Origin: a candidate division WOR-3 bacterium
GTDB taxonomy: Bacteria > Hydrothermota > Tepidihabitantia > B3-TA06
NCBI GenBank assembly: GCA_016934635.1
Contig: JAFGSK010000071.1
Location: 1,294-65,293 of the forward strand
Length of the DNA stretch: 64,000 bases
Reading direction: 5' to 3'
The translations under genes were made by a program, and so were the position numbers. Positions 1 through 64,000 of this stretch are shown here, in pieces. The number at the start of each line of letters is the position of its first letter. Within the stretch, counting starts at the first letter, position 1. The notes under the pieces are model-generated. The model was not told the DNA's origin. It did not search any database and saw only the letters and a list, made by a program, of their open reading frames with translations.

Positions 1-447
1 GTCGGGAAGCGTCTGGATCGGATACCGGAAGGCAAGCGTCCCTGGTTGTTCGTTAGCGATCTATGGACGCCCTACGTCAAGGCTATCCGCAAGGCGTGCC
101 CTGATGCTGAGATAGTGGCGGACAGGTTCCACGTAATCAGGCTCCTGAATCTGGCTCTGGACAGGGTACGCAGGGCGGAGCAGAGCAGGCTGAAGGAAGG
201 CAACCGCAACAAGCTTTTCAGGGTAAAACACATCTTACTGAAGGCGCGGGAAAGGCTCGATAAAGATCAGCGAGAGCGGCTGCGCAGCGTTTTGAGGGCT
301 TATCCGCGTCCGGCCAGGGCCTACGGGCTTAAGCAGGCGTTCCGCCGCATCTATGAACGTTATACGAACAAGGAGGACTACGATAAGGCTTGTGCCGCAC
401 TGAGGGCTTGGTGCTTACTATGCTCGTGTATTGGAAAACCGGCTTGA
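1..447 (+). CDS. ISL3-family transposase, C-terminal fragment (5' partial at window edge)
   Basis: Frame 1 is open from nt 1. The translation ...SDLWTPYVKAIRKACPDAEIVADRFHVIRLLNLALDRVRRAE... resembles the conserved C-terminal region of ISL3 (DDE_Tnp_ISL3) transposases. Confidence 0.7.
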   Translation, partial: VGKRLDRIPEGKRPWLFVSDLWTPYVKAIRKACPDAEIVADRFHVIRLLNLALDRVRRAEQSRLKEGNRNKLFRVKHILLKARERLDKDQRERLRSVLRAYPRPARAYGLKQAFRRIYERYTNKEDYDKACAALRAWCLLCSCIGKPA

Positions 448-550
448 GACTGATGTAAAGTGAGGATTCAGCGAAAAGCGGTTTTCGCTGCATGAAGCGA
501 CGTTTACGTCAAACATGGTGCCTTTGGGAAAGCTTCACACTTAATGGTCA
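1..550 (+). mobile_element. Right-hand end of an ISL3-family insertion sequence (partial, continues upstream of window); boundary approximate
   Basis: Transposase ORF runs off the 5' edge of the window. A hairpin GCGAAAAGCGGTTTTCGC lies at about 467-484. A GGCTCTTGACC-like terminal sequence at about 545-555 is adjacent to the truncated kinase. Confidence 0.5.
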
Positions 551-1214
551 AGAGCCAAATATAATAACACCTGACTCGACTTCTGGATGCCCAACATAGC
601 TCCGCTCAGGATTTCGTATGCAATCACTCCCAGGGAGTAGATGTCCGCTGAAGGCGTTACCTGGCCTCCTGCAAAAAGCTCGGGTGCGGCATAAGCTATA
701 GTCGTACCTCTCACTTCAGACGTAGGACTCAAAACGAAATCCTCTGAAAAACCGAAGTCCAATAGCGCGGGCTCCCCGTTATCCTTGATCAACAGATTGG
801 CAGGCTTGATGTCTATATGAACTACACCATTGCCGTGTAATCTGGAAAGGGTGGAAGATATCTCCTGAAGTACTGTAAGAAATGTATCAATGAAATCCTT
901 ATCCTTGCGTCGCTTCGACATATACTCGGTTATCGGCTTACCTTCGATGAGGTTCATGGTGAAGTATTCACACCCCTCGTGTTCTCCGAACTCTTTGACC
1001 CTAATAATCCCGGGAACATCCAGGCGTTCGAGGATGGCGAACTCACGCTGCAGGCGGTGAGAGGGATCGGGACTTGTGGATTTCTTTAACGCAATACCTC
1101 GCCCGTACCCTCATGTATGACCGCCCATACGACGCTGTCAGAACCTTCCCCCAGTTTGCAGACCTTGGAAAAACCTGGAGGTAGATTACTCTCTATCCCA
1201 CGGTTGCTGCCCAT
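541..1214 (-). pseudogene. Ser/Thr protein kinase catalytic domain, disrupted: a 1-nt frameshift at about 1086-1100 and C-terminal truncation next to the IS end
   Basis: The upstream minus ORF (1086..1406) carries a Gly-loop KLGEGSDSVVWAV...HEGTGEV. The downstream frame continues ...ALKK, then HIDIKPANLL (catalytic loop), DFGFS and AAPELF. Joining the two frames with one inserted base restores GEVxALKK (the VAIK motif). Subdomains X-XI are missing before the stop at 541. Confidence 0.65.
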
Positions 1215-1289
1215 TTGCACAAGAATTCTAGCCGATGTAATACGAATGTCAACGTAACAATACCCCTGCAATGTTACTTTTGAGCCTAC

Positions 1290-1318
1290 TTGACATGCAC
1301 AAAAATCTTGTTTATACT
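1290..1318 (+). promoter_or_regulatory. Sigma70-like promoter, TTGACA-17-TATACT
   Basis: Perfect -35 TTGACA (1290-1295), 17-nt spacer, -10 TATACT (1313-1318). It lies upstream of the TPR gene that heads the signalling operon. Confidence 0.5.
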
Positions 1319-1511
1319 CAGTTTGAATAAGCGACAGATCGGAAAGAGTGGGAGCGGAGATGAGGGCGTGAATAAGATAAATCAATCTATTTAGCCTGGC
1401 CCTCACATTGGAGGAGGTTTGGTTTGTATCAGATAGTGGAGTACAGCGATGATAGGGGGATATAAAGTGTTGATCCGGATTCTGGATATTATATCGTATT
1501 CCCCAAGTTAA

Positions 1512-2870
1512 ATGGTAAGAGCTATGGCTGACGACAATATCAAGGATCTTGAGAAAAGACTGACAGGGCTTGATTTAGAGTCTGGAGAAAACACTACAGC
1601 CTGTGAAAAAGTGAAGGTGCTAAATGAATTGGCTTACGCCCTTTATCGTAGTGATCCCGAGAAGGCTGAAAGCTATTGCGGTCAAGGTCTTAGCTTGGCT
1701 GAGAGTCTCGGATACGAGAAAGGATGTGCGGAGAGTCAACTTATTTTGGGAATTACGTACTGGGTAAGAGGCGATTACAGCAAGGCCCTTGAATTTTATA
1801 CCGAATCTTTAAAAATTTGCGAAAAGATTGATGATAAAAAATGCGCTGCTAGTTGTTACAGTAACATTGGACTAGTTCACAAAAGTAGGGGGGATTATGA
1901 TAGGGCTTTGGAGTTCCATTATAAAGCCCTGAAAGCCAAGGAAGAAATTGATGATAAGTCGGGTATCGCGAAATGTTACAACAATATCGGGATTATTTAC
2001 GACGAGCGAAACGACTACGGTCAGGCTTTGGAATACTATATCAAGGCTTTAAATATCTTTACCGAGATAGATGATAAACAAGGAGTCGCATTTTCTTATA
2101 ACAATATTGGAATTATCTTTGAGACACGGAAGGAGTACGATCAGGCTCTTGCCTATTACCTGAAGTCTTTACGCATCAAGGAGGATATCGGAGATAAAAA
2201 CGGGATCGCAGATTCGTACGCCAACATCGGTGATATATACAGTGAGCGAGGAGATGAAAATCATGCGTTGAAGTATTATTTAAAAGCCCTGACGATATTT
2301 GAAGAGATAGACAACAAAAGGGAGATCGCCGATGTGAATAATAATATCGGATACGTATATACCTTGTTAGGGAAATACGATTCGGCTCTTACTTATCTAC
2401 TAAAGGGTTTACAAATAGCTGAGGAAATAGGAGTGAAACAGTTGGAAATAAGTAGCTGTAAGCACCTTTCTGGGTTATACGAAGCTCAGGCAGATTTCCA
2501 ACAAGCCCTTGCTTTCTTTAGGCGATACAGTGAACTTAAGGAGAAGGTTTTCAGTGAGGAGAGCGCCGAAAAGGTTGCTCAGATACAGGTGAAATATGAG
2601 ACTGAAAAGAATGAGTGGAAGGCTGAGATCTATCGTTTAAGGAACGTGGAACTCGAAGCCGAAATAGCCGAACGTAAAGAGACTGAAGATGCGTTACGCA
2701 GTAGTGTGTGTGATCTTAGCCGCTTTAATCATTTAGCGGTTAAACGGGAGCTGAGAATGATTGAACTTAAACACGAGGTCAACGAATTGCTGCGTTCTAA
2801 GGGCCTTGAGGAAAAATATAAAACCCCTATTCCTGAAGATATCGAAAGTGAAAAAGAGAATAAAAAATGA
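1512..2870 (+). CDS. Tetratricopeptide-repeat protein with C-terminal coiled coil
   Basis: About eight tandem ~40-aa TPR units (e.g. ALEFYTESLKICEKIDDKKCAASCYSNIG / ALEFHYKALKAKEEIDDKSGIAKCYNNIG). C-terminal heptad-rich segment. Stop overlaps the next start (ATGA). Confidence 0.8.
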   Translation: MVRAMADDNIKDLEKRLTGLDLESGENTTACEKVKVLNELAYALYRSDPEKAESYCGQGLSLAESLGYEKGCAESQLILGITYWVRGDYSKALEFYTESLKICEKIDDKKCAASCYSNIGLVHKSRGDYDRALEFHYKALKAKEEIDDKSGIAKCYNNIGIIYDERNDYGQALEYYIKALNIFTEIDDKQGVAFSYNNIGIIFETRKEYDQALAYYLKSLRIKEDIGDKNGIADSYANIGDIYSERGDENHALKYYLKALTIFEEIDNKREIADVNNNIGYVYTLLGKYDSALTYLLKGLQIAEEIGVKQLEISSCKHLSGLYEAQADFQQALAFFRRYSELKEKVFSEESAEKVAQIQVKYETEKNEWKAEIYRLRNVELEAEIAERKETEDALRSSVCDLSRFNHLAVKRELRMIELKHEVNELLRSKGLEEKYKTPIPEDIESEKENKK

Positions 2871-3247
2871 GATGGAACGAAAAAGAAATCTTGATAGGTA
2901 AGAATAAAATGCAAATTATAGAAGGTAACATAGTTCACATTACAGCGATTGGAGATATTGATGAAGAACTTACTAAAGAAATAATGAAACTCTATGAGGA
3001 GTTGATGGAAAGAATGGAGCAAGTAAAGATGCTTTTTGATCTCAATAGAGCGGGTAAGGTTTCACCACAGGCAAGAAAATTATTTACGGAATTGGCTAGG
3101 GATAAAAGGATTCTGAAGGTTGCTTCATTCGGCTTGCATCCTGTGGCAAGGGTAATTGCGACCTTCGGTATGGGTTCAGTGTACGGAAAAGGATTCGCAC
3201 GGTTCTTTAAAACCGAGGAGGAGGCGGTTGCATGGCTGAAAGAGTGA
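2867..3247 (+). CDS. STAS/SpoIIAA-like (DUF3478-type) small protein
   Basis: 126 aa. Pattern I.EGNIVHITAIGDID...LFDL...KVSPQARKLF...KVASFGLHP...FFKTEEEAVAWL is typical of SpoIIAA-like proteins encoded next to sensor kinases. Translationally coupled to the upstream TPR gene. Confidence 0.45.
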   Translation: MRWNEKEILIGKNKMQIIEGNIVHITAIGDIDEELTKEIMKLYEELMERMEQVKMLFDLNRAGKVSPQARKLFTELARDKRILKVASFGLHPVARVIATFGMGSVYGKGFARFFKTEEEAVAWLKE

Positions 3248-3273
3248 TCACAAAGGATTGATAAGATCGAAAG

Positions 3274-4743
3274 ATGGATGAGAAAGAACGTATATCTGAG
3301 ATGATTGATACTATCAGGAAGCTGGCACAGGGGGATTATTCTGCACAGGTTAAGCTTACTGGCAAGAACGATGAACTTGATGCTTTGGGTATGGGTTTGA
3401 ATATGATGATTGACGATATTAGATGCAATACCAAGGAGTTGAATGAAGCTCACCGCGCCTCACTTAATATTATGGAGGATTTAGAAAGGGAGAGGAAGGA
3501 ATTACGCGCTTTAACGCAACAACTTCAAGCCGAAATAACCGAGCGTAAACTGGCCGAAAAAAAAGAGAAAGAGTATATAAAAAATCTCAAGTTTTTATAC
3601 GATGCCGCCCTGGAGTTTGTTGAACTGGTACCTTTCAAGGCGCTATTCAAATACATTGGGGAAAAACTTTACCAGTTAATAGGATCGGTCATGGTAATAA
3701 CAGTTTCCTATGACGAAGATACCGGAAAATTTACAGCGCGGAGTGTTTCAGGGGCGAGTAGTAAAACCGAGGTTGTACTTAAATTCTTTAGCAAAAATCC
3801 GGTAGACCTAGAGTTTACAATACCACCTGTGGCTCAAGCTCAGCTGCATAGGGGTAAATTACAGAAGGTTCCGAACATTCTTGAAAAGGTCACCGATGTC
3901 AAAATTTCTGCGGAAATGGAAGCGGAACTGAAAAAAGATGTCGGTCTTGGAAACGTATATACAATGGGCCTTGCAAGAGGAGAAAGTCTGTTCGGATTTG
4001 TAATTGTGTTCATGCATGAAGGTGTCGAATTGATTAATAAAAGTGTTGTGGAGACATTTATCAATCAAGCGTCAATTGCACTGCAACGCGGCAAGATTGA
4101 GAAAGAACTAACCGCATCTCTTACAGAAAAGGAATTGCTTTTAAAGGAGATTCACCACCGGGTAAAAAATAACCTGCAAGTAATATCTTCCCTATTAAAC
4201 CTTCAAGCAAGATACGTAAATGATGAAGTGATGTTGAAGGTTTTTGCAAACAGTCAGAGCCGGATTGATTCTATGGCCCTTATTCACGAAAGGCTGTATA
4301 AATCCAAAGACCTGGCAAGGGTGAATTTTGAAGGTTACTTAAAGAGCCTTGTCCGTTCGCTATTTGAGTCCCACAATATCAGTTCCAGTAATGTTTCGTT
4401 AAAGTTGGATGTAAGTGGTGTTTCGTTGAGTATTGACAAAGCCATTCCTTTGGGGTTGATTATAAATGAATTGATAAGTAACTCGTTTGAGCACGGATTT
4501 CCTGAAGGCAGGAAAGGTGAGATAAGGATCTATTTAAGGAAGGCGGAAGATCGGGTTATGCTGACCGTTGCCGATAACGGCGTTGGTTTTCCTGAGGATC
4601 ATGATTTGAAATCGACGGATTCGTTCGGATTACGATTGATCAATATGCTGGTAGACCAGTTGAAGGGGAAGATAGAGCTTTGCAAGACCGATGGATCGAA
4701 ATTTAATATATCCTTCTCAGCTAGTAATAAGGATAACGACTAA
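3274..4743 (+). CDS. Cytoplasmic sensor histidine kinase, HisKA_2/HWE-type (HAMP-like segment, coiled coil, sensor module, HisKA_2, HATPase_c)
   Basis: [22 protein letters not shown]-box typical of HisKA_2. HATPase_c with DNGVGFP and GLRLI motifs. No TM segments. Confidence 0.85.
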
Positions 4744-7700
4744 TGTCAACTACTAAGATACTTATCGTTGAAGACGAAAAAATCGTCGCTATTGATCTCA
4801 GGGATCAACTCGAAGCTTTAAGTTATAAGGTTATCGGCATCGTCTCTTCCGGGGAGGAGGCCATAATAAAAGCGAGCCAGATACATCCTGATATTGTTAT
4901 TATGGATATTAAACTGGAGGGTCAGATGGACGGTATCGATGCCGCAGAAAAGATGCGCAACGAACTTGACATTCCAGTAGTATATCTTACTGCATACGCT
5001 GACGAGATTATCTTGGAGCGAGCCAAGGCTACGGAACCGTTCGGTTACATCCTTAAGCCATTTAAGCAGAGGACTCTCCAGGTGGCTATTGAGACCGCTC
5101 TGTACAAGCATAAGACAGAGCAGAGGTTAAAGGCAAGCGAGGAAAGTTTCAGGCAGATAGCTGAGAATATTCGGGAGGTTTTCTGGCTTACTGATTGGAC
5201 TGAAAACAAGGTCCTTTATGTGAGTCCTGCGTACGAGGAGGTTTGGGGACATTCATGCGAGAGTCTTATTGAGAAGCCAGGGAGTTGGGCTGAGGATATC
5301 CATCCTTCCGATCGTGATCGTGTATTTGAAGCTTTCAGAACCCTGGCGCCTATTGGACGCTACGATGAAACCTACCGGATCATCAGGTCAGACGGAAGCG
5401 TGCGCTGGATCCACGACAGGGCGTTTCCCATTCACGATAGGAACGGTAATGTGTGGCGCGTTGCCGGAATATCAGAAGATATTACCAAAGAAAAAGAAGC
5501 GGAGGAAATACTACGAAGGGCGCGTGATGAACTTGAGGCGCGTGTCAAGGATCGTACTGCGGAACTGCGAGAAGAAGTACTGGAACGCAAGCGTGCCGAG
5601 GAGGAGGTGAAGCGGCGGGCCGAGAATCTCGAAGCTGTCAACCAGTTGGTAATTGAATTATCCTCTGCCCCGTCAAATGTGGATTTACTGGAATTGATTA
5701 ACAGGAAGCTAAGGGAGATTACCGGGGCATTGGCTACCGGAATCACCGTCTACGATCCTGAAAGCCAGGAACTTGTCCTGAAACATCTTGCCGCACCTGG
5801 TGAGATTCTCCAGAAAGCGGCGAAGATCATAGATAAAAAGCTCGCTGGTATGCGTTTCCCGGTATCCGGGGATTTCCTTGAACGGATGAAGAGAGAGGTT
5901 GTAGCATCATTTGAGGATCCCTCCGAGCTTTCGCTGGGACAAATACCCAAACCTGTTGCCAGGACCATACAACACACATTCGGGATAGGCGAGGTAACCG
6001 GCTTCGCTCTGCATTACGACGGAAAGGTGGTTGGCGCTGCAGGGATTTTTATGCCTCAGGGAAAGCCGCCTTTGTCAAAAGATCTCCTGCATATCTTTGC
6101 GAACGTGGTTTCGGTTACGCTGCAGCGTAAGCGTGCCGAGGAGGAAGTTAAGCTCAGGGCCGAGTATTCCAATGCCGTAAATGAGTTTGCGATCGAGTTG
6201 GCAGCCGCTTCTTCGGATGTGAACCTTTACGAATTGATTGGCGAGAAGTTAAAGAAGATCACGGCTGCGTTGTCTACCGTTGTTACATCCTATGATAGCC
6301 AAACCGGTGAACTATCCATAAGGTATCTAGGGGTTCCAGAGGACGACCTGCTGCAGATTAATAGGCTTCTCAAGCGTCGGGCAGAAGGGATGCGGTTCCA
6401 GGTTGATGAGAAGATGTTTGAGAAGATGATTACCGAAGTGGTAGCCACGTTCACAGACCTTTCGGAGTTGACCTTCGGTGAGATCCCGAAGCCTGTTGCT
6501 TCCGTTATCCAGAAAACGTTTGGTGTGGGTGAGATAGCGGGATTTGTCTTACATCACAGGGGTGATATTATGGGTTCGGCAGCGATATTTATGCCCAAGG
6601 ATTCCCGTGGGCTGCCTCGCAATGAAATGCACATTATTGCGAATCTCTGTGCGTTAGCCCTGCGGCGAAAACAGGTTGAGGAAAAAGAACACATTCACAT
6701 CCGTAACCTGTCATTCCTGTCAAAGAGTGCAACGGAATTCGTGGCTCTTGTTGAAGATGCGGATGTTTTCGGCTACATCGCAGAACGACTCACCGAACTC
6801 GTGGAAGGCGGAATTGTGGTTTTGGTTTCGTACGATGAACACACTGATAAGTTTAGGGGTGAAAAGGTTCTTGGCTTAGGGGAAAAAACAGAGCAAGTAC
6901 TCAAGATCTTTGGGAAAACCTTAGTCGGAATATCCACTCAAGTAAGCGCTGAGACCAAATCGCGTCTACTCAGCGGTGAGTTGAAGGAATTTCCAGAAAC
7001 CCTTTATGAGATAACAGCAGGTGGGATTCCAGAGGGGGTAAGCAAGGCGCTTGAGAAGGTCATTAGTCCTGGCGCTAAATACTCGATGGGTTTTGTTCAG
7101 CAGGATAGATTGTTAGGTGCGGCTATTGTCGTATTACGCAATGCACTCAAGCTGCGAAACCCGGATACCGTAGAGGCGTTTATTAACCAGGCATCGGTTG
7201 CCTTGCAGCGTAAGAATGCCGAACAAGCGCTGCGTCAATCCGAAGAGCGGTTTCGACGCTTTGCCGGTACCGTCACTGACATGATTTACCGGTACGACAC
7301 CAGACGCTCCGATTACGATTTTATCTCGCCTTCCTGCGAATTGCTGACCGGATACAGTGTTGGAGCCTTCAGGTCTGATCCTGAACACTTCTGGGAAAGT
7401 CTTATCCATCCTGATGATTTTAAAAGGGTGCGAGAGGAAAGAAGACATCAGCTGAGTCAAGAGTCAGGTACATCGTTCAATCTCGATTTCCGCATAATTA
7501 GAAAAGACCGCAGGATGATCTTTGTTAACGAACGTGGGGATTTTGAGGTTGACTTAAATGGACGGATTACGAGCTTTAACGGGGTGGTTCGTGATATAAC
7601 CGAGCAAAAAGTTGCAGAGCAGCAGCTCAAGCGGAGGGCGGAAACAAGCACCGTTCTTGCCGCCCTGACCACTGAACTTTACAGCGCCGAATCCGTTCAG

Positions 7701-10121
7701 GAGGTCCTGGATGTAACAATAAAGCATCTTTCCCAGGTATTCGGCTTCTTTGTCAGTGTTAATTTGATAGACAAGAAAGGAACCAGACCAGTCCTCGCTC
7801 TTAAGGCCTATCATGTTGAATCCAGGATTCTCGGACTAGCTGAAAAATTACTCGGGAGAAGGATACTCGACTGGCCGATTCCACTCTACGAAGACACCGT
7901 AATATCGAGGACAATGCGAACCGGACACCCGACGGTTATTGGTCTGGACTTTGTTCCGGATGAGCCGGTTGTAGAAACCAGTATCAAGAGTATGCTGGAG
8001 TCAATGATTGAAGCTCACAGCCCGTTACTTCCAATAGCCAGGAAAATAGCCGAGCAGGCGGGGGACAAATCGCTGTTGGGGATCCCTTTTTCCAACGCCT
8101 CGGGTGAAATAATCGGTTCTTTAACGGTGGTGGCTGATTTCCGGTTCACCAGGGATGACTACAACCTTGTCAAGGTGACTTCGGATATCATCGGTCGAGC
8201 CATCGGACAGCTGATGCTGACCGAGGAATTGCAGGAATCGGAGGAACGCTACCGGAGCTTGCAGGCCAACGTTCCTGTTGGAATCTTCAGAACGACCCCG
8301 GAGGGGGATTTGCTTTCAGCTAATCCTGCGATGCTCAGGATGCTGGGTTATGCCTCGAAGGAGGAGTTCAAACCGGTACCGTTGGAAGATGTGTATGTTA
8401 ATCCCGAACAACGGGAGGAATTTGCAAAGCTAATGGAACAGGAGGATTCGGTAACAGGTTTTGAGGTTCAGCTTAGGCATAAGGACGGTTCGACTTTCTG
8501 GGCATCAATGAATGCTACTGCTATCAAAGACGAGAAGGGAAAGATACTTTACTTCGATGGAATCCTGGAAGATATTACCGAACGCAAGCAAGCTGAGGAT
8601 TCTCTTATGCGAGAACGCCAGGCTTTTTCCATCATTGCAGAAGCTGCGATTCACGCTAAAGGGATTCAGGATCTTTGTTATCGCGTTTTGTCTGGCCTGG
8701 TCAAGACTTTGGATTTCGATGTGGGCACTGTTCAACTGTACGATCCTGTCGATCGAACACTTACCCTGAAAGCGATGTCAGGGACTTGGGGTGACAAGAT
8801 ATACGATTACGATCCTCCACAGCATATAGACGATCCTGAATACGTGGGTGCAGTCGTAGCAAGGTCTCGTAATCCTATCTTTGCTCCTGACGTGACACAA
8901 CATCAGATCTATGATACCCATAAACAGAGGCTTGAGGAGAATCATATTCGAGCGCTCATTACATGGCCGATTCTAGGATCGAACGATGAACTCTTAGGGA
9001 TTATGCACCTTATGGATGAGAACACGAGGGAGATTCCTGAAAAAGATCGCGTTTTTTTCGAGACAGTAACAGATATGTTTGCCACTGTCCTTGAACGAAA
9101 GCAGGCTGAAGAGGAGTTGAGGATAAAAGACATTGCAATCCAAAGTTCTATTAGTGGTATTGCGCTTATGGATATTGACGGTAAACTTACCTATGTCAAC
9201 GATTCATGTCTTGCGATGTGGGGATATGAGGATACAAAAGAGGTTTTAGGTAAGCCTGGTGGAAAGTATTATAAAAATAAGCGAGATGTGGTTAAGATAA
9301 TGAAGTCTTTAAGGGATGAAGGTAGCTGGATAGGAGAAGCCGAAGGCTTGAGAAAAGACGGGGTAAGCTTTCCCGTCCATCTGGCCATAAGTCTTGTGAA
9401 GAATGAAACCGGTAAGCCTTTGTTTACGATGGCTTCGTTCGTTGATGTTACAGAACGTAGGCAAGCCGAAGATCGGATTAAGGCGGCTCTTAAAGAAAAA
9501 GAGGTTCTTCTCAAAGAGATTCACCACAGGGTGAAGAATAACTTGCAGGTAATCTCATCCCTACTAAATTTACAGGCAGAGCATATTACAGACGAAGAAA
9601 CATTAAAAGTTTTCACGGAGAGTCAGAGTAGGGTTCGCTCAATCGGCCTGATTCACGAAAAGCTGTATCAATCCCCTGATTTGGCTCACATCAATCTTGC
9701 CGAATACATCCGGGGTCTTGGTGATTATTTGTTAAGTATCTATAGGGTTAATACCAGTTTTGTCAGACTCAACATGGAAATGGATGACATATTAATCGAG
9801 TTGGATAAGGCGATCCCGTGTGCATTAATAGTTAACGAGTTCGTCTCCAATGCTCTGAAGTACGCCTTTCCACATACAAGGAAAGGTATGGTTCGTATCA
9901 GGTTGCACAGAGATGAGGATGACGTAGTTATGGTCGTTTCAGATAATGGTGTAGGTATGCCTCCTGATGTAGATTTTCGTAAGACAGAATCGTTGGGGTT
10001 GCAACTGGTTGGGATATTGGTCGATCAACTTGAAGGCAGCGTTGAGCTTGAACGGAAAGAAGGAACGATATTTACGGTAAGATTCCCCTTGGGAAATTCA
10101 GGGAGAAAGGCAGATGTCTAA
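4743..10121 (+). CDS. Giant multi-sensor hybrid histidine kinase: N-terminal REC, multiple PAS and GAF-like modules, C-terminal HisKA_2 + HATPase_c
   Basis: REC with D and K (IVIMDIKL, ILKPF). PAS modules (e.g. 5130-5500, 7240-7610, 8221-8600, 9110-9470). GAF-like modules. C-terminal [21 protein letters not shown] plus DNGVGMP/GLQLV ATPase motifs. Start overlaps the upstream stop (TAATG). Confidence 0.85.
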   Translation: MSTTKILIVEDEKIVAIDLRDQLEALSYKVIGIVSSGEEAIIKASQIHPDIVIMDIKLEGQMDGIDAAEKMRNELDIPVVYLTAYADEIILERAKATEPFGYILKPFKQRTLQVAIETALYKHKTEQRLKASEESFRQIAENIREVFWLTDWTENKVLYVSPAYEEVWGHSCESLIEKPGSWAEDIHPSDRDRVFEAFRTLAPIGRYDETYRIIRSDGSVRWIHDRAFPIHDRNGNVWRVAGISEDITKEKEAEEILRRARDELEARVKDRTAELREEVLERKRAEEEVKRRAENLEAVNQLVIELSSAPSNVDLLELINRKLREITGALATGITVYDPESQELVLKHLAAPGEILQKAAKIIDKKLAGMRFPVSGDFLERMKREVVASFEDPSELSLGQIPKPVARTIQHTFGIGEVTGFALHYDGKVVGAAGIFMPQGKPPLSKDLLHIFANVVSVTLQRKRAEEEVKLRAEYSNAVNEFAIELAAASSDVNLYELIGEKLKKITAALSTVVTSYDSQTGELSIRYLGVPEDDLLQINRLLKRRAEGMRFQVDEKMFEKMITEVVATFTDLSELTFGEIPKPVASVIQKTFGVGEIAGFVLHHRGDIMGSAAIFMPKDSRGLPRNEMHIIANLCALALRRKQVEEKEHIHIRNLSFLSKSATEFVALVEDADVFGYIAERLTELVEGGIVVLVSYDEHTDKFRGEKVLGLGEKTEQVLKIFGKTLVGISTQVSAETKSRLLSGELKEFPETLYEITAGGIPEGVSKALEKVISPGAKYSMGFVQQDRLLGAAIVVLRNALKLRNPDTVEAFINQASVALQRKNAEQALRQSEERFRRFAGTVTDMIYRYDTRRSDYDFISPSCELLTGYSVGAFRSDPEHFWESLIHPDDFKRVREERRHQLSQESGTSFNLDFRIIRKDRRMIFVNERGDFEVDLNGRITSFNGVVRDITEQKVAEQQLKRRAETSTVLAALTTELYSAESVQEVLDVTIKHLSQVFGFFVSVNLIDKKGTRPVLALKAYHVESRILGLAEKLLGRRILDWPIPLYEDTVISRTMRTGHPTVIGLDFVPDEPVVETSIKSMLESMIEAHSPLLPIARKIAEQAGDKSLLGIPFSNASGEIIGSLTVVADFRFTRDDYNLVKVTSDIIGRAIGQLMLTEELQESEERYRSLQANVPVGIFRTTPEGDLLSANPAMLRMLGYASKEEFKPVPLEDVYVNPEQREEFAKLMEQEDSVTGFEVQLRHKDGSTFWASMNATAIKDEKGKILYFDGILEDITERKQAEDSLMRERQAFSIIAEAAIHAKGIQDLCYRVLSGLVKTLDFDVGTVQLYDPVDRTLTLKAMSGTWGDKIYDYDPPQHIDDPEYVGAVVARSRNPIFAPDVTQHQIYDTHKQRLEENHIRALITWPILGSNDELLGIMHLMDENTREIPEKDRVFFETVTDMFATVLERKQAEEELRIKDIAIQSSISGIALMDIDGKLTYVNDSCLAMWGYEDTKEVLGKPGGKYYKNKRDVVKIMKSLRDEGSWIGEAEGLRKDGVSFPVHLAISLVKNETGKPLFTMASFVDVTERRQAEDRIKAALKEKEVLLKEIHHRVKNNLQVISSLLNLQAEHITDEETLKVFTESQSRVRSIGLIHEKLYQSPDLAHINLAEYIRGLGDYLLSIYRVNTSFVRLNMEMDDILIELDKAIPCALIVNEFVSNALKYAFPHTRKGMVRIRLHRDEDDVVMVVSDNGVGMPPDVDFRKTESLGLQLVGILVDQLEGSVELERKEGTIFTVRFPLGNSGRKADV

Positions 10122-13100
10122 AGCCAGCATTCTTGTTGTAGAAGATATCTCGGTGACCGCGCTGGATATAAAAAATCGGTTGTTGGAGTACGGATATTCA
10201 GTATGTGGGGTGGTGACTTCCGGAGAGGAAGCTTTGCTGGAAACTGAAAGATTAAGGCCTGATCTGGTACTTATGGATATTATATTACAAGGTAAAATAG
10301 ACGGGGTCGAGGCAGCAGAGAAGATTAAGGAGGAATTAAATATACCTGTTGTTTATCTCACGGCGCACATGGATAATGCCACCCTGGATAGAGCAAGACT
10401 AACCGAGCCGTTTGGTTATATCGTTAAACCATTTGAGACCAGGGAGATGGTTTCTACTTTGGAACTGGCGCTTTATAGACATAAGATTGAGCGGGCATTA
10501 AAGGAATCTGAGGAGCGTTACCGAAGCCTCCATTCCAACGTCCCGGTAGGCGTATTTCGTTCCACACCTTCGGGGGAGGTTCTTTCAGCTAATCCGGCCA
10601 TGGTAAGGATGATGGGCTATGATTCGGAAGATGAATACAAAACCGTCTCGATTCCTGACTTGTATCTTTATCCGCAGCAACGTGATAGGTTTGTCAAAAG
10701 GTTGAAAGATGATGGTGCGATTACTGAGTTTGAGGTTCAGCTTAGAAGAAAGAACCAGACCGTTTTCTGGGCGTCCCTGACCGCAAAGGCTGTTTCCGAT
10801 AACGAGGGAAAGATAGTACATTACGACGGTATCCTGGAAGACATTTCCGAACGCAAACAACGTGAGTTGCGTGGACAGATCAGGACTCAGCTTCTAGACA
10901 AGCTGCGAGGGGCAGAAACAATCCAGGGGTGTTTGCAGTTAGGTTGCGAGGCGGTACGAGACGCGGGTTTGTTCAAACGTGCGGTATTTACAACAAAGAA
11001 CGAGAAGGGCGAGACAACCAACGCCGGCTATGTTGGTGTGGATCGACAGATCGTTGAGGAGTTGAGGAAAAAACCGCCTGCAACACGTGAGATGTATGCC
11101 CGGATGTTGAAAGAAGATTTCAAGATAAGCCATTCCTACTTTTTACCGGTAGAGGCGGGTTTGGATATCTCCCAGACCGGTAGGTACGTTCTTCAAGACG
11201 TCTCCTCAGGGGAAGGCCCAGATGCATGGCAGCGGGGAGACGAGTTGCTTGTTCCCATGTTTTCCATGAGTGGTTTAGTGGAAAGCTGGCTCTCTGTGGA
11301 TACGCCCGTGGATGGGAAAAGACCTGACGAAGCAACAATTAATTACCTGGAGGATATCGTAGACATCGTCGCTCGTCAGATCAGAGAGATTAAAAACATC
11401 ACTGCGTTGCGAGAATCCGAAGAACGATACCGGAGTTTAACAGAAAGAGCCAGTGCCGGGGTATATATTTTCGGGCCTCAGGACCGATTTATTTTTGCAA
11501 ATCCCGCAATGGAAAAAATTACCGGTTATTCGCGTAAAGAACTGATTCATATGAATCCTTGGGACATAGTAGTTCCAGAAGACAAAGAAGGCGTACTGAA
11601 AGATCGAAGCCAGGCAAGAGTCAAAGGGGAGGAACTTGAGAGTTCTTATCGGATGCGGGTTATACGAAAGAATGGGGAGGAGGCAACACTCGAGATAAAA
11701 GCTACCCCGATTACGTATGAAGGAAAGCCTGCTCAGCTCGGACACTGTATCGATATAACAGAGAGTATCAAGAACGAGAAAAAGATCGAACATCTCAATT
11801 CTGTTCTCAGAGCCATACGGAATGTCAACCAATTGATCAGTCACGAGAGAGTGCCGGAGAAATTACTCGAAGGGATTTGCAGCAAGCTCGTAGAGACTCG
11901 TAGCTTCTACAGCGCTTGGGTCGTTCTTGTGGATGATTCCGGCAAAGTGGCGTTCATTGCCGAAGCGGGACTCAAGGACAAATTTGCGCCGATTTTAAAG
12001 CCGCTCAAACAAGGAAGACTTACGGATTGCGGTCTCAAGGCCCTGGAATGTGATGATATAATAGTAATCGATGATCCGGCAAACCTATGTCGAGATTGCC
12101 ATATTCTATCCGGAGAGATTGAATCGGGCATGATGTATACCAGATTGAAGTATGCAGAAAAGATCTTCGGTGTATTAGCCGTATCCTTATCTTCCGAACT
12201 CAGCCGTGAAACCGAGGAACAGGAGTTGTTCTGTGAAGTAGGAGGAGATATCGCGTTTGCACTGTACAGCATCGAGGCAGATGAGAAACGCAGGCAGGCG
12301 GAAGAGGCGCTGGAAAGGGAACACCGCGCTTTCAAGATAATCGCCGAAGCTTCAGTCCAGGCAAAGGATATTGCTGATTTATGTAAAAGGGTACTTGAAG
12401 GATTAGTAAAAGCTTTAGTTTTTGACGTGGGAACCTTCAGATTGTACGATGCGGATCACAAATTACTCAAGTTGTGGGCTTCTTTTGGCTTGAGTGAAGA
12501 AGAGATAAAGGATGCATCTGGGGCTCAACCGTTGAACGATCCCCGTTACGTTGCAGCTTTAACGGCACGCACTTCAGAACCAATAATCGCTCCTGATATC
12601 TACAGGACAGAAAGACTGCAACCCTTTATATCTAGACTAGAAAAATTCGAAGAGCGCTCCCTTATTTCCTGGCCTATCCTTGACGGACGGCAAGGCTTGC
12701 TCGGTGTATTACAACTCTGGTCCAAGAAAGAAGTAGATATCTCTGAAGGTGATAGGACATTTTTTGAAAGAGTGGCCGGGATGTTTGCCACTGTTTTGGA
12801 ACGCAAACGTACAGAGGAGGAACTTGATCGTCAGCACCAAAAAATAGAAGCATTGTTTGATAATGTCGATGTGCTGCTCTGGTCTATGCGAGAAGGAGAA
12901 GATGGGGAACTCTATTACGAACAGGTCAATTCTGCTTTTGCAGCTGTTGAAGGTTACTCCCCTGATTATTATAATGAGAAGACCATCTCTGAATTACATC
13001 CTCGTGAACAATGCAATGGTATCATGAATACTTATGCCTGGGTTAAGAATGACGGGATGCACGTTAATGATGTTCATTATAAGGGTAGACACTTTGTTAT

Positions 13101-15927
13101 GCGGTTCTTTCCCTTAAAAGATTTTGACGGCAGGATACGTGGATTCATCGGTTCAGGTATCGATATAACCGACCGTAAACGTGCCGAAGAAGGTATTAAA
13201 TCCCGTCTATTCTATGAAGAGAGTGTATCACACTGCTCTCAAATATTGGTAGAGATGGTGGATTTGGGTGAAGCACTTCAGCAGGTGACAGACGAGATGC
13301 TTTCGGTAGGAAAGGCCAGTCGTGCTTTTATATTCAAAAATCTTGACGGTCCGCAGGATGTTATATTCAGTCGTCTGATTAACGAGGCCGTTGCCGATGG
13401 TGTAGAGCCTCAGATTACGGATACCAGGTTTCAACACCTTGTTTTGCAAGAGGCGTCACAGGAGCTTTTCCAGAAACTTTCTTCCGGAAGACCTTATGGA
13501 GGATCTGTTAAGGAATTACCTTCAGAGGATAGAACGGCTCTTTTTTCACCTGAAACCCGTTCTGTTTTAATACTACCGATTCTTATAGAAGATAAATTCT
13601 GGGGATTTATTGGTTTTGAGGATCAGGTGAAAGAACGCAAGTGGACCCAGGAAGATATTCAACTCTTACGTACCCTAGGATCGCTGATTGGCTCTACGAT
13701 AGAAAGAAGGCGAGCAGAGGAGGGGTTACGTGAATCAGAGGAACGCTATCGGGCGTTTACCGAGGAAGCCCTGGTCGGCGTTTATATTTATCGTGAAAGA
13801 CGATTCCTTTTCGTAAACCGGGCCATGGAAGAAATCACCGGGTACTCCCGTGAAGAACTCCTCGCTATGGATACCGGGAAGCTGGTAATTGCCGAAGATC
13901 AAGCTATGTTAACGGCCAGATCCGAGGCGAGGGAAAGAGGCGAGGAGGTTCCTTCACAGTACAGTATGAGAATTGAAAGGAAGAACGGCCAGATAGCCGT
14001 TCTTGAGGTAAGAACCCGCCAGATAGTTTTTGCCGGACAAAAGGCTTATCTGGGCAACTGCGTGGATATTACCGAGATTCGGAGGGTCCAGGAGGCGTTA
14101 GAGAAATCAGAGGAGCGTTATCGGGTACTTACAGAGGAAGCTATGGTCGGTATTTATCTGACCGTGGGCAAGAATTTCGTTTTTCTTAATCCTGCGATGG
14201 AGAAGATAACCGGCTATACTCGTAATGAATTACTCAAGATAGATATGCATTCCATAGTTGTTTCGGAAGATGTAGAGATGATAACCGAAAGAAAAAAACA
14301 GCGAAAACCCGGACAGCCGGATCAATACACAATGCGCATAAAACGAAAGACCGGAGAGATTGCTACGTTGGAAGTCAGGGTTCGTCCTATTCCTTATCAG
14401 GATAAAGCGGCTTTCCTAGGTAACTGTGTTGACATTACCGAGATAATAAATAATAGGAAACAGATAGAACAGGCGAAAAGGGCCTGGGAGAGTACGTTTG
14501 ATTCTATCTCTGATCTCGTGATGATCCTGGATACTGAATATCGCATTATCCGGGCTAATCGTGCCGTAAAGGAGTATACCGGTATCGATTTCAACGATCT
14601 TTTAGGAAGAAATTATCTGGACGTATACAATTTGAACGAAGAAGATAAAGGCATGAAAGAAATACTAGGCAGAAAAGCCAAGCTTCCCGAACACTTCGAG
14701 ATCAAAGACTCGGTACGGGGCAGGATGTTTTCGGTATCGGTTTCTCCGTTGATCGATCCAGTAGGTGAGATAATAGCCACGGTTCACGTAGCGCGTGACA
14801 TCAGCGATATGCGGATGATGGAAGAGGCCTTGGCAGAATCTGAGGCGCAATTCAGGGGTTTGGCGGAGAGTGCAATGGATATTATATTCAGCGTGGAACT
14901 CGACGGAATGATCAGCTACGTCAATCCCAGCGTTGAGGAGATCCTGGGTGTCAATCCGGCGGTATTCATAGGAAGTAACCTCGGGAGTATGAAGGACTCG
15001 AGGCTTTTTACGGCTGAGGTTCGTAAAGTACTTAGCCGAAATCTTTCCTCAAATCTTGAAGAAAAAGATATACCGTTTTTCGAGATAGAGACCGAAGACG
15101 TGAAAGGGCGCAAGCATGTCATAGAGGTGTCTGCACGTAGATTATTTCATCGTATAGTAGGTATCGCACGCGACGTTACAGAACGGAATCTTATGCAACA
15201 GCAGTTGATCAAGGCTTCCAAACTGGCCTCGATCGGAGTCCTCGCTGCTGGGATAGCTCATCAGGTCAATAATCCGCTTGCTATACTTCTCGTACACTCT
15301 ACACTTCTTCGAACTATCTTTACAGATAGGGAGGAAATACCGTTGGAAGTAAAAGAAGAGGTATCAGAATATCTCGATACGATGGAGGAGCAGGTAGAAC
15401 GAACTCGTCGGGTAGTTTCAGGTCTTTTGGAGTTTACTCAACCTGAACGATCCGAACCGAAGCCTACTGACGTTAATCCAATCGTAAATCAAGCTGCAAA
15501 GTGGCTTTCTCAACGTTACTCTCTGGAGGAGTTGACGCTTGAGCTTTTTCTGGATAAAGCCTTGCCCCGAGCATTTCTCGATAAGGTAGCGTTGGAGCAG
15601 GTAATTATGAACGTTATCGAAAATGCATACGATGCCATGGAAGGCTCAGGCAAACTCTCAATCGAGACCATGCTTGTAAATCAGAGTACGGTTAGTATCC
15701 GGATCAGCGATACCGGCCCAGGTGTTCCTTCCGAGATTCGAGATGAGATTTTTGAACCTCTTTATACAACAAAGTCCGGCAAAAAGGGAACAGGATTAGG
15801 CTTGTCTCTTGCCTCAATGCTTTTAGAGCGTTTCGGAGGACGTATTTATCTTGCAGACACCAAAAACGAAGGTGCGAGTTTTGTAATAGAAGTTCCAGTA
15901 TACCAGGATAAGGTTGATGAATCTTAA
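10114..15927 (+). CDS. Giant multi-sensor hybrid histidine kinase: N-terminal REC, multiple PAS/GAF modules, classic HisKA + HATPase_c
   Basis: REC (LVLMDIILQ, IVKPF). At least six PAS-like and three GAF-like modules. H-box IAHQVNNPLAIL (HisKA). HATPase_c with DTGPGVP and GTGLGLSL. Start overlaps the upstream stop by 8 nt (ATGTCTAA). Confidence 0.85.
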   Translation: MSKASILVVEDISVTALDIKNRLLEYGYSVCGVVTSGEEALLETERLRPDLVLMDIILQGKIDGVEAAEKIKEELNIPVVYLTAHMDNATLDRARLTEPFGYIVKPFETREMVSTLELALYRHKIERALKESEERYRSLHSNVPVGVFRSTPSGEVLSANPAMVRMMGYDSEDEYKTVSIPDLYLYPQQRDRFVKRLKDDGAITEFEVQLRRKNQTVFWASLTAKAVSDNEGKIVHYDGILEDISERKQRELRGQIRTQLLDKLRGAETIQGCLQLGCEAVRDAGLFKRAVFTTKNEKGETTNAGYVGVDRQIVEELRKKPPATREMYARMLKEDFKISHSYFLPVEAGLDISQTGRYVLQDVSSGEGPDAWQRGDELLVPMFSMSGLVESWLSVDTPVDGKRPDEATINYLEDIVDIVARQIREIKNITALRESEERYRSLTERASAGVYIFGPQDRFIFANPAMEKITGYSRKELIHMNPWDIVVPEDKEGVLKDRSQARVKGEELESSYRMRVIRKNGEEATLEIKATPITYEGKPAQLGHCIDITESIKNEKKIEHLNSVLRAIRNVNQLISHERVPEKLLEGICSKLVETRSFYSAWVVLVDDSGKVAFIAEAGLKDKFAPILKPLKQGRLTDCGLKALECDDIIVIDDPANLCRDCHILSGEIESGMMYTRLKYAEKIFGVLAVSLSSELSRETEEQELFCEVGGDIAFALYSIEADEKRRQAEEALEREHRAFKIIAEASVQAKDIADLCKRVLEGLVKALVFDVGTFRLYDADHKLLKLWASFGLSEEEIKDASGAQPLNDPRYVAALTARTSEPIIAPDIYRTERLQPFISRLEKFEERSLISWPILDGRQGLLGVLQLWSKKEVDISEGDRTFFERVAGMFATVLERKRTEEELDRQHQKIEALFDNVDVLLWSMREGEDGELYYEQVNSAFAAVEGYSPDYYNEKTISELHPREQCNGIMNTYAWVKNDGMHVNDVHYKGRHFVMRFFPLKDFDGRIRGFIGSGIDITDRKRAEEGIKSRLFYEESVSHCSQILVEMVDLGEALQQVTDEMLSVGKASRAFIFKNLDGPQDVIFSRLINEAVADGVEPQITDTRFQHLVLQEASQELFQKLSSGRPYGGSVKELPSEDRTALFSPETRSVLILPILIEDKFWGFIGFEDQVKERKWTQEDIQLLRTLGSLIGSTIERRRAEEGLRESEERYRAFTEEALVGVYIYRERRFLFVNRAMEEITGYSREELLAMDTGKLVIAEDQAMLTARSEARERGEEVPSQYSMRIERKNGQIAVLEVRTRQIVFAGQKAYLGNCVDITEIRRVQEALEKSEERYRVLTEEAMVGIYLTVGKNFVFLNPAMEKITGYTRNELLKIDMHSIVVSEDVEMITERKKQRKPGQPDQYTMRIKRKTGEIATLEVRVRPIPYQDKAAFLGNCVDITEIINNRKQIEQAKRAWESTFDSISDLVMILDTEYRIIRANRAVKEYTGIDFNDLLGRNYLDVYNLNEEDKGMKEILGRKAKLPEHFEIKDSVRGRMFSVSVSPLIDPVGEIIATVHVARDISDMRMMEEALAESEAQFRGLAESAMDIIFSVELDGMISYVNPSVEEILGVNPAVFIGSNLGSMKDSRLFTAEVRKVLSRNLSSNLEEKDIPFFEIETEDVKGRKHVIEVSARRLFHRIVGIARDVTERNLMQQQLIKASKLASIGVLAAGIAHQVNNPLAILLVHSTLLRTIFTDREEIPLEVKEEVSEYLDTMEEQVERTRRVVSGLLEFTQPERSEPKPTDVNPIVNQAAKWLSQRYSLEELTLELFLDKALPRAFLDKVALEQVIMNVIENAYDAMEGSGKLSIETMLVNQSTVSIRISDTGPGVPSEIRDEIFEPLYTTKSGKKGTGLGLSLASMLLERFGGRIYLADTKNEGASFVIEVPVYQDKVDES

Positions 15928-15988
15928 CCCCGATTTAGATGTGAAAGGTTGGATCTTATGAGAGTTATCCTTCGGGGAATAGAAAGGA

Positions 15989-16729
15989 GTGGAGATGATG
16001 GCTAAGGCACGTATTCTTTTTGTTGATGATGAGCGCACGTTCGCTGACGCTATGTCCCAGTTACTTCGTATTAACGGTTATGAAGTTCAAGCAGCCTATT
16101 CCGGAAAACTTGCCATGGAGATATTCCAACCCGGGGAGTTTGACCTGGTGATTACCGACTTAAGCATGCCTACCATGGATGGAATTGAGTTGGTCCGTCA
16201 GATTAGAAAACTTAATTCCTATCAGAGGATTATTGTTGTTACAGGGTTTCCCTCCCAGCGTTCACAAGAACAGGCTTATAAGTTGGGTACATTGAATTAT
16301 ATAGCCAAGCCCTTTAAGCCTCAGCGGTTTCTTGAATTGGTTAACGATGCCCTGCGAGGTCAGGAGGAGGGTTTGCTTGGCGCTATAAAGCTTTCTCCTT
16401 CAGATCTTGTGCAGCTTTACAGCTATATGGGAAAGACAATTGTACTTGAAATACTTAAAGGCAAGAACGGAGAGGCGGGTCGAATATACTTCAGTAAAGG
16501 CCAGGTAGTTCACGCAGAAACCGAGCAACTTAAAGGCAAGGAAGCGTTTTACGAGATTCAAACGTGGTTTTCAGGTATATTTAAGACAGAGAAACCGCAG
16601 CCAGAATTTCCTCATACGATTGATGAGGATGTGGACGTGTTGCTTCTGGAAGCGGCACGCAGGCAGGATGAACAACCTTGGCCTGTTGTTAAAAGAGAGG
16701 AGTGTGAAGATAATGAAGACTCCGGTTGA
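15989..16729 (+). CDS. Response regulator: REC domain fused to DUF4388 (PATAN-like) domain
   Basis: REC motifs (ILFVDDE, LVITDLSMP, YIAKPF). C-terminal LSPSDLVQLYSYMGKTIVLEIL...GRIYFSKGQVVHAE...GKEAFYEIQTWFSGIF matches the DUF4388 consensus. Confidence 0.7.
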   Translation: MEMMAKARILFVDDERTFADAMSQLLRINGYEVQAAYSGKLAMEIFQPGEFDLVITDLSMPTMDGIELVRQIRKLNSYQRIIVVTGFPSQRSQEQAYKLGTLNYIAKPFKPQRFLELVNDALRGQEEGLLGAIKLSPSDLVQLYSYMGKTIVLEILKGKNGEAGRIYFSKGQVVHAETEQLKGKEAFYEIQTWFSGIFKTEKPQPEFPHTIDEDVDVLLLEAARRQDEQPWPVVKREECEDNEDSG

Positions 16730-16761
16730 TTGTAACTCCGGAGCTTGAAAGGTAATCTATT

Positions 16762-17664
16762 ATGAATGAGCGGGCAAGGATCCTTTTTGTAGACGATGAG
16801 CGTAAATTTGCCGATGCAATGGCAAAGGTGCTACGATACGGGGATTTTAACGTACAGACTGCGTATTCGGGAAGCCAGGCTCTTGATTTTTATCAAAGCG
16901 AAAGCTTTGACCTGGTTATCACTGATCTCAAGATGCCGGTAATGGACGGTATTGAATTGATTCGTCGAATAAAACAGATCAATCAAGATCAGTTAATACT
17001 GGTTATCACCGCATTTCCCACCCAGTGTATGCCATGGAACAGAAGGTTCTCAGAATCAGGCGCGCCAGAGCTGGATCTGGAAACGGTCAACTATCTGGTT
17101 AAGCCTTTTACACCCAAGCGTTTGATAGAGGTTGTTGAGAAAACCTTTCGTGAAAAAGATGTGGCTTTGGGCCGGAAGGTTTCAGTTGCCGAATCTGCAG
17201 ACGAAACACTCACTTCGGAAGAAGAGATGTTTTCCCATGAACCTGTAGCAGGGAAAACCAGCCAGAAAGTGGTGAAACCGACATCCGGAAACTTTATATC
17301 CAATGCTGCATTAGAGATTCTTGAAGAGTCCTCCGGGGCCGTGGGTGCACCGGCTGTATGTGCCCTGGTTGGTTTTGACGGGGTAACCATAGCTGAGGTG
17401 AATACCAGCGGTATGGGTAAGGATGCCTATTCAGGAAAGTTCGCAGACGCCATGAAGCTCTTACGGAAAACACTTGCCGAGGTTGGAAGCGGACATCTGA
17501 ACGAGGGGACACTCAAACTGGATAAACACTGGATTCTCGTCCGGTTCCTGGATCGAGCGAATTGTTACCTTTGTATAGTTGCTCTGCTCGGTGTTCCGAT
17601 CGGAACCCTGAGAACGGTTGCCAAAAAGACGGTTGAAGGGCTGAGCTCGGTCCTGGAGATGTAA
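16762..17664 (+). CDS. Response regulator: REC domain fused to Roadblock/LC7 (MglB-like) domain
   Basis: REC is a paralog of the preceding gene (ARILFVDDERKFADAMAKVL). C-terminal ALEILEESSGAVGAPAVCALVGFDGVTIAEV...CYLCIVALLGVPIGTLRTVAKKTVEGL fits the Roadblock/LC7 fold pattern. Confidence 0.6.
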   Translation: MNERARILFVDDERKFADAMAKVLRYGDFNVQTAYSGSQALDFYQSESFDLVITDLKMPVMDGIELIRRIKQINQDQLILVITAFPTQCMPWNRRFSESGAPELDLETVNYLVKPFTPKRLIEVVEKTFREKDVALGRKVSVAESADETLTSEEEMFSHEPVAGKTSQKVVKPTSGNFISNAALEILEESSGAVGAPAVCALVGFDGVTIAEVNTSGMGKDAYSGKFADAMKLLRKTLAEVGSGHLNEGTLKLDKHWILVRFLDRANCYLCIVALLGVPIGTLRTVAKKTVEGLSSVLEM

Positions 17665-17711
17665 GCGGGTGTAGGCGACGCAGTTGCCTTCAAAGAACAC
17701 AGAGCTTCATA

Positions 17712-17745
17712 TCAAATCTCAAATATCAAATCTGATAATTCAAAT
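17712..17745. repeat. Four TCAAAT hexamers (aTCAAATcTCAAATaTCAAATctgataatTCAAATtg)
   Basis: Direct reading of the intergenic sequence. Confidence 0.6.
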
Positions 17746-17816
17746 TGATTGGGTATGAGGTATGTGGCATGACTTTCTGTAGAGGCTTACAGCGAACCGC
17801 TCACAGCTGAGAGATT

Positions 17817-17855
17817 GAAACACAGAGGGCACAGAGAACACAGAGATAACAGGGG
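17817..17855. repeat. Tandem 9-nt periodic repeat: CACAGAG x3, plus a degenerate 4th unit
   Basis: CACAGAG at 17821, 17830 and 17839, with an exact 9-nt period, followed by taacagggg. Confidence 0.7.
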
Positions 17856-17938
17856 TTTAGGCTGATTACTTTTCTGTGATTCCAGTGTTGTAAAACCCAC
17901 TTTATGCAAATTCAAATGTTAAAATACGGCGTAACTTA

Positions 17939-17966
17939 CCACAAAGAACACAAAGCACACAAAGAT
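17939..17966. repeat. Tandem 9-nt periodic repeat: CACAAAG x3
   Basis: CACAAAG at 17940, 17949 and 17958, the same 9-nt period as the upstream CACAGAG array. Confidence 0.7.
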
Positions 17967-18063
17967 TCCTTTCAAAAATGAAGAATGAGATTTTCCCTTA
18001 CCTGTATCCTTCGGTGCCGCGGTTGCTTTTGGCTTTCATGCAATGACACTATCTACTTTTATG

Positions 18064-18091
18064 TTGACTACCGTCTGGTTCTGAATAGAGT
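18064..18091 (+). promoter_or_regulatory. Sigma70-like promoter, TTGACT-16-TAGAGT, upstream of the antiporter gene
   Basis: -35 TTGACT at 18064-18069, 16-nt spacer, -10 TAGAGT at 18086-18091. ATG at 18150. Confidence 0.4.
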
Positions 18092-18149
18092 AAGATATGG
18101 ATTGTTGGCAGCTTAAATCGATCTTGATCCTCAAAATGAGCAGAACCTT

Positions 18150-19196
18150 ATGGCGTGGCTGGTAGTTCAGTTCGCGATCTGCGTCGGTGTCATCGTTGCG
18201 GCAGGTTTTTTCCTGGTAAGGTTCGGAGATGCGCTTGCCGAGAAAACTAAGCTCGGACGTTTATGGGCTGGCGCTATACTCATCGCCACTGCCACGTCTT
18301 TACCTGAGCTTTTCACCGGGATAAGTTCGGTACTCATATTCGACGTTCCGGATTTGACGGTCGGAACCCTTTTAGGCTCGTGCGCCTTTAACCTTCTCCT
18401 TCTGGTCATGCTCGATATTCTTACGGGAAAACGATCTTTCTTCGACGGCGTCAACCCTGCCTATATCGTCGAGGCAGGATTTGCACTTTCCTTCACGACG
18501 ATAATGGCCCTGGGGCTTTTCTTCTCGGCGGAGTTCAAGGATTTCCCCTGGATTTGGCCTGGCAGCATACTTCTGCCCGCAGTCTACGTTCTTGCCGTAC
18601 ACATTACCATGCGCGAGGGTCGGTATCCTCCGTACGTCCAGGATTTGACCAAAGAGGAAGCCGAGGCTATGAAGGCGCGAGCGCGCAAGGTCAAAACCGG
18701 CAGGAAAAAGGAGAAGCCTCTGACCCTATGGCAGACGATCCTTGGGTACGCGGTTTCGGCGCTTCTTGTAATCGGCGCTTCTATATGGCTTCCAGGCGTC
18801 GCAGACAAGATAGCTGGACGGGTACCCTGGCTCGGAACGACGGTGATAGGCGGGATAGTGGTAGCCTTGACCACCTCGCTACCTGAGATAATAACGACTA
18901 TTGCCGCCTTCAAGCTCGGTGCGGTGGACATGGCGTTCTCGAACGTGGTAGGCTCGAACCTTTTCAACATCCTCATACTCGGCATAGACGACATGCTTTA
19001 CTTCAAGGGGCCGATAACCTCCCACGTGTCCGGTGTGAATCTCGGTACGGCGTTGATAGTCATGGGGATGACTGCGGTGGTCATTATCGCCCTGGCAATC
19101 AGGAGGCAGCGGAAATTCCTCAGGCTGTCCCTGGCAAGCTGGGCGCTGGTACTGTCCTTTATTGCCAACATCCTGCTAGTTTCGTTTCTCGCCTAG
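18150..19196 (+). CDS. Ca2+:cation antiporter (CaCA) family membrane protein, YrbG-like sodium/calcium exchanger
   Basis: Two alpha-repeat signatures, ATSLPELFTGISS and TTSLPEIITTIAA...GSNLFNILILG. About 10 predicted TM helices. Confidence 0.75.
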   Translation: MAWLVVQFAICVGVIVAAGFFLVRFGDALAEKTKLGRLWAGAILIATATSLPELFTGISSVLIFDVPDLTVGTLLGSCAFNLLLLVMLDILTGKRSFFDGVNPAYIVEAGFALSFTTIMALGLFFSAEFKDFPWIWPGSILLPAVYVLAVHITMREGRYPPYVQDLTKEEAEAMKARARKVKTGRKKEKPLTLWQTILGYAVSALLVIGASIWLPGVADKIAGRVPWLGTTVIGGIVVALTTSLPEIITTIAAFKLGAVDMAFSNVVGSNLFNILILGIDDMLYFKGPITSHVSGVNLGTALIVMGMTAVVIIALAIRRQRKFLRLSLASWALVLSFIANILLVSFLA

Positions 19197-19264
19197 CGGA
19201 GCGATTAAACGAAGTAACAGCTGTAGATTCCCTGCGTTTTTTTACTCACAATCCTGTGGTTACT

Positions 19265-19300
19265 TGCCGCTGTGAGCCGTCAGCTCAGAGCTGTGAGCTG
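19265..19300. repeat. Direct repeat of GCTGTGAGC(N)GTCAGC (x2) downstream of the antiporter; an inverted copy lies at 17795-17813
   Basis: ccgctgtgagccgtcagc tcaga gctgtgagctgtcagcgg. The upstream region has ccgctcacagctgagag, the reverse complement of the core. Confidence 0.6.
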
Positions 19301-19499
19301 TCAGCGGTTAGTTCTCCATCCTTGACATCACCGATCCTGTGACTATTATTATCCTCAATGTACGGCAATAAGGCGGTTGCATTCGCTACTGAACCAGGGG
19401 ATGCCTCCAGAAAAGACTCCAGACATGAATCGGACGCAGGTTTTTTTCGGGTTAACGGTCTATATAATGAGAAAGAAATTCCTTCGATCGGAGGTTTTA

Positions 19500-22358
19500 A
19501 TGTGGTCTAAGATGATTAGGGCTGCCATTGTGGGGTTGATACTTGCCGTGCCTGCGTCTGCGCAGTATTTCTACGGCAAGAACAAGGTGCAGCGGGAGGT
19601 TGAAGCAACCTATACCTACGAGACCGAGCATTGTACCATCTACATAGAAGAGGGCGGAGAGCCTCTTGCTAGGTTTGCTGCAGAGGCGGCAGAGGAGGCC
19701 TATAAGCAGCATGCCCAGGACTTCGGGTTCGAGATTCCTTTCAAGATTCCGGTCATCATCTATAAATCGCAGCCTGATTTTGCCGCAACCAACATTATAC
19801 TTGAACCTATCGAGGAATCGATAGGCGGCTTTGCAGAGATTTTCAAGAACCGCGCGGTAATTCCTTTTACCGGATCCTACGAGGATCTCAGGCACGTTAT
19901 CTTCCACGAACTGGTGCATATTTTCCAGTACGAGCTATACTACTCTTTGACTATGTCCAACCTTTTCTCCATCATACCCGGTTTTACACCGCCTCTGTGG
20001 ATAATGGAGGGCTGTGCAGAATTTTCGTCATCCCACGGAGGCGCGGACGAAGACGCCTTCATGCGCGATCTACTCCTGACCAACAATATCATTCCCCTGG
20101 AAGAGCTGGAGTATTGGCAGGGTTATATCGTTTACCGCCAGGGTGAGTCGGTATTCATGTTCATCGAGGATCGCTACGGTCGTGAAAAGGCCTTTGAACT
20201 CATGCACGCCATCAAGTTGAGGGGGAGCATGGACGGTGCGTTCGAGAAGGTTTTCGGGATGAGTGTCGAGGAGTTCGGCAAGGACTGGCTGAACTGGCTG
20301 CGCAAGAAGTATCTTCCCGAGATAGAAAAACTGGACAACCGCAAGATCCAGGCCAGGCTGCTAACAGACCATGAAAAGGACTTTTCGTACTACAACGGTA
20401 GTGTGGCCCTCTCGCCATCAGGTGCCAAGATAGCCTATGCTACCACCAAGGGAGACTATATCACGGTCAACGTGATCAGCGGGTTCGACGGCAAGCCTTT
20501 AAAGAAGCTGCTCAAGGCAGGTCGCTCGGCAACCTTTGAGAGGTTACCGCTTCTGCGCCGGACCCTTGCCTGGTCCGAAGATGAGACCTATCTTGCAGTA
20601 CTAGGATTTTCCCGCAACCAGCCGGTTCTTTTGTGGGTAAACTACTCCACAGGCAAGACCGAGAAAAGGTATCGGCTGAAGGTTGATGATGCATATGCAC
20701 CTGTCATATCACCTGACGGTAATCGCGTGGTTTACGTGGGTATCAAGGACGGCCAAAGCGATCTTTATTCGCTTGACCTGGGGTCGGGAAACGTTGAACG
20801 TTTAACCTACGACCTTTACGAGGAGCAGGACCCTTCTTTTAACGAAGGTTACGTGCTTTACGTGTGCGATAAGCCTGATCAAGACAGCGTATGGCGCGTA
20901 GGCAGCTACGCCGTATGGCAGCTATCAGCGTCAGGAAGGACCAAGCGCGTCTCACCGAGGTTCTCTGAACTTTCCTGCCCATATCGTATGGAAGATGAGA
21001 TTGTATTCATAGGTTCCGGATACAATCTTTACTCCTATGATCCGGAGGATTCCACCCTTATTCAGCTTACCGACTGGTTCGAGAAGATAGAGGAGTTTTC
21101 GCCTGCTTCAAGCGGGAAGGCTGCGATGATTATTTACACCAACTCGGGTTACGACGTGGCAATGCTTAACGGTACCCTCGAAGGTCTTACACCTGCCCAG
21201 GACAGCCTGGAGATAGCCCATGCCGATCTTTTCTCCTATGAGCCGGAAGAGGTGACCATAGAGGACCTTGAACCCTACAAGCCAGCCTTTTCGGCGGATT
21301 ACATCTACGGGTCAGGGGCTTACTCCTCCCTGTACGGGGCAACCGGCAATATCAGCCTGGCTATCAGCGATATGCTGGGAGATCACCGCATCTACATAGA
21401 CGCCAATCTCTACGGGGATATACTCTATTCGGATATAGTCGTATCCTACTGGTTCCTTAAACGCAGGGTAGATTATGCGGTTGGCGGTTTTCAACTTGGC
21501 GATTATTATCTGTATTTAACCTCGGATTCGTCGTTTTTGTACATCGAGCGTGCCCGGCGAGGATTGAGTACCCTGGTTTCAATGCCCTGGAGTAAGTTTT
21601 TCAGACTGGAAACCGGCCTTGACGGGATGGCGGTAACTCACCATGAGTATTACGACGGATACATTGACGAAACAGGCAACATAGTATTTGAGCATGATAC
21701 GATATACACCCAGCCTTTATTCCAAGCCAACGCCTGGCTTGTGTTCGACAATGCGATATGGAATTACTATACCCCGATGAACGGATTGCGGCTGAGGTTG
21801 GGTGGGTACAGTTCCTTTCTTTCTTCTACCCAATACCAGACCGTGATGACCGACCTCAGGGGCTATCTACCGATCACACGCAGAGCCTCGATTGCCCTTC
21901 GTACCTTTGGGGCTGCAAGTTTCGGTCAAGACAGGGAATACTTCTATCTGGCCGGAGGCGGATTCGGGGAGTACCGCGATTTCTTCTTCTTCGGCGGGCC
22001 GTACGAGGTTCGGGGCTACCAGTACTCCTCCTACGATGCGTTCGTCGGTTCAAAGGTTGCTTTTGCAAACCTTGAGCTCCGGGTTCCGTTCGTGGATCAG
22101 CTGAAGATGTCTTTTCCCCTGCCATTGAACCTGGGCGGGATTCGAGGGGTTGTTTTTACCGATGCCGGGTTCGTATGGGACGAAGAACTGCCTCGACTTT
22201 GGCAGGGCGGCAGACTCGAAGACCTCAAGGCCGGGTACGGGGTAGGAATTCGCTGGGTCTTCGGTTACTTTATGCTCAAGTTTGATTTTGCCAGGCCGTA
22301 TCAAACCGATGAGGAGAAACCATGGAAGTTTCATTTCCGGATAGGTGCGGATTTCTAA
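19500..22358 (+). CDS. Outer-membrane Omp85-family beta-barrel protein with N-terminal HEXXH metallopeptidase-like domain and PD40/TolB-like beta-propeller repeats
   Basis: RBS GGAGG 9 nt upstream of ATG 19500. Signal peptide MWSKMIRAAIVGLILAVPASAQ. HELVH zinc-binding motif. PD40-like repeats (ISPDGNRVVYV, SDLYSLDLGSG). C-terminal Omp85 barrel signatures: the VRGY loop-6 motif (GGPYEVRGYQY), GYGVGIRWVFGYFMLKFDFARP, terminal F. Confidence 0.6.
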   Translation: MWSKMIRAAIVGLILAVPASAQYFYGKNKVQREVEATYTYETEHCTIYIEEGGEPLARFAAEAAEEAYKQHAQDFGFEIPFKIPVIIYKSQPDFAATNIILEPIEESIGGFAEIFKNRAVIPFTGSYEDLRHVIFHELVHIFQYELYYSLTMSNLFSIIPGFTPPLWIMEGCAEFSSSHGGADEDAFMRDLLLTNNIIPLEELEYWQGYIVYRQGESVFMFIEDRYGREKAFELMHAIKLRGSMDGAFEKVFGMSVEEFGKDWLNWLRKKYLPEIEKLDNRKIQARLLTDHEKDFSYYNGSVALSPSGAKIAYATTKGDYITVNVISGFDGKPLKKLLKAGRSATFERLPLLRRTLAWSEDETYLAVLGFSRNQPVLLWVNYSTGKTEKRYRLKVDDAYAPVISPDGNRVVYVGIKDGQSDLYSLDLGSGNVERLTYDLYEEQDPSFNEGYVLYVCDKPDQDSVWRVGSYAVWQLSASGRTKRVSPRFSELSCPYRMEDEIVFIGSGYNLYSYDPEDSTLIQLTDWFEKIEEFSPASSGKAAMIIYTNSGYDVAMLNGTLEGLTPAQDSLEIAHADLFSYEPEEVTIEDLEPYKPAFSADYIYGSGAYSSLYGATGNISLAISDMLGDHRIYIDANLYGDILYSDIVVSYWFLKRRVDYAVGGFQLGDYYLYLTSDSSFLYIERARRGLSTLVSMPWSKFFRLETGLDGMAVTHHEYYDGYIDETGNIVFEHDTIYTQPLFQANAWLVFDNAIWNYYTPMNGLRLRLGGYSSFLSSTQYQTVMTDLRGYLPITRRASIALRTFGAASFGQDREYFYLAGGGFGEYRDFFFFGGPYEVRGYQYSSYDAFVGSKVAFANLELRVPFVDQLKMSFPLPLNLGGIRGVVFTDAGFVWDEELPRLWQGGRLEDLKAGYGVGIRWVFGYFMLKFDFARPYQTDEEKPWKFHFRIGADF

Positions 22359-23557
22359 CCAGGCGGATCTTTCCCTCGGTGTTTTTTGTGGGAGTGGTTC
22401 TTGTTCTCACCGGATGTGTGAATATCCTTAAGCCTCCCGAAGATATACTCTATGAAGATATCCCTGAGTATTCCTGGGAAACCCTTCTGCTTCAACATTC
22501 ATTCAATTTCAACTATAACAGCTACAGCGACGTTTTTTCATTCGAGGTTAGAGGTAAAGGGCAGGTTGTTATGCCTGATGCGCTGCGGTTTAAGGGCACC
22601 TGGAAGTTAGGTGAAGAAGAGCGAGTTCTCGACATGGCTGCAGCCGGGTCTTTTCAACTGGAGAAGGAGGGGGGGCAATGGGTAGCCCGTCAGCGAAGCG
22701 AGGAAACCAAGATAATTGACCAGGTTGACCAGGTTTTACGTTATTCACTTTTACGTAAGAAAGGAAAGGGGTTTGAACTGGTTGAAGATGAAGGTAAAGT
22801 GCTGAATTACTCATTTACACCCGCCCTGGCACACCTTGATCCGAAATTTGAAAAGGAGTTCGACGCGATATTAGTAATCGACGGCAGGACACTTCTGGCA
22901 AAGGAGATTCACGTTATTTCGGACGATGAGGAGGTAGGGTTTGATTTTGAAATATCAAGTGTAAATCGGGCAAAAAAGATCGGTCTTCCTTTTTCTGCAA
23001 ATTTTATGATTACGTACGATCACGAGTGGGGGAGTACGGGTAAGGCTACAAGGGGTTTAAAGAAGCGCTTGAAGGAGTTAGGTCGTGAATCTCGCATTCA
23101 CGTGCGGCAGGGTGAGATTGAAGTTAGGCTGGCCCTTCCTGTGGATGAGTCGATTGCCCGTGCATTGGGTGAACCGGGTCAGCTAACTATTCTTGGTTTG
23201 AACCTTGAAGGTTCGGGCCCAACGATTAACAAGAGGGGAGAGGTTTCAGATATCTTCCATGTGGCTGATACGGTGGCATGGCCTGTGGTAAAATCGGTTG
23301 AACTCGGGTTCGATTCGCTGAGCAGACCCTTACTTGAAACGGAACTCGTTAAGTCCGAGCCTTTATCCCGCTCATTTGACTATCTCGGTGTTGCAGTTGA
23401 CGGTGTGCTATATGAGGTTTTTGCGGTTGACAATCCCCTTGATTTGATTAGGATTTCAAATGTGGCTACCTATCAGGATGTCCTTGCGTTGGCATTGAAG
23501 CTGGAAAAAGACATGAGGGCAAAGATGAATTTTGTCGACCAGAAGCGTCTGAGGTAA
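22322..23557 (+). CDS. Hypothetical lipoprotein
   Basis: Signal peptide with lipobox LVLTGC. No recognizable catalytic motifs. Overlaps the 3' end of the Omp85-like gene. Confidence 0.5.
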   Translation: MEVSFPDRCGFLTRRIFPSVFFVGVVLVLTGCVNILKPPEDILYEDIPEYSWETLLLQHSFNFNYNSYSDVFSFEVRGKGQVVMPDALRFKGTWKLGEEERVLDMAAAGSFQLEKEGGQWVARQRSEETKIIDQVDQVLRYSLLRKKGKGFELVEDEGKVLNYSFTPALAHLDPKFEKEFDAILVIDGRTLLAKEIHVISDDEEVGFDFEISSVNRAKKIGLPFSANFMITYDHEWGSTGKATRGLKKRLKELGRESRIHVRQGEIEVRLALPVDESIARALGEPGQLTILGLNLEGSGPTINKRGEVSDIFHVADTVAWPVVKSVELGFDSLSRPLLETELVKSEPLSRSFDYLGVAVDGVLYEVFAVDNPLDLIRISNVATYQDVLALALKLEKDMRAKMNFVDQKRLR

Positions 23558-23848
23558 AGGTATGATTTCTAATCGTGATCCAGGTAGTGTTCTTTTGGGC
23601 AGGATAGTTGAGAGGCGGAATAGATTATAGAGGGAAGTTACAATATTATGAGAAACGGTACAAAAAGGAGTGTCTAGGAAGCTAATTGATCGTTCTATGA
23701 TCGATTCCAGACCGAGTAAAATCACGAGATTCCCTTGTAAAAAAGGGATACAAGACCAAGAGGTGTGCCGTATGAAAAAAGCGAATATAACCTATTATGA
23801 TAATTGTTGTTTGTATGTGGAGTATAGTAAGAAAACAAGGGGGATAGG

Positions 23849-26800
23849 TTGAGAAAAATAACAGCCCTTCTTTTTGCTTCATGGTCTTTAGCTTTGAGTC
23901 AGGTCAGCGTTACTTCAGCTATACCTGGCGAGGTAAAGATCAAGATTAGGGCGCCTGAGAGTGTAGACGCTTTAACCTCTCACAGCAAGTTAGATCTCGA
24001 GAATCTTTATCCAGGGACTAAGCTGGTCGCAGATACATCAGGTACAGTTTTACCTCAGTATGTAATTTATATTGGCGTACCTCCTCATGGAGAGGTTCGA
24101 GTTGATTTCCAGTTAGGTTCATCGCGTAATTTAAAAGGAATTCAGCTTGATGACCTGCACTGGCCTGCAGTCCTGGAGAAACCTGGTGACGAACCCAGGA
24201 TTAGTCACTGGGTGAGTAATGCATCCAGAGTTGACTACACCGTAAGCCGTTGGCGGGATTACCGGGTTGTAGTCATTAACGCAAGACCGATCTTCTACGA
24301 TACGACGACAAACACCCTAACATTATACAAGGAGATTGCAGTTGAGGTTTCTTTCAGCGAACCGCCTTACCAGACAGGTGAACCTATAACCAACAGCAAT
24401 CTTGAGTACATATATTCCTCATCGATAACGAATTACGAACAGTGTAAAGACTGGACAATACCTTTTGGAGAGGTAGCATCCAATCCTTTTAAAGGCACGG
24501 ATAATTGGATCAAAGTCAGGATTCCAGAGGACGGGGTTTACCGTATCAGCTTTCGGGATTTAAAGAAACTGGATATAGAGCCTGACAAGATAGACCCTAA
24601 GACCTTACGGTTAGTTTACGCGGGAGAACGCCTGATAGATGAGAATCTCCCGGATACATTGAAGGAATTACCGATCTATGTTCACGGAGAGATGGACGGA
24701 AGCTTTGATCGTGAGGATTACATCGTTTTCTTTGCCCGTGGAGCTAACCATTGGGATTTTACCCAGCGAAGGTTCGAAACGAACCCTTATGTTAATGAAA
24801 ACGTGTACTGGCTAACCTGGGGCGGGGCAAAGGGTATACGGAATCCTACACGTGCCGCATATCCATTGGTCAGGGAAGCGGAGCATTCAGCTCCTGGTAT
24901 ACTTCACTTTGAGGAGGATCACGAGTGTCCTGGTCGTGCAGGCTTCCTTTGGTTATGGGAAGAGATTACGAAGACAAATGTGGATGTTATACGAAAGGAT
25001 ACCTTTATACTTGATCTTTCAGGCGTAATAGCAGTGGATACCTTTACTATCAAGGCTTATACTACGACCAGACAGGCAGGTTTTCGCGTACTGGTAGACG
25101 AAGACACTCTTTACTCCATACCAGTTGCAGATGACAGCAGGTACCCACCTGATTACGTTTCTGTTTCTCCAGGATTTACTATTAAAGATGAGCTTCCTTT
25201 AGTTATCGAAGTATTCGGTCCTTCGGAGCAGAATCTATATCCAGATTGGATACGGATGGTTGCAACGCGGGAATTGTCATTTAAACATAACCCTTTCTGG
25301 GTAGAACTGGAACCTAATAAGGTATACGAGTTCGGTGGTGTCAGATCCGGTTCATATCTTTATGATTATAGCGATCCTGCAAATCCGGTTATCCTGACTG
25401 ATTGGCAGCTTAAAAACAGAAAGCTCGTGATGAGTACTCGAACAAAGGAGATTATACCGGTTTGGGTCGCTGCCGGGCAGGGACTTCTTATACCAGACCT
25501 TGAAATTGCAGAACCGGGGAAGCTTTGGGATGAGGATTGGAATGTCGATTACGTGATTCTTTCAACCAGCGAGAATTTCGAGGCTGCCAGTGAATTGAGC
25601 GAATACCGGTCGCAGAACCTCCAGATTCCAGGGGTAAGCACCCCAAGGGTAAAGGCTGTAGATTTAGCGGATATTGTTCGAGATTTCGGCTACGGATTAG
25701 CCGAACCACAGGCAATTCGTCATTTCCTTTCCTACGTATACAATAAAAGCGCGGGTAGAACCCTTTATGTACTGATCATGGGAGACGGATCATACGATTA
25801 CAAGAACAACCTGGGTTTTACGGGTAGGCCGGAGTATTTTCCAATTCATACTCAGGATACGATACTCGATCCTAACGTGTATACGGTGATTGCGGCAACG
25901 AAGGAAGCATGGTTCGTAGATTTTGACGATGACGGTGAACATAACCCTGAGATGTGCATTGCCAGGATAACTGCAAGAGGCCCGCGTGAAGCCTACGACG
26001 TTCTAGAGAAGATTAAGGCATACGAACAAGTTCCTGCCGAGGCATGGCAGAGTCGTGTCATCTTGCTTTCCGACGACTATTACGAAGGAAGTCCCTCCAT
26101 AAGAGATCCAATCTCCAATCATATACCTGCTAATGAGGAGTTAGCCAAAGATTACCTTTATCCTGAATTCGATCCTGTCAAGGTTTACCTGTCCGACTAT
26201 CCACTTATCGGTGGGAGAAAAGATGACGCCAAGAAAGCCTTAATCGATGCACTGAACAGAGGAGCGTTACTGTGGCAGTTCTTTGGACACGGTAATGGAA
26301 GCCAGCTTGCTCATGAAGAGGTTTTCTTGTACTCCGATGCCTCAGGATTGCAGAATGGAAGCAAGTTACCTCTGGCCTTGTTCTGTTCGTGTGGGGTAGG
26401 ACGCTTCGAGGATACACGGTGGGAATGCGTGGCCGAGGAGCTTTTACGAAATGAAAACGGAGGCGTGATTGCATCGATTGCCGCTACCAAAGGCACCGGG
26501 CCAGATGCCAATCAATATATGACCGATTCTCTTTTCAGTAAATACAGGGGGTTTAAAAACTCAAACCTAGGTGATCTCTTTTTCTCACTGGTTCCGGGCA
26601 ATTCAATTACTATCCTTTACGTTTTATTCGGTGACCCTGGGATGCGATTCTCGTTTCCTACCGCTCTGGAGGTTAGTTCGGCATCGGATTCTTTTGTTAC
26701 CGGCGACACTGCAGTGGTATTATTTAACGCTCCCGCAGAAGAGGGTGGATGGTTTGCATCTGCATACGGAAGTTGGGTTAAGAAAAAAGAGGTTGTCTAC

Positions 26801-27691
26801 GGTATTGGTTATGGTTTTAAAGGAGATTTACTTTATCGAGCGCGGGGCGAGCTCTCAGGTGAAGAGCAGATATTGAGGTTTATAGTGCCTCAAGGGGTTG
26901 CAGAAGGGGATTCTGCATACATACACTTGATGTGTGCAGACGATGATTCTATCTATACATATCGGATTGAACCGATCAAGGTCGTCACAGGTTCTGTTAC
27001 GTCGAGTGATTACCAAGGACCGACTGCAGGATTCTTGGTTAACGGTAAACCTGTTCTTGATGGGGATACCGTTCTTCCGTCTTTCACCCTGACAATCGAA
27101 CTCCAAGATCAGTCAGGGATAAACCTGGCAGGTAAAACAGGACTTCGAGGACCTGCCATAGGTCGCAAGTTCAGTCTAGAGATCAACGAATCAGATCCAG
27201 TCGACCTTTCTCCTTACTTTGAGTATGAGGTTTCTTCAGATGAACTGGCTACCAAAGGTGTTGCGAATCTGCCGATTTCGTTTGCACAGGAGGACAATAT
27301 CCTTACATTATACGCCGTAGATAACATGAGAAATACCTCCCAGTACGATCTCAACCTTTATACCGCCTTTGAACGCAATCTTGAAGTAGAGACGCCTTTA
27401 GTTTATCCCAATCCGGTTTCATCTACTGCAGAGTTTACGTTTGAGCTTAATGCAGCAGCAGATGTATCGGTTCTGATATTTTCGATAAGCGGTAGACTTG
27501 TTAGACGTCTGCCTGTCCTGTCTTATCCAGAAGGCTTTAGTTCCTATGCCTGGGATGGATTGGATGCCAGCGGTAGACCTCTGCCCAATGGCGTTTATAT
27601 CTATCGTTTAACGGCAGAAACAGGTCCTGAAGATGCCTGGTTGCCCAATGCACGCACCTCGGTAAACGAGAAGTTTATCGTGGTGCATTAG
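23849..27691 (+). CDS. Peptidase C25 (gingipain/PorU-like) family cysteine peptidase with C-terminal T9SS sorting domain
   Basis: TTG start with RBS AAGGGGGA. Signal peptide. Segment LLWQFFGHGNGSQ...LALFCSCGVGRF is compatible with the C25 His/Cys dyad region. C-terminus YPNPVSSTAEFTFEL...VSVLIFSISGRLVRRL...GVYIYRL matches the Por_Secre_tail CTD. Length 1280 aa is similar to PorU. Confidence 0.6.
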   Translation: MRKITALLFASWSLALSQVSVTSAIPGEVKIKIRAPESVDALTSHSKLDLENLYPGTKLVADTSGTVLPQYVIYIGVPPHGEVRVDFQLGSSRNLKGIQLDDLHWPAVLEKPGDEPRISHWVSNASRVDYTVSRWRDYRVVVINARPIFYDTTTNTLTLYKEIAVEVSFSEPPYQTGEPITNSNLEYIYSSSITNYEQCKDWTIPFGEVASNPFKGTDNWIKVRIPEDGVYRISFRDLKKLDIEPDKIDPKTLRLVYAGERLIDENLPDTLKELPIYVHGEMDGSFDREDYIVFFARGANHWDFTQRRFETNPYVNENVYWLTWGGAKGIRNPTRAAYPLVREAEHSAPGILHFEEDHECPGRAGFLWLWEEITKTNVDVIRKDTFILDLSGVIAVDTFTIKAYTTTRQAGFRVLVDEDTLYSIPVADDSRYPPDYVSVSPGFTIKDELPLVIEVFGPSEQNLYPDWIRMVATRELSFKHNPFWVELEPNKVYEFGGVRSGSYLYDYSDPANPVILTDWQLKNRKLVMSTRTKEIIPVWVAAGQGLLIPDLEIAEPGKLWDEDWNVDYVILSTSENFEAASELSEYRSQNLQIPGVSTPRVKAVDLADIVRDFGYGLAEPQAIRHFLSYVYNKSAGRTLYVLIMGDGSYDYKNNLGFTGRPEYFPIHTQDTILDPNVYTVIAATKEAWFVDFDDDGEHNPEMCIARITARGPREAYDVLEKIKAYEQVPAEAWQSRVILLSDDYYEGSPSIRDPISNHIPANEELAKDYLYPEFDPVKVYLSDYPLIGGRKDDAKKALIDALNRGALLWQFFGHGNGSQLAHEEVFLYSDASGLQNGSKLPLALFCSCGVGRFEDTRWECVAEELLRNENGGVIASIAATKGTGPDANQYMTDSLFSKYRGFKNSNLGDLFFSLVPGNSITILYVLFGDPGMRFSFPTALEVSSASDSFVTGDTAVVLFNAPAEEGGWFASAYGSWVKKKEVVYGIGYGFKGDLLYRARGELSGEEQILRFIVPQGVAEGDSAYIHLMCADDDSIYTYRIEPIKVVTGSVTSSDYQGPTAGFLVNGKPVLDGDTVLPSFTLTIELQDQSGINLAGKTGLRGPAIGRKFSLEINESDPVDLSPYFEYEVSSDELATKGVANLPISFAQEDNILTLYAVDNMRNTSQYDLNLYTAFERNLEVETPLVYPNPVSSTAEFTFELNAAADVSVLIFSISGRLVRRLPVLSYPEGFSSYAWDGLDASGRPLPNGVYIYRLTAETGPEDAWLPNARTSVNEKFIVVH

Positions 27692-27700
27692 TGAAGATTT

Positions 27701-28477
27701 ATGGCTAATCTGTTATGGCTTAAGCCGACCGCTGGGGGGAACCTTCCCCCAACCAGTATATTCTTGGCAACGAGGAGGGCAATTAATGCACTTTTTGTTC
27801 TTGGAAGCTTCAATCCGGTCCTGAGACCGAAGGCATACGAACGTTTAGTTACATTACTCTACGAACGTTTCAAGACACTTGGGTTGAATGATGTAAGGGT
27901 AGAGCATTCCCTGGAGTCCGGCAGGATTTTAGGTCAAGATTTACCTATCTACGTCGCTCTCAGGAGACCGAAGGACCTTTTGACTACTACTACCTTTTCC
28001 GAGATACTTGCCGAGCAGCAGATGCTTCACGAGGACTTGGAAAGGGAAGATGTCTTCAAGCTTCTTTATCAGGCGATCAACGGTGTCCAGCATATCTTGA
28101 CCGACACCGAAGCTGCATGGAAGCTTCTGTGCGAGGAGTGGGACTCCCTTGAGATTGAAAACGACGAGCCTTTTGCCGAACGTATATCACCTGAAGGGGA
28201 TTTATACCGCGTCAATCTCAGACCTGCCAAGGAACTTGCCCTAGATATGTCCAGGCTCTTCGAGGCGATGAAACGTTCAACCTTACTCCTCAGCGCTGGA
28301 TTCGAGCAACGTAAGACTCGACTTTTAGCCGCAGTGTCTTCAATTGGCGTCGAAGCGGATGAGGTTCCGGAACAACCTTTGAGGCATTCTGAGTCTTACA
28401 AGACCAGGGTACGTCCTGCATATCGGTTACTTCACGCTTCGGAGATCGCAGGGCTGTTGACTCCATCCGGTAAATAA
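27701..28477 (+). CDS. Hypothetical protein
   Basis: 258-aa ORF with no recognizable motifs. Tightly follows the C25 gene. Confidence 0.4.
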   Translation: MANLLWLKPTAGGNLPPTSIFLATRRAINALFVLGSFNPVLRPKAYERLVTLLYERFKTLGLNDVRVEHSLESGRILGQDLPIYVALRRPKDLLTTTTFSEILAEQQMLHEDLEREDVFKLLYQAINGVQHILTDTEAAWKLLCEEWDSLEIENDEPFAERISPEGDLYRVNLRPAKELALDMSRLFEAMKRSTLLLSAGFEQRKTRLLAAVSSIGVEADEVPEQPLRHSESYKTRVRPAYRLLHASEIAGLLTPSGK

Positions 28478-28510
28478 GGATTCGGCTTTGTAATAAACTA
28501 AGGAGGCGAA

Positions 28511-28855
28511 ATGTTGGTTCGCAGTATAACCGAGGTAAAACAAGACCAGGTGGAGACTGAAGGGGCCAGCGGTGTGAAGATTCGTTGGCTTATTTCAGCC
28601 GATGAGGGAGCACCGAACTTCGCCATGCGCGAATTCGAGATTGAACCTGGAGGGCACACACCTTATCATTCGCATGACTGGGAACATGAGGTTTTCGTGC
28701 TTTCAGGAGAGGGGACGGCGGTCAGCGAGGGAAAAGAGCACCCTATAAAAAAAGGGATGGTTGTTTTCGTTCCGGGAAGGGAAATGCACAACTTCAAGAA
28801 TACCGGGTCAGAAACGCTCAGGTTTCTGTGTTTAGTTCCCCATAAGAAGGATTAA
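28511..28855 (+). CDS. Cupin domain protein (cupin_2)
   Basis: RBS AAGGAGG. Motifs PYHSHDWEHEVFVLSGEG ... MHNFKNTG are typical of the small bicupin-fold metal-binding site. Confidence 0.7.
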   Translation: MLVRSITEVKQDQVETEGASGVKIRWLISADEGAPNFAMREFEIEPGGHTPYHSHDWEHEVFVLSGEGTAVSEGKEHPIKKGMVVFVPGREMHNFKNTGSETLRFLCLVPHKKD

Positions 28856-28869
28856 ATATTACTAGTCAT

Positions 28870-29166
28870 GTGGAGGCTTCCATGTCTAAAAGTCTTGAGG
28901 ATTCGTTGATTGAATTCTTTAAGCATACCACCGTTTCAGCCGCACTCCTGAAAACCTTTGATGCGGCAAATGAACCCCTGAAGTTCGATTCCTTGACAGA
29001 AGGCGTTAGCTTGAGAATAGGTAAGCGAATCCCGGATTATGCCCTCGAAGGGGTTGTGCGGAACTCCCTTCGGTTACTGAAGGCCTCGGGATGGGTTGTC
29101 AAGGAAGATGTCTGCTTCAAGCTGACCGAGTTAGGGCAGGAATTGGCAAAGAGGGTTTGTATCTAG
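28870..29166 (+). CDS. Hypothetical small protein
   Basis: 98-aa ORF directly downstream of the cupin gene. No motifs recognized. Confidence 0.35.
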   Translation: MEASMSKSLEDSLIEFFKHTTVSAALLKTFDAANEPLKFDSLTEGVSLRIGKRIPDYALEGVVRNSLRLLKASGWVVKEDVCFKLTELGQELAKRVCI

Positions 29167-29460
29167 TCGAAGACTAATCGGGACCAAACAACAGACTTAA
29201 ACTGGGATAGAATTATTATAGCTCATTTGCCACCTACATCACCTATCGGATTATTAAACCAAAAAGAAGACAAAAATATTGAGATCTCTAACCTCATCTT
29301 TACTTTAGATTCTACGGAACCAGAGTAAAAGAGAGCCTTAGATCAAACGATACTACTCATATCCGTCGATTAGCCTTAGCGTCATCTGCTGACCACAGAA
29401 GTAGACCGCGTCTTACGGAATAGGCGACACAAGGCAAGCAGACATAATCCTTAATCGAGC

Positions 29461-29488
29461 TTGACGCGGGTTTAATCGATACTAATAT
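29461..29488 (+). promoter_or_regulatory. Sigma70-like promoter, TTGACG-16-TAATAT, ending 9 nt before the ATG of the next gene (near-leaderless)
   Basis: TTGACG at 29461-29466, -10 TAATAT at 29483-29488, ATG at 29498. Confidence 0.4.
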
Positions 29489-29497
29489 CTTACTTGT

Positions 29498-29902
29498 ATG
29501 AATAAGCACATCATGACTACCGATCCTGAGTGGTTGGAGAAGGCGTTGCGTTGCTATCGGGATGCCGTAGGTTTTACTTTGGAAGACGATGCGGAATTCG
29601 GATTGCGGGAAGTTGACTTGAGGAGCGGGGTTTCTCTCGTAAAAGCGGCAAGCCGGAAGAGGATCACGGTTAAACAGATTGCCCAGATACTCACAGGCAT
29701 GGGTTTGGGAGCAGCAGGTATATGGATGGTGATCGCGGCGATAATCGATCCTGAGCCTACGAGTAAACTGGGACTCCTCATAGCAGGAGGTGTGATTTTG
29801 ACCCTTACAGGTGGTCTTGCCGTACTGCGTGCATTAGGCCAGCGCTGGAGAATCCGCGGTAAGCCGGGCGGAGTGTTCGATGTCGAGCCGGACAAGGATT
29901 GA
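29498..29902 (+). CDS. Hypothetical membrane protein (two C-terminal TM helices)
   Basis: 134-aa ORF with hydrophobic stretches GLGAAGIWMVIAAII and LLIAGGVILTLTGGLAVL. Preceded by an AT-rich 330-nt spacer. Confidence 0.4.
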   Translation: MNKHIMTTDPEWLEKALRCYRDAVGFTLEDDAEFGLREVDLRSGVSLVKAASRKRITVKQIAQILTGMGLGAAGIWMVIAAIIDPEPTSKLGLLIAGGVILTLTGGLAVLRALGQRWRIRGKPGGVFDVEPDKD

Positions 29903-29979
29903 CCGTATTCTGTCCAATCTCATTGACAGTCGGGTAATGAGAAGTAGACCGAAGTGATATAGGCAAGTTCTCAAGGGAT

Positions 29980-30201
29980 GTGTCATCGACTCTGACCGAA
30001 GTTTCCGTAATAACCGGGGTTTTTTTTCTTCTCATGTTTGTTGAAAGGGCAGGTTTTCCGTACAACTCCGAAGATCGGTATTTTGATTCTGTAGCAGGTA
30101 TAGTTTACCACAAACAAAGTGTCTTCGCTTACGGAGGCTTGACGGTTACTGGTTTCAGTAATACTCGGTTTTTTTGGATTCAGAAGGTCCAAGTTCAGTG
30201 A
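29980..30201 (+). CDS. Possible small membrane protein (uncertain)
   Basis: 73-aa ORF with one hydrophobic helix (VITGVFFLLMFV). No RBS evident. Confidence 0.15.
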   Translation: MSSTLTEVSVITGVFFLLMFVERAGFPYNSEDRYFDSVAGIVYHKQSVFAYGGLTVTGFSNTRFFWIQKVQVQ

Positions 30202-30245
30202 TAAGCTAGATCGGAAAATATGCAACAAGGCACAAGGTCGATAGG

Positions 30246-32273
30246 TTAACCTGATTTCTCTTTAGGCGGACGGGTCGCCTGCTTTAGTATATCTTTTTCT
30301 ATCTTGAGTTTTAATTCCCCGATACGATCCCGGTAGATAGCGGCCTGCTCGAAATCGAGCCTTTCTGCGGTCTGGCTCATCTCGCGTTTCAGTCGGTTGA
30401 TCAACGCGATGGTTTCTTCCTCGTCACGTGGATCGCGTCCAAGATCCATGTCTACTATAGATTTGTGACCGTCTGCGACGCCGGTTGTGGCCATCACCTG
30501 GTCGATAGATTTCCTGATGGTCTGGGGTGTTATCCCGTGTTCTTCATTGTATGTGTTCTGCTTGGAGCGTCTGCGTTCCGCCTCATTCATCGCCGCCTTG
30601 ATGGAGTTGGTCAACTTGTCGGCGTAAAGGATGACCTTACCCGAAATGTTCCGGGCGGCGCGTCCGGATGTCTGGATCAAAGACCGTGTATCCCTTAGGA
30701 AACCCTCCTTGTCCGCATCGAGCACGGCAACGAGCGAAACCTCGGGAAGGTCAAGACCCTCTCTTAAAAGGTTTATCCCAACCAGTACGTCGAACTCGCC
30801 CAGCCTCAATCCTCTTAAAATCTCCACCCGTTCGATCGCATTTACCTCGGAGTGCATGTACTTGACCCGAAGTCCCATCTCGGCAAGGTAGGTGGCAAGG
30901 TCCTCGGCCATCCTCTTGGTCAGGGTGGTTACGAGAGTTCGTTCATTGCGCTCGACCCTTATCCTTATCTCCTCTATCAAATCGTCGACCTGGTTATCAG
31001 TCGGTTTAATGACCATCTCAGGGTCCACCAGACCGGTTGGTCTGACAACAAGATCGATTATCCGATTTTTCGAGTTGATCCGCTCATACTCTCCGGGTGT
31101 TGCAGAGGTATATATGGTTTGTCCAACCAGGCTTTCGAACTCCGCAAACTTGAGTGGCCTGTTGTCTAATGCCGAAGGGAGTCTGAATCCGTGATTAACC
31201 AGGTTTTCCTTCCGGAATCGATCACCCTTATACATGCCGTCTATCTGAGGTATGCCGATGTGGGATTCGTCGATGATGGTCAAAAAATCCTTTGGGAAGT
31301 AGTCTAATAAACACCACGGCCTGGAGCCCGGCTGTCTGCCGGAAAGGTGGCGGGAATAGTTCTCGATCCCGGGGCAGTATCCTACCTCTCGCAGCATCTC
31401 GAGGTCATATTTCGTCCGGGTCTTGAGTCTCTGGGCCTCGAGCAGTTTGCCTTCGTTCTCGAACTCGGCCACCCTTTCTACCATCTCTTTCCTTATCGCT
31501 TCCAGCGCGTCTGTCAGAGAGTGTTCTGAGACCTGGAAATGCCTTGCCGGGAATATCATTACGTTAGCAGGTTCCTCATCGACCTTGCCAGATACAGGAT
31601 TGAACTTCTTTATCGACGTTACCTCGTCGCCGAAGAACTCCACCCTAAGGGCTATCTCGTCGTGGGCCGGCCATATCTCGACAACATCACCCTTGACCCT
31701 GAAAGCGGAGCGCCTCAACTCGTAATCGTTGCGCGAATACTGCTCGGAGACAAGATCTTCAAGCAACTCGTCGCGGTCCAACTCCTCACCCACCCTAATC
31801 ATCTTTATTCGGTTGGCGAACTCTTCGGGTTCGCCGATGTTGTAGATTGCGGAAACCGAAGCCACGATGATAACGTCCCTGCGGGATATGAGCGAAGCGG
31901 TTGCCTTAAGTCGGAGTCTCTCGATCTCTTCGTTGATGTCGGCCTCCTTCTCGATGTAAAGATCGTAGGCAGGCACGTACGCCTCAGGCTGGTAGTAGTC
32001 GTAGTATGAAATGAAGTACTCCACCGCGTTTTCCGGAAAGAACTGGCGATACTCGCCGTAAAGCTGGGCTGCAAGGGTTTTGTTAGGGCTCATCACAATG
32101 GTCGGCTTCTGTACTTGTTCTATTACGTTGGCCATCACGAAGGTCTTGCCCGACCCTGTCACCCCGAGAAGGGTCTGATGCTTGTCACCACGCTTTAGCC
32201 CTTCCACTAACTCAAGAATAGCCTGGGGCTGATCGCCTGCAGGCTTCATGTCAGATACGAGTTTGAAATCCAT
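30246..32273 (-). CDS. uvrB: Excinuclease ABC subunit B
   Basis: Walker A GVTGSGKT, beta-hairpin YYDYYQPEAYVP, helicase motifs, C-terminal UVR domain (QAAIYRDRIGELK). Confidence 0.95.
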   Translation of the reverse strand: MDFKLVSDMKPAGDQPQAILELVEGLKRGDKHQTLLGVTGSGKTFVMANVIEQVQKPTIVMSPNKTLAAQLYGEYRQFFPENAVEYFISYYDYYQPEAYVPAYDLYIEKEADINEEIERLRLKATASLISRRDVIIVASVSAIYNIGEPEEFANRIKMIRVGEELDRDELLEDLVSEQYSRNDYELRRSAFRVKGDVVEIWPAHDEIALRVEFFGDEVTSIKKFNPVSGKVDEEPANVMIFPARHFQVSEHSLTDALEAIRKEMVERVAEFENEGKLLEAQRLKTRTKYDLEMLREVGYCPGIENYSRHLSGRQPGSRPWCLLDYFPKDFLTIIDESHIGIPQIDGMYKGDRFRKENLVNHGFRLPSALDNRPLKFAEFESLVGQTIYTSATPGEYERINSKNRIIDLVVRPTGLVDPEMVIKPTDNQVDDLIEEIRIRVERNERTLVTTLTKRMAEDLATYLAEMGLRVKYMHSEVNAIERVEILRGLRLGEFDVLVGINLLREGLDLPEVSLVAVLDADKEGFLRDTRSLIQTSGRAARNISGKVILYADKLTNSIKAAMNEAERRRSKQNTYNEEHGITPQTIRKSIDQVMATTGVADGHKSIVDMDLGRDPRDEEETIALINRLKREMSQTAERLDFEQAAIYRDRIGELKLKIEKDILKQATRPPKEKSG

Positions 32274-32378
32274 GGAAGAAAATTATAGGCAAGGAAGAAC
32301 CGTTGTCAACTTTTGTTTTCAATTCCATTAAAAGTAATCTGCATCGATAACGTAAGTGTCTACTCGCTGGAGGGAAGG

Positions 32379-32630
32379 TCAGGTACGAAGAATCTCCAAC
32401 ACATCGTTTCTCGTTAAACCGGCTGCACGCAGGATCGCCTGTATGGTTCCCAAAGGGAGATCCTTGCGGTGATACGGAATCGATACACGTATGTGTTTTT
32501 CTTCATGGTGCATTATGACGTGGCTGCCGGAACGGTGGTCTTCGTGAAATCCGACCTTTCGCATAACCTTTATTAATCGGCGTGGTTTCAGCGGGGGGAG
32601 CCTACCCATCTTCCACCGTAATATCTTCAA
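32379..32630 (-). CDS. hicA: HicA-family toxin (mRNA interferase) of a type II toxin-antitoxin pair
   Basis: KPRRLIKVMRKVGFHEDHRSGSHVIMHH...VSIPYHRKDLPLGTIQAILRAAGL matches the HicA/YcfA consensus. Confidence 0.75.
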   Translation of the reverse strand: MKILRWKMGRLPPLKPRRLIKVMRKVGFHEDHRSGSHVIMHHEEKHIRVSIPYHRKDLPLGTIQAILRAAGLTRNDVLEILRT

Positions 32631-32826
32631 CCAGACAATCAGTATCGTCGCAGCATTCCTCGGCGTGTTCGGCCATGCATTTTAGGTGACAGCGGATGGC
32701 GTCTTCGATCATCTGTCTTGCTTCCTTAAGTGTCTCCCCGTACGATATGCATCCGGGAAGGGACGGTACAATCGCTGTGTAACCACCTTCAGGCTCGGGT
32801 CTGTAAAGAATCTTGAAACGCTTCAT
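32602..32826 (-). CDS. hicB: HicB-family antitoxin
   Basis: YTAIVPSLPGCISYGETLKEARQMIEDAI is the HicB/UPF0150 signature. Overlaps the hicA start by 29 nt. Confidence 0.7.
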   Translation of the reverse strand: MKRFKILYRPEPEGGYTAIVPSLPGCISYGETLKEARQMIEDAIRCHLKCMAEHAEECCDDTDCLVEDITVEDG

Positions 32827-32922
32827 CGAAAGCAGTATAGATTCAGCGCATTAGATGTCAACCTAATTGAATCAGAATATTCCAAGATGTTGACCTTTTT
32901 CGTCATCGGCTTAGAATAACGT

Positions 32923-33768
32923 ATGCACGATAAGGCTTTTAAAGAGGAAATAGCCGAGGTAGTCAGGATTGTTTTGAGCGAAGATATCGGTTCAGGCGAC
33001 GCCACGACGCTTGCGACCATCCCGGAGGAATCTTGCAATAAAGCCGTGATCCTGTGCAAACAGGAAGGTGTTTTCGCCGGTATGCCGGTAGTCGAAGAGG
33101 TTTTTTCTCAGGTTGAGGAGAGGATCGAGGTTGATTTCATGGTCAAGGACTCCGACGTTATATCTAAAGGTCAGGAGATTGCAAGGATTTCCGGCCCTGC
33201 GCGCGGCATCCTGACAGCTGAGCGAACAGCACTCAACTTCCTTCAGCGGCTTTCAGGTATTGCCACCTTGACTTCGAGATTCGTAGAGCGAGTCCAAGGA
33301 ACGAAGGCGAAGATACTCGATACCCGTAAGACCACGCCTGGTTTGCGTGTACTGGAGAAGTATGCGGTTCGATGCGGGGGCGGCTATAATCACCGGATGG
33401 GGCTTTACGATATGGTGATGATTAAGGACAACCATATCGCTGCCGCGGGTTCCATTACGAACGCCGTGAAGTCAGTCCTTGACACTCACTCCGACCTGAA
33501 AATCGAGGTTGAATGCAAGTCCTTGGATGAGGTGAAGGAGGCCTTAAGTGTCGGGGGCCTGGACCGCATCATGCTCGATAACATGTCCCTTGATACCATG
33601 AAGGAGGCTGTATCCCTGGTCTCAGGCAGGGTAGAGCTGGAGGCGTCGGGCGGGGTTACACTCGAAACGGTTGCAGGGATTGCGGCAACCGGGGTCGACT
33701 ACATCTCGGTAGGCGCGTTGACCCACTCGGCAAAGGCTTTGGATATATCACTCGAGATCGTTACGTAA
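32923..33768 (+). CDS. nadC: Nicotinate-nucleotide pyrophosphorylase (carboxylating) / quinolinate phosphoribosyltransferase
   Basis: ILDTRKTTPGLRVLEKYAVRCGGGYNHRMGLYDMVMIKDNH ... MLDNMS motifs. Confidence 0.9.
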   Translation: MHDKAFKEEIAEVVRIVLSEDIGSGDATTLATIPEESCNKAVILCKQEGVFAGMPVVEEVFSQVEERIEVDFMVKDSDVISKGQEIARISGPARGILTAERTALNFLQRLSGIATLTSRFVERVQGTKAKILDTRKTTPGLRVLEKYAVRCGGGYNHRMGLYDMVMIKDNHIAAAGSITNAVKSVLDTHSDLKIEVECKSLDEVKEALSVGGLDRIMLDNMSLDTMKEAVSLVSGRVELEASGGVTLETVAGIAATGVDYISVGALTHSAKALDISLEIVT

Positions 33769-33813
33769 CCTTTAACGTACTTTATGCTCTTTCAAGAGAG
33801 GAGGGTATTCTGT

Positions 33814-33841
33814 TTGACATGAATCGATGACCGGTTAGAAT
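33814..33841 (+). promoter_or_regulatory. Sigma70-like promoter, TTGACA-16-TAGAAT, ending 5 nt before the recJ ATG (leaderless transcript likely)
   Basis: TTGACA at 33814-33819, TAGAAT at 33836-33841, ATG at 33847. Confidence 0.45.
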
Positions 33842-33846
33842 CTCGA

Positions 33847-35571
33847 ATGCCGTTTCCTGATTACAATCGCAGAGAATGGGTGATCGAGGATGTCGAGGAG
33901 ATAAAGGTTAAGGCCCTTGCCGGTGAACTCAAGATGCCCTACCTTCCGGCTCTCATCCTTTGGAAGCGTGGATACCGTGACGCCTCATCGGTGGAGAAGT
34001 TTTTAAACCCCCGACTCGAAGACCTTTTTGATCCATTCCTGATACCAGATATGGACAAGGGTATAGAGAGGTTGCTGCAGGCAAAAGCCAGTGGAGAGAA
34101 GGTTCTCGTTCACGGCGACTACGACGTCGATGGGGTTTCGGCGACCGCCCTTCTGGTTAGGGGTTTTGAAAGACTCGGCATCAAAGCAGAGCCTTACCTC
34201 CCTCACAGGATACGTGAGGGATACGGACTGTCCGTGAAATCAATAGACAAAGCAAAAGAGACAGGGGCTTCGTTGATCCTGACTGTAGACTGCGGGACCA
34301 GCGCAATAGATGAGGCGAGCCAGGTCGAAGCATCAGGGCTTGATTTGATAGTTACCGACCACCACGAAGCAGGGGAAGTTTTACCAAAGGCCCTGGCTGT
34401 CATCAATCCAAAGAGAGAAGACAGCGAATACCCGTTTCCCGAACTTGCTGGCGTGGGTGTTGCGTACAAGCTTCTCAAGGGTTTGTATCAGAAAGCAGGA
34501 GAAAGCGCAGGCTCCGAGGACCTCGACCTTGTCGCCGTGGGCACCATAGCCGACGTGGTTCCATTGAGAGAAGAAAACCGTATACTTGCCTGGCACGGAC
34601 TCAAGCAACTCAAGCGAACTCGAAAGCCTGGGTTGAAGGCCTTGCTAGAGGCCTGCAGCGCGGGTGAGCGGATAACCTCCTACAACGTTGCGTTCGGTCT
34701 GGCTCCGAGGCTGAACGCGTCGGGCAGGATGGGTGATGCTAACCAGGCACTCGAGCTTCTTTTGACCGAAGATGATGCGCTGGCGGGGAGTTTGACACAC
34801 GAACTAACCGAATTGAACGAGGTGCGCAAGAAGGTAGAGGCTGAAATCCTTGATCAGGCAATCATCCTTGCCGAGCGTCAGGTCAATGAAGTCAACCCCC
34901 GTGTACTGGTTTGCCATGGTCAGGGGTGGCACGAGGGGGTTATCGGAATAGTTGCTTCGCGGCTGGTTGAGAGGTTCTTCCGACCGGTTGTCATGCTTGC
35001 GTCTTCGGAAGGGATGCTTAAAGGCTCCGCGCGAAGTATCCCAGGCTTCCATCTCCACGATGCCCTTGTAGCCACCAGTGAATTCTTCGAGGACTTCGGC
35101 GGGCACGAGGCCGCAGCCGGTATGGTCATGAACAAAATCAAGCTGAAGCCTTTTATCAAGGCCATCAACGAGTATGCCGAGAAAATACCTGCCGAGATTT
35201 TTCTGCCCAGGCTTCATCTTGATGCCAAGATTGAGCTTGCTGATATTAACGATGCTACAAGGGAATGCTTCGAGAGATTCAGGCCTTTCGGTGAAGGTAA
35301 TCCTGAACCCCTGCTTGCAACCTTTGGCCTTGAGGTCGTGGGGAATCCTCGCGTGCTTGGTCAGAAGCATCTGAAATTTACGGTAAGGAAGGACTCGAAG
35401 GTAGCTCCTGCCGTGGCCTTCGGTGCCTCGGAGTTGATTCTTGAACTGGAATCGGGAAAGAAGGATGCACTTGATCTGGCTTATCGGATAGACGAGGATA
35501 CCTACTGGGGAAAGAAGACCCTGAAGTTGATTGCCGAAGAAGTTCTTGTCAGAGAGAAGAAAGATGACTGA
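33847..35571 (+). CDS. recJ: Single-stranded-DNA-specific exonuclease RecJ
   Basis: DHH motifs VLVHGDYDVDGVSATALL, ILTVDCGTSA, DLIVTDHHE. DHHA1 region. Confidence 0.9.
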   Translation: MPFPDYNRREWVIEDVEEIKVKALAGELKMPYLPALILWKRGYRDASSVEKFLNPRLEDLFDPFLIPDMDKGIERLLQAKASGEKVLVHGDYDVDGVSATALLVRGFERLGIKAEPYLPHRIREGYGLSVKSIDKAKETGASLILTVDCGTSAIDEASQVEASGLDLIVTDHHEAGEVLPKALAVINPKREDSEYPFPELAGVGVAYKLLKGLYQKAGESAGSEDLDLVAVGTIADVVPLREENRILAWHGLKQLKRTRKPGLKALLEACSAGERITSYNVAFGLAPRLNASGRMGDANQALELLLTEDDALAGSLTHELTELNEVRKKVEAEILDQAIILAERQVNEVNPRVLVCHGQGWHEGVIGIVASRLVERFFRPVVMLASSEGMLKGSARSIPGFHLHDALVATSEFFEDFGGHEAAAGMVMNKIKLKPFIKAINEYAEKIPAEIFLPRLHLDAKIELADINDATRECFERFRPFGEGNPEPLLATFGLEVVGNPRVLGQKHLKFTVRKDSKVAPAVAFGASELILELESGKKDALDLAYRIDEDTYWGKKTLKLIAEEVLVREKKDD

Positions 35572-36295
35572 TGCCGACTGGGAGTTGATACAAAGGGGTT
35601 CGTTGAGGTTTTACGAGATGCACCCGGAGAAAGAAATTGATGTCTTTTTAACGACCAGGAATCTTGCGGACGGTGGCACTGATCACGACCTGGGTTTGGT
35701 AAAACAAGTCGAGACCCTGGGTCTGGAATCGAATCTGGTAGTCATGAAGCAGAGTCATTCGACCATGATCGAACGAGTTTGCACACCTGGAGGGATCGAA
35801 GCGGACGGGTGCTTTACTACGGAGTCGAACCTTGCGCTTTCGGTCAGGGTGGCGGACTGTGTACCAATATTTTTCTGGAGTGCCGATTCAGCACTCATCG
35901 GAGTCGTTCATGCGGGCTGGCGCGGTACCGTTAAAAAGATTGCACTGCGGTTTACAGAGAAGGTGGAAAGGGAAGAAGGTGTTGAACCGCACAGGTTGTT
36001 TTATTCTTTAGGTCCATCCATCGGGCTGTGCTGCTACAACGTCGGAAAAGAGGTGCTCGATGCGTTTTCCGAAACGTGGCCGAACGCCCGGGATTTCTTT
36101 ACCAGGCGCAGAGATATGACCTACCTCGATCTCAGGGCGGCAAATAGGTTTCTTTTGAACGCGGCAGGTGCCAGGGAAGGAACATCGCTTGACCTGTGCA
36201 CATCCTGTGAGCGCAGACGCTTCTACTCCCACCGCTCAGAACCGGGCAAGGGGAGGAATTGGGGGATAATAATCCACGAGGACAGGGCTTCTTGA
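35564..36295 (+). CDS. pgeF: YfiH/PgeF family (DUF152, polyphenol-oxidase-like) purine nucleoside phosphorylase / peptidoglycan editing factor
   Basis: ADCVPIFF...VHAGWRGT ... GPSIGLCCYNVG ... CTSCERRRFYSHR. Start ATGACTGA overlaps the recJ stop. Confidence 0.8.
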   Translation: MTDADWELIQRGSLRFYEMHPEKEIDVFLTTRNLADGGTDHDLGLVKQVETLGLESNLVVMKQSHSTMIERVCTPGGIEADGCFTTESNLALSVRVADCVPIFFWSADSALIGVVHAGWRGTVKKIALRFTEKVEREEGVEPHRLFYSLGPSIGLCCYNVGKEVLDAFSETWPNARDFFTRRRDMTYLDLRAANRFLLNAAGAREGTSLDLCTSCERRRFYSHRSEPGKGRNWGIIIHEDRAS

Positions 36296-36325
36296 CAACT
36301 GCCTTCCCATCCCTATTCTCCTGAC

Positions 36326-36979
36326 ATGGGTTCCTCGAGACCGCTGCTGTCCCGTGTTTCGCCGGTGATGCTGATCCTGGTAACGGTCGTTTTTGTAACT
36401 GTGGCGCCGTTCCTCTCAGTATGGATGGAGTTTGCAGGTGCCGGACTTTGCTGTTTCCTGCTTGCCTTACTCGCTGGCACCGGATGGAGGTTCTGGGGCA
36501 GGTACATAAAAATCGCATTGCCGCTCGTTGTAATTGCATTCGCCTTCAACTGGGTCAGCGACTGGATTATGGGCTGGATTTCAACCGGAGTCTTTGACAG
36601 GGAGGTTGCTTTAGCCGCAGTCTGGCCTGCCGTGATTATCGGCTTGCGCTTCAGCATCAGCATCTTCTTCTCACTCCTGCTCGTTCACGTTTGCAGCCAC
36701 GAGGAACTGGTATGGGGCCTGGCAAGGCTTTCGGACAGGATTTTCCGCACACCCGTGGTCGGTGAGGTCATAGCCCTGGCCGTGCTTTCAGTCCCTTTCT
36801 TTGCAGAGGCATTATCAAGGGTAAAGCGTTTCAGGGATATTCCGGCTGCCATTGCAGGTGTGTTTGCCGAATCCCAGCGTATCGTTTCTCATCCTGTAAA
36901 GATAGGCGCGAAAAAGCCGGGCTGGGTTCTTCTTTCCGCGAGTATCGTTGTATTAGCCGCGGCAGTGGTCATAAAATGA
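36326..36979 (+). CDS. CbiQ/EcfT-like transmembrane protein (energy-coupling-factor transporter T component family), tentative
   Basis: Polytopic membrane protein, 217 aa. Loop LRFSISIFFSLLLV...EELVWGLARL resembles the EcfT coupling region. Confidence 0.4.
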   Translation: MGSSRPLLSRVSPVMLILVTVVFVTVAPFLSVWMEFAGAGLCCFLLALLAGTGWRFWGRYIKIALPLVVIAFAFNWVSDWIMGWISTGVFDREVALAAVWPAVIIGLRFSISIFFSLLLVHVCSHEELVWGLARLSDRIFRTPVVGEVIALAVLSVPFFAEALSRVKRFRDIPAAIAGVFAESQRIVSHPVKIGAKKPGWVLLSASIVVLAAAVVIK

Positions 36980-37695
36980 CGAGATTGAAGATGACTGTCG
37001 AATACGACGGCGCCGATTTTTACGGCTGGCAGGTACAGCCTGATAAGGTCACTGTTCAGGGCAAGATAGAGGAGGCGCTCGCTCAAATAACAGGCAAGGA
37101 TATACGCGTCAAAGGGGCTGGCAGGACAGATGCAGGGGTTCATGCTGCGGGTCAGGTTGCCACGCTCGATTATGAAGGAAAGCTTTCATTAGAGAAACTT
37201 GCAGAGGCACTGAATTCGGTTCTTCCTGAAAGTGTTTTTATCAAGGAACTTATCAAAGTCTCACCTGCCTTTGATGTTCGGGCGGATTGTCTTTACAAGC
37301 TATACGTCTACCGGATTGTAACGGGAAAATCTCCACTCAGAAGGCGAACCTTCTGGGAATATCCGTATCCCCTTGACATATCGAGGATGCAGGTGGCCGC
37401 TCGTGCGCTCGAAGGCACTCACGACTATGCCGCGTTATGCGAGGTCGATGGGAAGAGTCCTGAGATAACTGTCGATTCGGTTGAAGTAGAACAACATAGA
37501 GACGAGATAACAATCAGGGTAGGGGGGAAAGGGTTCTTGTACAAGATGGTTCGCAGGATGGCCGGGATTATTGCGGATTGCGGGAGGGGAAAGATTACGC
37601 CTGAGATGATAGAGAGTTTGTTTTCCCGGAATAAGCCGGTGCAGACCGTTACTGCACCGGCACATGGGTTAACACTTGAAGTAATTAAATACTAA
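36976..37695 (+). CDS. truA: tRNA pseudouridine(38-40) synthase
   Basis: TVEYDGADFYGWQVQP ... GAGRTDAGVHAAGQV signature. Confidence 0.9.
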   Translation: MTRLKMTVEYDGADFYGWQVQPDKVTVQGKIEEALAQITGKDIRVKGAGRTDAGVHAAGQVATLDYEGKLSLEKLAEALNSVLPESVFIKELIKVSPAFDVRADCLYKLYVYRIVTGKSPLRRRTFWEYPYPLDISRMQVAARALEGTHDYAALCEVDGKSPEITVDSVEVEQHRDEITIRVGGKGFLYKMVRRMAGIIADCGRGKITPEMIESLFSRNKPVQTVTAPAHGLTLEVIKY

Positions 37696-37705
37696 AGGAG
37701 GATTC

Positions 37706-38365
37706 GTGCAGCTATATCTTGATACCGGCAACATAGACGAGATCAGAGAGATAGCCGGATGGGGCGTGGTGGACGGTGTGACGACCAATCCTTCGCTTTT
37801 GGCAAAAGAGGCGGGCCGAGGTGACTACCGGGCGCTTCTTAAGGAGATATGCGATGTCGTCAAAGGTCCTGTGTCCGCAGAGGTTACGGCAGAAGATGCG
37901 GAAGGCATGCTCAGACAGGCGAAAAGCCTGGTCAATATCTCCGAGCATATAGTCATCAAGGTTCCCTGCATCGCGGAAGGCCTGCGGGCAACTGCAATGA
38001 TGTTCGAGGAAGGCATCCGTGTTAACATGACCCTAGTATTTTCCGCGCTTCAGGCCATCCTGGCCGCAAATGCCGGTGCCGCCTACGTGTCCCCGTTCGT
38101 AGGTCGCCTCGACGATATAGGACACGAGGGCGTGGATGAGGTGGAAAAGATACGAGCCGTCTACGATAACTACGACATCGATACCCAGATCATCTTTGCA
38201 TCTACCCGCCATCCCGAGCACGCGCTCCAGGCCGCATTGATCGGTGCCGACATCTGTACCATGCCTGCAAAGGTGTTCAGGCAGATGGTTAAACACCCTT
38301 TAACCGATTCCGGGATTAAGAGATTTCTTGACGATTGGTCAAAAACCGGCTTTTCTATCGACTAA
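37706..38365 (+). CDS. tal: Transaldolase / fructose-6-phosphate aldolase family (short TalC/FSA type)
   Basis: MQLYLDTGNIDEIRE...VDGVTTNPSLL ... IKVP ... NMTLVFS, 219 aa. Confidence 0.85.
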   Translation: MQLYLDTGNIDEIREIAGWGVVDGVTTNPSLLAKEAGRGDYRALLKEICDVVKGPVSAEVTAEDAEGMLRQAKSLVNISEHIVIKVPCIAEGLRATAMMFEEGIRVNMTLVFSALQAILAANAGAAYVSPFVGRLDDIGHEGVDEVEKIRAVYDNYDIDTQIIFASTRHPEHALQAALIGADICTMPAKVFRQMVKHPLTDSGIKRFLDDWSKTGFSID

Positions 38366-38402
38366 TCTTGTCAGATAACTGATCAGTCGAGTAAACGGTG
38401 TA

Positions 38403-39569
38403 GTGAAAAGAGCTCTTTCCATATCACCCTGGCCTTCCGTGTGGTCCCAGGGAGAGGGAGGCGGCTCACCTTCTGAGGCTTATGCGATTCGTGCAATTCA
38501 GGAGGCAGGATTCAAGGTTACCCATCTTTCCCCTCTAACACCGGATCTCCCAAAAATCGAGGAATCCGAAGGGGTTGAATTCGTCCGAATCGCCAACCCG
38601 TTTCGTAAATACCAGGCCATTCTAAAGACAGGCATAGCCTTTGCCTACCGCCTGCCGTCTATCTTTGAATGGAGCGGACTCGTTTCAAGTTGGCTTCACA
38701 AGGCGCACCACTCATTTGATCTCGTTGTCGGCCATTCCTCCGAAACCGTATTCGCTTTAAGGCTTGCCTCACGCTACCTGAAAGTTCCTTCAATCTCAAG
38801 GCTCTACGGGATAAGTGCATCGATAGATTGCCTGCGCAGAGGCCTGCGGCGGGAGCTTTACTTCGATCTCATCTCACTTCTAAGGCATCCGCCAGACCAT
38901 ATCGTTTTAACCAACGACGGAACCTGCGGTGATGCAGCCATGCTAATGTTCGGCATCCAACCTGGTTCTCATGATTTTCTCTTTAACGGTTACGAACCCT
39001 CCTTATTGAAAATGAAGACCCTTGAAGCTTCCCCCGGTTACGTTCTCACCGCCTCGAGGCTGGTTGACTGGAAAAGGGTCGACAGGGTTATAAGGATCGC
39101 TTGTCTCTGCAGGAACGTCAGGTTTATCATACTGGGCGACGGACCCGAGCGCTGGACACTGGAAAGGCTAATCAAGAAGATGAACCTTGAGGAAACGGTT
39201 GAAATGAAAGGGGAGGTGTCTCGTGAAACCATGTACGAGTACCTTCGCGGCGCTTCTGCTGTTCTTGCTGCACAGGATCTCTCCAATCTCAACAATACCG
39301 TGCTTGAGGCAATGGTTTTAGCTAAGCCGGTGGTGACGTTTGATACCGGTTGCACCGCTCAATTGATAAGTCACGAAAAGACCGGGTTGCTTTACCCGGT
39401 TGATGACCTTGCGGGTGCAGCTTCCGGCATAGAAAGGCTGATGAAAGACAAATCTCTCAGGGTTTATTTGGGTAAGCAAGCCAAGACCTTGACTCAGGGA
39501 CTTCTTGACCCTTGGCCAGAGCGGATTGCGAGGGAGGCGTCGATCTACCGAAGGTTCGGTTCGATGTAG
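38403..39569 (+). CDS. Glycosyltransferase family 4
   Basis: C-terminal GT4 fold: SRLVDWKRVD...EAMVLAKPVVTFDTGC...EKTGLLYP. Confidence 0.75.
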   Translation: MKRALSISPWPSVWSQGEGGGSPSEAYAIRAIQEAGFKVTHLSPLTPDLPKIEESEGVEFVRIANPFRKYQAILKTGIAFAYRLPSIFEWSGLVSSWLHKAHHSFDLVVGHSSETVFALRLASRYLKVPSISRLYGISASIDCLRRGLRRELYFDLISLLRHPPDHIVLTNDGTCGDAAMLMFGIQPGSHDFLFNGYEPSLLKMKTLEASPGYVLTASRLVDWKRVDRVIRIACLCRNVRFIILGDGPERWTLERLIKKMNLEETVEMKGEVSRETMYEYLRGASAVLAAQDLSNLNNTVLEAMVLAKPVVTFDTGCTAQLISHEKTGLLYPVDDLAGAASGIERLMKDKSLRVYLGKQAKTLTQGLLDPWPERIAREASIYRRFGSM

Positions 39570-39635
39570 CTGTAAACATACGGAAGATCAATCCTTGTTC
39601 TTGTTCCAGATGAATCGGTGATGAGTACGTAGGGA

Positions 39636-40763
39636 TTACTTTTTGGCGAGCAGGTCTTCGTAATAGTCCTCAAGTGTTTTGGTGGTAACGCTCAGGTCAT
39701 GAAATTGCATCACATGCTTTCTGCTTCTTCGAGCTATCCTGGGCCAGTGCTTTCTGTCTGCAATCAGCTTTTTTATTACCATGGCGAGGTCGTGCGGTGA
39801 TGTCTCTTCAGCAAGGTAGGGGTAGGCTTGAGGCATTACGAACGGGATGTCCGCATGACGTGTAGCAACTACGGGCAGACCTCTTGCCTGTGCTTCGAGG
39901 ATGGTCGTCGGTGCACCTCCCTCTGTCTCACCCGTCGATGCGGTCCTGCTCGGGGCGAGAAAGAAGTCAGCCTTCTTGAATTCCTCAAGGTATCTGCGGT
40001 AGGTAAGGAAATCGAGGAAGGTAACTTTTTCTTCCAGGCGGTTCTCTTTAACAAAGAGCTTTGCTGATTTCCTCAAGGGACCGTCGCCAACGATACGCAG
40101 TGTTATTTTTATTCCCTGTTCAGTTAATAACTTTAGCGCCTGGAGAGTATCGAGGAGACCTTTCTTTTCAACCATCCTGCCGGCCCACAACGCCTGGATT
40201 GTTCCACCTCTTTTCCTTAAAGGCAAGTTGAACTCAATCTTCGAGACAGGTATACCGATTCGTTGGAGCCTGACCTTTTCTCGAGGCGCACCCAGGTTAA
40301 TTAACTCCTTCATCATGTGCGGTCCTTCCGCAAGGAAAAGGTCTGCCTCATGCCATAACCTTTTGAACCGGCTGAGCCACAGGCTTCGCCTGGGCAGCAT
40401 CGATATGTCCTGACCGTAGAAGGCAACAATCATTCCTACTCGCAGGGTTTTCTTTAAGGGAAGGGCATAGGAACCCCAGGTGCCGAAATGGGCGTGAAGG
40501 AGTCTGATCTGTTCGCGTCTGAAAAGCTCACGTGCTAGCTGTAGGGAGAAGTGGCGGAAAGGCCCAAGGAACTGCATCCCAGGTCGAGGGAGGTTAACTC
40601 CCACGTCGTAGATGGAACCGTTGGAAAGCGGAAATTCATCACGATTCCTTGATATTAAAGAAATGGCCACAGGCCGGTAGCGCTTAAGCGACGAGAGCTG
40701 ATGATAGATAAACGTCTCTGAACGTTCGAAGAAGCAGTAATGGAAATGACCTACTTTAATCAT
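39636..40763 (-). CDS. Glycosyltransferase family 4
   Basis: RIVGDGPLRK...FLAPSRTAS...EGGAPTTILEAQARGLPVVATRHADIP. Confidence 0.8.
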   Translation of the reverse strand: MIKVGHFHYCFFERSETFIYHQLSSLKRYRPVAISLISRNRDEFPLSNGSIYDVGVNLPRPGMQFLGPFRHFSLQLARELFRREQIRLLHAHFGTWGSYALPLKKTLRVGMIVAFYGQDISMLPRRSLWLSRFKRLWHEADLFLAEGPHMMKELINLGAPREKVRLQRIGIPVSKIEFNLPLRKRGGTIQALWAGRMVEKKGLLDTLQALKLLTEQGIKITLRIVGDGPLRKSAKLFVKENRLEEKVTFLDFLTYRRYLEEFKKADFFLAPSRTASTGETEGGAPTTILEAQARGLPVVATRHADIPFVMPQAYPYLAEETSPHDLAMVIKKLIADRKHWPRIARRSRKHVMQFHDLSVTTKTLEDYYEDLLAKK

Positions 40764-41674
40764 CTTCTGCGTCTGCGCAAGAAGTATGATGAGAAGACCT
40801 TTCGGGGTCCTAGCACGGTCAGGATATTTTCAACACTTGCCCCGAAGCCTTGCTTGAATCTTTCGACCCCTTCGAGTCCGGCACTCGGTCCGAAATCGTA
40901 GATGCTTACTCCGCGTTTGGCAAGATGATTCATGATCTGGTAGTGCAGAAAATGTGCAGATCCAGGTTCAGGATCGGCAATACTTGCACCGTGCCAGTAG
41001 ATGGCTCGAGAAGGTTCATAGAGAACGAGGGCACCAGCCTGAGGGATTTCATCCTTGTACGCCATGAAAAATCCTGCAGTGTCAGCTCGCAGCAGGTACT
41101 CGCGAACGGCGTCGAAGAACCGGGGTGGATAAATTCTTGACGGTTTCTTCCTCCATCGTTTTATCGATTCCTCGTAAGCCTCATTGTAAGCCTCGAAATC
41201 GGATTCGCGGCGTGCAGGAGTAACCCGGATTCCTGAAGCCTGGGCTTTCTTTATTAGTCTGCGGTGGTGTGGCCGCAACTTGCGCTCACGGTCCTTAATA
41301 TCCAGGACATAACTTGCGGTTATGATTTTCCTGAACGATGTTCTAGTAAATGGGGAGTCAGGTCTCAGGTGTATGAGGAATCTTCCTCTTGTTCTTTTTT
41401 CGAGTTCTTTCCAGTAGGCGTCGACTAAAGCCTCCTCAGGTTTCTTTTGAGCTATCGGCCCTGCAGGAACACCCGGGACAGATGATTCGAAACCCCTAAG
41501 TAACCCTTGAGCCAACCGAATCCTCGAAAGCGGGGTGATTATCGTTTCCCATTCGAAGGTTTCATCCCTTGACTCAATCGATTTAATAACAGCTTGCCAT
41601 AGGGGAGAGGTAAAGGCAGTGGCCCAAGGGCAGACCTCCCAGGTTTTTCTCCAGGCCGTTACGTCAACGGGCAT
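40760..41674 (-). CDS. GNAT-fold acetyltransferase of the FemAB-like (Acetyltransf_6/BioF2-like) family
   Basis: FFMAYKDEIPQAGALVLYEPSRAIYWHGASIADP...HFLHYQIMNHLAKRGVSIYDFGPSAG..ERFKQGFGA. Typically co-located with DegT aminotransferases. Confidence 0.5.
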   Translation of the reverse strand: MPVDVTAWRKTWEVCPWATAFTSPLWQAVIKSIESRDETFEWETIITPLSRIRLAQGLLRGFESSVPGVPAGPIAQKKPEEALVDAYWKELEKRTRGRFLIHLRPDSPFTRTSFRKIITASYVLDIKDRERKLRPHHRRLIKKAQASGIRVTPARRESDFEAYNEAYEESIKRWRKKPSRIYPPRFFDAVREYLLRADTAGFFMAYKDEIPQAGALVLYEPSRAIYWHGASIADPEPGSAHFLHYQIMNHLAKRGVSIYDFGPSAGLEGVERFKQGFGASVENILTVLGPRKVFSSYFLRRRRR

Positions 41675-42854
41675 AGTAGGTTAAAAGCTTCTCGCAAGCC
41701 TTGATAACGTCAGAAATGTCTATATCTTCCAAACCCGGTGAGATGGGAAGGGAAAGTGTACGCTCCGATACCTTGGCGGCGACAGGAAAATCCTGAGGTT
41801 TGTAGCCGAAGGTGTCGGCGTAGAAGGAGTGCAGGTGAAGGGAGATGAAGTGTATGCCTGCACCGATGCCTTCCGCTTTCAGGGCTTCGAGAAAGTGATC
41901 GCGGTCGATCTTAAGGTAATCCAGGACCAGACGTGCAGGGTAGAGGTGTCGGGCGTGCCTGCCATACACAGGTTCGGAAGGAATCTCAATCCCCTTCATC
42001 GATGAAAAGGCTTTCGAGTACTCGTTCCAGACTTGGGTTCTTCGTTCATAGCTTTCTTCAATCCTTTCCATCTGGTGCAGGGCCATCGCCGATTGAAGGT
42101 CGGTCAGGTTCAGCTTGTAACCAGGTGTAACCGTGTCGTAGAACTTGAAGCCCTTTTCTTGAAATCTGTTCCATGCGTTGCGAGTAACACCGTGCATGCG
42201 CAGAAGCCTGAGACGCTCAACCCAGTCCGCGCGGTTAGTAGTGATCATCCCGCCGTCGGCTGTGGTGATGTTTTTTGTGGCATAGAAGCTGAAACATGTC
42301 GCATCACCCAGAACCCCGACGTGCCTGTCCTTGCAAAGGGTTTCAGTCGCATGGGCTGCGTCGCTTATCACCACGATATTTTGCCCATCAGCGATGTCGA
42401 GTATCCTCTCCATATCTGCCGGATACCCGTGAAGGTGCACTGGTAATATCGCGCGAGTCCTGGGCGTTATTTTTTTAAAAATTTCGTCCGGGTCTATATT
42501 GCAACTATCCTCACAAATATCTGCAAACACCGCCTTAGCACCGTGGTGAAGAACGACGTTTGCAGTTGAAGGATAGGTCATCGGAGAGGTTATTACCTCG
42601 TCGTCCTGATCCAGGTTGAGCAGTCCCAACGAGAGGTACATTGCCGCGGTGCATGAGTTGACTGATACCGCATGTTCGGCCCCGGTGTATTCGGCAAACA
42701 TCCGCTCGAAGCGTTCGGTCTTCGGTCCGTGTCCTATCCAGCCCGAGCGCAGGGTGTCGACTACCTCGGCAATATCTGCTTCTCGAATGACCGGCTTGCC
42801 GAACACGAGGAAATCTTTTCTGACAGGCGTTCCACCCTCGATGGCAGGTTTCAT
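41664..42854 (-). CDS. DegT/DnrJ/EryC1/StrS-family PLP-dependent sugar aminotransferase
   Basis: AVSVNSCTAAMYLSL...ITSPMTYPSTAN...SFYATKNITTADGGMITTN (PLP-lysine region). Confidence 0.85.
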   Translation of the reverse strand: MKPAIEGGTPVRKDFLVFGKPVIREADIAEVVDTLRSGWIGHGPKTERFERMFAEYTGAEHAVSVNSCTAAMYLSLGLLNLDQDDEVITSPMTYPSTANVVLHHGAKAVFADICEDSCNIDPDEIFKKITPRTRAILPVHLHGYPADMERILDIADGQNIVVISDAAHATETLCKDRHVGVLGDATCFSFYATKNITTADGGMITTNRADWVERLRLLRMHGVTRNAWNRFQEKGFKFYDTVTPGYKLNLTDLQSAMALHQMERIEESYERRTQVWNEYSKAFSSMKGIEIPSEPVYGRHARHLYPARLVLDYLKIDRDHFLEALKAEGIGAGIHFISLHLHSFYADTFGYKPQDFPVAAKVSERTLSLPISPGLEDIDISDVIKACEKLLTYYAR

Positions 42855-42938
42855 TAAGGGATTTTATCCGGAATCGGGGTTCAGTCAACGGATTTCAATG
42901 CGGGTTGACTTCCTCTATAAAAAAACTAGTATTGTCAG

Positions 42939-45044
42939 GTGATCGGTTTCTTGCTGTGGGTATTTTCGGCGTGGGGCGCAGGTTCTCCGGATTTTACGGA
43001 TATGCCGGTACGCCGTTCTCCCTTATACTCCAGTAACTTTCAAATCCTGGACCGCTGGCCGTATGGTCCTGGGTTTTCAGTGCTCGTTAATACGGATACT
43101 ATCTTCTACGCCAACGGCGCCGTGCTTCAAATCGGCGAAATCAACGTACAAAGCGAGGTATCCTGGTTATCCGAGGTTGTCTTCTCAGGCCTTGCATATA
43201 CAATGGTTCGTTCAGGCGACAGGCTTTACGTTGCAGTAGACGACCAGGGGATTTCAATAGTTGATATTTCCTCGTTGGATTCACCAAAAGAGATATATCT
43301 ATTCCAGACCTCTGGACGAGTGTTTGGTCTTACTGTTCGTGGAGATACCCTTTATGCCACAATGGGTGAGGAAGGGCTCCGCATATACGACTGCAGCGAC
43401 CCTTACTGTCCGCAACTCCTCGGGTCCCTGTTCGGGTTTAACCTTCGCAGCCTTGAGATGGATGCTAATCTGGTTTATGCGACCGACGTAAGCATAGGGC
43501 TGATGATGATTGATGTTTCCGATCCCTCCAGCCCGGACTCAGTTTCAAGTTTGTCTCTTACAGGACAGCACTATGGACTGGCCTTGGATACCTTGCGTAA
43601 AGAGGCCTGGGTTTGTTCTTTTGACGGCTGGTTGAACGTAGTGGACGTTTCTGATACTTCTGACTTTGAACTCGTTTCTACCCTTCCGGTGTTTGCGGCC
43701 TGGGCGGTTGATATTGAATACCCTTATGCTTATGCGGTTTCATGGAACGATTCTATGTACGTGTTCGATGTTGAATCGCATGACGCGGTCAGCGTAATGA
43801 GTCTCGATACACTGGGTATTACTGGTGTATGGCCTTATTCGATCTCAGTTGAAGATAACTTGGCTGCAGTATCAGGATATCTTGGAGGATGGTGGGTTTT
43901 TGATTGCGAAGATCCGGCAAATCCTGAGGTTACCGACGGCAGATTGCATGGAGGTATTTCCCAGGAAGTGTCGGTTAATGAAGATTGGATAGTCCTGGGT
44001 TTGCAAGCAGGAAAGATTGAGCTATTTTCGAAAGTGGGGCATCTTGAATCCGAGGCTTCGCTTAACATCTTGGACTGGCCCCAGGATTTTATTATCCAAA
44101 ACGACAACCTCTTTGTTGCCGAGAGCTGGGCAGGGTTTTCCTGTTATCGATTACCGGGTCAGGATTCAGATACTATAGAGTTGATTTTTCGTAAAGGATT
44201 CACGAGGATATACGTAAATGCCTTAGCCATTGGTGATTCATGTGCATACCTGGCATGTCGGGATTCAGGCATCGTGGTTGTTGACATGAGCAACCCCATG
44301 TTACCCCAGGAAGTTTCCCGGCTCAACCTGGATGCAAGGGTCATTTCCGTTCTTTTAGCAGGGAACGTGCTTTATGCAGGACTTGACGGAGGCGGCGTGT
44401 GGGAGATAGACGTAACGAATCCGGCAGAACCTGTGACCGTTCGTCTGCACCCGAGCTCAGGCACCGTACTTGATATGAGTTTGCAAGATGATATGAATCA
44501 GCAAGATGGATTGCTCTTTCTGGCTCAAGCTAACGAAGGCGTGGCCATCTACGATATTACAGATGTAAACTGGCAGTTTTTATCAGCTATTTCTACCGAA
44601 AACGTAGCCTTCGCATTGGAGCTTCAAGATGAAGTGCTTTTCCTGGCCGAGGGTTCGGCAGGTGTATCAGCCTACGATGTGTCTTCCCCGAACTTGCCTT
44701 CAGAACTCGGACGGTTAAATACAGGCGGCAGCGCCAGGGACGTTGCTTTAATAGGAGATACGGTAATGGTAGCCGACGGGTATGATGGTCTGATGAAACT
44801 CAGGTTTGGAAATCAAGGTGTGGAGGAGATTGAATTACCTTCTCCATCAGTCAAGGCTTTATCTAATCCTTTTGCACGCGAACTTCGGTTCAACCAACCG
44901 ATAGACGCTAATCTTTACAATGCCTGCGGTAGAATCGAAGCGCACATCACCGGAGAAGTGTTTGACGGGAGTCATCTTTTGTCCGGGGTTTACTTCGTAA
45001 AAGGCCACAGGTTTTGTTTGAAGGTCGTTAAGGCAGGGATCTGA
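42939..45044 (+). CDS. LVIVD-repeat beta-propeller protein with T9SS C-terminal sorting domain
   Basis: Repeated YATDVSIGLMMIDVSDPSSP / LVVVDMSNPMLPQEV / WEIDVTNPAEP units. C-terminus SNPFARELRF...LLSGVYFVKGH...KVVKAGI is like a T9SS CTD. Confidence 0.6.
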   Translation: MIGFLLWVFSAWGAGSPDFTDMPVRRSPLYSSNFQILDRWPYGPGFSVLVNTDTIFYANGAVLQIGEINVQSEVSWLSEVVFSGLAYTMVRSGDRLYVAVDDQGISIVDISSLDSPKEIYLFQTSGRVFGLTVRGDTLYATMGEEGLRIYDCSDPYCPQLLGSLFGFNLRSLEMDANLVYATDVSIGLMMIDVSDPSSPDSVSSLSLTGQHYGLALDTLRKEAWVCSFDGWLNVVDVSDTSDFELVSTLPVFAAWAVDIEYPYAYAVSWNDSMYVFDVESHDAVSVMSLDTLGITGVWPYSISVEDNLAAVSGYLGGWWVFDCEDPANPEVTDGRLHGGISQEVSVNEDWIVLGLQAGKIELFSKVGHLESEASLNILDWPQDFIIQNDNLFVAESWAGFSCYRLPGQDSDTIELIFRKGFTRIYVNALAIGDSCAYLACRDSGIVVVDMSNPMLPQEVSRLNLDARVISVLLAGNVLYAGLDGGGVWEIDVTNPAEPVTVRLHPSSGTVLDMSLQDDMNQQDGLLFLAQANEGVAIYDITDVNWQFLSAISTENVAFALELQDEVLFLAEGSAGVSAYDVSSPNLPSELGRLNTGGSARDVALIGDTVMVADGYDGLMKLRFGNQGVEEIELPSPSVKALSNPFARELRFNQPIDANLYNACGRIEAHITGEVFDGSHLLSGVYFVKGHRFCLKVVKAGI

Positions 45045-45103
45045 CATTAGTCAAGATTCACAACAATCGTATATACGTTACTCGAAAACCGGCTTCTACT
45101 AAC

Positions 45104-45131
45104 TTGACAAGCAGCTTAAAATCTATACTAT
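45104..45131 (+). promoter_or_regulatory. Sigma70-like promoter, TTGACA-16-TACTAT, upstream of the first paralog
   Basis: TTGACA at 45104-45109, -10 TACTAT at 45126-45131. RBS AAGGAGG before ATG 45191. Confidence 0.4.
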
Positions 45132-45190
45132 TTAGTTACAGATTAGTAAAGTACGAGAGGAATTATTAACGTAACCCCAAGGAGGTCTTT

Positions 45191-46894
45191 ATGAAAAGAT
45201 GGGTAAGTGTCTTACTCATGGCAGGTGTTACGATTGCATTCGGGCAAGCATGGTATATCGAAACTGTAGACAGCGGTGGAGCGGCTCTTAACGACGTTGG
45301 TCAGTATACATCCTTGGCTATTGACAATCAAAACTACCCTCACATTGCATATTATGACGTAACCAACCAGCTTCTCAAATATGCAACATGGAATGGAGCT
45401 GTATGGGAAATTGAGACCGTAGACAGCACCGAGGTCCCTGGTATGGTTGGTGAGTATGCGAACCTTGCCTTAAGCCCGGCAAACCAACGCCCCCAGATCG
45501 GGTATTACGATGCCGAGGAAGGCCATCTTAAGTGGGCAAGACTAAACTCAGCAGGTGATTGGGAAGTCGGTATTCCAGACGGTAATCCTTCGAACGATGT
45601 AGGCAGGGGATGCGACATCGTAATTGGCGCGGACGATTATCCTCACTTCTCTTATTACGATGCAACCGCATATTACCTTATGTATGCCCGTTCCCTTGGA
45701 GGGACATGGAACCGTGATACAGTGGATACGGTCGGCGTGCCAGCTGACTTCTGTTCTTCGATACTTCTCGACGGCTCGGGTGTTCCTCATATCGCATACT
45801 ACGTTATGGAAGGTGACACGGGTTATCTGAAGTATGCCCATCTCGTTTCAGGAAACTGGGTTATAGATACGGTTGAACTCAGGCCGAGTGAGGATATCGG
45901 TCTCTATCCCGATCTGGTTCTTGCGGCTAACGGTTCACCATATATTTCCTACTTCGATCGCACAAACGGGTACTTCAAATATGCGCGCTGGGCCAATGGT
46001 CAGTGGAACATAGATATCATCGATAATGCGACAAACGTAGGAGCATGGGGCAAGCAAGTTCTCGGTTCAACCTATGTGAGTTACTACGACGGCACTAACA
46101 TGGACGTGAAGTACGGTTATACAAGCGACTACCTGTCATGGCATACCGAGTCGGTCGACGGTCCGGATAACGTAGGTGAGTACACTTCGATTGCCTTGAG
46201 CAAGAAGGGCGAAATAAACTTTCCCCACATCTCATACTACGATGCGACTAACGGTGATCTGAAGTACGCAACAAAGATTCTTAAAGACGTTCAGCCAACG
46301 GTCGTAGTGGAGCCCAAGGGAACCGTGTACAAGGATACTTCGTATACACCTCGAGTTACGATCGTCAACAACGGAAATGCTCCGGTTGCCTGCGATGTCC
46401 GCTTTGAGATTAAGCACGGCCCTTCGGGTCTGCTTCGTTACTCTCAAACTTACGCCATGCCGTCTCTGGGAGTTGATCAAGAGACCGAGTTGGTTTACTC
46501 TACAGATTGGACAGTAGAAGACAGCCTTTGCTGGTTCTATATTACTGTTGAGACATTGCTTCCGGATGACTCGGTACCTAATAACGACTTGCTTCTTGAT
46601 TCGGTCTGGTCAGATACGATCCATGAGAATGCTTTTGAGGAAATCGTTCTTCCTGTTGCATATAATCTAACGGTTTCCGGAAACAGCATCAATTTGGCTC
46701 TGCCGCGTGCAGTTTCGGGCGAGCTTTGCGTTATGGATGTTACCGGAAGCCGCAGGTTGACCTTAGCAGAAGGGGATTTAACACAAGGCACCCATACCTA
46801 TACGATAGATGCGGATTTGCCTAACGGAATCTACTTTATCAGATTCGTGTGCCCTGATAGAAGCATGATACGCAAGACGGTTCTTGTGCGATAA
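45191..46894 (+). CDS. Secreted repeat protein, paralog 1: signal peptide, seven ~50-aa propeller-like repeats with motif P-H-I-[AS]-Y-Y-D-x-x-N-G-x-L-K-Y-A, T9SS C-terminal domain
   Basis: MKRWVSVLLMAGVTIAFGQA signal. Repeats HIAYYDVTNQLLKYATW, QIGYYDAEEGHLKWARL, HISYYDATNGDLKYATK. C-terminus GIYFIRFVCPDRSMIRKTVLVR. Confidence 0.65.
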   Translation: MKRWVSVLLMAGVTIAFGQAWYIETVDSGGAALNDVGQYTSLAIDNQNYPHIAYYDVTNQLLKYATWNGAVWEIETVDSTEVPGMVGEYANLALSPANQRPQIGYYDAEEGHLKWARLNSAGDWEVGIPDGNPSNDVGRGCDIVIGADDYPHFSYYDATAYYLMYARSLGGTWNRDTVDTVGVPADFCSSILLDGSGVPHIAYYVMEGDTGYLKYAHLVSGNWVIDTVELRPSEDIGLYPDLVLAANGSPYISYFDRTNGYFKYARWANGQWNIDIIDNATNVGAWGKQVLGSTYVSYYDGTNMDVKYGYTSDYLSWHTESVDGPDNVGEYTSIALSKKGEINFPHISYYDATNGDLKYATKILKDVQPTVVVEPKGTVYKDTSYTPRVTIVNNGNAPVACDVRFEIKHGPSGLLRYSQTYAMPSLGVDQETELVYSTDWTVEDSLCWFYITVETLLPDDSVPNNDLLLDSVWSDTIHENAFEEIVLPVAYNLTVSGNSINLALPRAVSGELCVMDVTGSRRLTLAEGDLTQGTHTYTIDADLPNGIYFIRFVCPDRSMIRKTVLVR

Positions 46895-46954
46895 TTGAAA
46901 ATTAGAGGACGAGAATGATTCGTATGGAATCACTCGTCAATAAGAGTTGATGCT

Positions 46955-46977
46955 CGGGCCGCTCGAAGGGCGGCCCG
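46955..46977 (+). terminator. GC-rich hairpin (CGGGCCGC-loop-GCGGCCCG) after paralog 1; weak U-tract
   Basis: 8-bp perfect stem with a 7-nt loop, followed by UAUCGUUUAA. Confidence 0.4.
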
Positions 46978-47097
46978 TATCGTTTAAGAGGAAAAAAAAA
47001 GGTAATTGTAATTACCGTGATAAACGAACAGAATCCTTAAGGTTTATTGAGGATTCGATGGTTCAACGGAAAAGAAGACTAATCCTGGAGGTCTTTA

Positions 47098-48864
47098 ATG
47101 AAGAAATGGGTAAGTGTATTGCTTGCCGTAGGGATAATAGTAGCATTCGGTCAGGTATGGCAAATTGAAGTAGTGGATTCGAACGCTAATTCGGGAATGT
47201 TCGCTTCCCTCGGTATCGATTCCTATAATCTTCCTCACATAGCATACCTTTACGCTTTTCCAGTCCCTACTTCGGTCTCCTCAACCATGATGCCTCAGAT
47301 AAACGGCGAACTGAGATATGCACACTACAACGGCACGAATTGGATTACCGAAGTAGTCGACGACAACAACGGCGACGGTGAGGTCGGAGCTTTTTGTGGG
47401 CTGGCCATTAGCCCTAAAACAGATCGCCCTCACGTTGCCTATTTCGACGCCTACAACGGCGATCTTAAGTGGGCAAGATTGAACGCGAACGGCTCATGGA
47501 CAATCGGTATACCTGATCCCAATCCCACCGATGTAGTGGGAGTTGCTTCCAGTATAGCGGTTGACGAGGCTGATAATGCCCACATAGCTTACTGGAATGC
47601 TGATTCAATGATTCTACTTTACACCACTCCTGACGGCGGGGGCGGCTGGCTTATAGATACGGTTGATTATTCCGATCCTGTGATGTCCATGTTTACAAGA
47701 ACGTCCATTACCTTGGATGATATGGGTAACCCTCATATAGCGTATTGCGTGGCCGATACCGTTACACAAACAGTCTTTTTGAAGCACGCCAAGCTAATTA
47801 CCGGAACCTGGATTATCGATACCGTGGAATACCGGGTTGGCGATATCGTGGGTTTCTGGCCTGATATCGAGATCGGTCCCACGTCTAACAACCTGCCCTA
47901 CATAAGCTACTTCGATGACGCAAACGGTTACATGAAGTACGCCCGGTACAATTCTATTTCGGACAGCTGGGCGCTCGGTGTAGTTGAAAATACCCCTGGT
48001 ACAGGTTCATTCGGTTCGCAGGTTCTTGGTTCTTCTCATGCTAGCTATTACGATGAGAACAACGGCCACCTGAAGTACGCCTATACCGACGATTATCTGG
48101 GATGGAACTCAGAAATTGTGGATAATTCCGGTGATGTCGGTATGTTTTCTTCAATAGATTTAAGTAATAAAGGTGACATGGTCTTTCCTCACATTGCCTA
48201 CTTCGACAGCGACAACGGTCATCTAAAGTACGCCACCAAGATTCTCAAGGATATGTTACCGGTATCCATAGACAATCCACCTCGACATGTTTATCCTGAT
48301 TCTACCTATCCTCTCGAGGCGACGATTCGTAACCAGGGTAATTCTGTTTGCGCCTGTTCGGTGTCATGCAGGATAAGGTTGGGAACGGATGATGTATACA
48401 TAGGTAAGGCGTACACCGGGGCTTTAAACGTTGACGAGGGAATACCTGTTATCTTCGATCCTCCAACATGGACGGCAATCAGCGGTTACAATAACGTCTG
48501 GTATCACATTCAGGTAGAAACGGAACTTTCGGACGATTCAGTACCTGATAACGACGTCCTAATAGATTCGATATTCGCTTCCGATACATTCACGAGTGAA
48601 GTCGTTGAAGGGATCGATATCGCCAGTTTCAATCTCAAGGTTTCCTCGGACCAGGTAAAGCTGACCTTACCTGTAGCGACCGATGCTGGACTATACTTAG
48701 TTGATGTTTCCGGTCGTTGCTGTCTCACCCTTCACGAGGGTTTTCTAGAAGCCGGTATCTATGACTTTACGGTTGATACAAATGCGTTATCTTCGGGCGT
48801 TTACTTCGTAAGATTCAGGTCACCAGCGACTAACGTGACGAGGAAGACTATCTTGGTAAGGTAA
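47098..48864 (+). CDS. Secreted repeat protein, paralog 2 (same architecture; T9SS CTD)
   Basis: MKKWVSVLLAVGIIVAFGQV. About 80% identical to paralog 3 over the N-terminal two-thirds. C-terminus GVYFVRFRSPATNVTRKTILVR. Confidence 0.65.
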   Translation: MKKWVSVLLAVGIIVAFGQVWQIEVVDSNANSGMFASLGIDSYNLPHIAYLYAFPVPTSVSSTMMPQINGELRYAHYNGTNWITEVVDDNNGDGEVGAFCGLAISPKTDRPHVAYFDAYNGDLKWARLNANGSWTIGIPDPNPTDVVGVASSIAVDEADNAHIAYWNADSMILLYTTPDGGGGWLIDTVDYSDPVMSMFTRTSITLDDMGNPHIAYCVADTVTQTVFLKHAKLITGTWIIDTVEYRVGDIVGFWPDIEIGPTSNNLPYISYFDDANGYMKYARYNSISDSWALGVVENTPGTGSFGSQVLGSSHASYYDENNGHLKYAYTDDYLGWNSEIVDNSGDVGMFSSIDLSNKGDMVFPHIAYFDSDNGHLKYATKILKDMLPVSIDNPPRHVYPDSTYPLEATIRNQGNSVCACSVSCRIRLGTDDVYIGKAYTGALNVDEGIPVIFDPPTWTAISGYNNVWYHIQVETELSDDSVPDNDVLIDSIFASDTFTSEVVEGIDIASFNLKVSSDQVKLTLPVATDAGLYLVDVSGRCCLTLHEGFLEAGIYDFTVDTNALSSGVYFVRFRSPATNVTRKTILVR

Positions 48865-48888
48865 AAAACGACAACTCACAAATAATTA

Positions 48889-48918
48889 TAGCCGCTCTGA
48901 AAGGGGCGGCTTTATTTC
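48889..48918 (+). terminator. Rho-independent terminator (AGCCGCUC-loop-GGGCGGCU + UUUAUUUC)
   Basis: Stem-loop followed by a U-rich tract immediately after the paralog 2 stop. Confidence 0.6.
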
Positions 48919-48938
48919 AAATCGGCAATTATTGATGC

Positions 48939-48966
48939 TTGACAAGGGGCGAAAATTCCTTAGTAT
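48939..48966 (+). promoter_or_regulatory. Sigma70-like promoter, TTGACA-16-TAGTAT, upstream of paralog 3
   Basis: TTGACA at 48939-48944, TAGTAT at 48961-48966. Confidence 0.4.
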
Positions 48967-58968: not shown

Positions 58969-59252
58969 AAAAAAATTTCGGCCGTGCGACACCTTCGTTC
59001 AGGTCCGCGAGGGCTGTCAGAACAAACAGGCTCCAACCAGGCACTCTCGGCACCGTAATCACGTCCGTGTACCGTTGCTTCCTTCCGGACCTGGCGGGGT
59101 TGGCGGTGTGCTGCGAGCCAAGACCCAATCTTCATTGCTTGCTTCCTCTTGCAGTGATCCTCACTTTCCTGATCTCACGGTGTCCTTCAGCCTCGCGTAT
59201 GGCGGGTTTCGAGTCCAGGAGACCGCCAACCTCCCGCTTAGCACGGCCGACA
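58969..59252 (-). ncRNA. ffs: Signal recognition particle RNA, long (Bacillus-type, Alu-domain-containing) form
   Basis: The minus strand reads 5'-GUCGGCCGUGCUAAGCGGGAGGUUGGCGGU... (an Alu-domain 5' end like B. subtilis scRNA). It contains the invariant helix-8 motif CCAGGUCCGGAAGGAAGCA (plus-strand GCTTCCTTCCGGACCTGG at about 59077-59094). The 3' segment GCACGGCCGA pairs with the 5' end, followed by a U7 terminator. Conserved position immediately upstream of dnaX. Confidence 0.85.
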
Positions 59253-59256
59253 TTCA

Positions 59257-60291
59257 CTATTCAGCTAGGTCTTTTTGTTCAAAGAATACACCTAATTCAT
59301 CAAGGTTAGGGCTTGTTTGGATAACCCCGAATATCTCAAGACGATCAGAAAGGTCCTGTAGATCATAAGGGTTAATGGCAAGCGGCAGGAAGTATTCCGG
59401 AATCTTGATACGAGTGGTTACCTGTGGATCATCGATTCCTAATACACTTCCCAAAAAAAGCCCTAGAGAGTCTGAAGCCGCTAGGTCGATTTCCCGGACT
59501 ACTTGTTTCATAGCAAGATGCATTCTTATCACGCCAGTTTTGTTTTCAGCATAGTACTTGGAGGTCGTAAATATCCCTGCAGAATGATATGGTGAACCGA
59601 TCCAGTTAGGCAGAAACCCGCCTCCGGCAAAAGGTTCGCTGATGTGTGTTCTTGCCTGGGTGAAGCAGGGTTCAATTGCCAAAACCAGGTCCATCTCACC
59701 AGACTCAAGGGCGGAAAGTAGTTCCTGAGGAGGATATACCTGGATAATTACATCGGCAGGATCGATGCCCAGTGCGGCAAGGGCGACCTTAAAAGAAAAC
59801 TCAGTACCGGAGGTTACACCTATTTTTTTGTTCTCAAGATCGGTTATCTTGTTGAACTTGAGACCCTGTTTCGGGAAAAGGCCTTCTACCGGTCGACTTT
59901 CCCTGAACTCAACCGAGAGCAAACATCGCAGAGTGTCGGTTGGGTGTTCGCTCATCCAAAGTAGTACATCAGGCCAAGGCAGTACGGCAAATTGGACTTC
60001 CCCCTGGATCAGGGCTTCGATTGCTTTGCTTGGATTTAATTCTTCTTCTACTGTTACCTCGAGCTTGACCTCATTGCGTGTAAAAACATCACCTTTTTGG
60101 ATGGTGTCAGCCGGGGTTCGAGCCCATGAATCGTATGATTTTGCGAAGTATACAGGCAGTGAAGAAACAGAATGCTCGACCAGTACCTTTACCTCCGTAG
60201 GCTTGGACATTTTGACCAGGGGGATGATAATGATTGTTGCAAGGACTCCTGCCAGGACGATAATTACTGCAGTCAGGATGTGTTTCTTCAT
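59257..60291 (-). CDS. Periplasmic substrate-binding protein, NMT1/SsuA/TauA-like (ABC transporter)
   Basis: Signal anchor. LENKKIGVTSGTEFSFKVALAALGIDPADVIIQVYPPQELLSALESGEMDLVLAIEP matches the NMT1/SsuA fold pattern. Confidence 0.55.
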   Translation of the reverse strand: MKKHILTAVIIVLAGVLATIIIIPLVKMSKPTEVKVLVEHSVSSLPVYFAKSYDSWARTPADTIQKGDVFTRNEVKLEVTVEEELNPSKAIEALIQGEVQFAVLPWPDVLLWMSEHPTDTLRCLLSVEFRESRPVEGLFPKQGLKFNKITDLENKKIGVTSGTEFSFKVALAALGIDPADVIIQVYPPQELLSALESGEMDLVLAIEPCFTQARTHISEPFAGGGFLPNWIGSPYHSAGIFTTSKYYAENKTGVIRMHLAMKQVVREIDLAASDSLGLFLGSVLGIDDPQVTTRIKIPEYFLPLAINPYDLQDLSDRLEIFGVIQTSPNLDELGVFFEQKDLAE

Positions 60292-61622
60292 CTACTTCCT
60301 CCTTCTTTTTGCGCCTGGTCTTTTTCTTTGTAGAAAGCGTACCACTTTTGGTGCTCCTTGACCCACTTATCCTTGTTAGCTTGATCGAAATTCGCTCTTT
60401 CTTCGTAGAGACCTGCCAGGTAATAGTAAGGTTCAGGATTTTCAGGATCCATCTCTTTTGCCCTTGTAAAAAGGTTGTGAGCTTCCTCAAAGTCAGGAGG
60501 ATCTTTCCCTAGGTAGCATAGCCCCAGGTATATGGTAGAGAAATAGTCTGCTTCTCCGGGAGTTTTTTCATCGTATTTGCGGAAGCCCATAATGGCTTCA
60601 TCGTACTTCTTCAACCTGTACTTGGCTACACTCCCATCCCATAACACGTTGAGGTTGCCGGGATTAAGTTTGTTTGCCTCGGTGAAGATTACGTCAGCTA
60701 AGGAATCCTTCTTTTGTTCAAGGTATATCCTTCCAATGTAATAGTATACGTTTGCTATTTGGGTCTTTTTTCCGTTATATCCCTTAAGCCAGTCAAGGAA
60801 TTGCATCGCTTTGGGCTCGTCGAGGTTAACCCTTTCGGAAAGTAGGGCTAACTTATCTTCCAGGGTAGGTTCAGGATCTCTTTGTTGAAGGCTGTCCAGT
60901 GCTGTTAACAGAATGGGAATCTGATTCGCATCCAGTTTCAGAGGTTTGGCTACATTAACTTGAAGCTGGGTTAGCTGATCATTGTATCTTTCAACTGCCA
61001 GATTATAGTTATCCATGGCCTGGGTATACTTGGCTTCCCTTAGTTCTGTAGAATCCAGGCTTAACGCTTCGGTATGAAAAGTTCGTCCTTTCATATACGG
61101 GGCATCGGGCGACAAAGAATCATTGGCTTCAATCTCAGCGGCTACGCTTAATGCAGAGTCTATTAAACCTTCCTCAAGGAAGAAGTAGCCTAGTAGGATA
61201 AGATTCCTTTCCACTCCTGGTTTTAACTCGAGCGCTGTCCTTAAGAAGATTACTACAGTGTCCGGGTTCCCACGGTTTTTTATTAATTCGTTGGCGCCGT
61301 TGTATAATGTAATCTGAGCGAGCTGGGAACCTTCTGGATCTAGCTTAATCATTTCCTCTCCCGCAGGTCCTGTCTCTAAGACCTTAAGGAAAGCCCTGCC
61401 CCCTTCAACGTAATTCTCCAATCTAACGCTTGCCTTTCCGTGCCAGAAGGTAGCCTCGGTAACGGCAAGTTTCTGTTTTATAGATTCAAGAAAAAGGCTA
61501 TCAGCTCTCTCGAATCTCTGATCACGGTAATGTACGATGCCGCCGTTCAATAGATGGCTTCCCTTGGCGGATAATACCGTACATGCCAGCGCTATCCCTA
61601 AAAGACCAACCAAACGCTTCAT
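60288..61622 (-). CDS. Secreted tetratricopeptide-repeat protein
   Basis: Signal peptide MKRLVGLLGIALACTVLSA. Multiple TPR-like helical pairs (YYYIGRIYLEQKKDSLADVIFTEANKLNPGN...). Confidence 0.65.
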   Translation of the reverse strand: MKRLVGLLGIALACTVLSAKGSHLLNGGIVHYRDQRFERADSLFLESIKQKLAVTEATFWHGKASVRLENYVEGGRAFLKVLETGPAGEEMIKLDPEGSQLAQITLYNGANELIKNRGNPDTVVIFLRTALELKPGVERNLILLGYFFLEEGLIDSALSVAAEIEANDSLSPDAPYMKGRTFHTEALSLDSTELREAKYTQAMDNYNLAVERYNDQLTQLQVNVAKPLKLDANQIPILLTALDSLQQRDPEPTLEDKLALLSERVNLDEPKAMQFLDWLKGYNGKKTQIANVYYYIGRIYLEQKKDSLADVIFTEANKLNPGNLNVLWDGSVAKYRLKKYDEAIMGFRKYDEKTPGEADYFSTIYLGLCYLGKDPPDFEEAHNLFTRAKEMDPENPEPYYYLAGLYEERANFDQANKDKWVKEHQKWYAFYKEKDQAQKEGGSR

Positions 61623-61652
61623 TTTTCCTCCTAATCAATTACGTGTATTCTA

Positions 61653-62513
61653 CTACGTTAGTTTATCTCCATCGGGCAAATTGTCAAGCATTTGGTCCTC
61701 AGTCGTTCCTTTTCCTGTATTTGGGTAGGGTTTTGCCAAATCGGCAAAAACAACATAAACGGTATGAGAGACCATCCTTTCAGAAGGTCTTGATCCCTGA
61801 GGACGTATTAACATCTCACGCAGAAAAATTTCCTCTGCCTCAAAACGTGTGAAGCCGTGGGTATCTAAAGCTTCACGGGTTTTTTGAAGTTGTTCTGTTG
61901 TAGGGGAAATTGAAACCCAACGTCCACCTTTCGCAAGACATTGGGCTGCATGGGGAACTATAGTCCATGGCTCAGGTACATCAACTATACATACATCTAT
62001 ATCCCGGATGCCGTATCCATGCTCGGCTACATCACGCAACTGAAACGTTACAGCCTCGCAAGCGTTAAGCTTGGCAAGATTCTTCTGGGCAAGTTCGAGG
62101 AATTCAGGCCGTCGTTCAAAACTATAGACATGGCCTTGGGGCTGAACGTACCGTGTCAGTACAAAGGTTAACGCCCCTGATCCTGAGCCGACTTCGGCAA
62201 CCTTTACCCCGGGCACAATGGATGCTCGTAAGAGGATGTAGCCTAGATCCTTCGGATAAGCAATGGTTGTCAGACGACGCACCCCGATCATCAGATCGGC
62301 AAGTGAAGGACGAAGTATGAAAAAACGAACACCCAGGTGTGTAGCAACTTCATCTCCATATTCGAGGTTATGTATATCTGTCCAAGGTATATTGCCTTTT
62401 TTGCAACAAAAGTCACCCTTTTCCAGAACGCGGCGCAGATAGGTGAGACGACCTCGTCGAGAAGGATGGTAGTAATGAAATAAGACGTAGTCCCCGGGTT
62501 CTATTCGTGCCAT
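61653..62513 (-). CDS. trmI: tRNA (adenine(58)-N1)-methyltransferase TrmI/Gcd14 family
   Basis: SAM-binding VAEVGSGSGALTFVLTRYVQPQGHVYSFERR and the TrmI-type N-terminal beta domain. Confidence 0.75.
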   Translation of the reverse strand: MARIEPGDYVLFHYYHPSRRGRLTYLRRVLEKGDFCCKKGNIPWTDIHNLEYGDEVATHLGVRFFILRPSLADLMIGVRRLTTIAYPKDLGYILLRASIVPGVKVAEVGSGSGALTFVLTRYVQPQGHVYSFERRPEFLELAQKNLAKLNACEAVTFQLRDVAEHGYGIRDIDVCIVDVPEPWTIVPHAAQCLAKGGRWVSISPTTEQLQKTREALDTHGFTRFEAEEIFLREMLIRPQGSRPSERMVSHTVYVVFADLAKPYPNTGKGTTEDQMLDNLPDGDKLT

Positions 62514-63691
62514 ATCGGTAGAGTTATTGAAAAAACGGTATGACCGGGTCGAGTTGCTTTGAGTTTGAGTTTACCGTGATGAAGTTGTCGGATCACTCTT
62601 CGTGAGAGAGCAAGTCCGATTCCCCAACCGTGTTTTTTGGTTGAGAACCCGGTACGAAAGATGTCTCGAATATGTTTGCTCGATACACCAGTTCCGGTGT
62701 CGATTACGGTAATTACGTAATATTTGTTATTGGGCAATATTTCTCCGATTACGGTGATAGTACCGGATTTTCGACCTATTGCATCGATACCGTTGCGTAT
62801 CAGGTTTTCAAGCACCCACGAGATAAGGGTAGGGTCTATCAGTAACTGGGCATCCTGTAAAGTTTCGGCATTGAATTCGATACGGGATGGGGCTCGGTGT
62901 TTCATAAAATCGATCGTCCTCTGAATCAGGGGTTTAATTTCGTGCGGCTCGCGGTGAGGTCTGTCTCCTATTCGTGCAAAGCGGTCGAGTATATCCCTGA
63001 TTCGATTCAAATCCTCATCAATTTCCGCTGCCGCATCCTTCTTGATTCTTGGCCGGATCAGTTCATGCCACCCCAGCAGGGATGATATGGGGGTGCCTAG
63101 TTGGTGAGCCGCTTCTCTTGCAAGGGCGACCCAGAGCCTGTCCTGTGCCCTGCGTGCGGAAAAGAAGATGAACACGAACCCCAGTACGATAAACAGGGCA
63201 ATAAACGTAGTTTGAATAAGAGGGAAATACTGCAGCATCGACCACGATTCAGGAAGGCCGTAATGCAGGATATTGAGGGTTACAGTATCCAGACCGGCTG
63301 AGTCTCCGGTAACAGAGTCTATCTTGGGGATTTCCGCACGAATTGGTATCGGTTTGCTCTGTCTATCTAATTGAGTTATCGCTTGAAGTATCGATTCGGT
63401 GGATGTGTCTTGTTCCGGAAGATTACGGAAGGTTATCGGGGAGCCTGAGGTATCGGTGATGATTACCGGGAAATCGATCTTGCTTACGACTTCTTCGAAA
63501 AGGAGATTTTCTAAAAGCATCCCGCCTTCCTGGAAACCTGCGGCTTCGATGTAACTTGCATAAAGGCGTGACCGGAACAAGGTTTCTTGCTGAAGTTTCT
63601 TTAGCAAACGTTGGGAATAGAAGGCCCAAAAGACGGCCAACACCAATAATCCGGCTACAGCATATATCTGAAGAAACCTGCGGACATTCAC
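62501..63691 (-). CDS. Membrane-bound sensor histidine kinase (HisKA + HATPase_c)
   Basis: Two TM helices flank a periplasmic segment. H-box AHQLGTPISSLLGW. N-box LIRNGIDA, DTGTGV, GWGIGLALS. Confidence 0.85.
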   Translation of the reverse strand: MNVRRFLQIYAVAGLLVLAVFWAFYSQRLLKKLQQETLFRSRLYASYIEAAGFQEGGMLLENLLFEEVVSKIDFPVIITDTSGSPITFRNLPEQDTSTESILQAITQLDRQSKPIPIRAEIPKIDSVTGDSAGLDTVTLNILHYGLPESWSMLQYFPLIQTTFIALFIVLGFVFIFFSARRAQDRLWVALAREAAHQLGTPISSLLGWHELIRPRIKKDAAAEIDEDLNRIRDILDRFARIGDRPHREPHEIKPLIQRTIDFMKHRAPSRIEFNAETLQDAQLLIDPTLISWVLENLIRNGIDAIGRKSGTITVIGEILPNNKYYVITVIDTGTGVSSKHIRDIFRTGFSTKKHGWGIGLALSRRVIRQLHHGKLKLKATRPGHTVFSITLPIWHE

Positions 63692-63761
63692 GGCTTATCC
63701 TGGTCTCAAAAATAAAAATGTGACGTCATTCACCTATCCCTATCTGTCCTCGATTCTTAAA

Positions 63762-64000
63762 TCAACGAGAAGGACCTGCAATGGCCTGTTCAATAGCGGT
63801 CGGGGAAGGACTCGATGTTCGAATGACTTGCTTCACGAACGGAGAGGGCGGAAGCTCGGGTCCTTCCTCTTTTTCCGGTATAACCAGTATCGAAGGCGTT
63901 CCGACCAGGTAAGACAACTCAAAACCGCGATCCATTTTCCCGACGTACAAAGCCGCAGAGGTAAACAGGGCCGCCATTAGATTGGAAGGTTCGTCTTCCC
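63762..64000 (-). CDS. Hypothetical protein, C-terminal part (gene start lies beyond the window end)
   Basis: Open minus-strand frame running to the window edge. Stop at 63762-63764. No motif recognized. Confidence 0.3.
   Translation of the reverse strand, partial: EDEPSNLMAALFTSAALYVGKMDRGFELSYLVGTPSILVIPEKEEGPELPPSPFVKQVIRTSSPSPTAIEQAIAGPSR

Follow-up and report, generated by a model that had tools for sequence, protein, structure and literature searches.

The minus strand of the DNA stretch analyzed here (64 kb, hereafter the window) very probably carries at 58978..59250 the ffs/scr gene, which encodes a bacterial long signal recognition particle (SRP) RNA of ~273 nt of the Bacillus subtilis scRNA type. 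To locate structured RNAs, the whole 64-kb window was scanned against Rfam 15 at gathering thresholds. The covariance model RF01854 (Bacteria_large_SRP) matched 58982..59246 (-) over its entire length (positions 1-256 of 256) with 102.6 bits and E = 9.6e-15, the gathering score of this family being 60. This was the sole Rfam match reported in the 64 kb at the gathering threshold, in a report that keeps the best of overlapping same-clan matches and suppresses the lower-scoring ones. A sequence-only reading of the region had proposed the long form rather than 4.5S RNA and had named the large and small Rfam SRP models as the means of deciding; it was the large model that matched, full length and above its gathering score, so that the long form stands. 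The same reading had put the length at ~284 nt, which is an upper bound, as the RNA measured 273 nt across the ends of helix 1 and 282 nt with the U-tract. The RNA has helix 1 and an Alu domain and is without helix 6, and thus belongs to the bacterial long type. Its G+C content was 60%, versus 45.5% in the flanking genes. In the window copy, which scored lower than every other full-length large SRP RNA found, 24 of the 98 pairs of the Rfam model were non-canonical; most of these were resolved by a helix 5 register specific to the lineage. The features of the RNA gene and its surroundings are collected in Table 1.

Table 1. Features of the SRP RNA gene, its neighbors and the open reading frames (ORFs) that overlap it
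Feature	Coordinates	Strand	Basis or remark
Upstream gene, NMT1/THI5-like (SsuA-like) binding protein	59257..60291	-	Pfam NMT1, 45.2 bits
Long (Alu-domain) SRP RNA gene, first to last base of helix 1	58978..59250	-	RF01854
Helix 1, 5′ strand UCGGCCGUGC	59241..59250	-	Pairs with 58978..58987
Alu 5′ domain, helices 2, 3 and 4 with loops	59188..59239	-	Cross-phylum pairing, compensatory changes
Helix 3 loop GGCGG, one t1 pseudoknot strand	59223..59227	-	Complements CCGCC at 59201..59205
Linker between helices 3 and 4, counterpart of 'UGU', reads UGG	59215..59217	-	Alignment
Helix 4 loop CCGCC, other t1 pseudoknot strand	59201..59205	-	Complements GGCGG
5′-GA-3′ of the tandem G.A/A.G internal loop, proximal helix 5	59175..59176	-	Invariant in 7 lineage homologs
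Helix 8 (S domain) with symmetric and asymmetric loops	59065..59106	-	Motif, conserved pairs
GGAA tetraloop of helix 8	59083..59086	-	Sequence
Opposite 5′-GA-3′ of the tandem G.A loop	58995..58996	-	Invariant in 7 lineage homologs
Helix 1, 3′ strand GCACGGCCGA	58978..58987	-	Exact complement of UCGGCCGUGC
U7 tract, 2 nt (AA) past helix 1	58969..58975	-	Sequence
dnaX (DNA polymerase III tau/gamma)	57339..58946	-	Pfam DNA_pol3_delta2, DNAX_ATPase_lid, DNA_pol3_gamma3, DnaX_C
ybaB/ebfC	57046..57342	-	Pfam YbaB_DNA_bd, 85.2 bits
recR	56431..57039	-	Pfam RecR_HhH, RecR_ZnF, Toprim_4, RecR_C
ORF A, 137 aa, antisense to the entire RNA	58955..59368	+	Spurious
ORF B, 80 aa, antisense	59067..59309	+	Spurious
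ORF C, 88 aa, sense; extends from helix 5 past the U-tract into dnaX, out of frame with it	58862..59128	-	Spurious

The structural elements of a long SRP RNA were recognized one by one in the window copy. The earlier suggestion that the 3′ end pairs back to the 5′ end and is followed by U7 was borne out by a 10-bp helix 1, succeeded by AA and the U-tract. Nine of its 10 bp were invariant in the seven homologs, and the helix was recovered independently by the minimum free energy (MFE) fold and by RNAalifold; it varied little in the lineage, and its support there is conservation, not covariation. The loops of helices 3 and 4 provided five Watson-Crick pairs for the t1 loop-loop pseudoknot, and a sixth (U-A) is possible. 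The long helix 5 carried a tandem G.A internal loop near its base. In helix 8, the GNRA (GGAA) tetraloop and the conserved AGG and AGCA sequences of the symmetric loop were all present, and its pairs were kept in the seven homologs except for one C.A in the window copy. The 19-nt helix 8 motif CCAGGUCCGGAAGGAAGCA, which the sequence-only reading had already placed on the minus strand, occurred a single time in the window (59076..59094, -), and no match was found in 100 dinucleotide-preserving shuffles even when up to 2 mismatches were allowed. By analogy with other SRP RNAs, helix 8 is the expected Ffh-binding site.

To examine the fold comparatively, relatives of the RNA were collected. A candidate division WOR-3 MAG and a Candidatus Stahlbacteria MAG carried full-length RF01854 matches directly upstream of dnaX (114 and 121.7 bits, respectively), and all five metagenome contigs found with the helix 3-helix 4 pattern of the lineage carried full-length matches as well (111.6-124.2 bits). 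Together, eight copies were found in WOR-3/Stahlbacteria-type genomes and metagenomes, upstream of dnaX wherever dnaX was in view. Two of the five contigs were identical, and the lineage alignment comprised seven distinct sequences including the window copy, which was the most divergent of them with 77-80% identity to the others. From these seven sequences and no prior input, RNAalifold, which cannot model pseudoknots, found helices 1 and 3, the long helix 5, and helix 8 with its GGAA loop. It also offered an alternative pairing of alignment columns 15-17 with a 3-nt insertion (columns 263-265); this was rejected, as two of the three pairs are broken or weakened in the window copy, where canonical helix 2 persists with A-U in place of G.U.

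The canonical structure was then scored on the lineage alignment; its 93 pairs comprised the loop-loop pseudoknot and, in the register that the Rfam alignment gives, helices 1-5 and 8. Over the 93 pairs, 97.2% of the cells were paired and 10 pairs had changed on both sides; none of 500 shuffles equaled the real alignment in percentage paired, in double changes or in covariation score, and when the 3′ partners were slid by 1-3 columns, 32-45% were paired with 1-4 double changes. The covariation within the lineage was confined to helix 5. Helices 1-4, the pseudoknot and distal helix 8 were nearly invariant, so that the evidence there is conservation. Variation in the 5′ domain was obtained from a cross-phylum alignment of 12 distinct sequences, in which the lineage was joined by dnaX-adjacent RNAs of Bacillales, Clostridia and an unclassified MAG, and from which two RNAs that had spoiled a first version were left out (that of the unclassified MAG L008 with an inserted hairpin and the 171-nt form of Selenomonas). 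Here 92.9% of the cells were paired, versus 42-49% in the slid controls, and six pairs spread across helices 2, 3 and 4 showed double changes. Across phyla, four pairs of the t1 pseudoknot were invariant, and the remaining one, the first pair (26-53), was A-U in six sequences, G-C in five and U-A in one. Secondary-structure folding had been recommended by the sequence-only reading. RNAalifold and covariation support the fold; the single-sequence MFE structure recovered helix 1 and not the SRP fold (z-score only -2.2). Such a single-sequence fold says little about a molecule of 273 nt that has non-canonical loops and a pseudoknot, and comparative analysis was relied on instead.

Kempf et al. 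(2014, PMC4231752) listed as prokaryote-specific features of the Alu domain helix 1, the four-base platform of junction IIIA (A12/G62, A64/U263) and the five-pair t1 pseudoknot, together with the L4.1 lobe, the 'UGU' linker and a minor-saddle motif with tandem G.A pairs. The putative counterparts of the platform bases in the window, A59239, G59188, A59186 and U58991, were invariant in the lineage, the equivalence being one of alignment. The tandem G.A loop is the probable counterpart of the minor-saddle motif, judging by its sequence and position: the two GA steps lie equally far from the junction as G74/A255 and A75/G254 of B. subtilis (PMC4231752), a correspondence inferred by alignment.

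Viewed as a whole, the window RNA resembles B. subtilis scRNA (RF01854) in having helix 1, helices 2-4 with t1, a long helix 5 and helix 8 with GGAA, in being without helix 6, in its length (~270 nt), and in the position of its gene directly upstream of dnaX-ybaB-recR; the five Watson-Crick pairs of t1 are likewise those of the B. subtilis crystal structure (PMC4231752). The 5′ Alu domain had been described as nearly identical to that of B. subtilis. The homology holds but the near-identity does not, since the domain was 75-78% identical to those of three Bacillaceae/Bacillales SRP RNAs taken as proxies for B. subtilis, and the RNA as a whole ~55% identical to such proxies. Several details also differ from B. 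subtilis. Helix 4 has four rather than five Watson-Crick pairs, and its loop has one nucleotide more; G-C replaces A-U as the first t1 pair, and the sixth U-A is possible in the window copy; three extra nucleotides (GUC) separate helix 1 from the 3′ strand of helix 5 and could alter the platform junction; the tandem G.A internal loop is 4 × 3 instead of 4 × 4; and the U-tract follows right after helix 1. The host, moreover, is a diderm with a type IX secretion system (T9SS) and no Firmicute. Diderm hosts are shared with the long SRP RNAs of Thermotogae known from the literature, of Candidatus Scalindua and of the unclassified MAG L009. The latter two RNAs are also full-length RF01854 members located directly upstream of dnaX, but they are 48% identical to the window copy, and that of Ca. 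Scalindua keeps UGU.

Given that helix 8, the best-conserved part of the molecule, is expected in any SRP RNA, and that the small type occupies the same locus in many diderm phyla, one could suppose that the window encodes a short 4.5S-type RNA (helix 8 and part of helix 5) whose resemblance to an Alu domain arose by chance. The window RNA indeed shares helix 8, the GGAA tetraloop, the symmetric and asymmetric loops and the Ffh scaffold role with E. coli 4.5S RNA (RF00169), which however, at about 100-115 nt, is without helices 1-4 and hence without an Alu domain. We consider this supposition extremely unlikely, because the large model was matched over all its positions (1-256) with a score above the gathering threshold, both conservation and covariation were seen in helices 1-4 and the pseudoknot, and the 5′ domain kept its 75-78% identity to the Bacillales copies; a small SRP RNA of helix 8 and partial helix 5 (RF00169, ~100 nt) is excluded as the class of this gene by the full conserved Alu domain. 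No more credible is an archaeal-type 7S SRP RNA, taken up for example from an archaeon. Archaeal 7S RNA (RF01857) also has helix 1 and a protein-free Alu domain, its model aligned end to end, and it was kept as the best of the clan when a short stretch was searched in E-value mode (75.9 bits, E about 2e-17). Those 75.9 bits, however, fall below the gathering score of that family (96.5), and the 40 RF01857 model positions that span helix 6, the SRP19 site of the archaeal RNA, aligned to 0 nt of the window RNA. Helix 6 is thus entirely missing, which argues against an archaeal-type SRP RNA, and the gene context, ffs-dnaX-ybaB-recR, is bacterial.

A protein-coding reading of the same bases was also weighed, since three ORFs of 80-137 codons overlap the RNA and relatives show long open frames too. 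In the relatives, these open frames shift from one frame to another, as can be accounted for by a G+C-rich structured RNA with few stop triplets. None of ORFs A, B and C matched a Pfam family at E ≤ 0.01. When the frames were projected onto the relatives, ORFs A and B were each broken by a 1-nt indel and one or two stops in all six, and ORF C by a stop in three of six; ORF C furthermore crosses the U-tract and overlaps dnaX out of frame. Substitutions at codon positions 1, 2 and 3 numbered about 16-17/23-24/22 in ORF A, 10/15/8 in ORF B and 10/14/11 in ORF C, so that no third-position excess was seen in any of the three against the six relatives, and position 3 had the fewest substitutions in ORF B. 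The variation is instead explained by base-pair covariation. It is therefore very improbable that even one of these ORFs truly encodes a protein, and the sequence-only reading was right both in listing the three and in calling them spurious. The region should be annotated as a large-type SRP RNA gene (ffs), and none of the three ORF calls kept.

The SRP RNA gene lies among genes of the same strand, being preceded by the binding-protein gene of Table 1 and also by a gene for a TPR protein. The TAG stop of the upstream gene (59257..59259) lies 6 nt from helix 1; the TAG-TGA and the identical spacing were shared by every relative, and the WOR-3 MAG has an ortholog of the upstream gene. On the other side, the dnaX start codon follows 22 nt past U7, and tracts of U4-U6 occurred at the corresponding place in relatives, with none in the Bacillales copies. 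A consensus scan detected no sigma-70-like promoter on the RNA strand. TAGTGA was considered as a -10 box and rejected, because these letters form the tandem stop codons of the upstream gene and lie too close to helix 1 for that role. Because the RNA gene begins 6 nt from the upstream stop, transcription probably starts from a promoter inside the upstream gene, or proceeds jointly with that gene, followed by trimming. Trimming from a longer transcript is known for other SRP RNAs. A simple terminator scan found no local hairpin terminator, since the U-tract is preceded by the stem of the long-range helix 1 rather than by a local hairpin. Helix 1 and U7 would probably act as a leaky, partial stop that still allows dnaX expression.

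The neighborhood also bears on the host. In GTDB with one genome per species, the closest dnaX sequences were those of the WOR-3 MAG (60%) and the Candidatus Stahlbacteria MAG (59%), all others reaching at most about 50%. The window encodes a PorU type IX secretion sortase (23849..27688; NF033707, 433.9 bits versus a cut-off of 420), Por_Secre_tail sorting domains and an Omp85-family outer-membrane protein. The host is a diderm with a T9SS, and the sortase and sorting domains agree with the earlier statement that the organism has this system. No ffh, ftsY or HU genes were found among the window ORFs scanned, and no tRNA genes in the window.

The departure of the window copy that touches the most conserved part of the Alu core (PMC4231752) is in the 'UGU' linker, which here reads UGG. 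Across the seven lineage sequences the linker reads UGG, UGG, UCU, UGU, UGU, UCU and UUU, and it alone varies in a 5′ domain that is otherwise close to invariant. 'UGU' is a conserved sequence motif and no curated membership criterion, and the Rfam model tolerates the change. Another long SRP RNA, that of the unclassified MAG L009, was also seen to depart from UGU. In B. subtilis the linker forms no eukaryotic U-turn, and its third base is bulged out (PMC4231752), which makes a relaxed constraint on the linker plausible in a protein-free Alu domain. The natural linker variants of this lineage are ready material for testing the role of the motif in protein-free bacterial Alu domains.

As to function, homology and a conserved fold were established for the window RNA itself, and what it does in the cell would follow from knowledge of the family. 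In the E. coli and B. subtilis systems, Ffh binds the loops of helix 8 to form the SRP. The GGAA tetraloop promotes the docking and recruitment of FtsY, and the Ffh-FtsY GTPase pair moves along helix 5 and is activated there. The Alu domain, which carries no protein, extends to the elongation-factor site on the ribosome, and elongation is slowed by it while targeting proceeds (Kempf et al. 2014, PMC4231752). In the window RNA, helix 1 holds both RNA ends together, and the pseudoknot of five, possibly six, base pairs closes the Alu 5′ domain built from helices 2-4. By analogy, Ffh, assumed like FtsY to be present in the WOR-3 host, would assemble into the SRP by binding the loops of helix 8; the tetraloop would help to recruit FtsY while a signal sequence leaves the ribosome, and the Ffh-FtsY pair would travel along helix 5 for activation. 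The Alu domain, seated at the elongation-factor site, may meanwhile slow elongation as the complex goes to the membrane.

Published summaries limit long bacterial SRP RNAs to some Firmicutes and a few Thermotogae (PMC4231752, PMC11431127), and our literature search found no paper combining WOR-3 with the signal recognition particle. To place the window gene in a broader context, 60 dnaX loci were scanned with Rfam. Apart from the WOR-3/Stahlbacteria type, the large RNA lay directly upstream of dnaX in three Bacillales, two Clostridia, three unclassified MAGs (L008, L009 and L016), Selenomonas (the 171-nt form) and the planctomycete Ca. Scalindua sediminis (189.5 bits). The small type occupied this position in Smithella and other Desulfobacterota, Nitrospira, Bdellovibrionales, a Planctomycetota MAG, a Verrucomicrobiota MAG, Mitsuokella and a Bacillota MAG. 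An SRP RNA directly upstream of dnaX is thus widespread, with either RNA type. No SRP RNA was found within 3 kb of dnaX in the Cloacimonadota, Ignavibacteriota, Bacteroidota, Fibrobacteria and Chlorobiaceae loci scanned. In Ruminococcus, a large SRP RNA was located ~1.2 kb upstream of dnaX on the opposite strand, which is not this arrangement. The long form had been called taxonomically informative for the organism; this holds weakly, but the long type also stands beside dnaX in Ca. Scalindua and the unclassified MAGs.

Since the summaries cited above place the long form solely in Firmicutes and Thermotogae, and the order ffs-dnaX-ybaB-recR is the one known from Bacillus, the lineage might have acquired its long SRP RNA by recent horizontal transfer from Firmicutes instead of inheriting it. 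We regard such a transfer as unlikely. In a rough distance tree, the WOR-3-type RNAs formed a long branch of their own, being 48-57% identical to all other long SRP RNAs found, although a 273-nt RNA holds little phylogenetic signal. The neighboring dnaX has its nearest relatives in WOR-3/Stahlbacteria instead of Firmicutes, and ffs is linked to dnaX, with the small RNA, in many diderm phyla, which implies that the locus is old. The long type in WOR-3 and Ca. Scalindua, and either type directly upstream of dnaX, suggest that the Alu domain has been lost many times from one conserved locus. As a tentative scenario, which we think possible but put at well below even chances, the long Alu-bearing RNA would be ancestral at a very old ffs-dnaX locus and have been retained in WOR-3/Stahlbacteria, Ca. 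Scalindua, Firmicutes and others, the 4.5S form would have arisen there by repeated loss of the Alu domain, and the Alu domain of WOR-3 would work with an unconstrained 'UGU' linker. If this scenario is true, the 'UGU' motif is not essential for RNA-only elongation arrest.

The gene described here is an ordinary housekeeping gene, one that any Rfam-based annotation pipeline would label, and a new member of a known RNA family in a lineage without an earlier description in the literature searched. With it, WOR-3/Stahlbacteria, a diderm candidate phylum with a T9SS, joins the hosts of long SRP RNAs, for which papers up to 2024 give a narrower range, and Ca. Scalindua is another host beyond the published summaries. 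WOR-3 is thus among several lineages other than Firmicutes that carry the long SRP RNA, outside the range summarized so far but not unique.

Published summaries restrict the long form of SRP RNA to Firmicutes and Thermotogae (PMC4231752, PMC11431127). Searches of dnaX loci from other genomes detected full-length large SRP RNAs (Rfam RF01854) in Candidatus Scalindua sediminis and in an unclassified MAG, both of which are non-Firmicute genomes. In an alignment of the window RNA with its close relatives (A2, seven distinct WOR-3-type long SRP RNAs), the 5′ domain was nearly invariant except for the "UGU" linker joining helix 3 and helix 4 of the Alu core, which read UGG, UCU, UGU, or UUU. The linker of the unclassified MAG likewise departed from "UGU," reading CUU. 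A further locus, L008, carried a 288-nt large SRP RNA (1183-1470) with an additional hairpin of approximately 23 nt between helix 3 and helix 4, directly after the linker UG.

The NMT1-like gene upstream of the SRP RNA gene ends in a tandem stop, TAG-TGA, which recurred at the equivalent place in the WOR-3 MAG L001, the Candidatus Stahlbacteria MAG L002, and the metagenome contigs L081-L085, and the 6-nt distance to helix 1 was kept in every WOR-3-type homolog, thus leaving no intergenic space for a promoter. The sole public contig on record with an identical DnaX (L086, Logan contig SRR13394437_473200) breaks off 153 nt upstream of dnaX, within the SRP RNA gene.

A 171-nt RNA was found in Selenomonas sp.; its 5′ region failed to align to the Alu domains of the other large SRP RNAs. 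Selenomonas is a diderm Firmicute, and its RNA may represent a reduced form or an intermediate. The locus of the related Mitsuokella (L017) carries the small type.

Elsewhere in the window, the 993-aa protein is an unusual fusion in its domain combination, and both very large hybrid sensor kinases, which are adjacent, have an N-terminal receiver domain and numerous PAS and GAF domains.

Coordinates of features in the window and at other dnaX loci
Feature	Location	Strand	Remarks
Large SRP RNA, Ca. Scalindua sediminis	L021:2698-2962		Full-length, 189.5 bits; directly upstream of dnaX
Large SRP RNA, unclassified MAG	L009:2696-2961		Full-length, 128.1 bits; directly upstream of dnaX
SRP RNA, Selenomonas sp.	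L049:2700-2870		171 nt; large SRP model matched end to end, 97.3 bits
"UGU" linker of Alu core	Window 59215..59217	minus	A2 columns 36-38; window reads UGG
Tandem stop TAG-TGA, NMT1-like gene	Window 59251..59259		Distance to helix 1, 6 nt
PorU type IX secretion sortase	Window 23849..27688		NF033707 above cut-off; own Por_Secre_tail
588-aa protein	Window 47098..48864		Weak Por_Secre_tail match, 22.7 bits vs cut-off 23
993-aa protein	Window 19377..22358		Peptidase_MA_2 domain, PD40/TolB-like beta-propeller repeats, C-terminal Omp85 barrel
Hybrid sensor kinase	Window 4743..10121		1792 aa
Hybrid sensor kinase	Window 10114..15927		1937 aa

Small (4.5S-type, RF00169) SRP RNAs were located approximately 40-250 nt upstream of dnaX at L006, L010, L011, L017, L019, L029, L030, L031, L032, L035, L038, and L039, often with tRNA genes just upstream as well. 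Across many diderm phyla the small type holds this same position; the linkage of ffs to dnaX is therefore old and is not tied to the RNA type.
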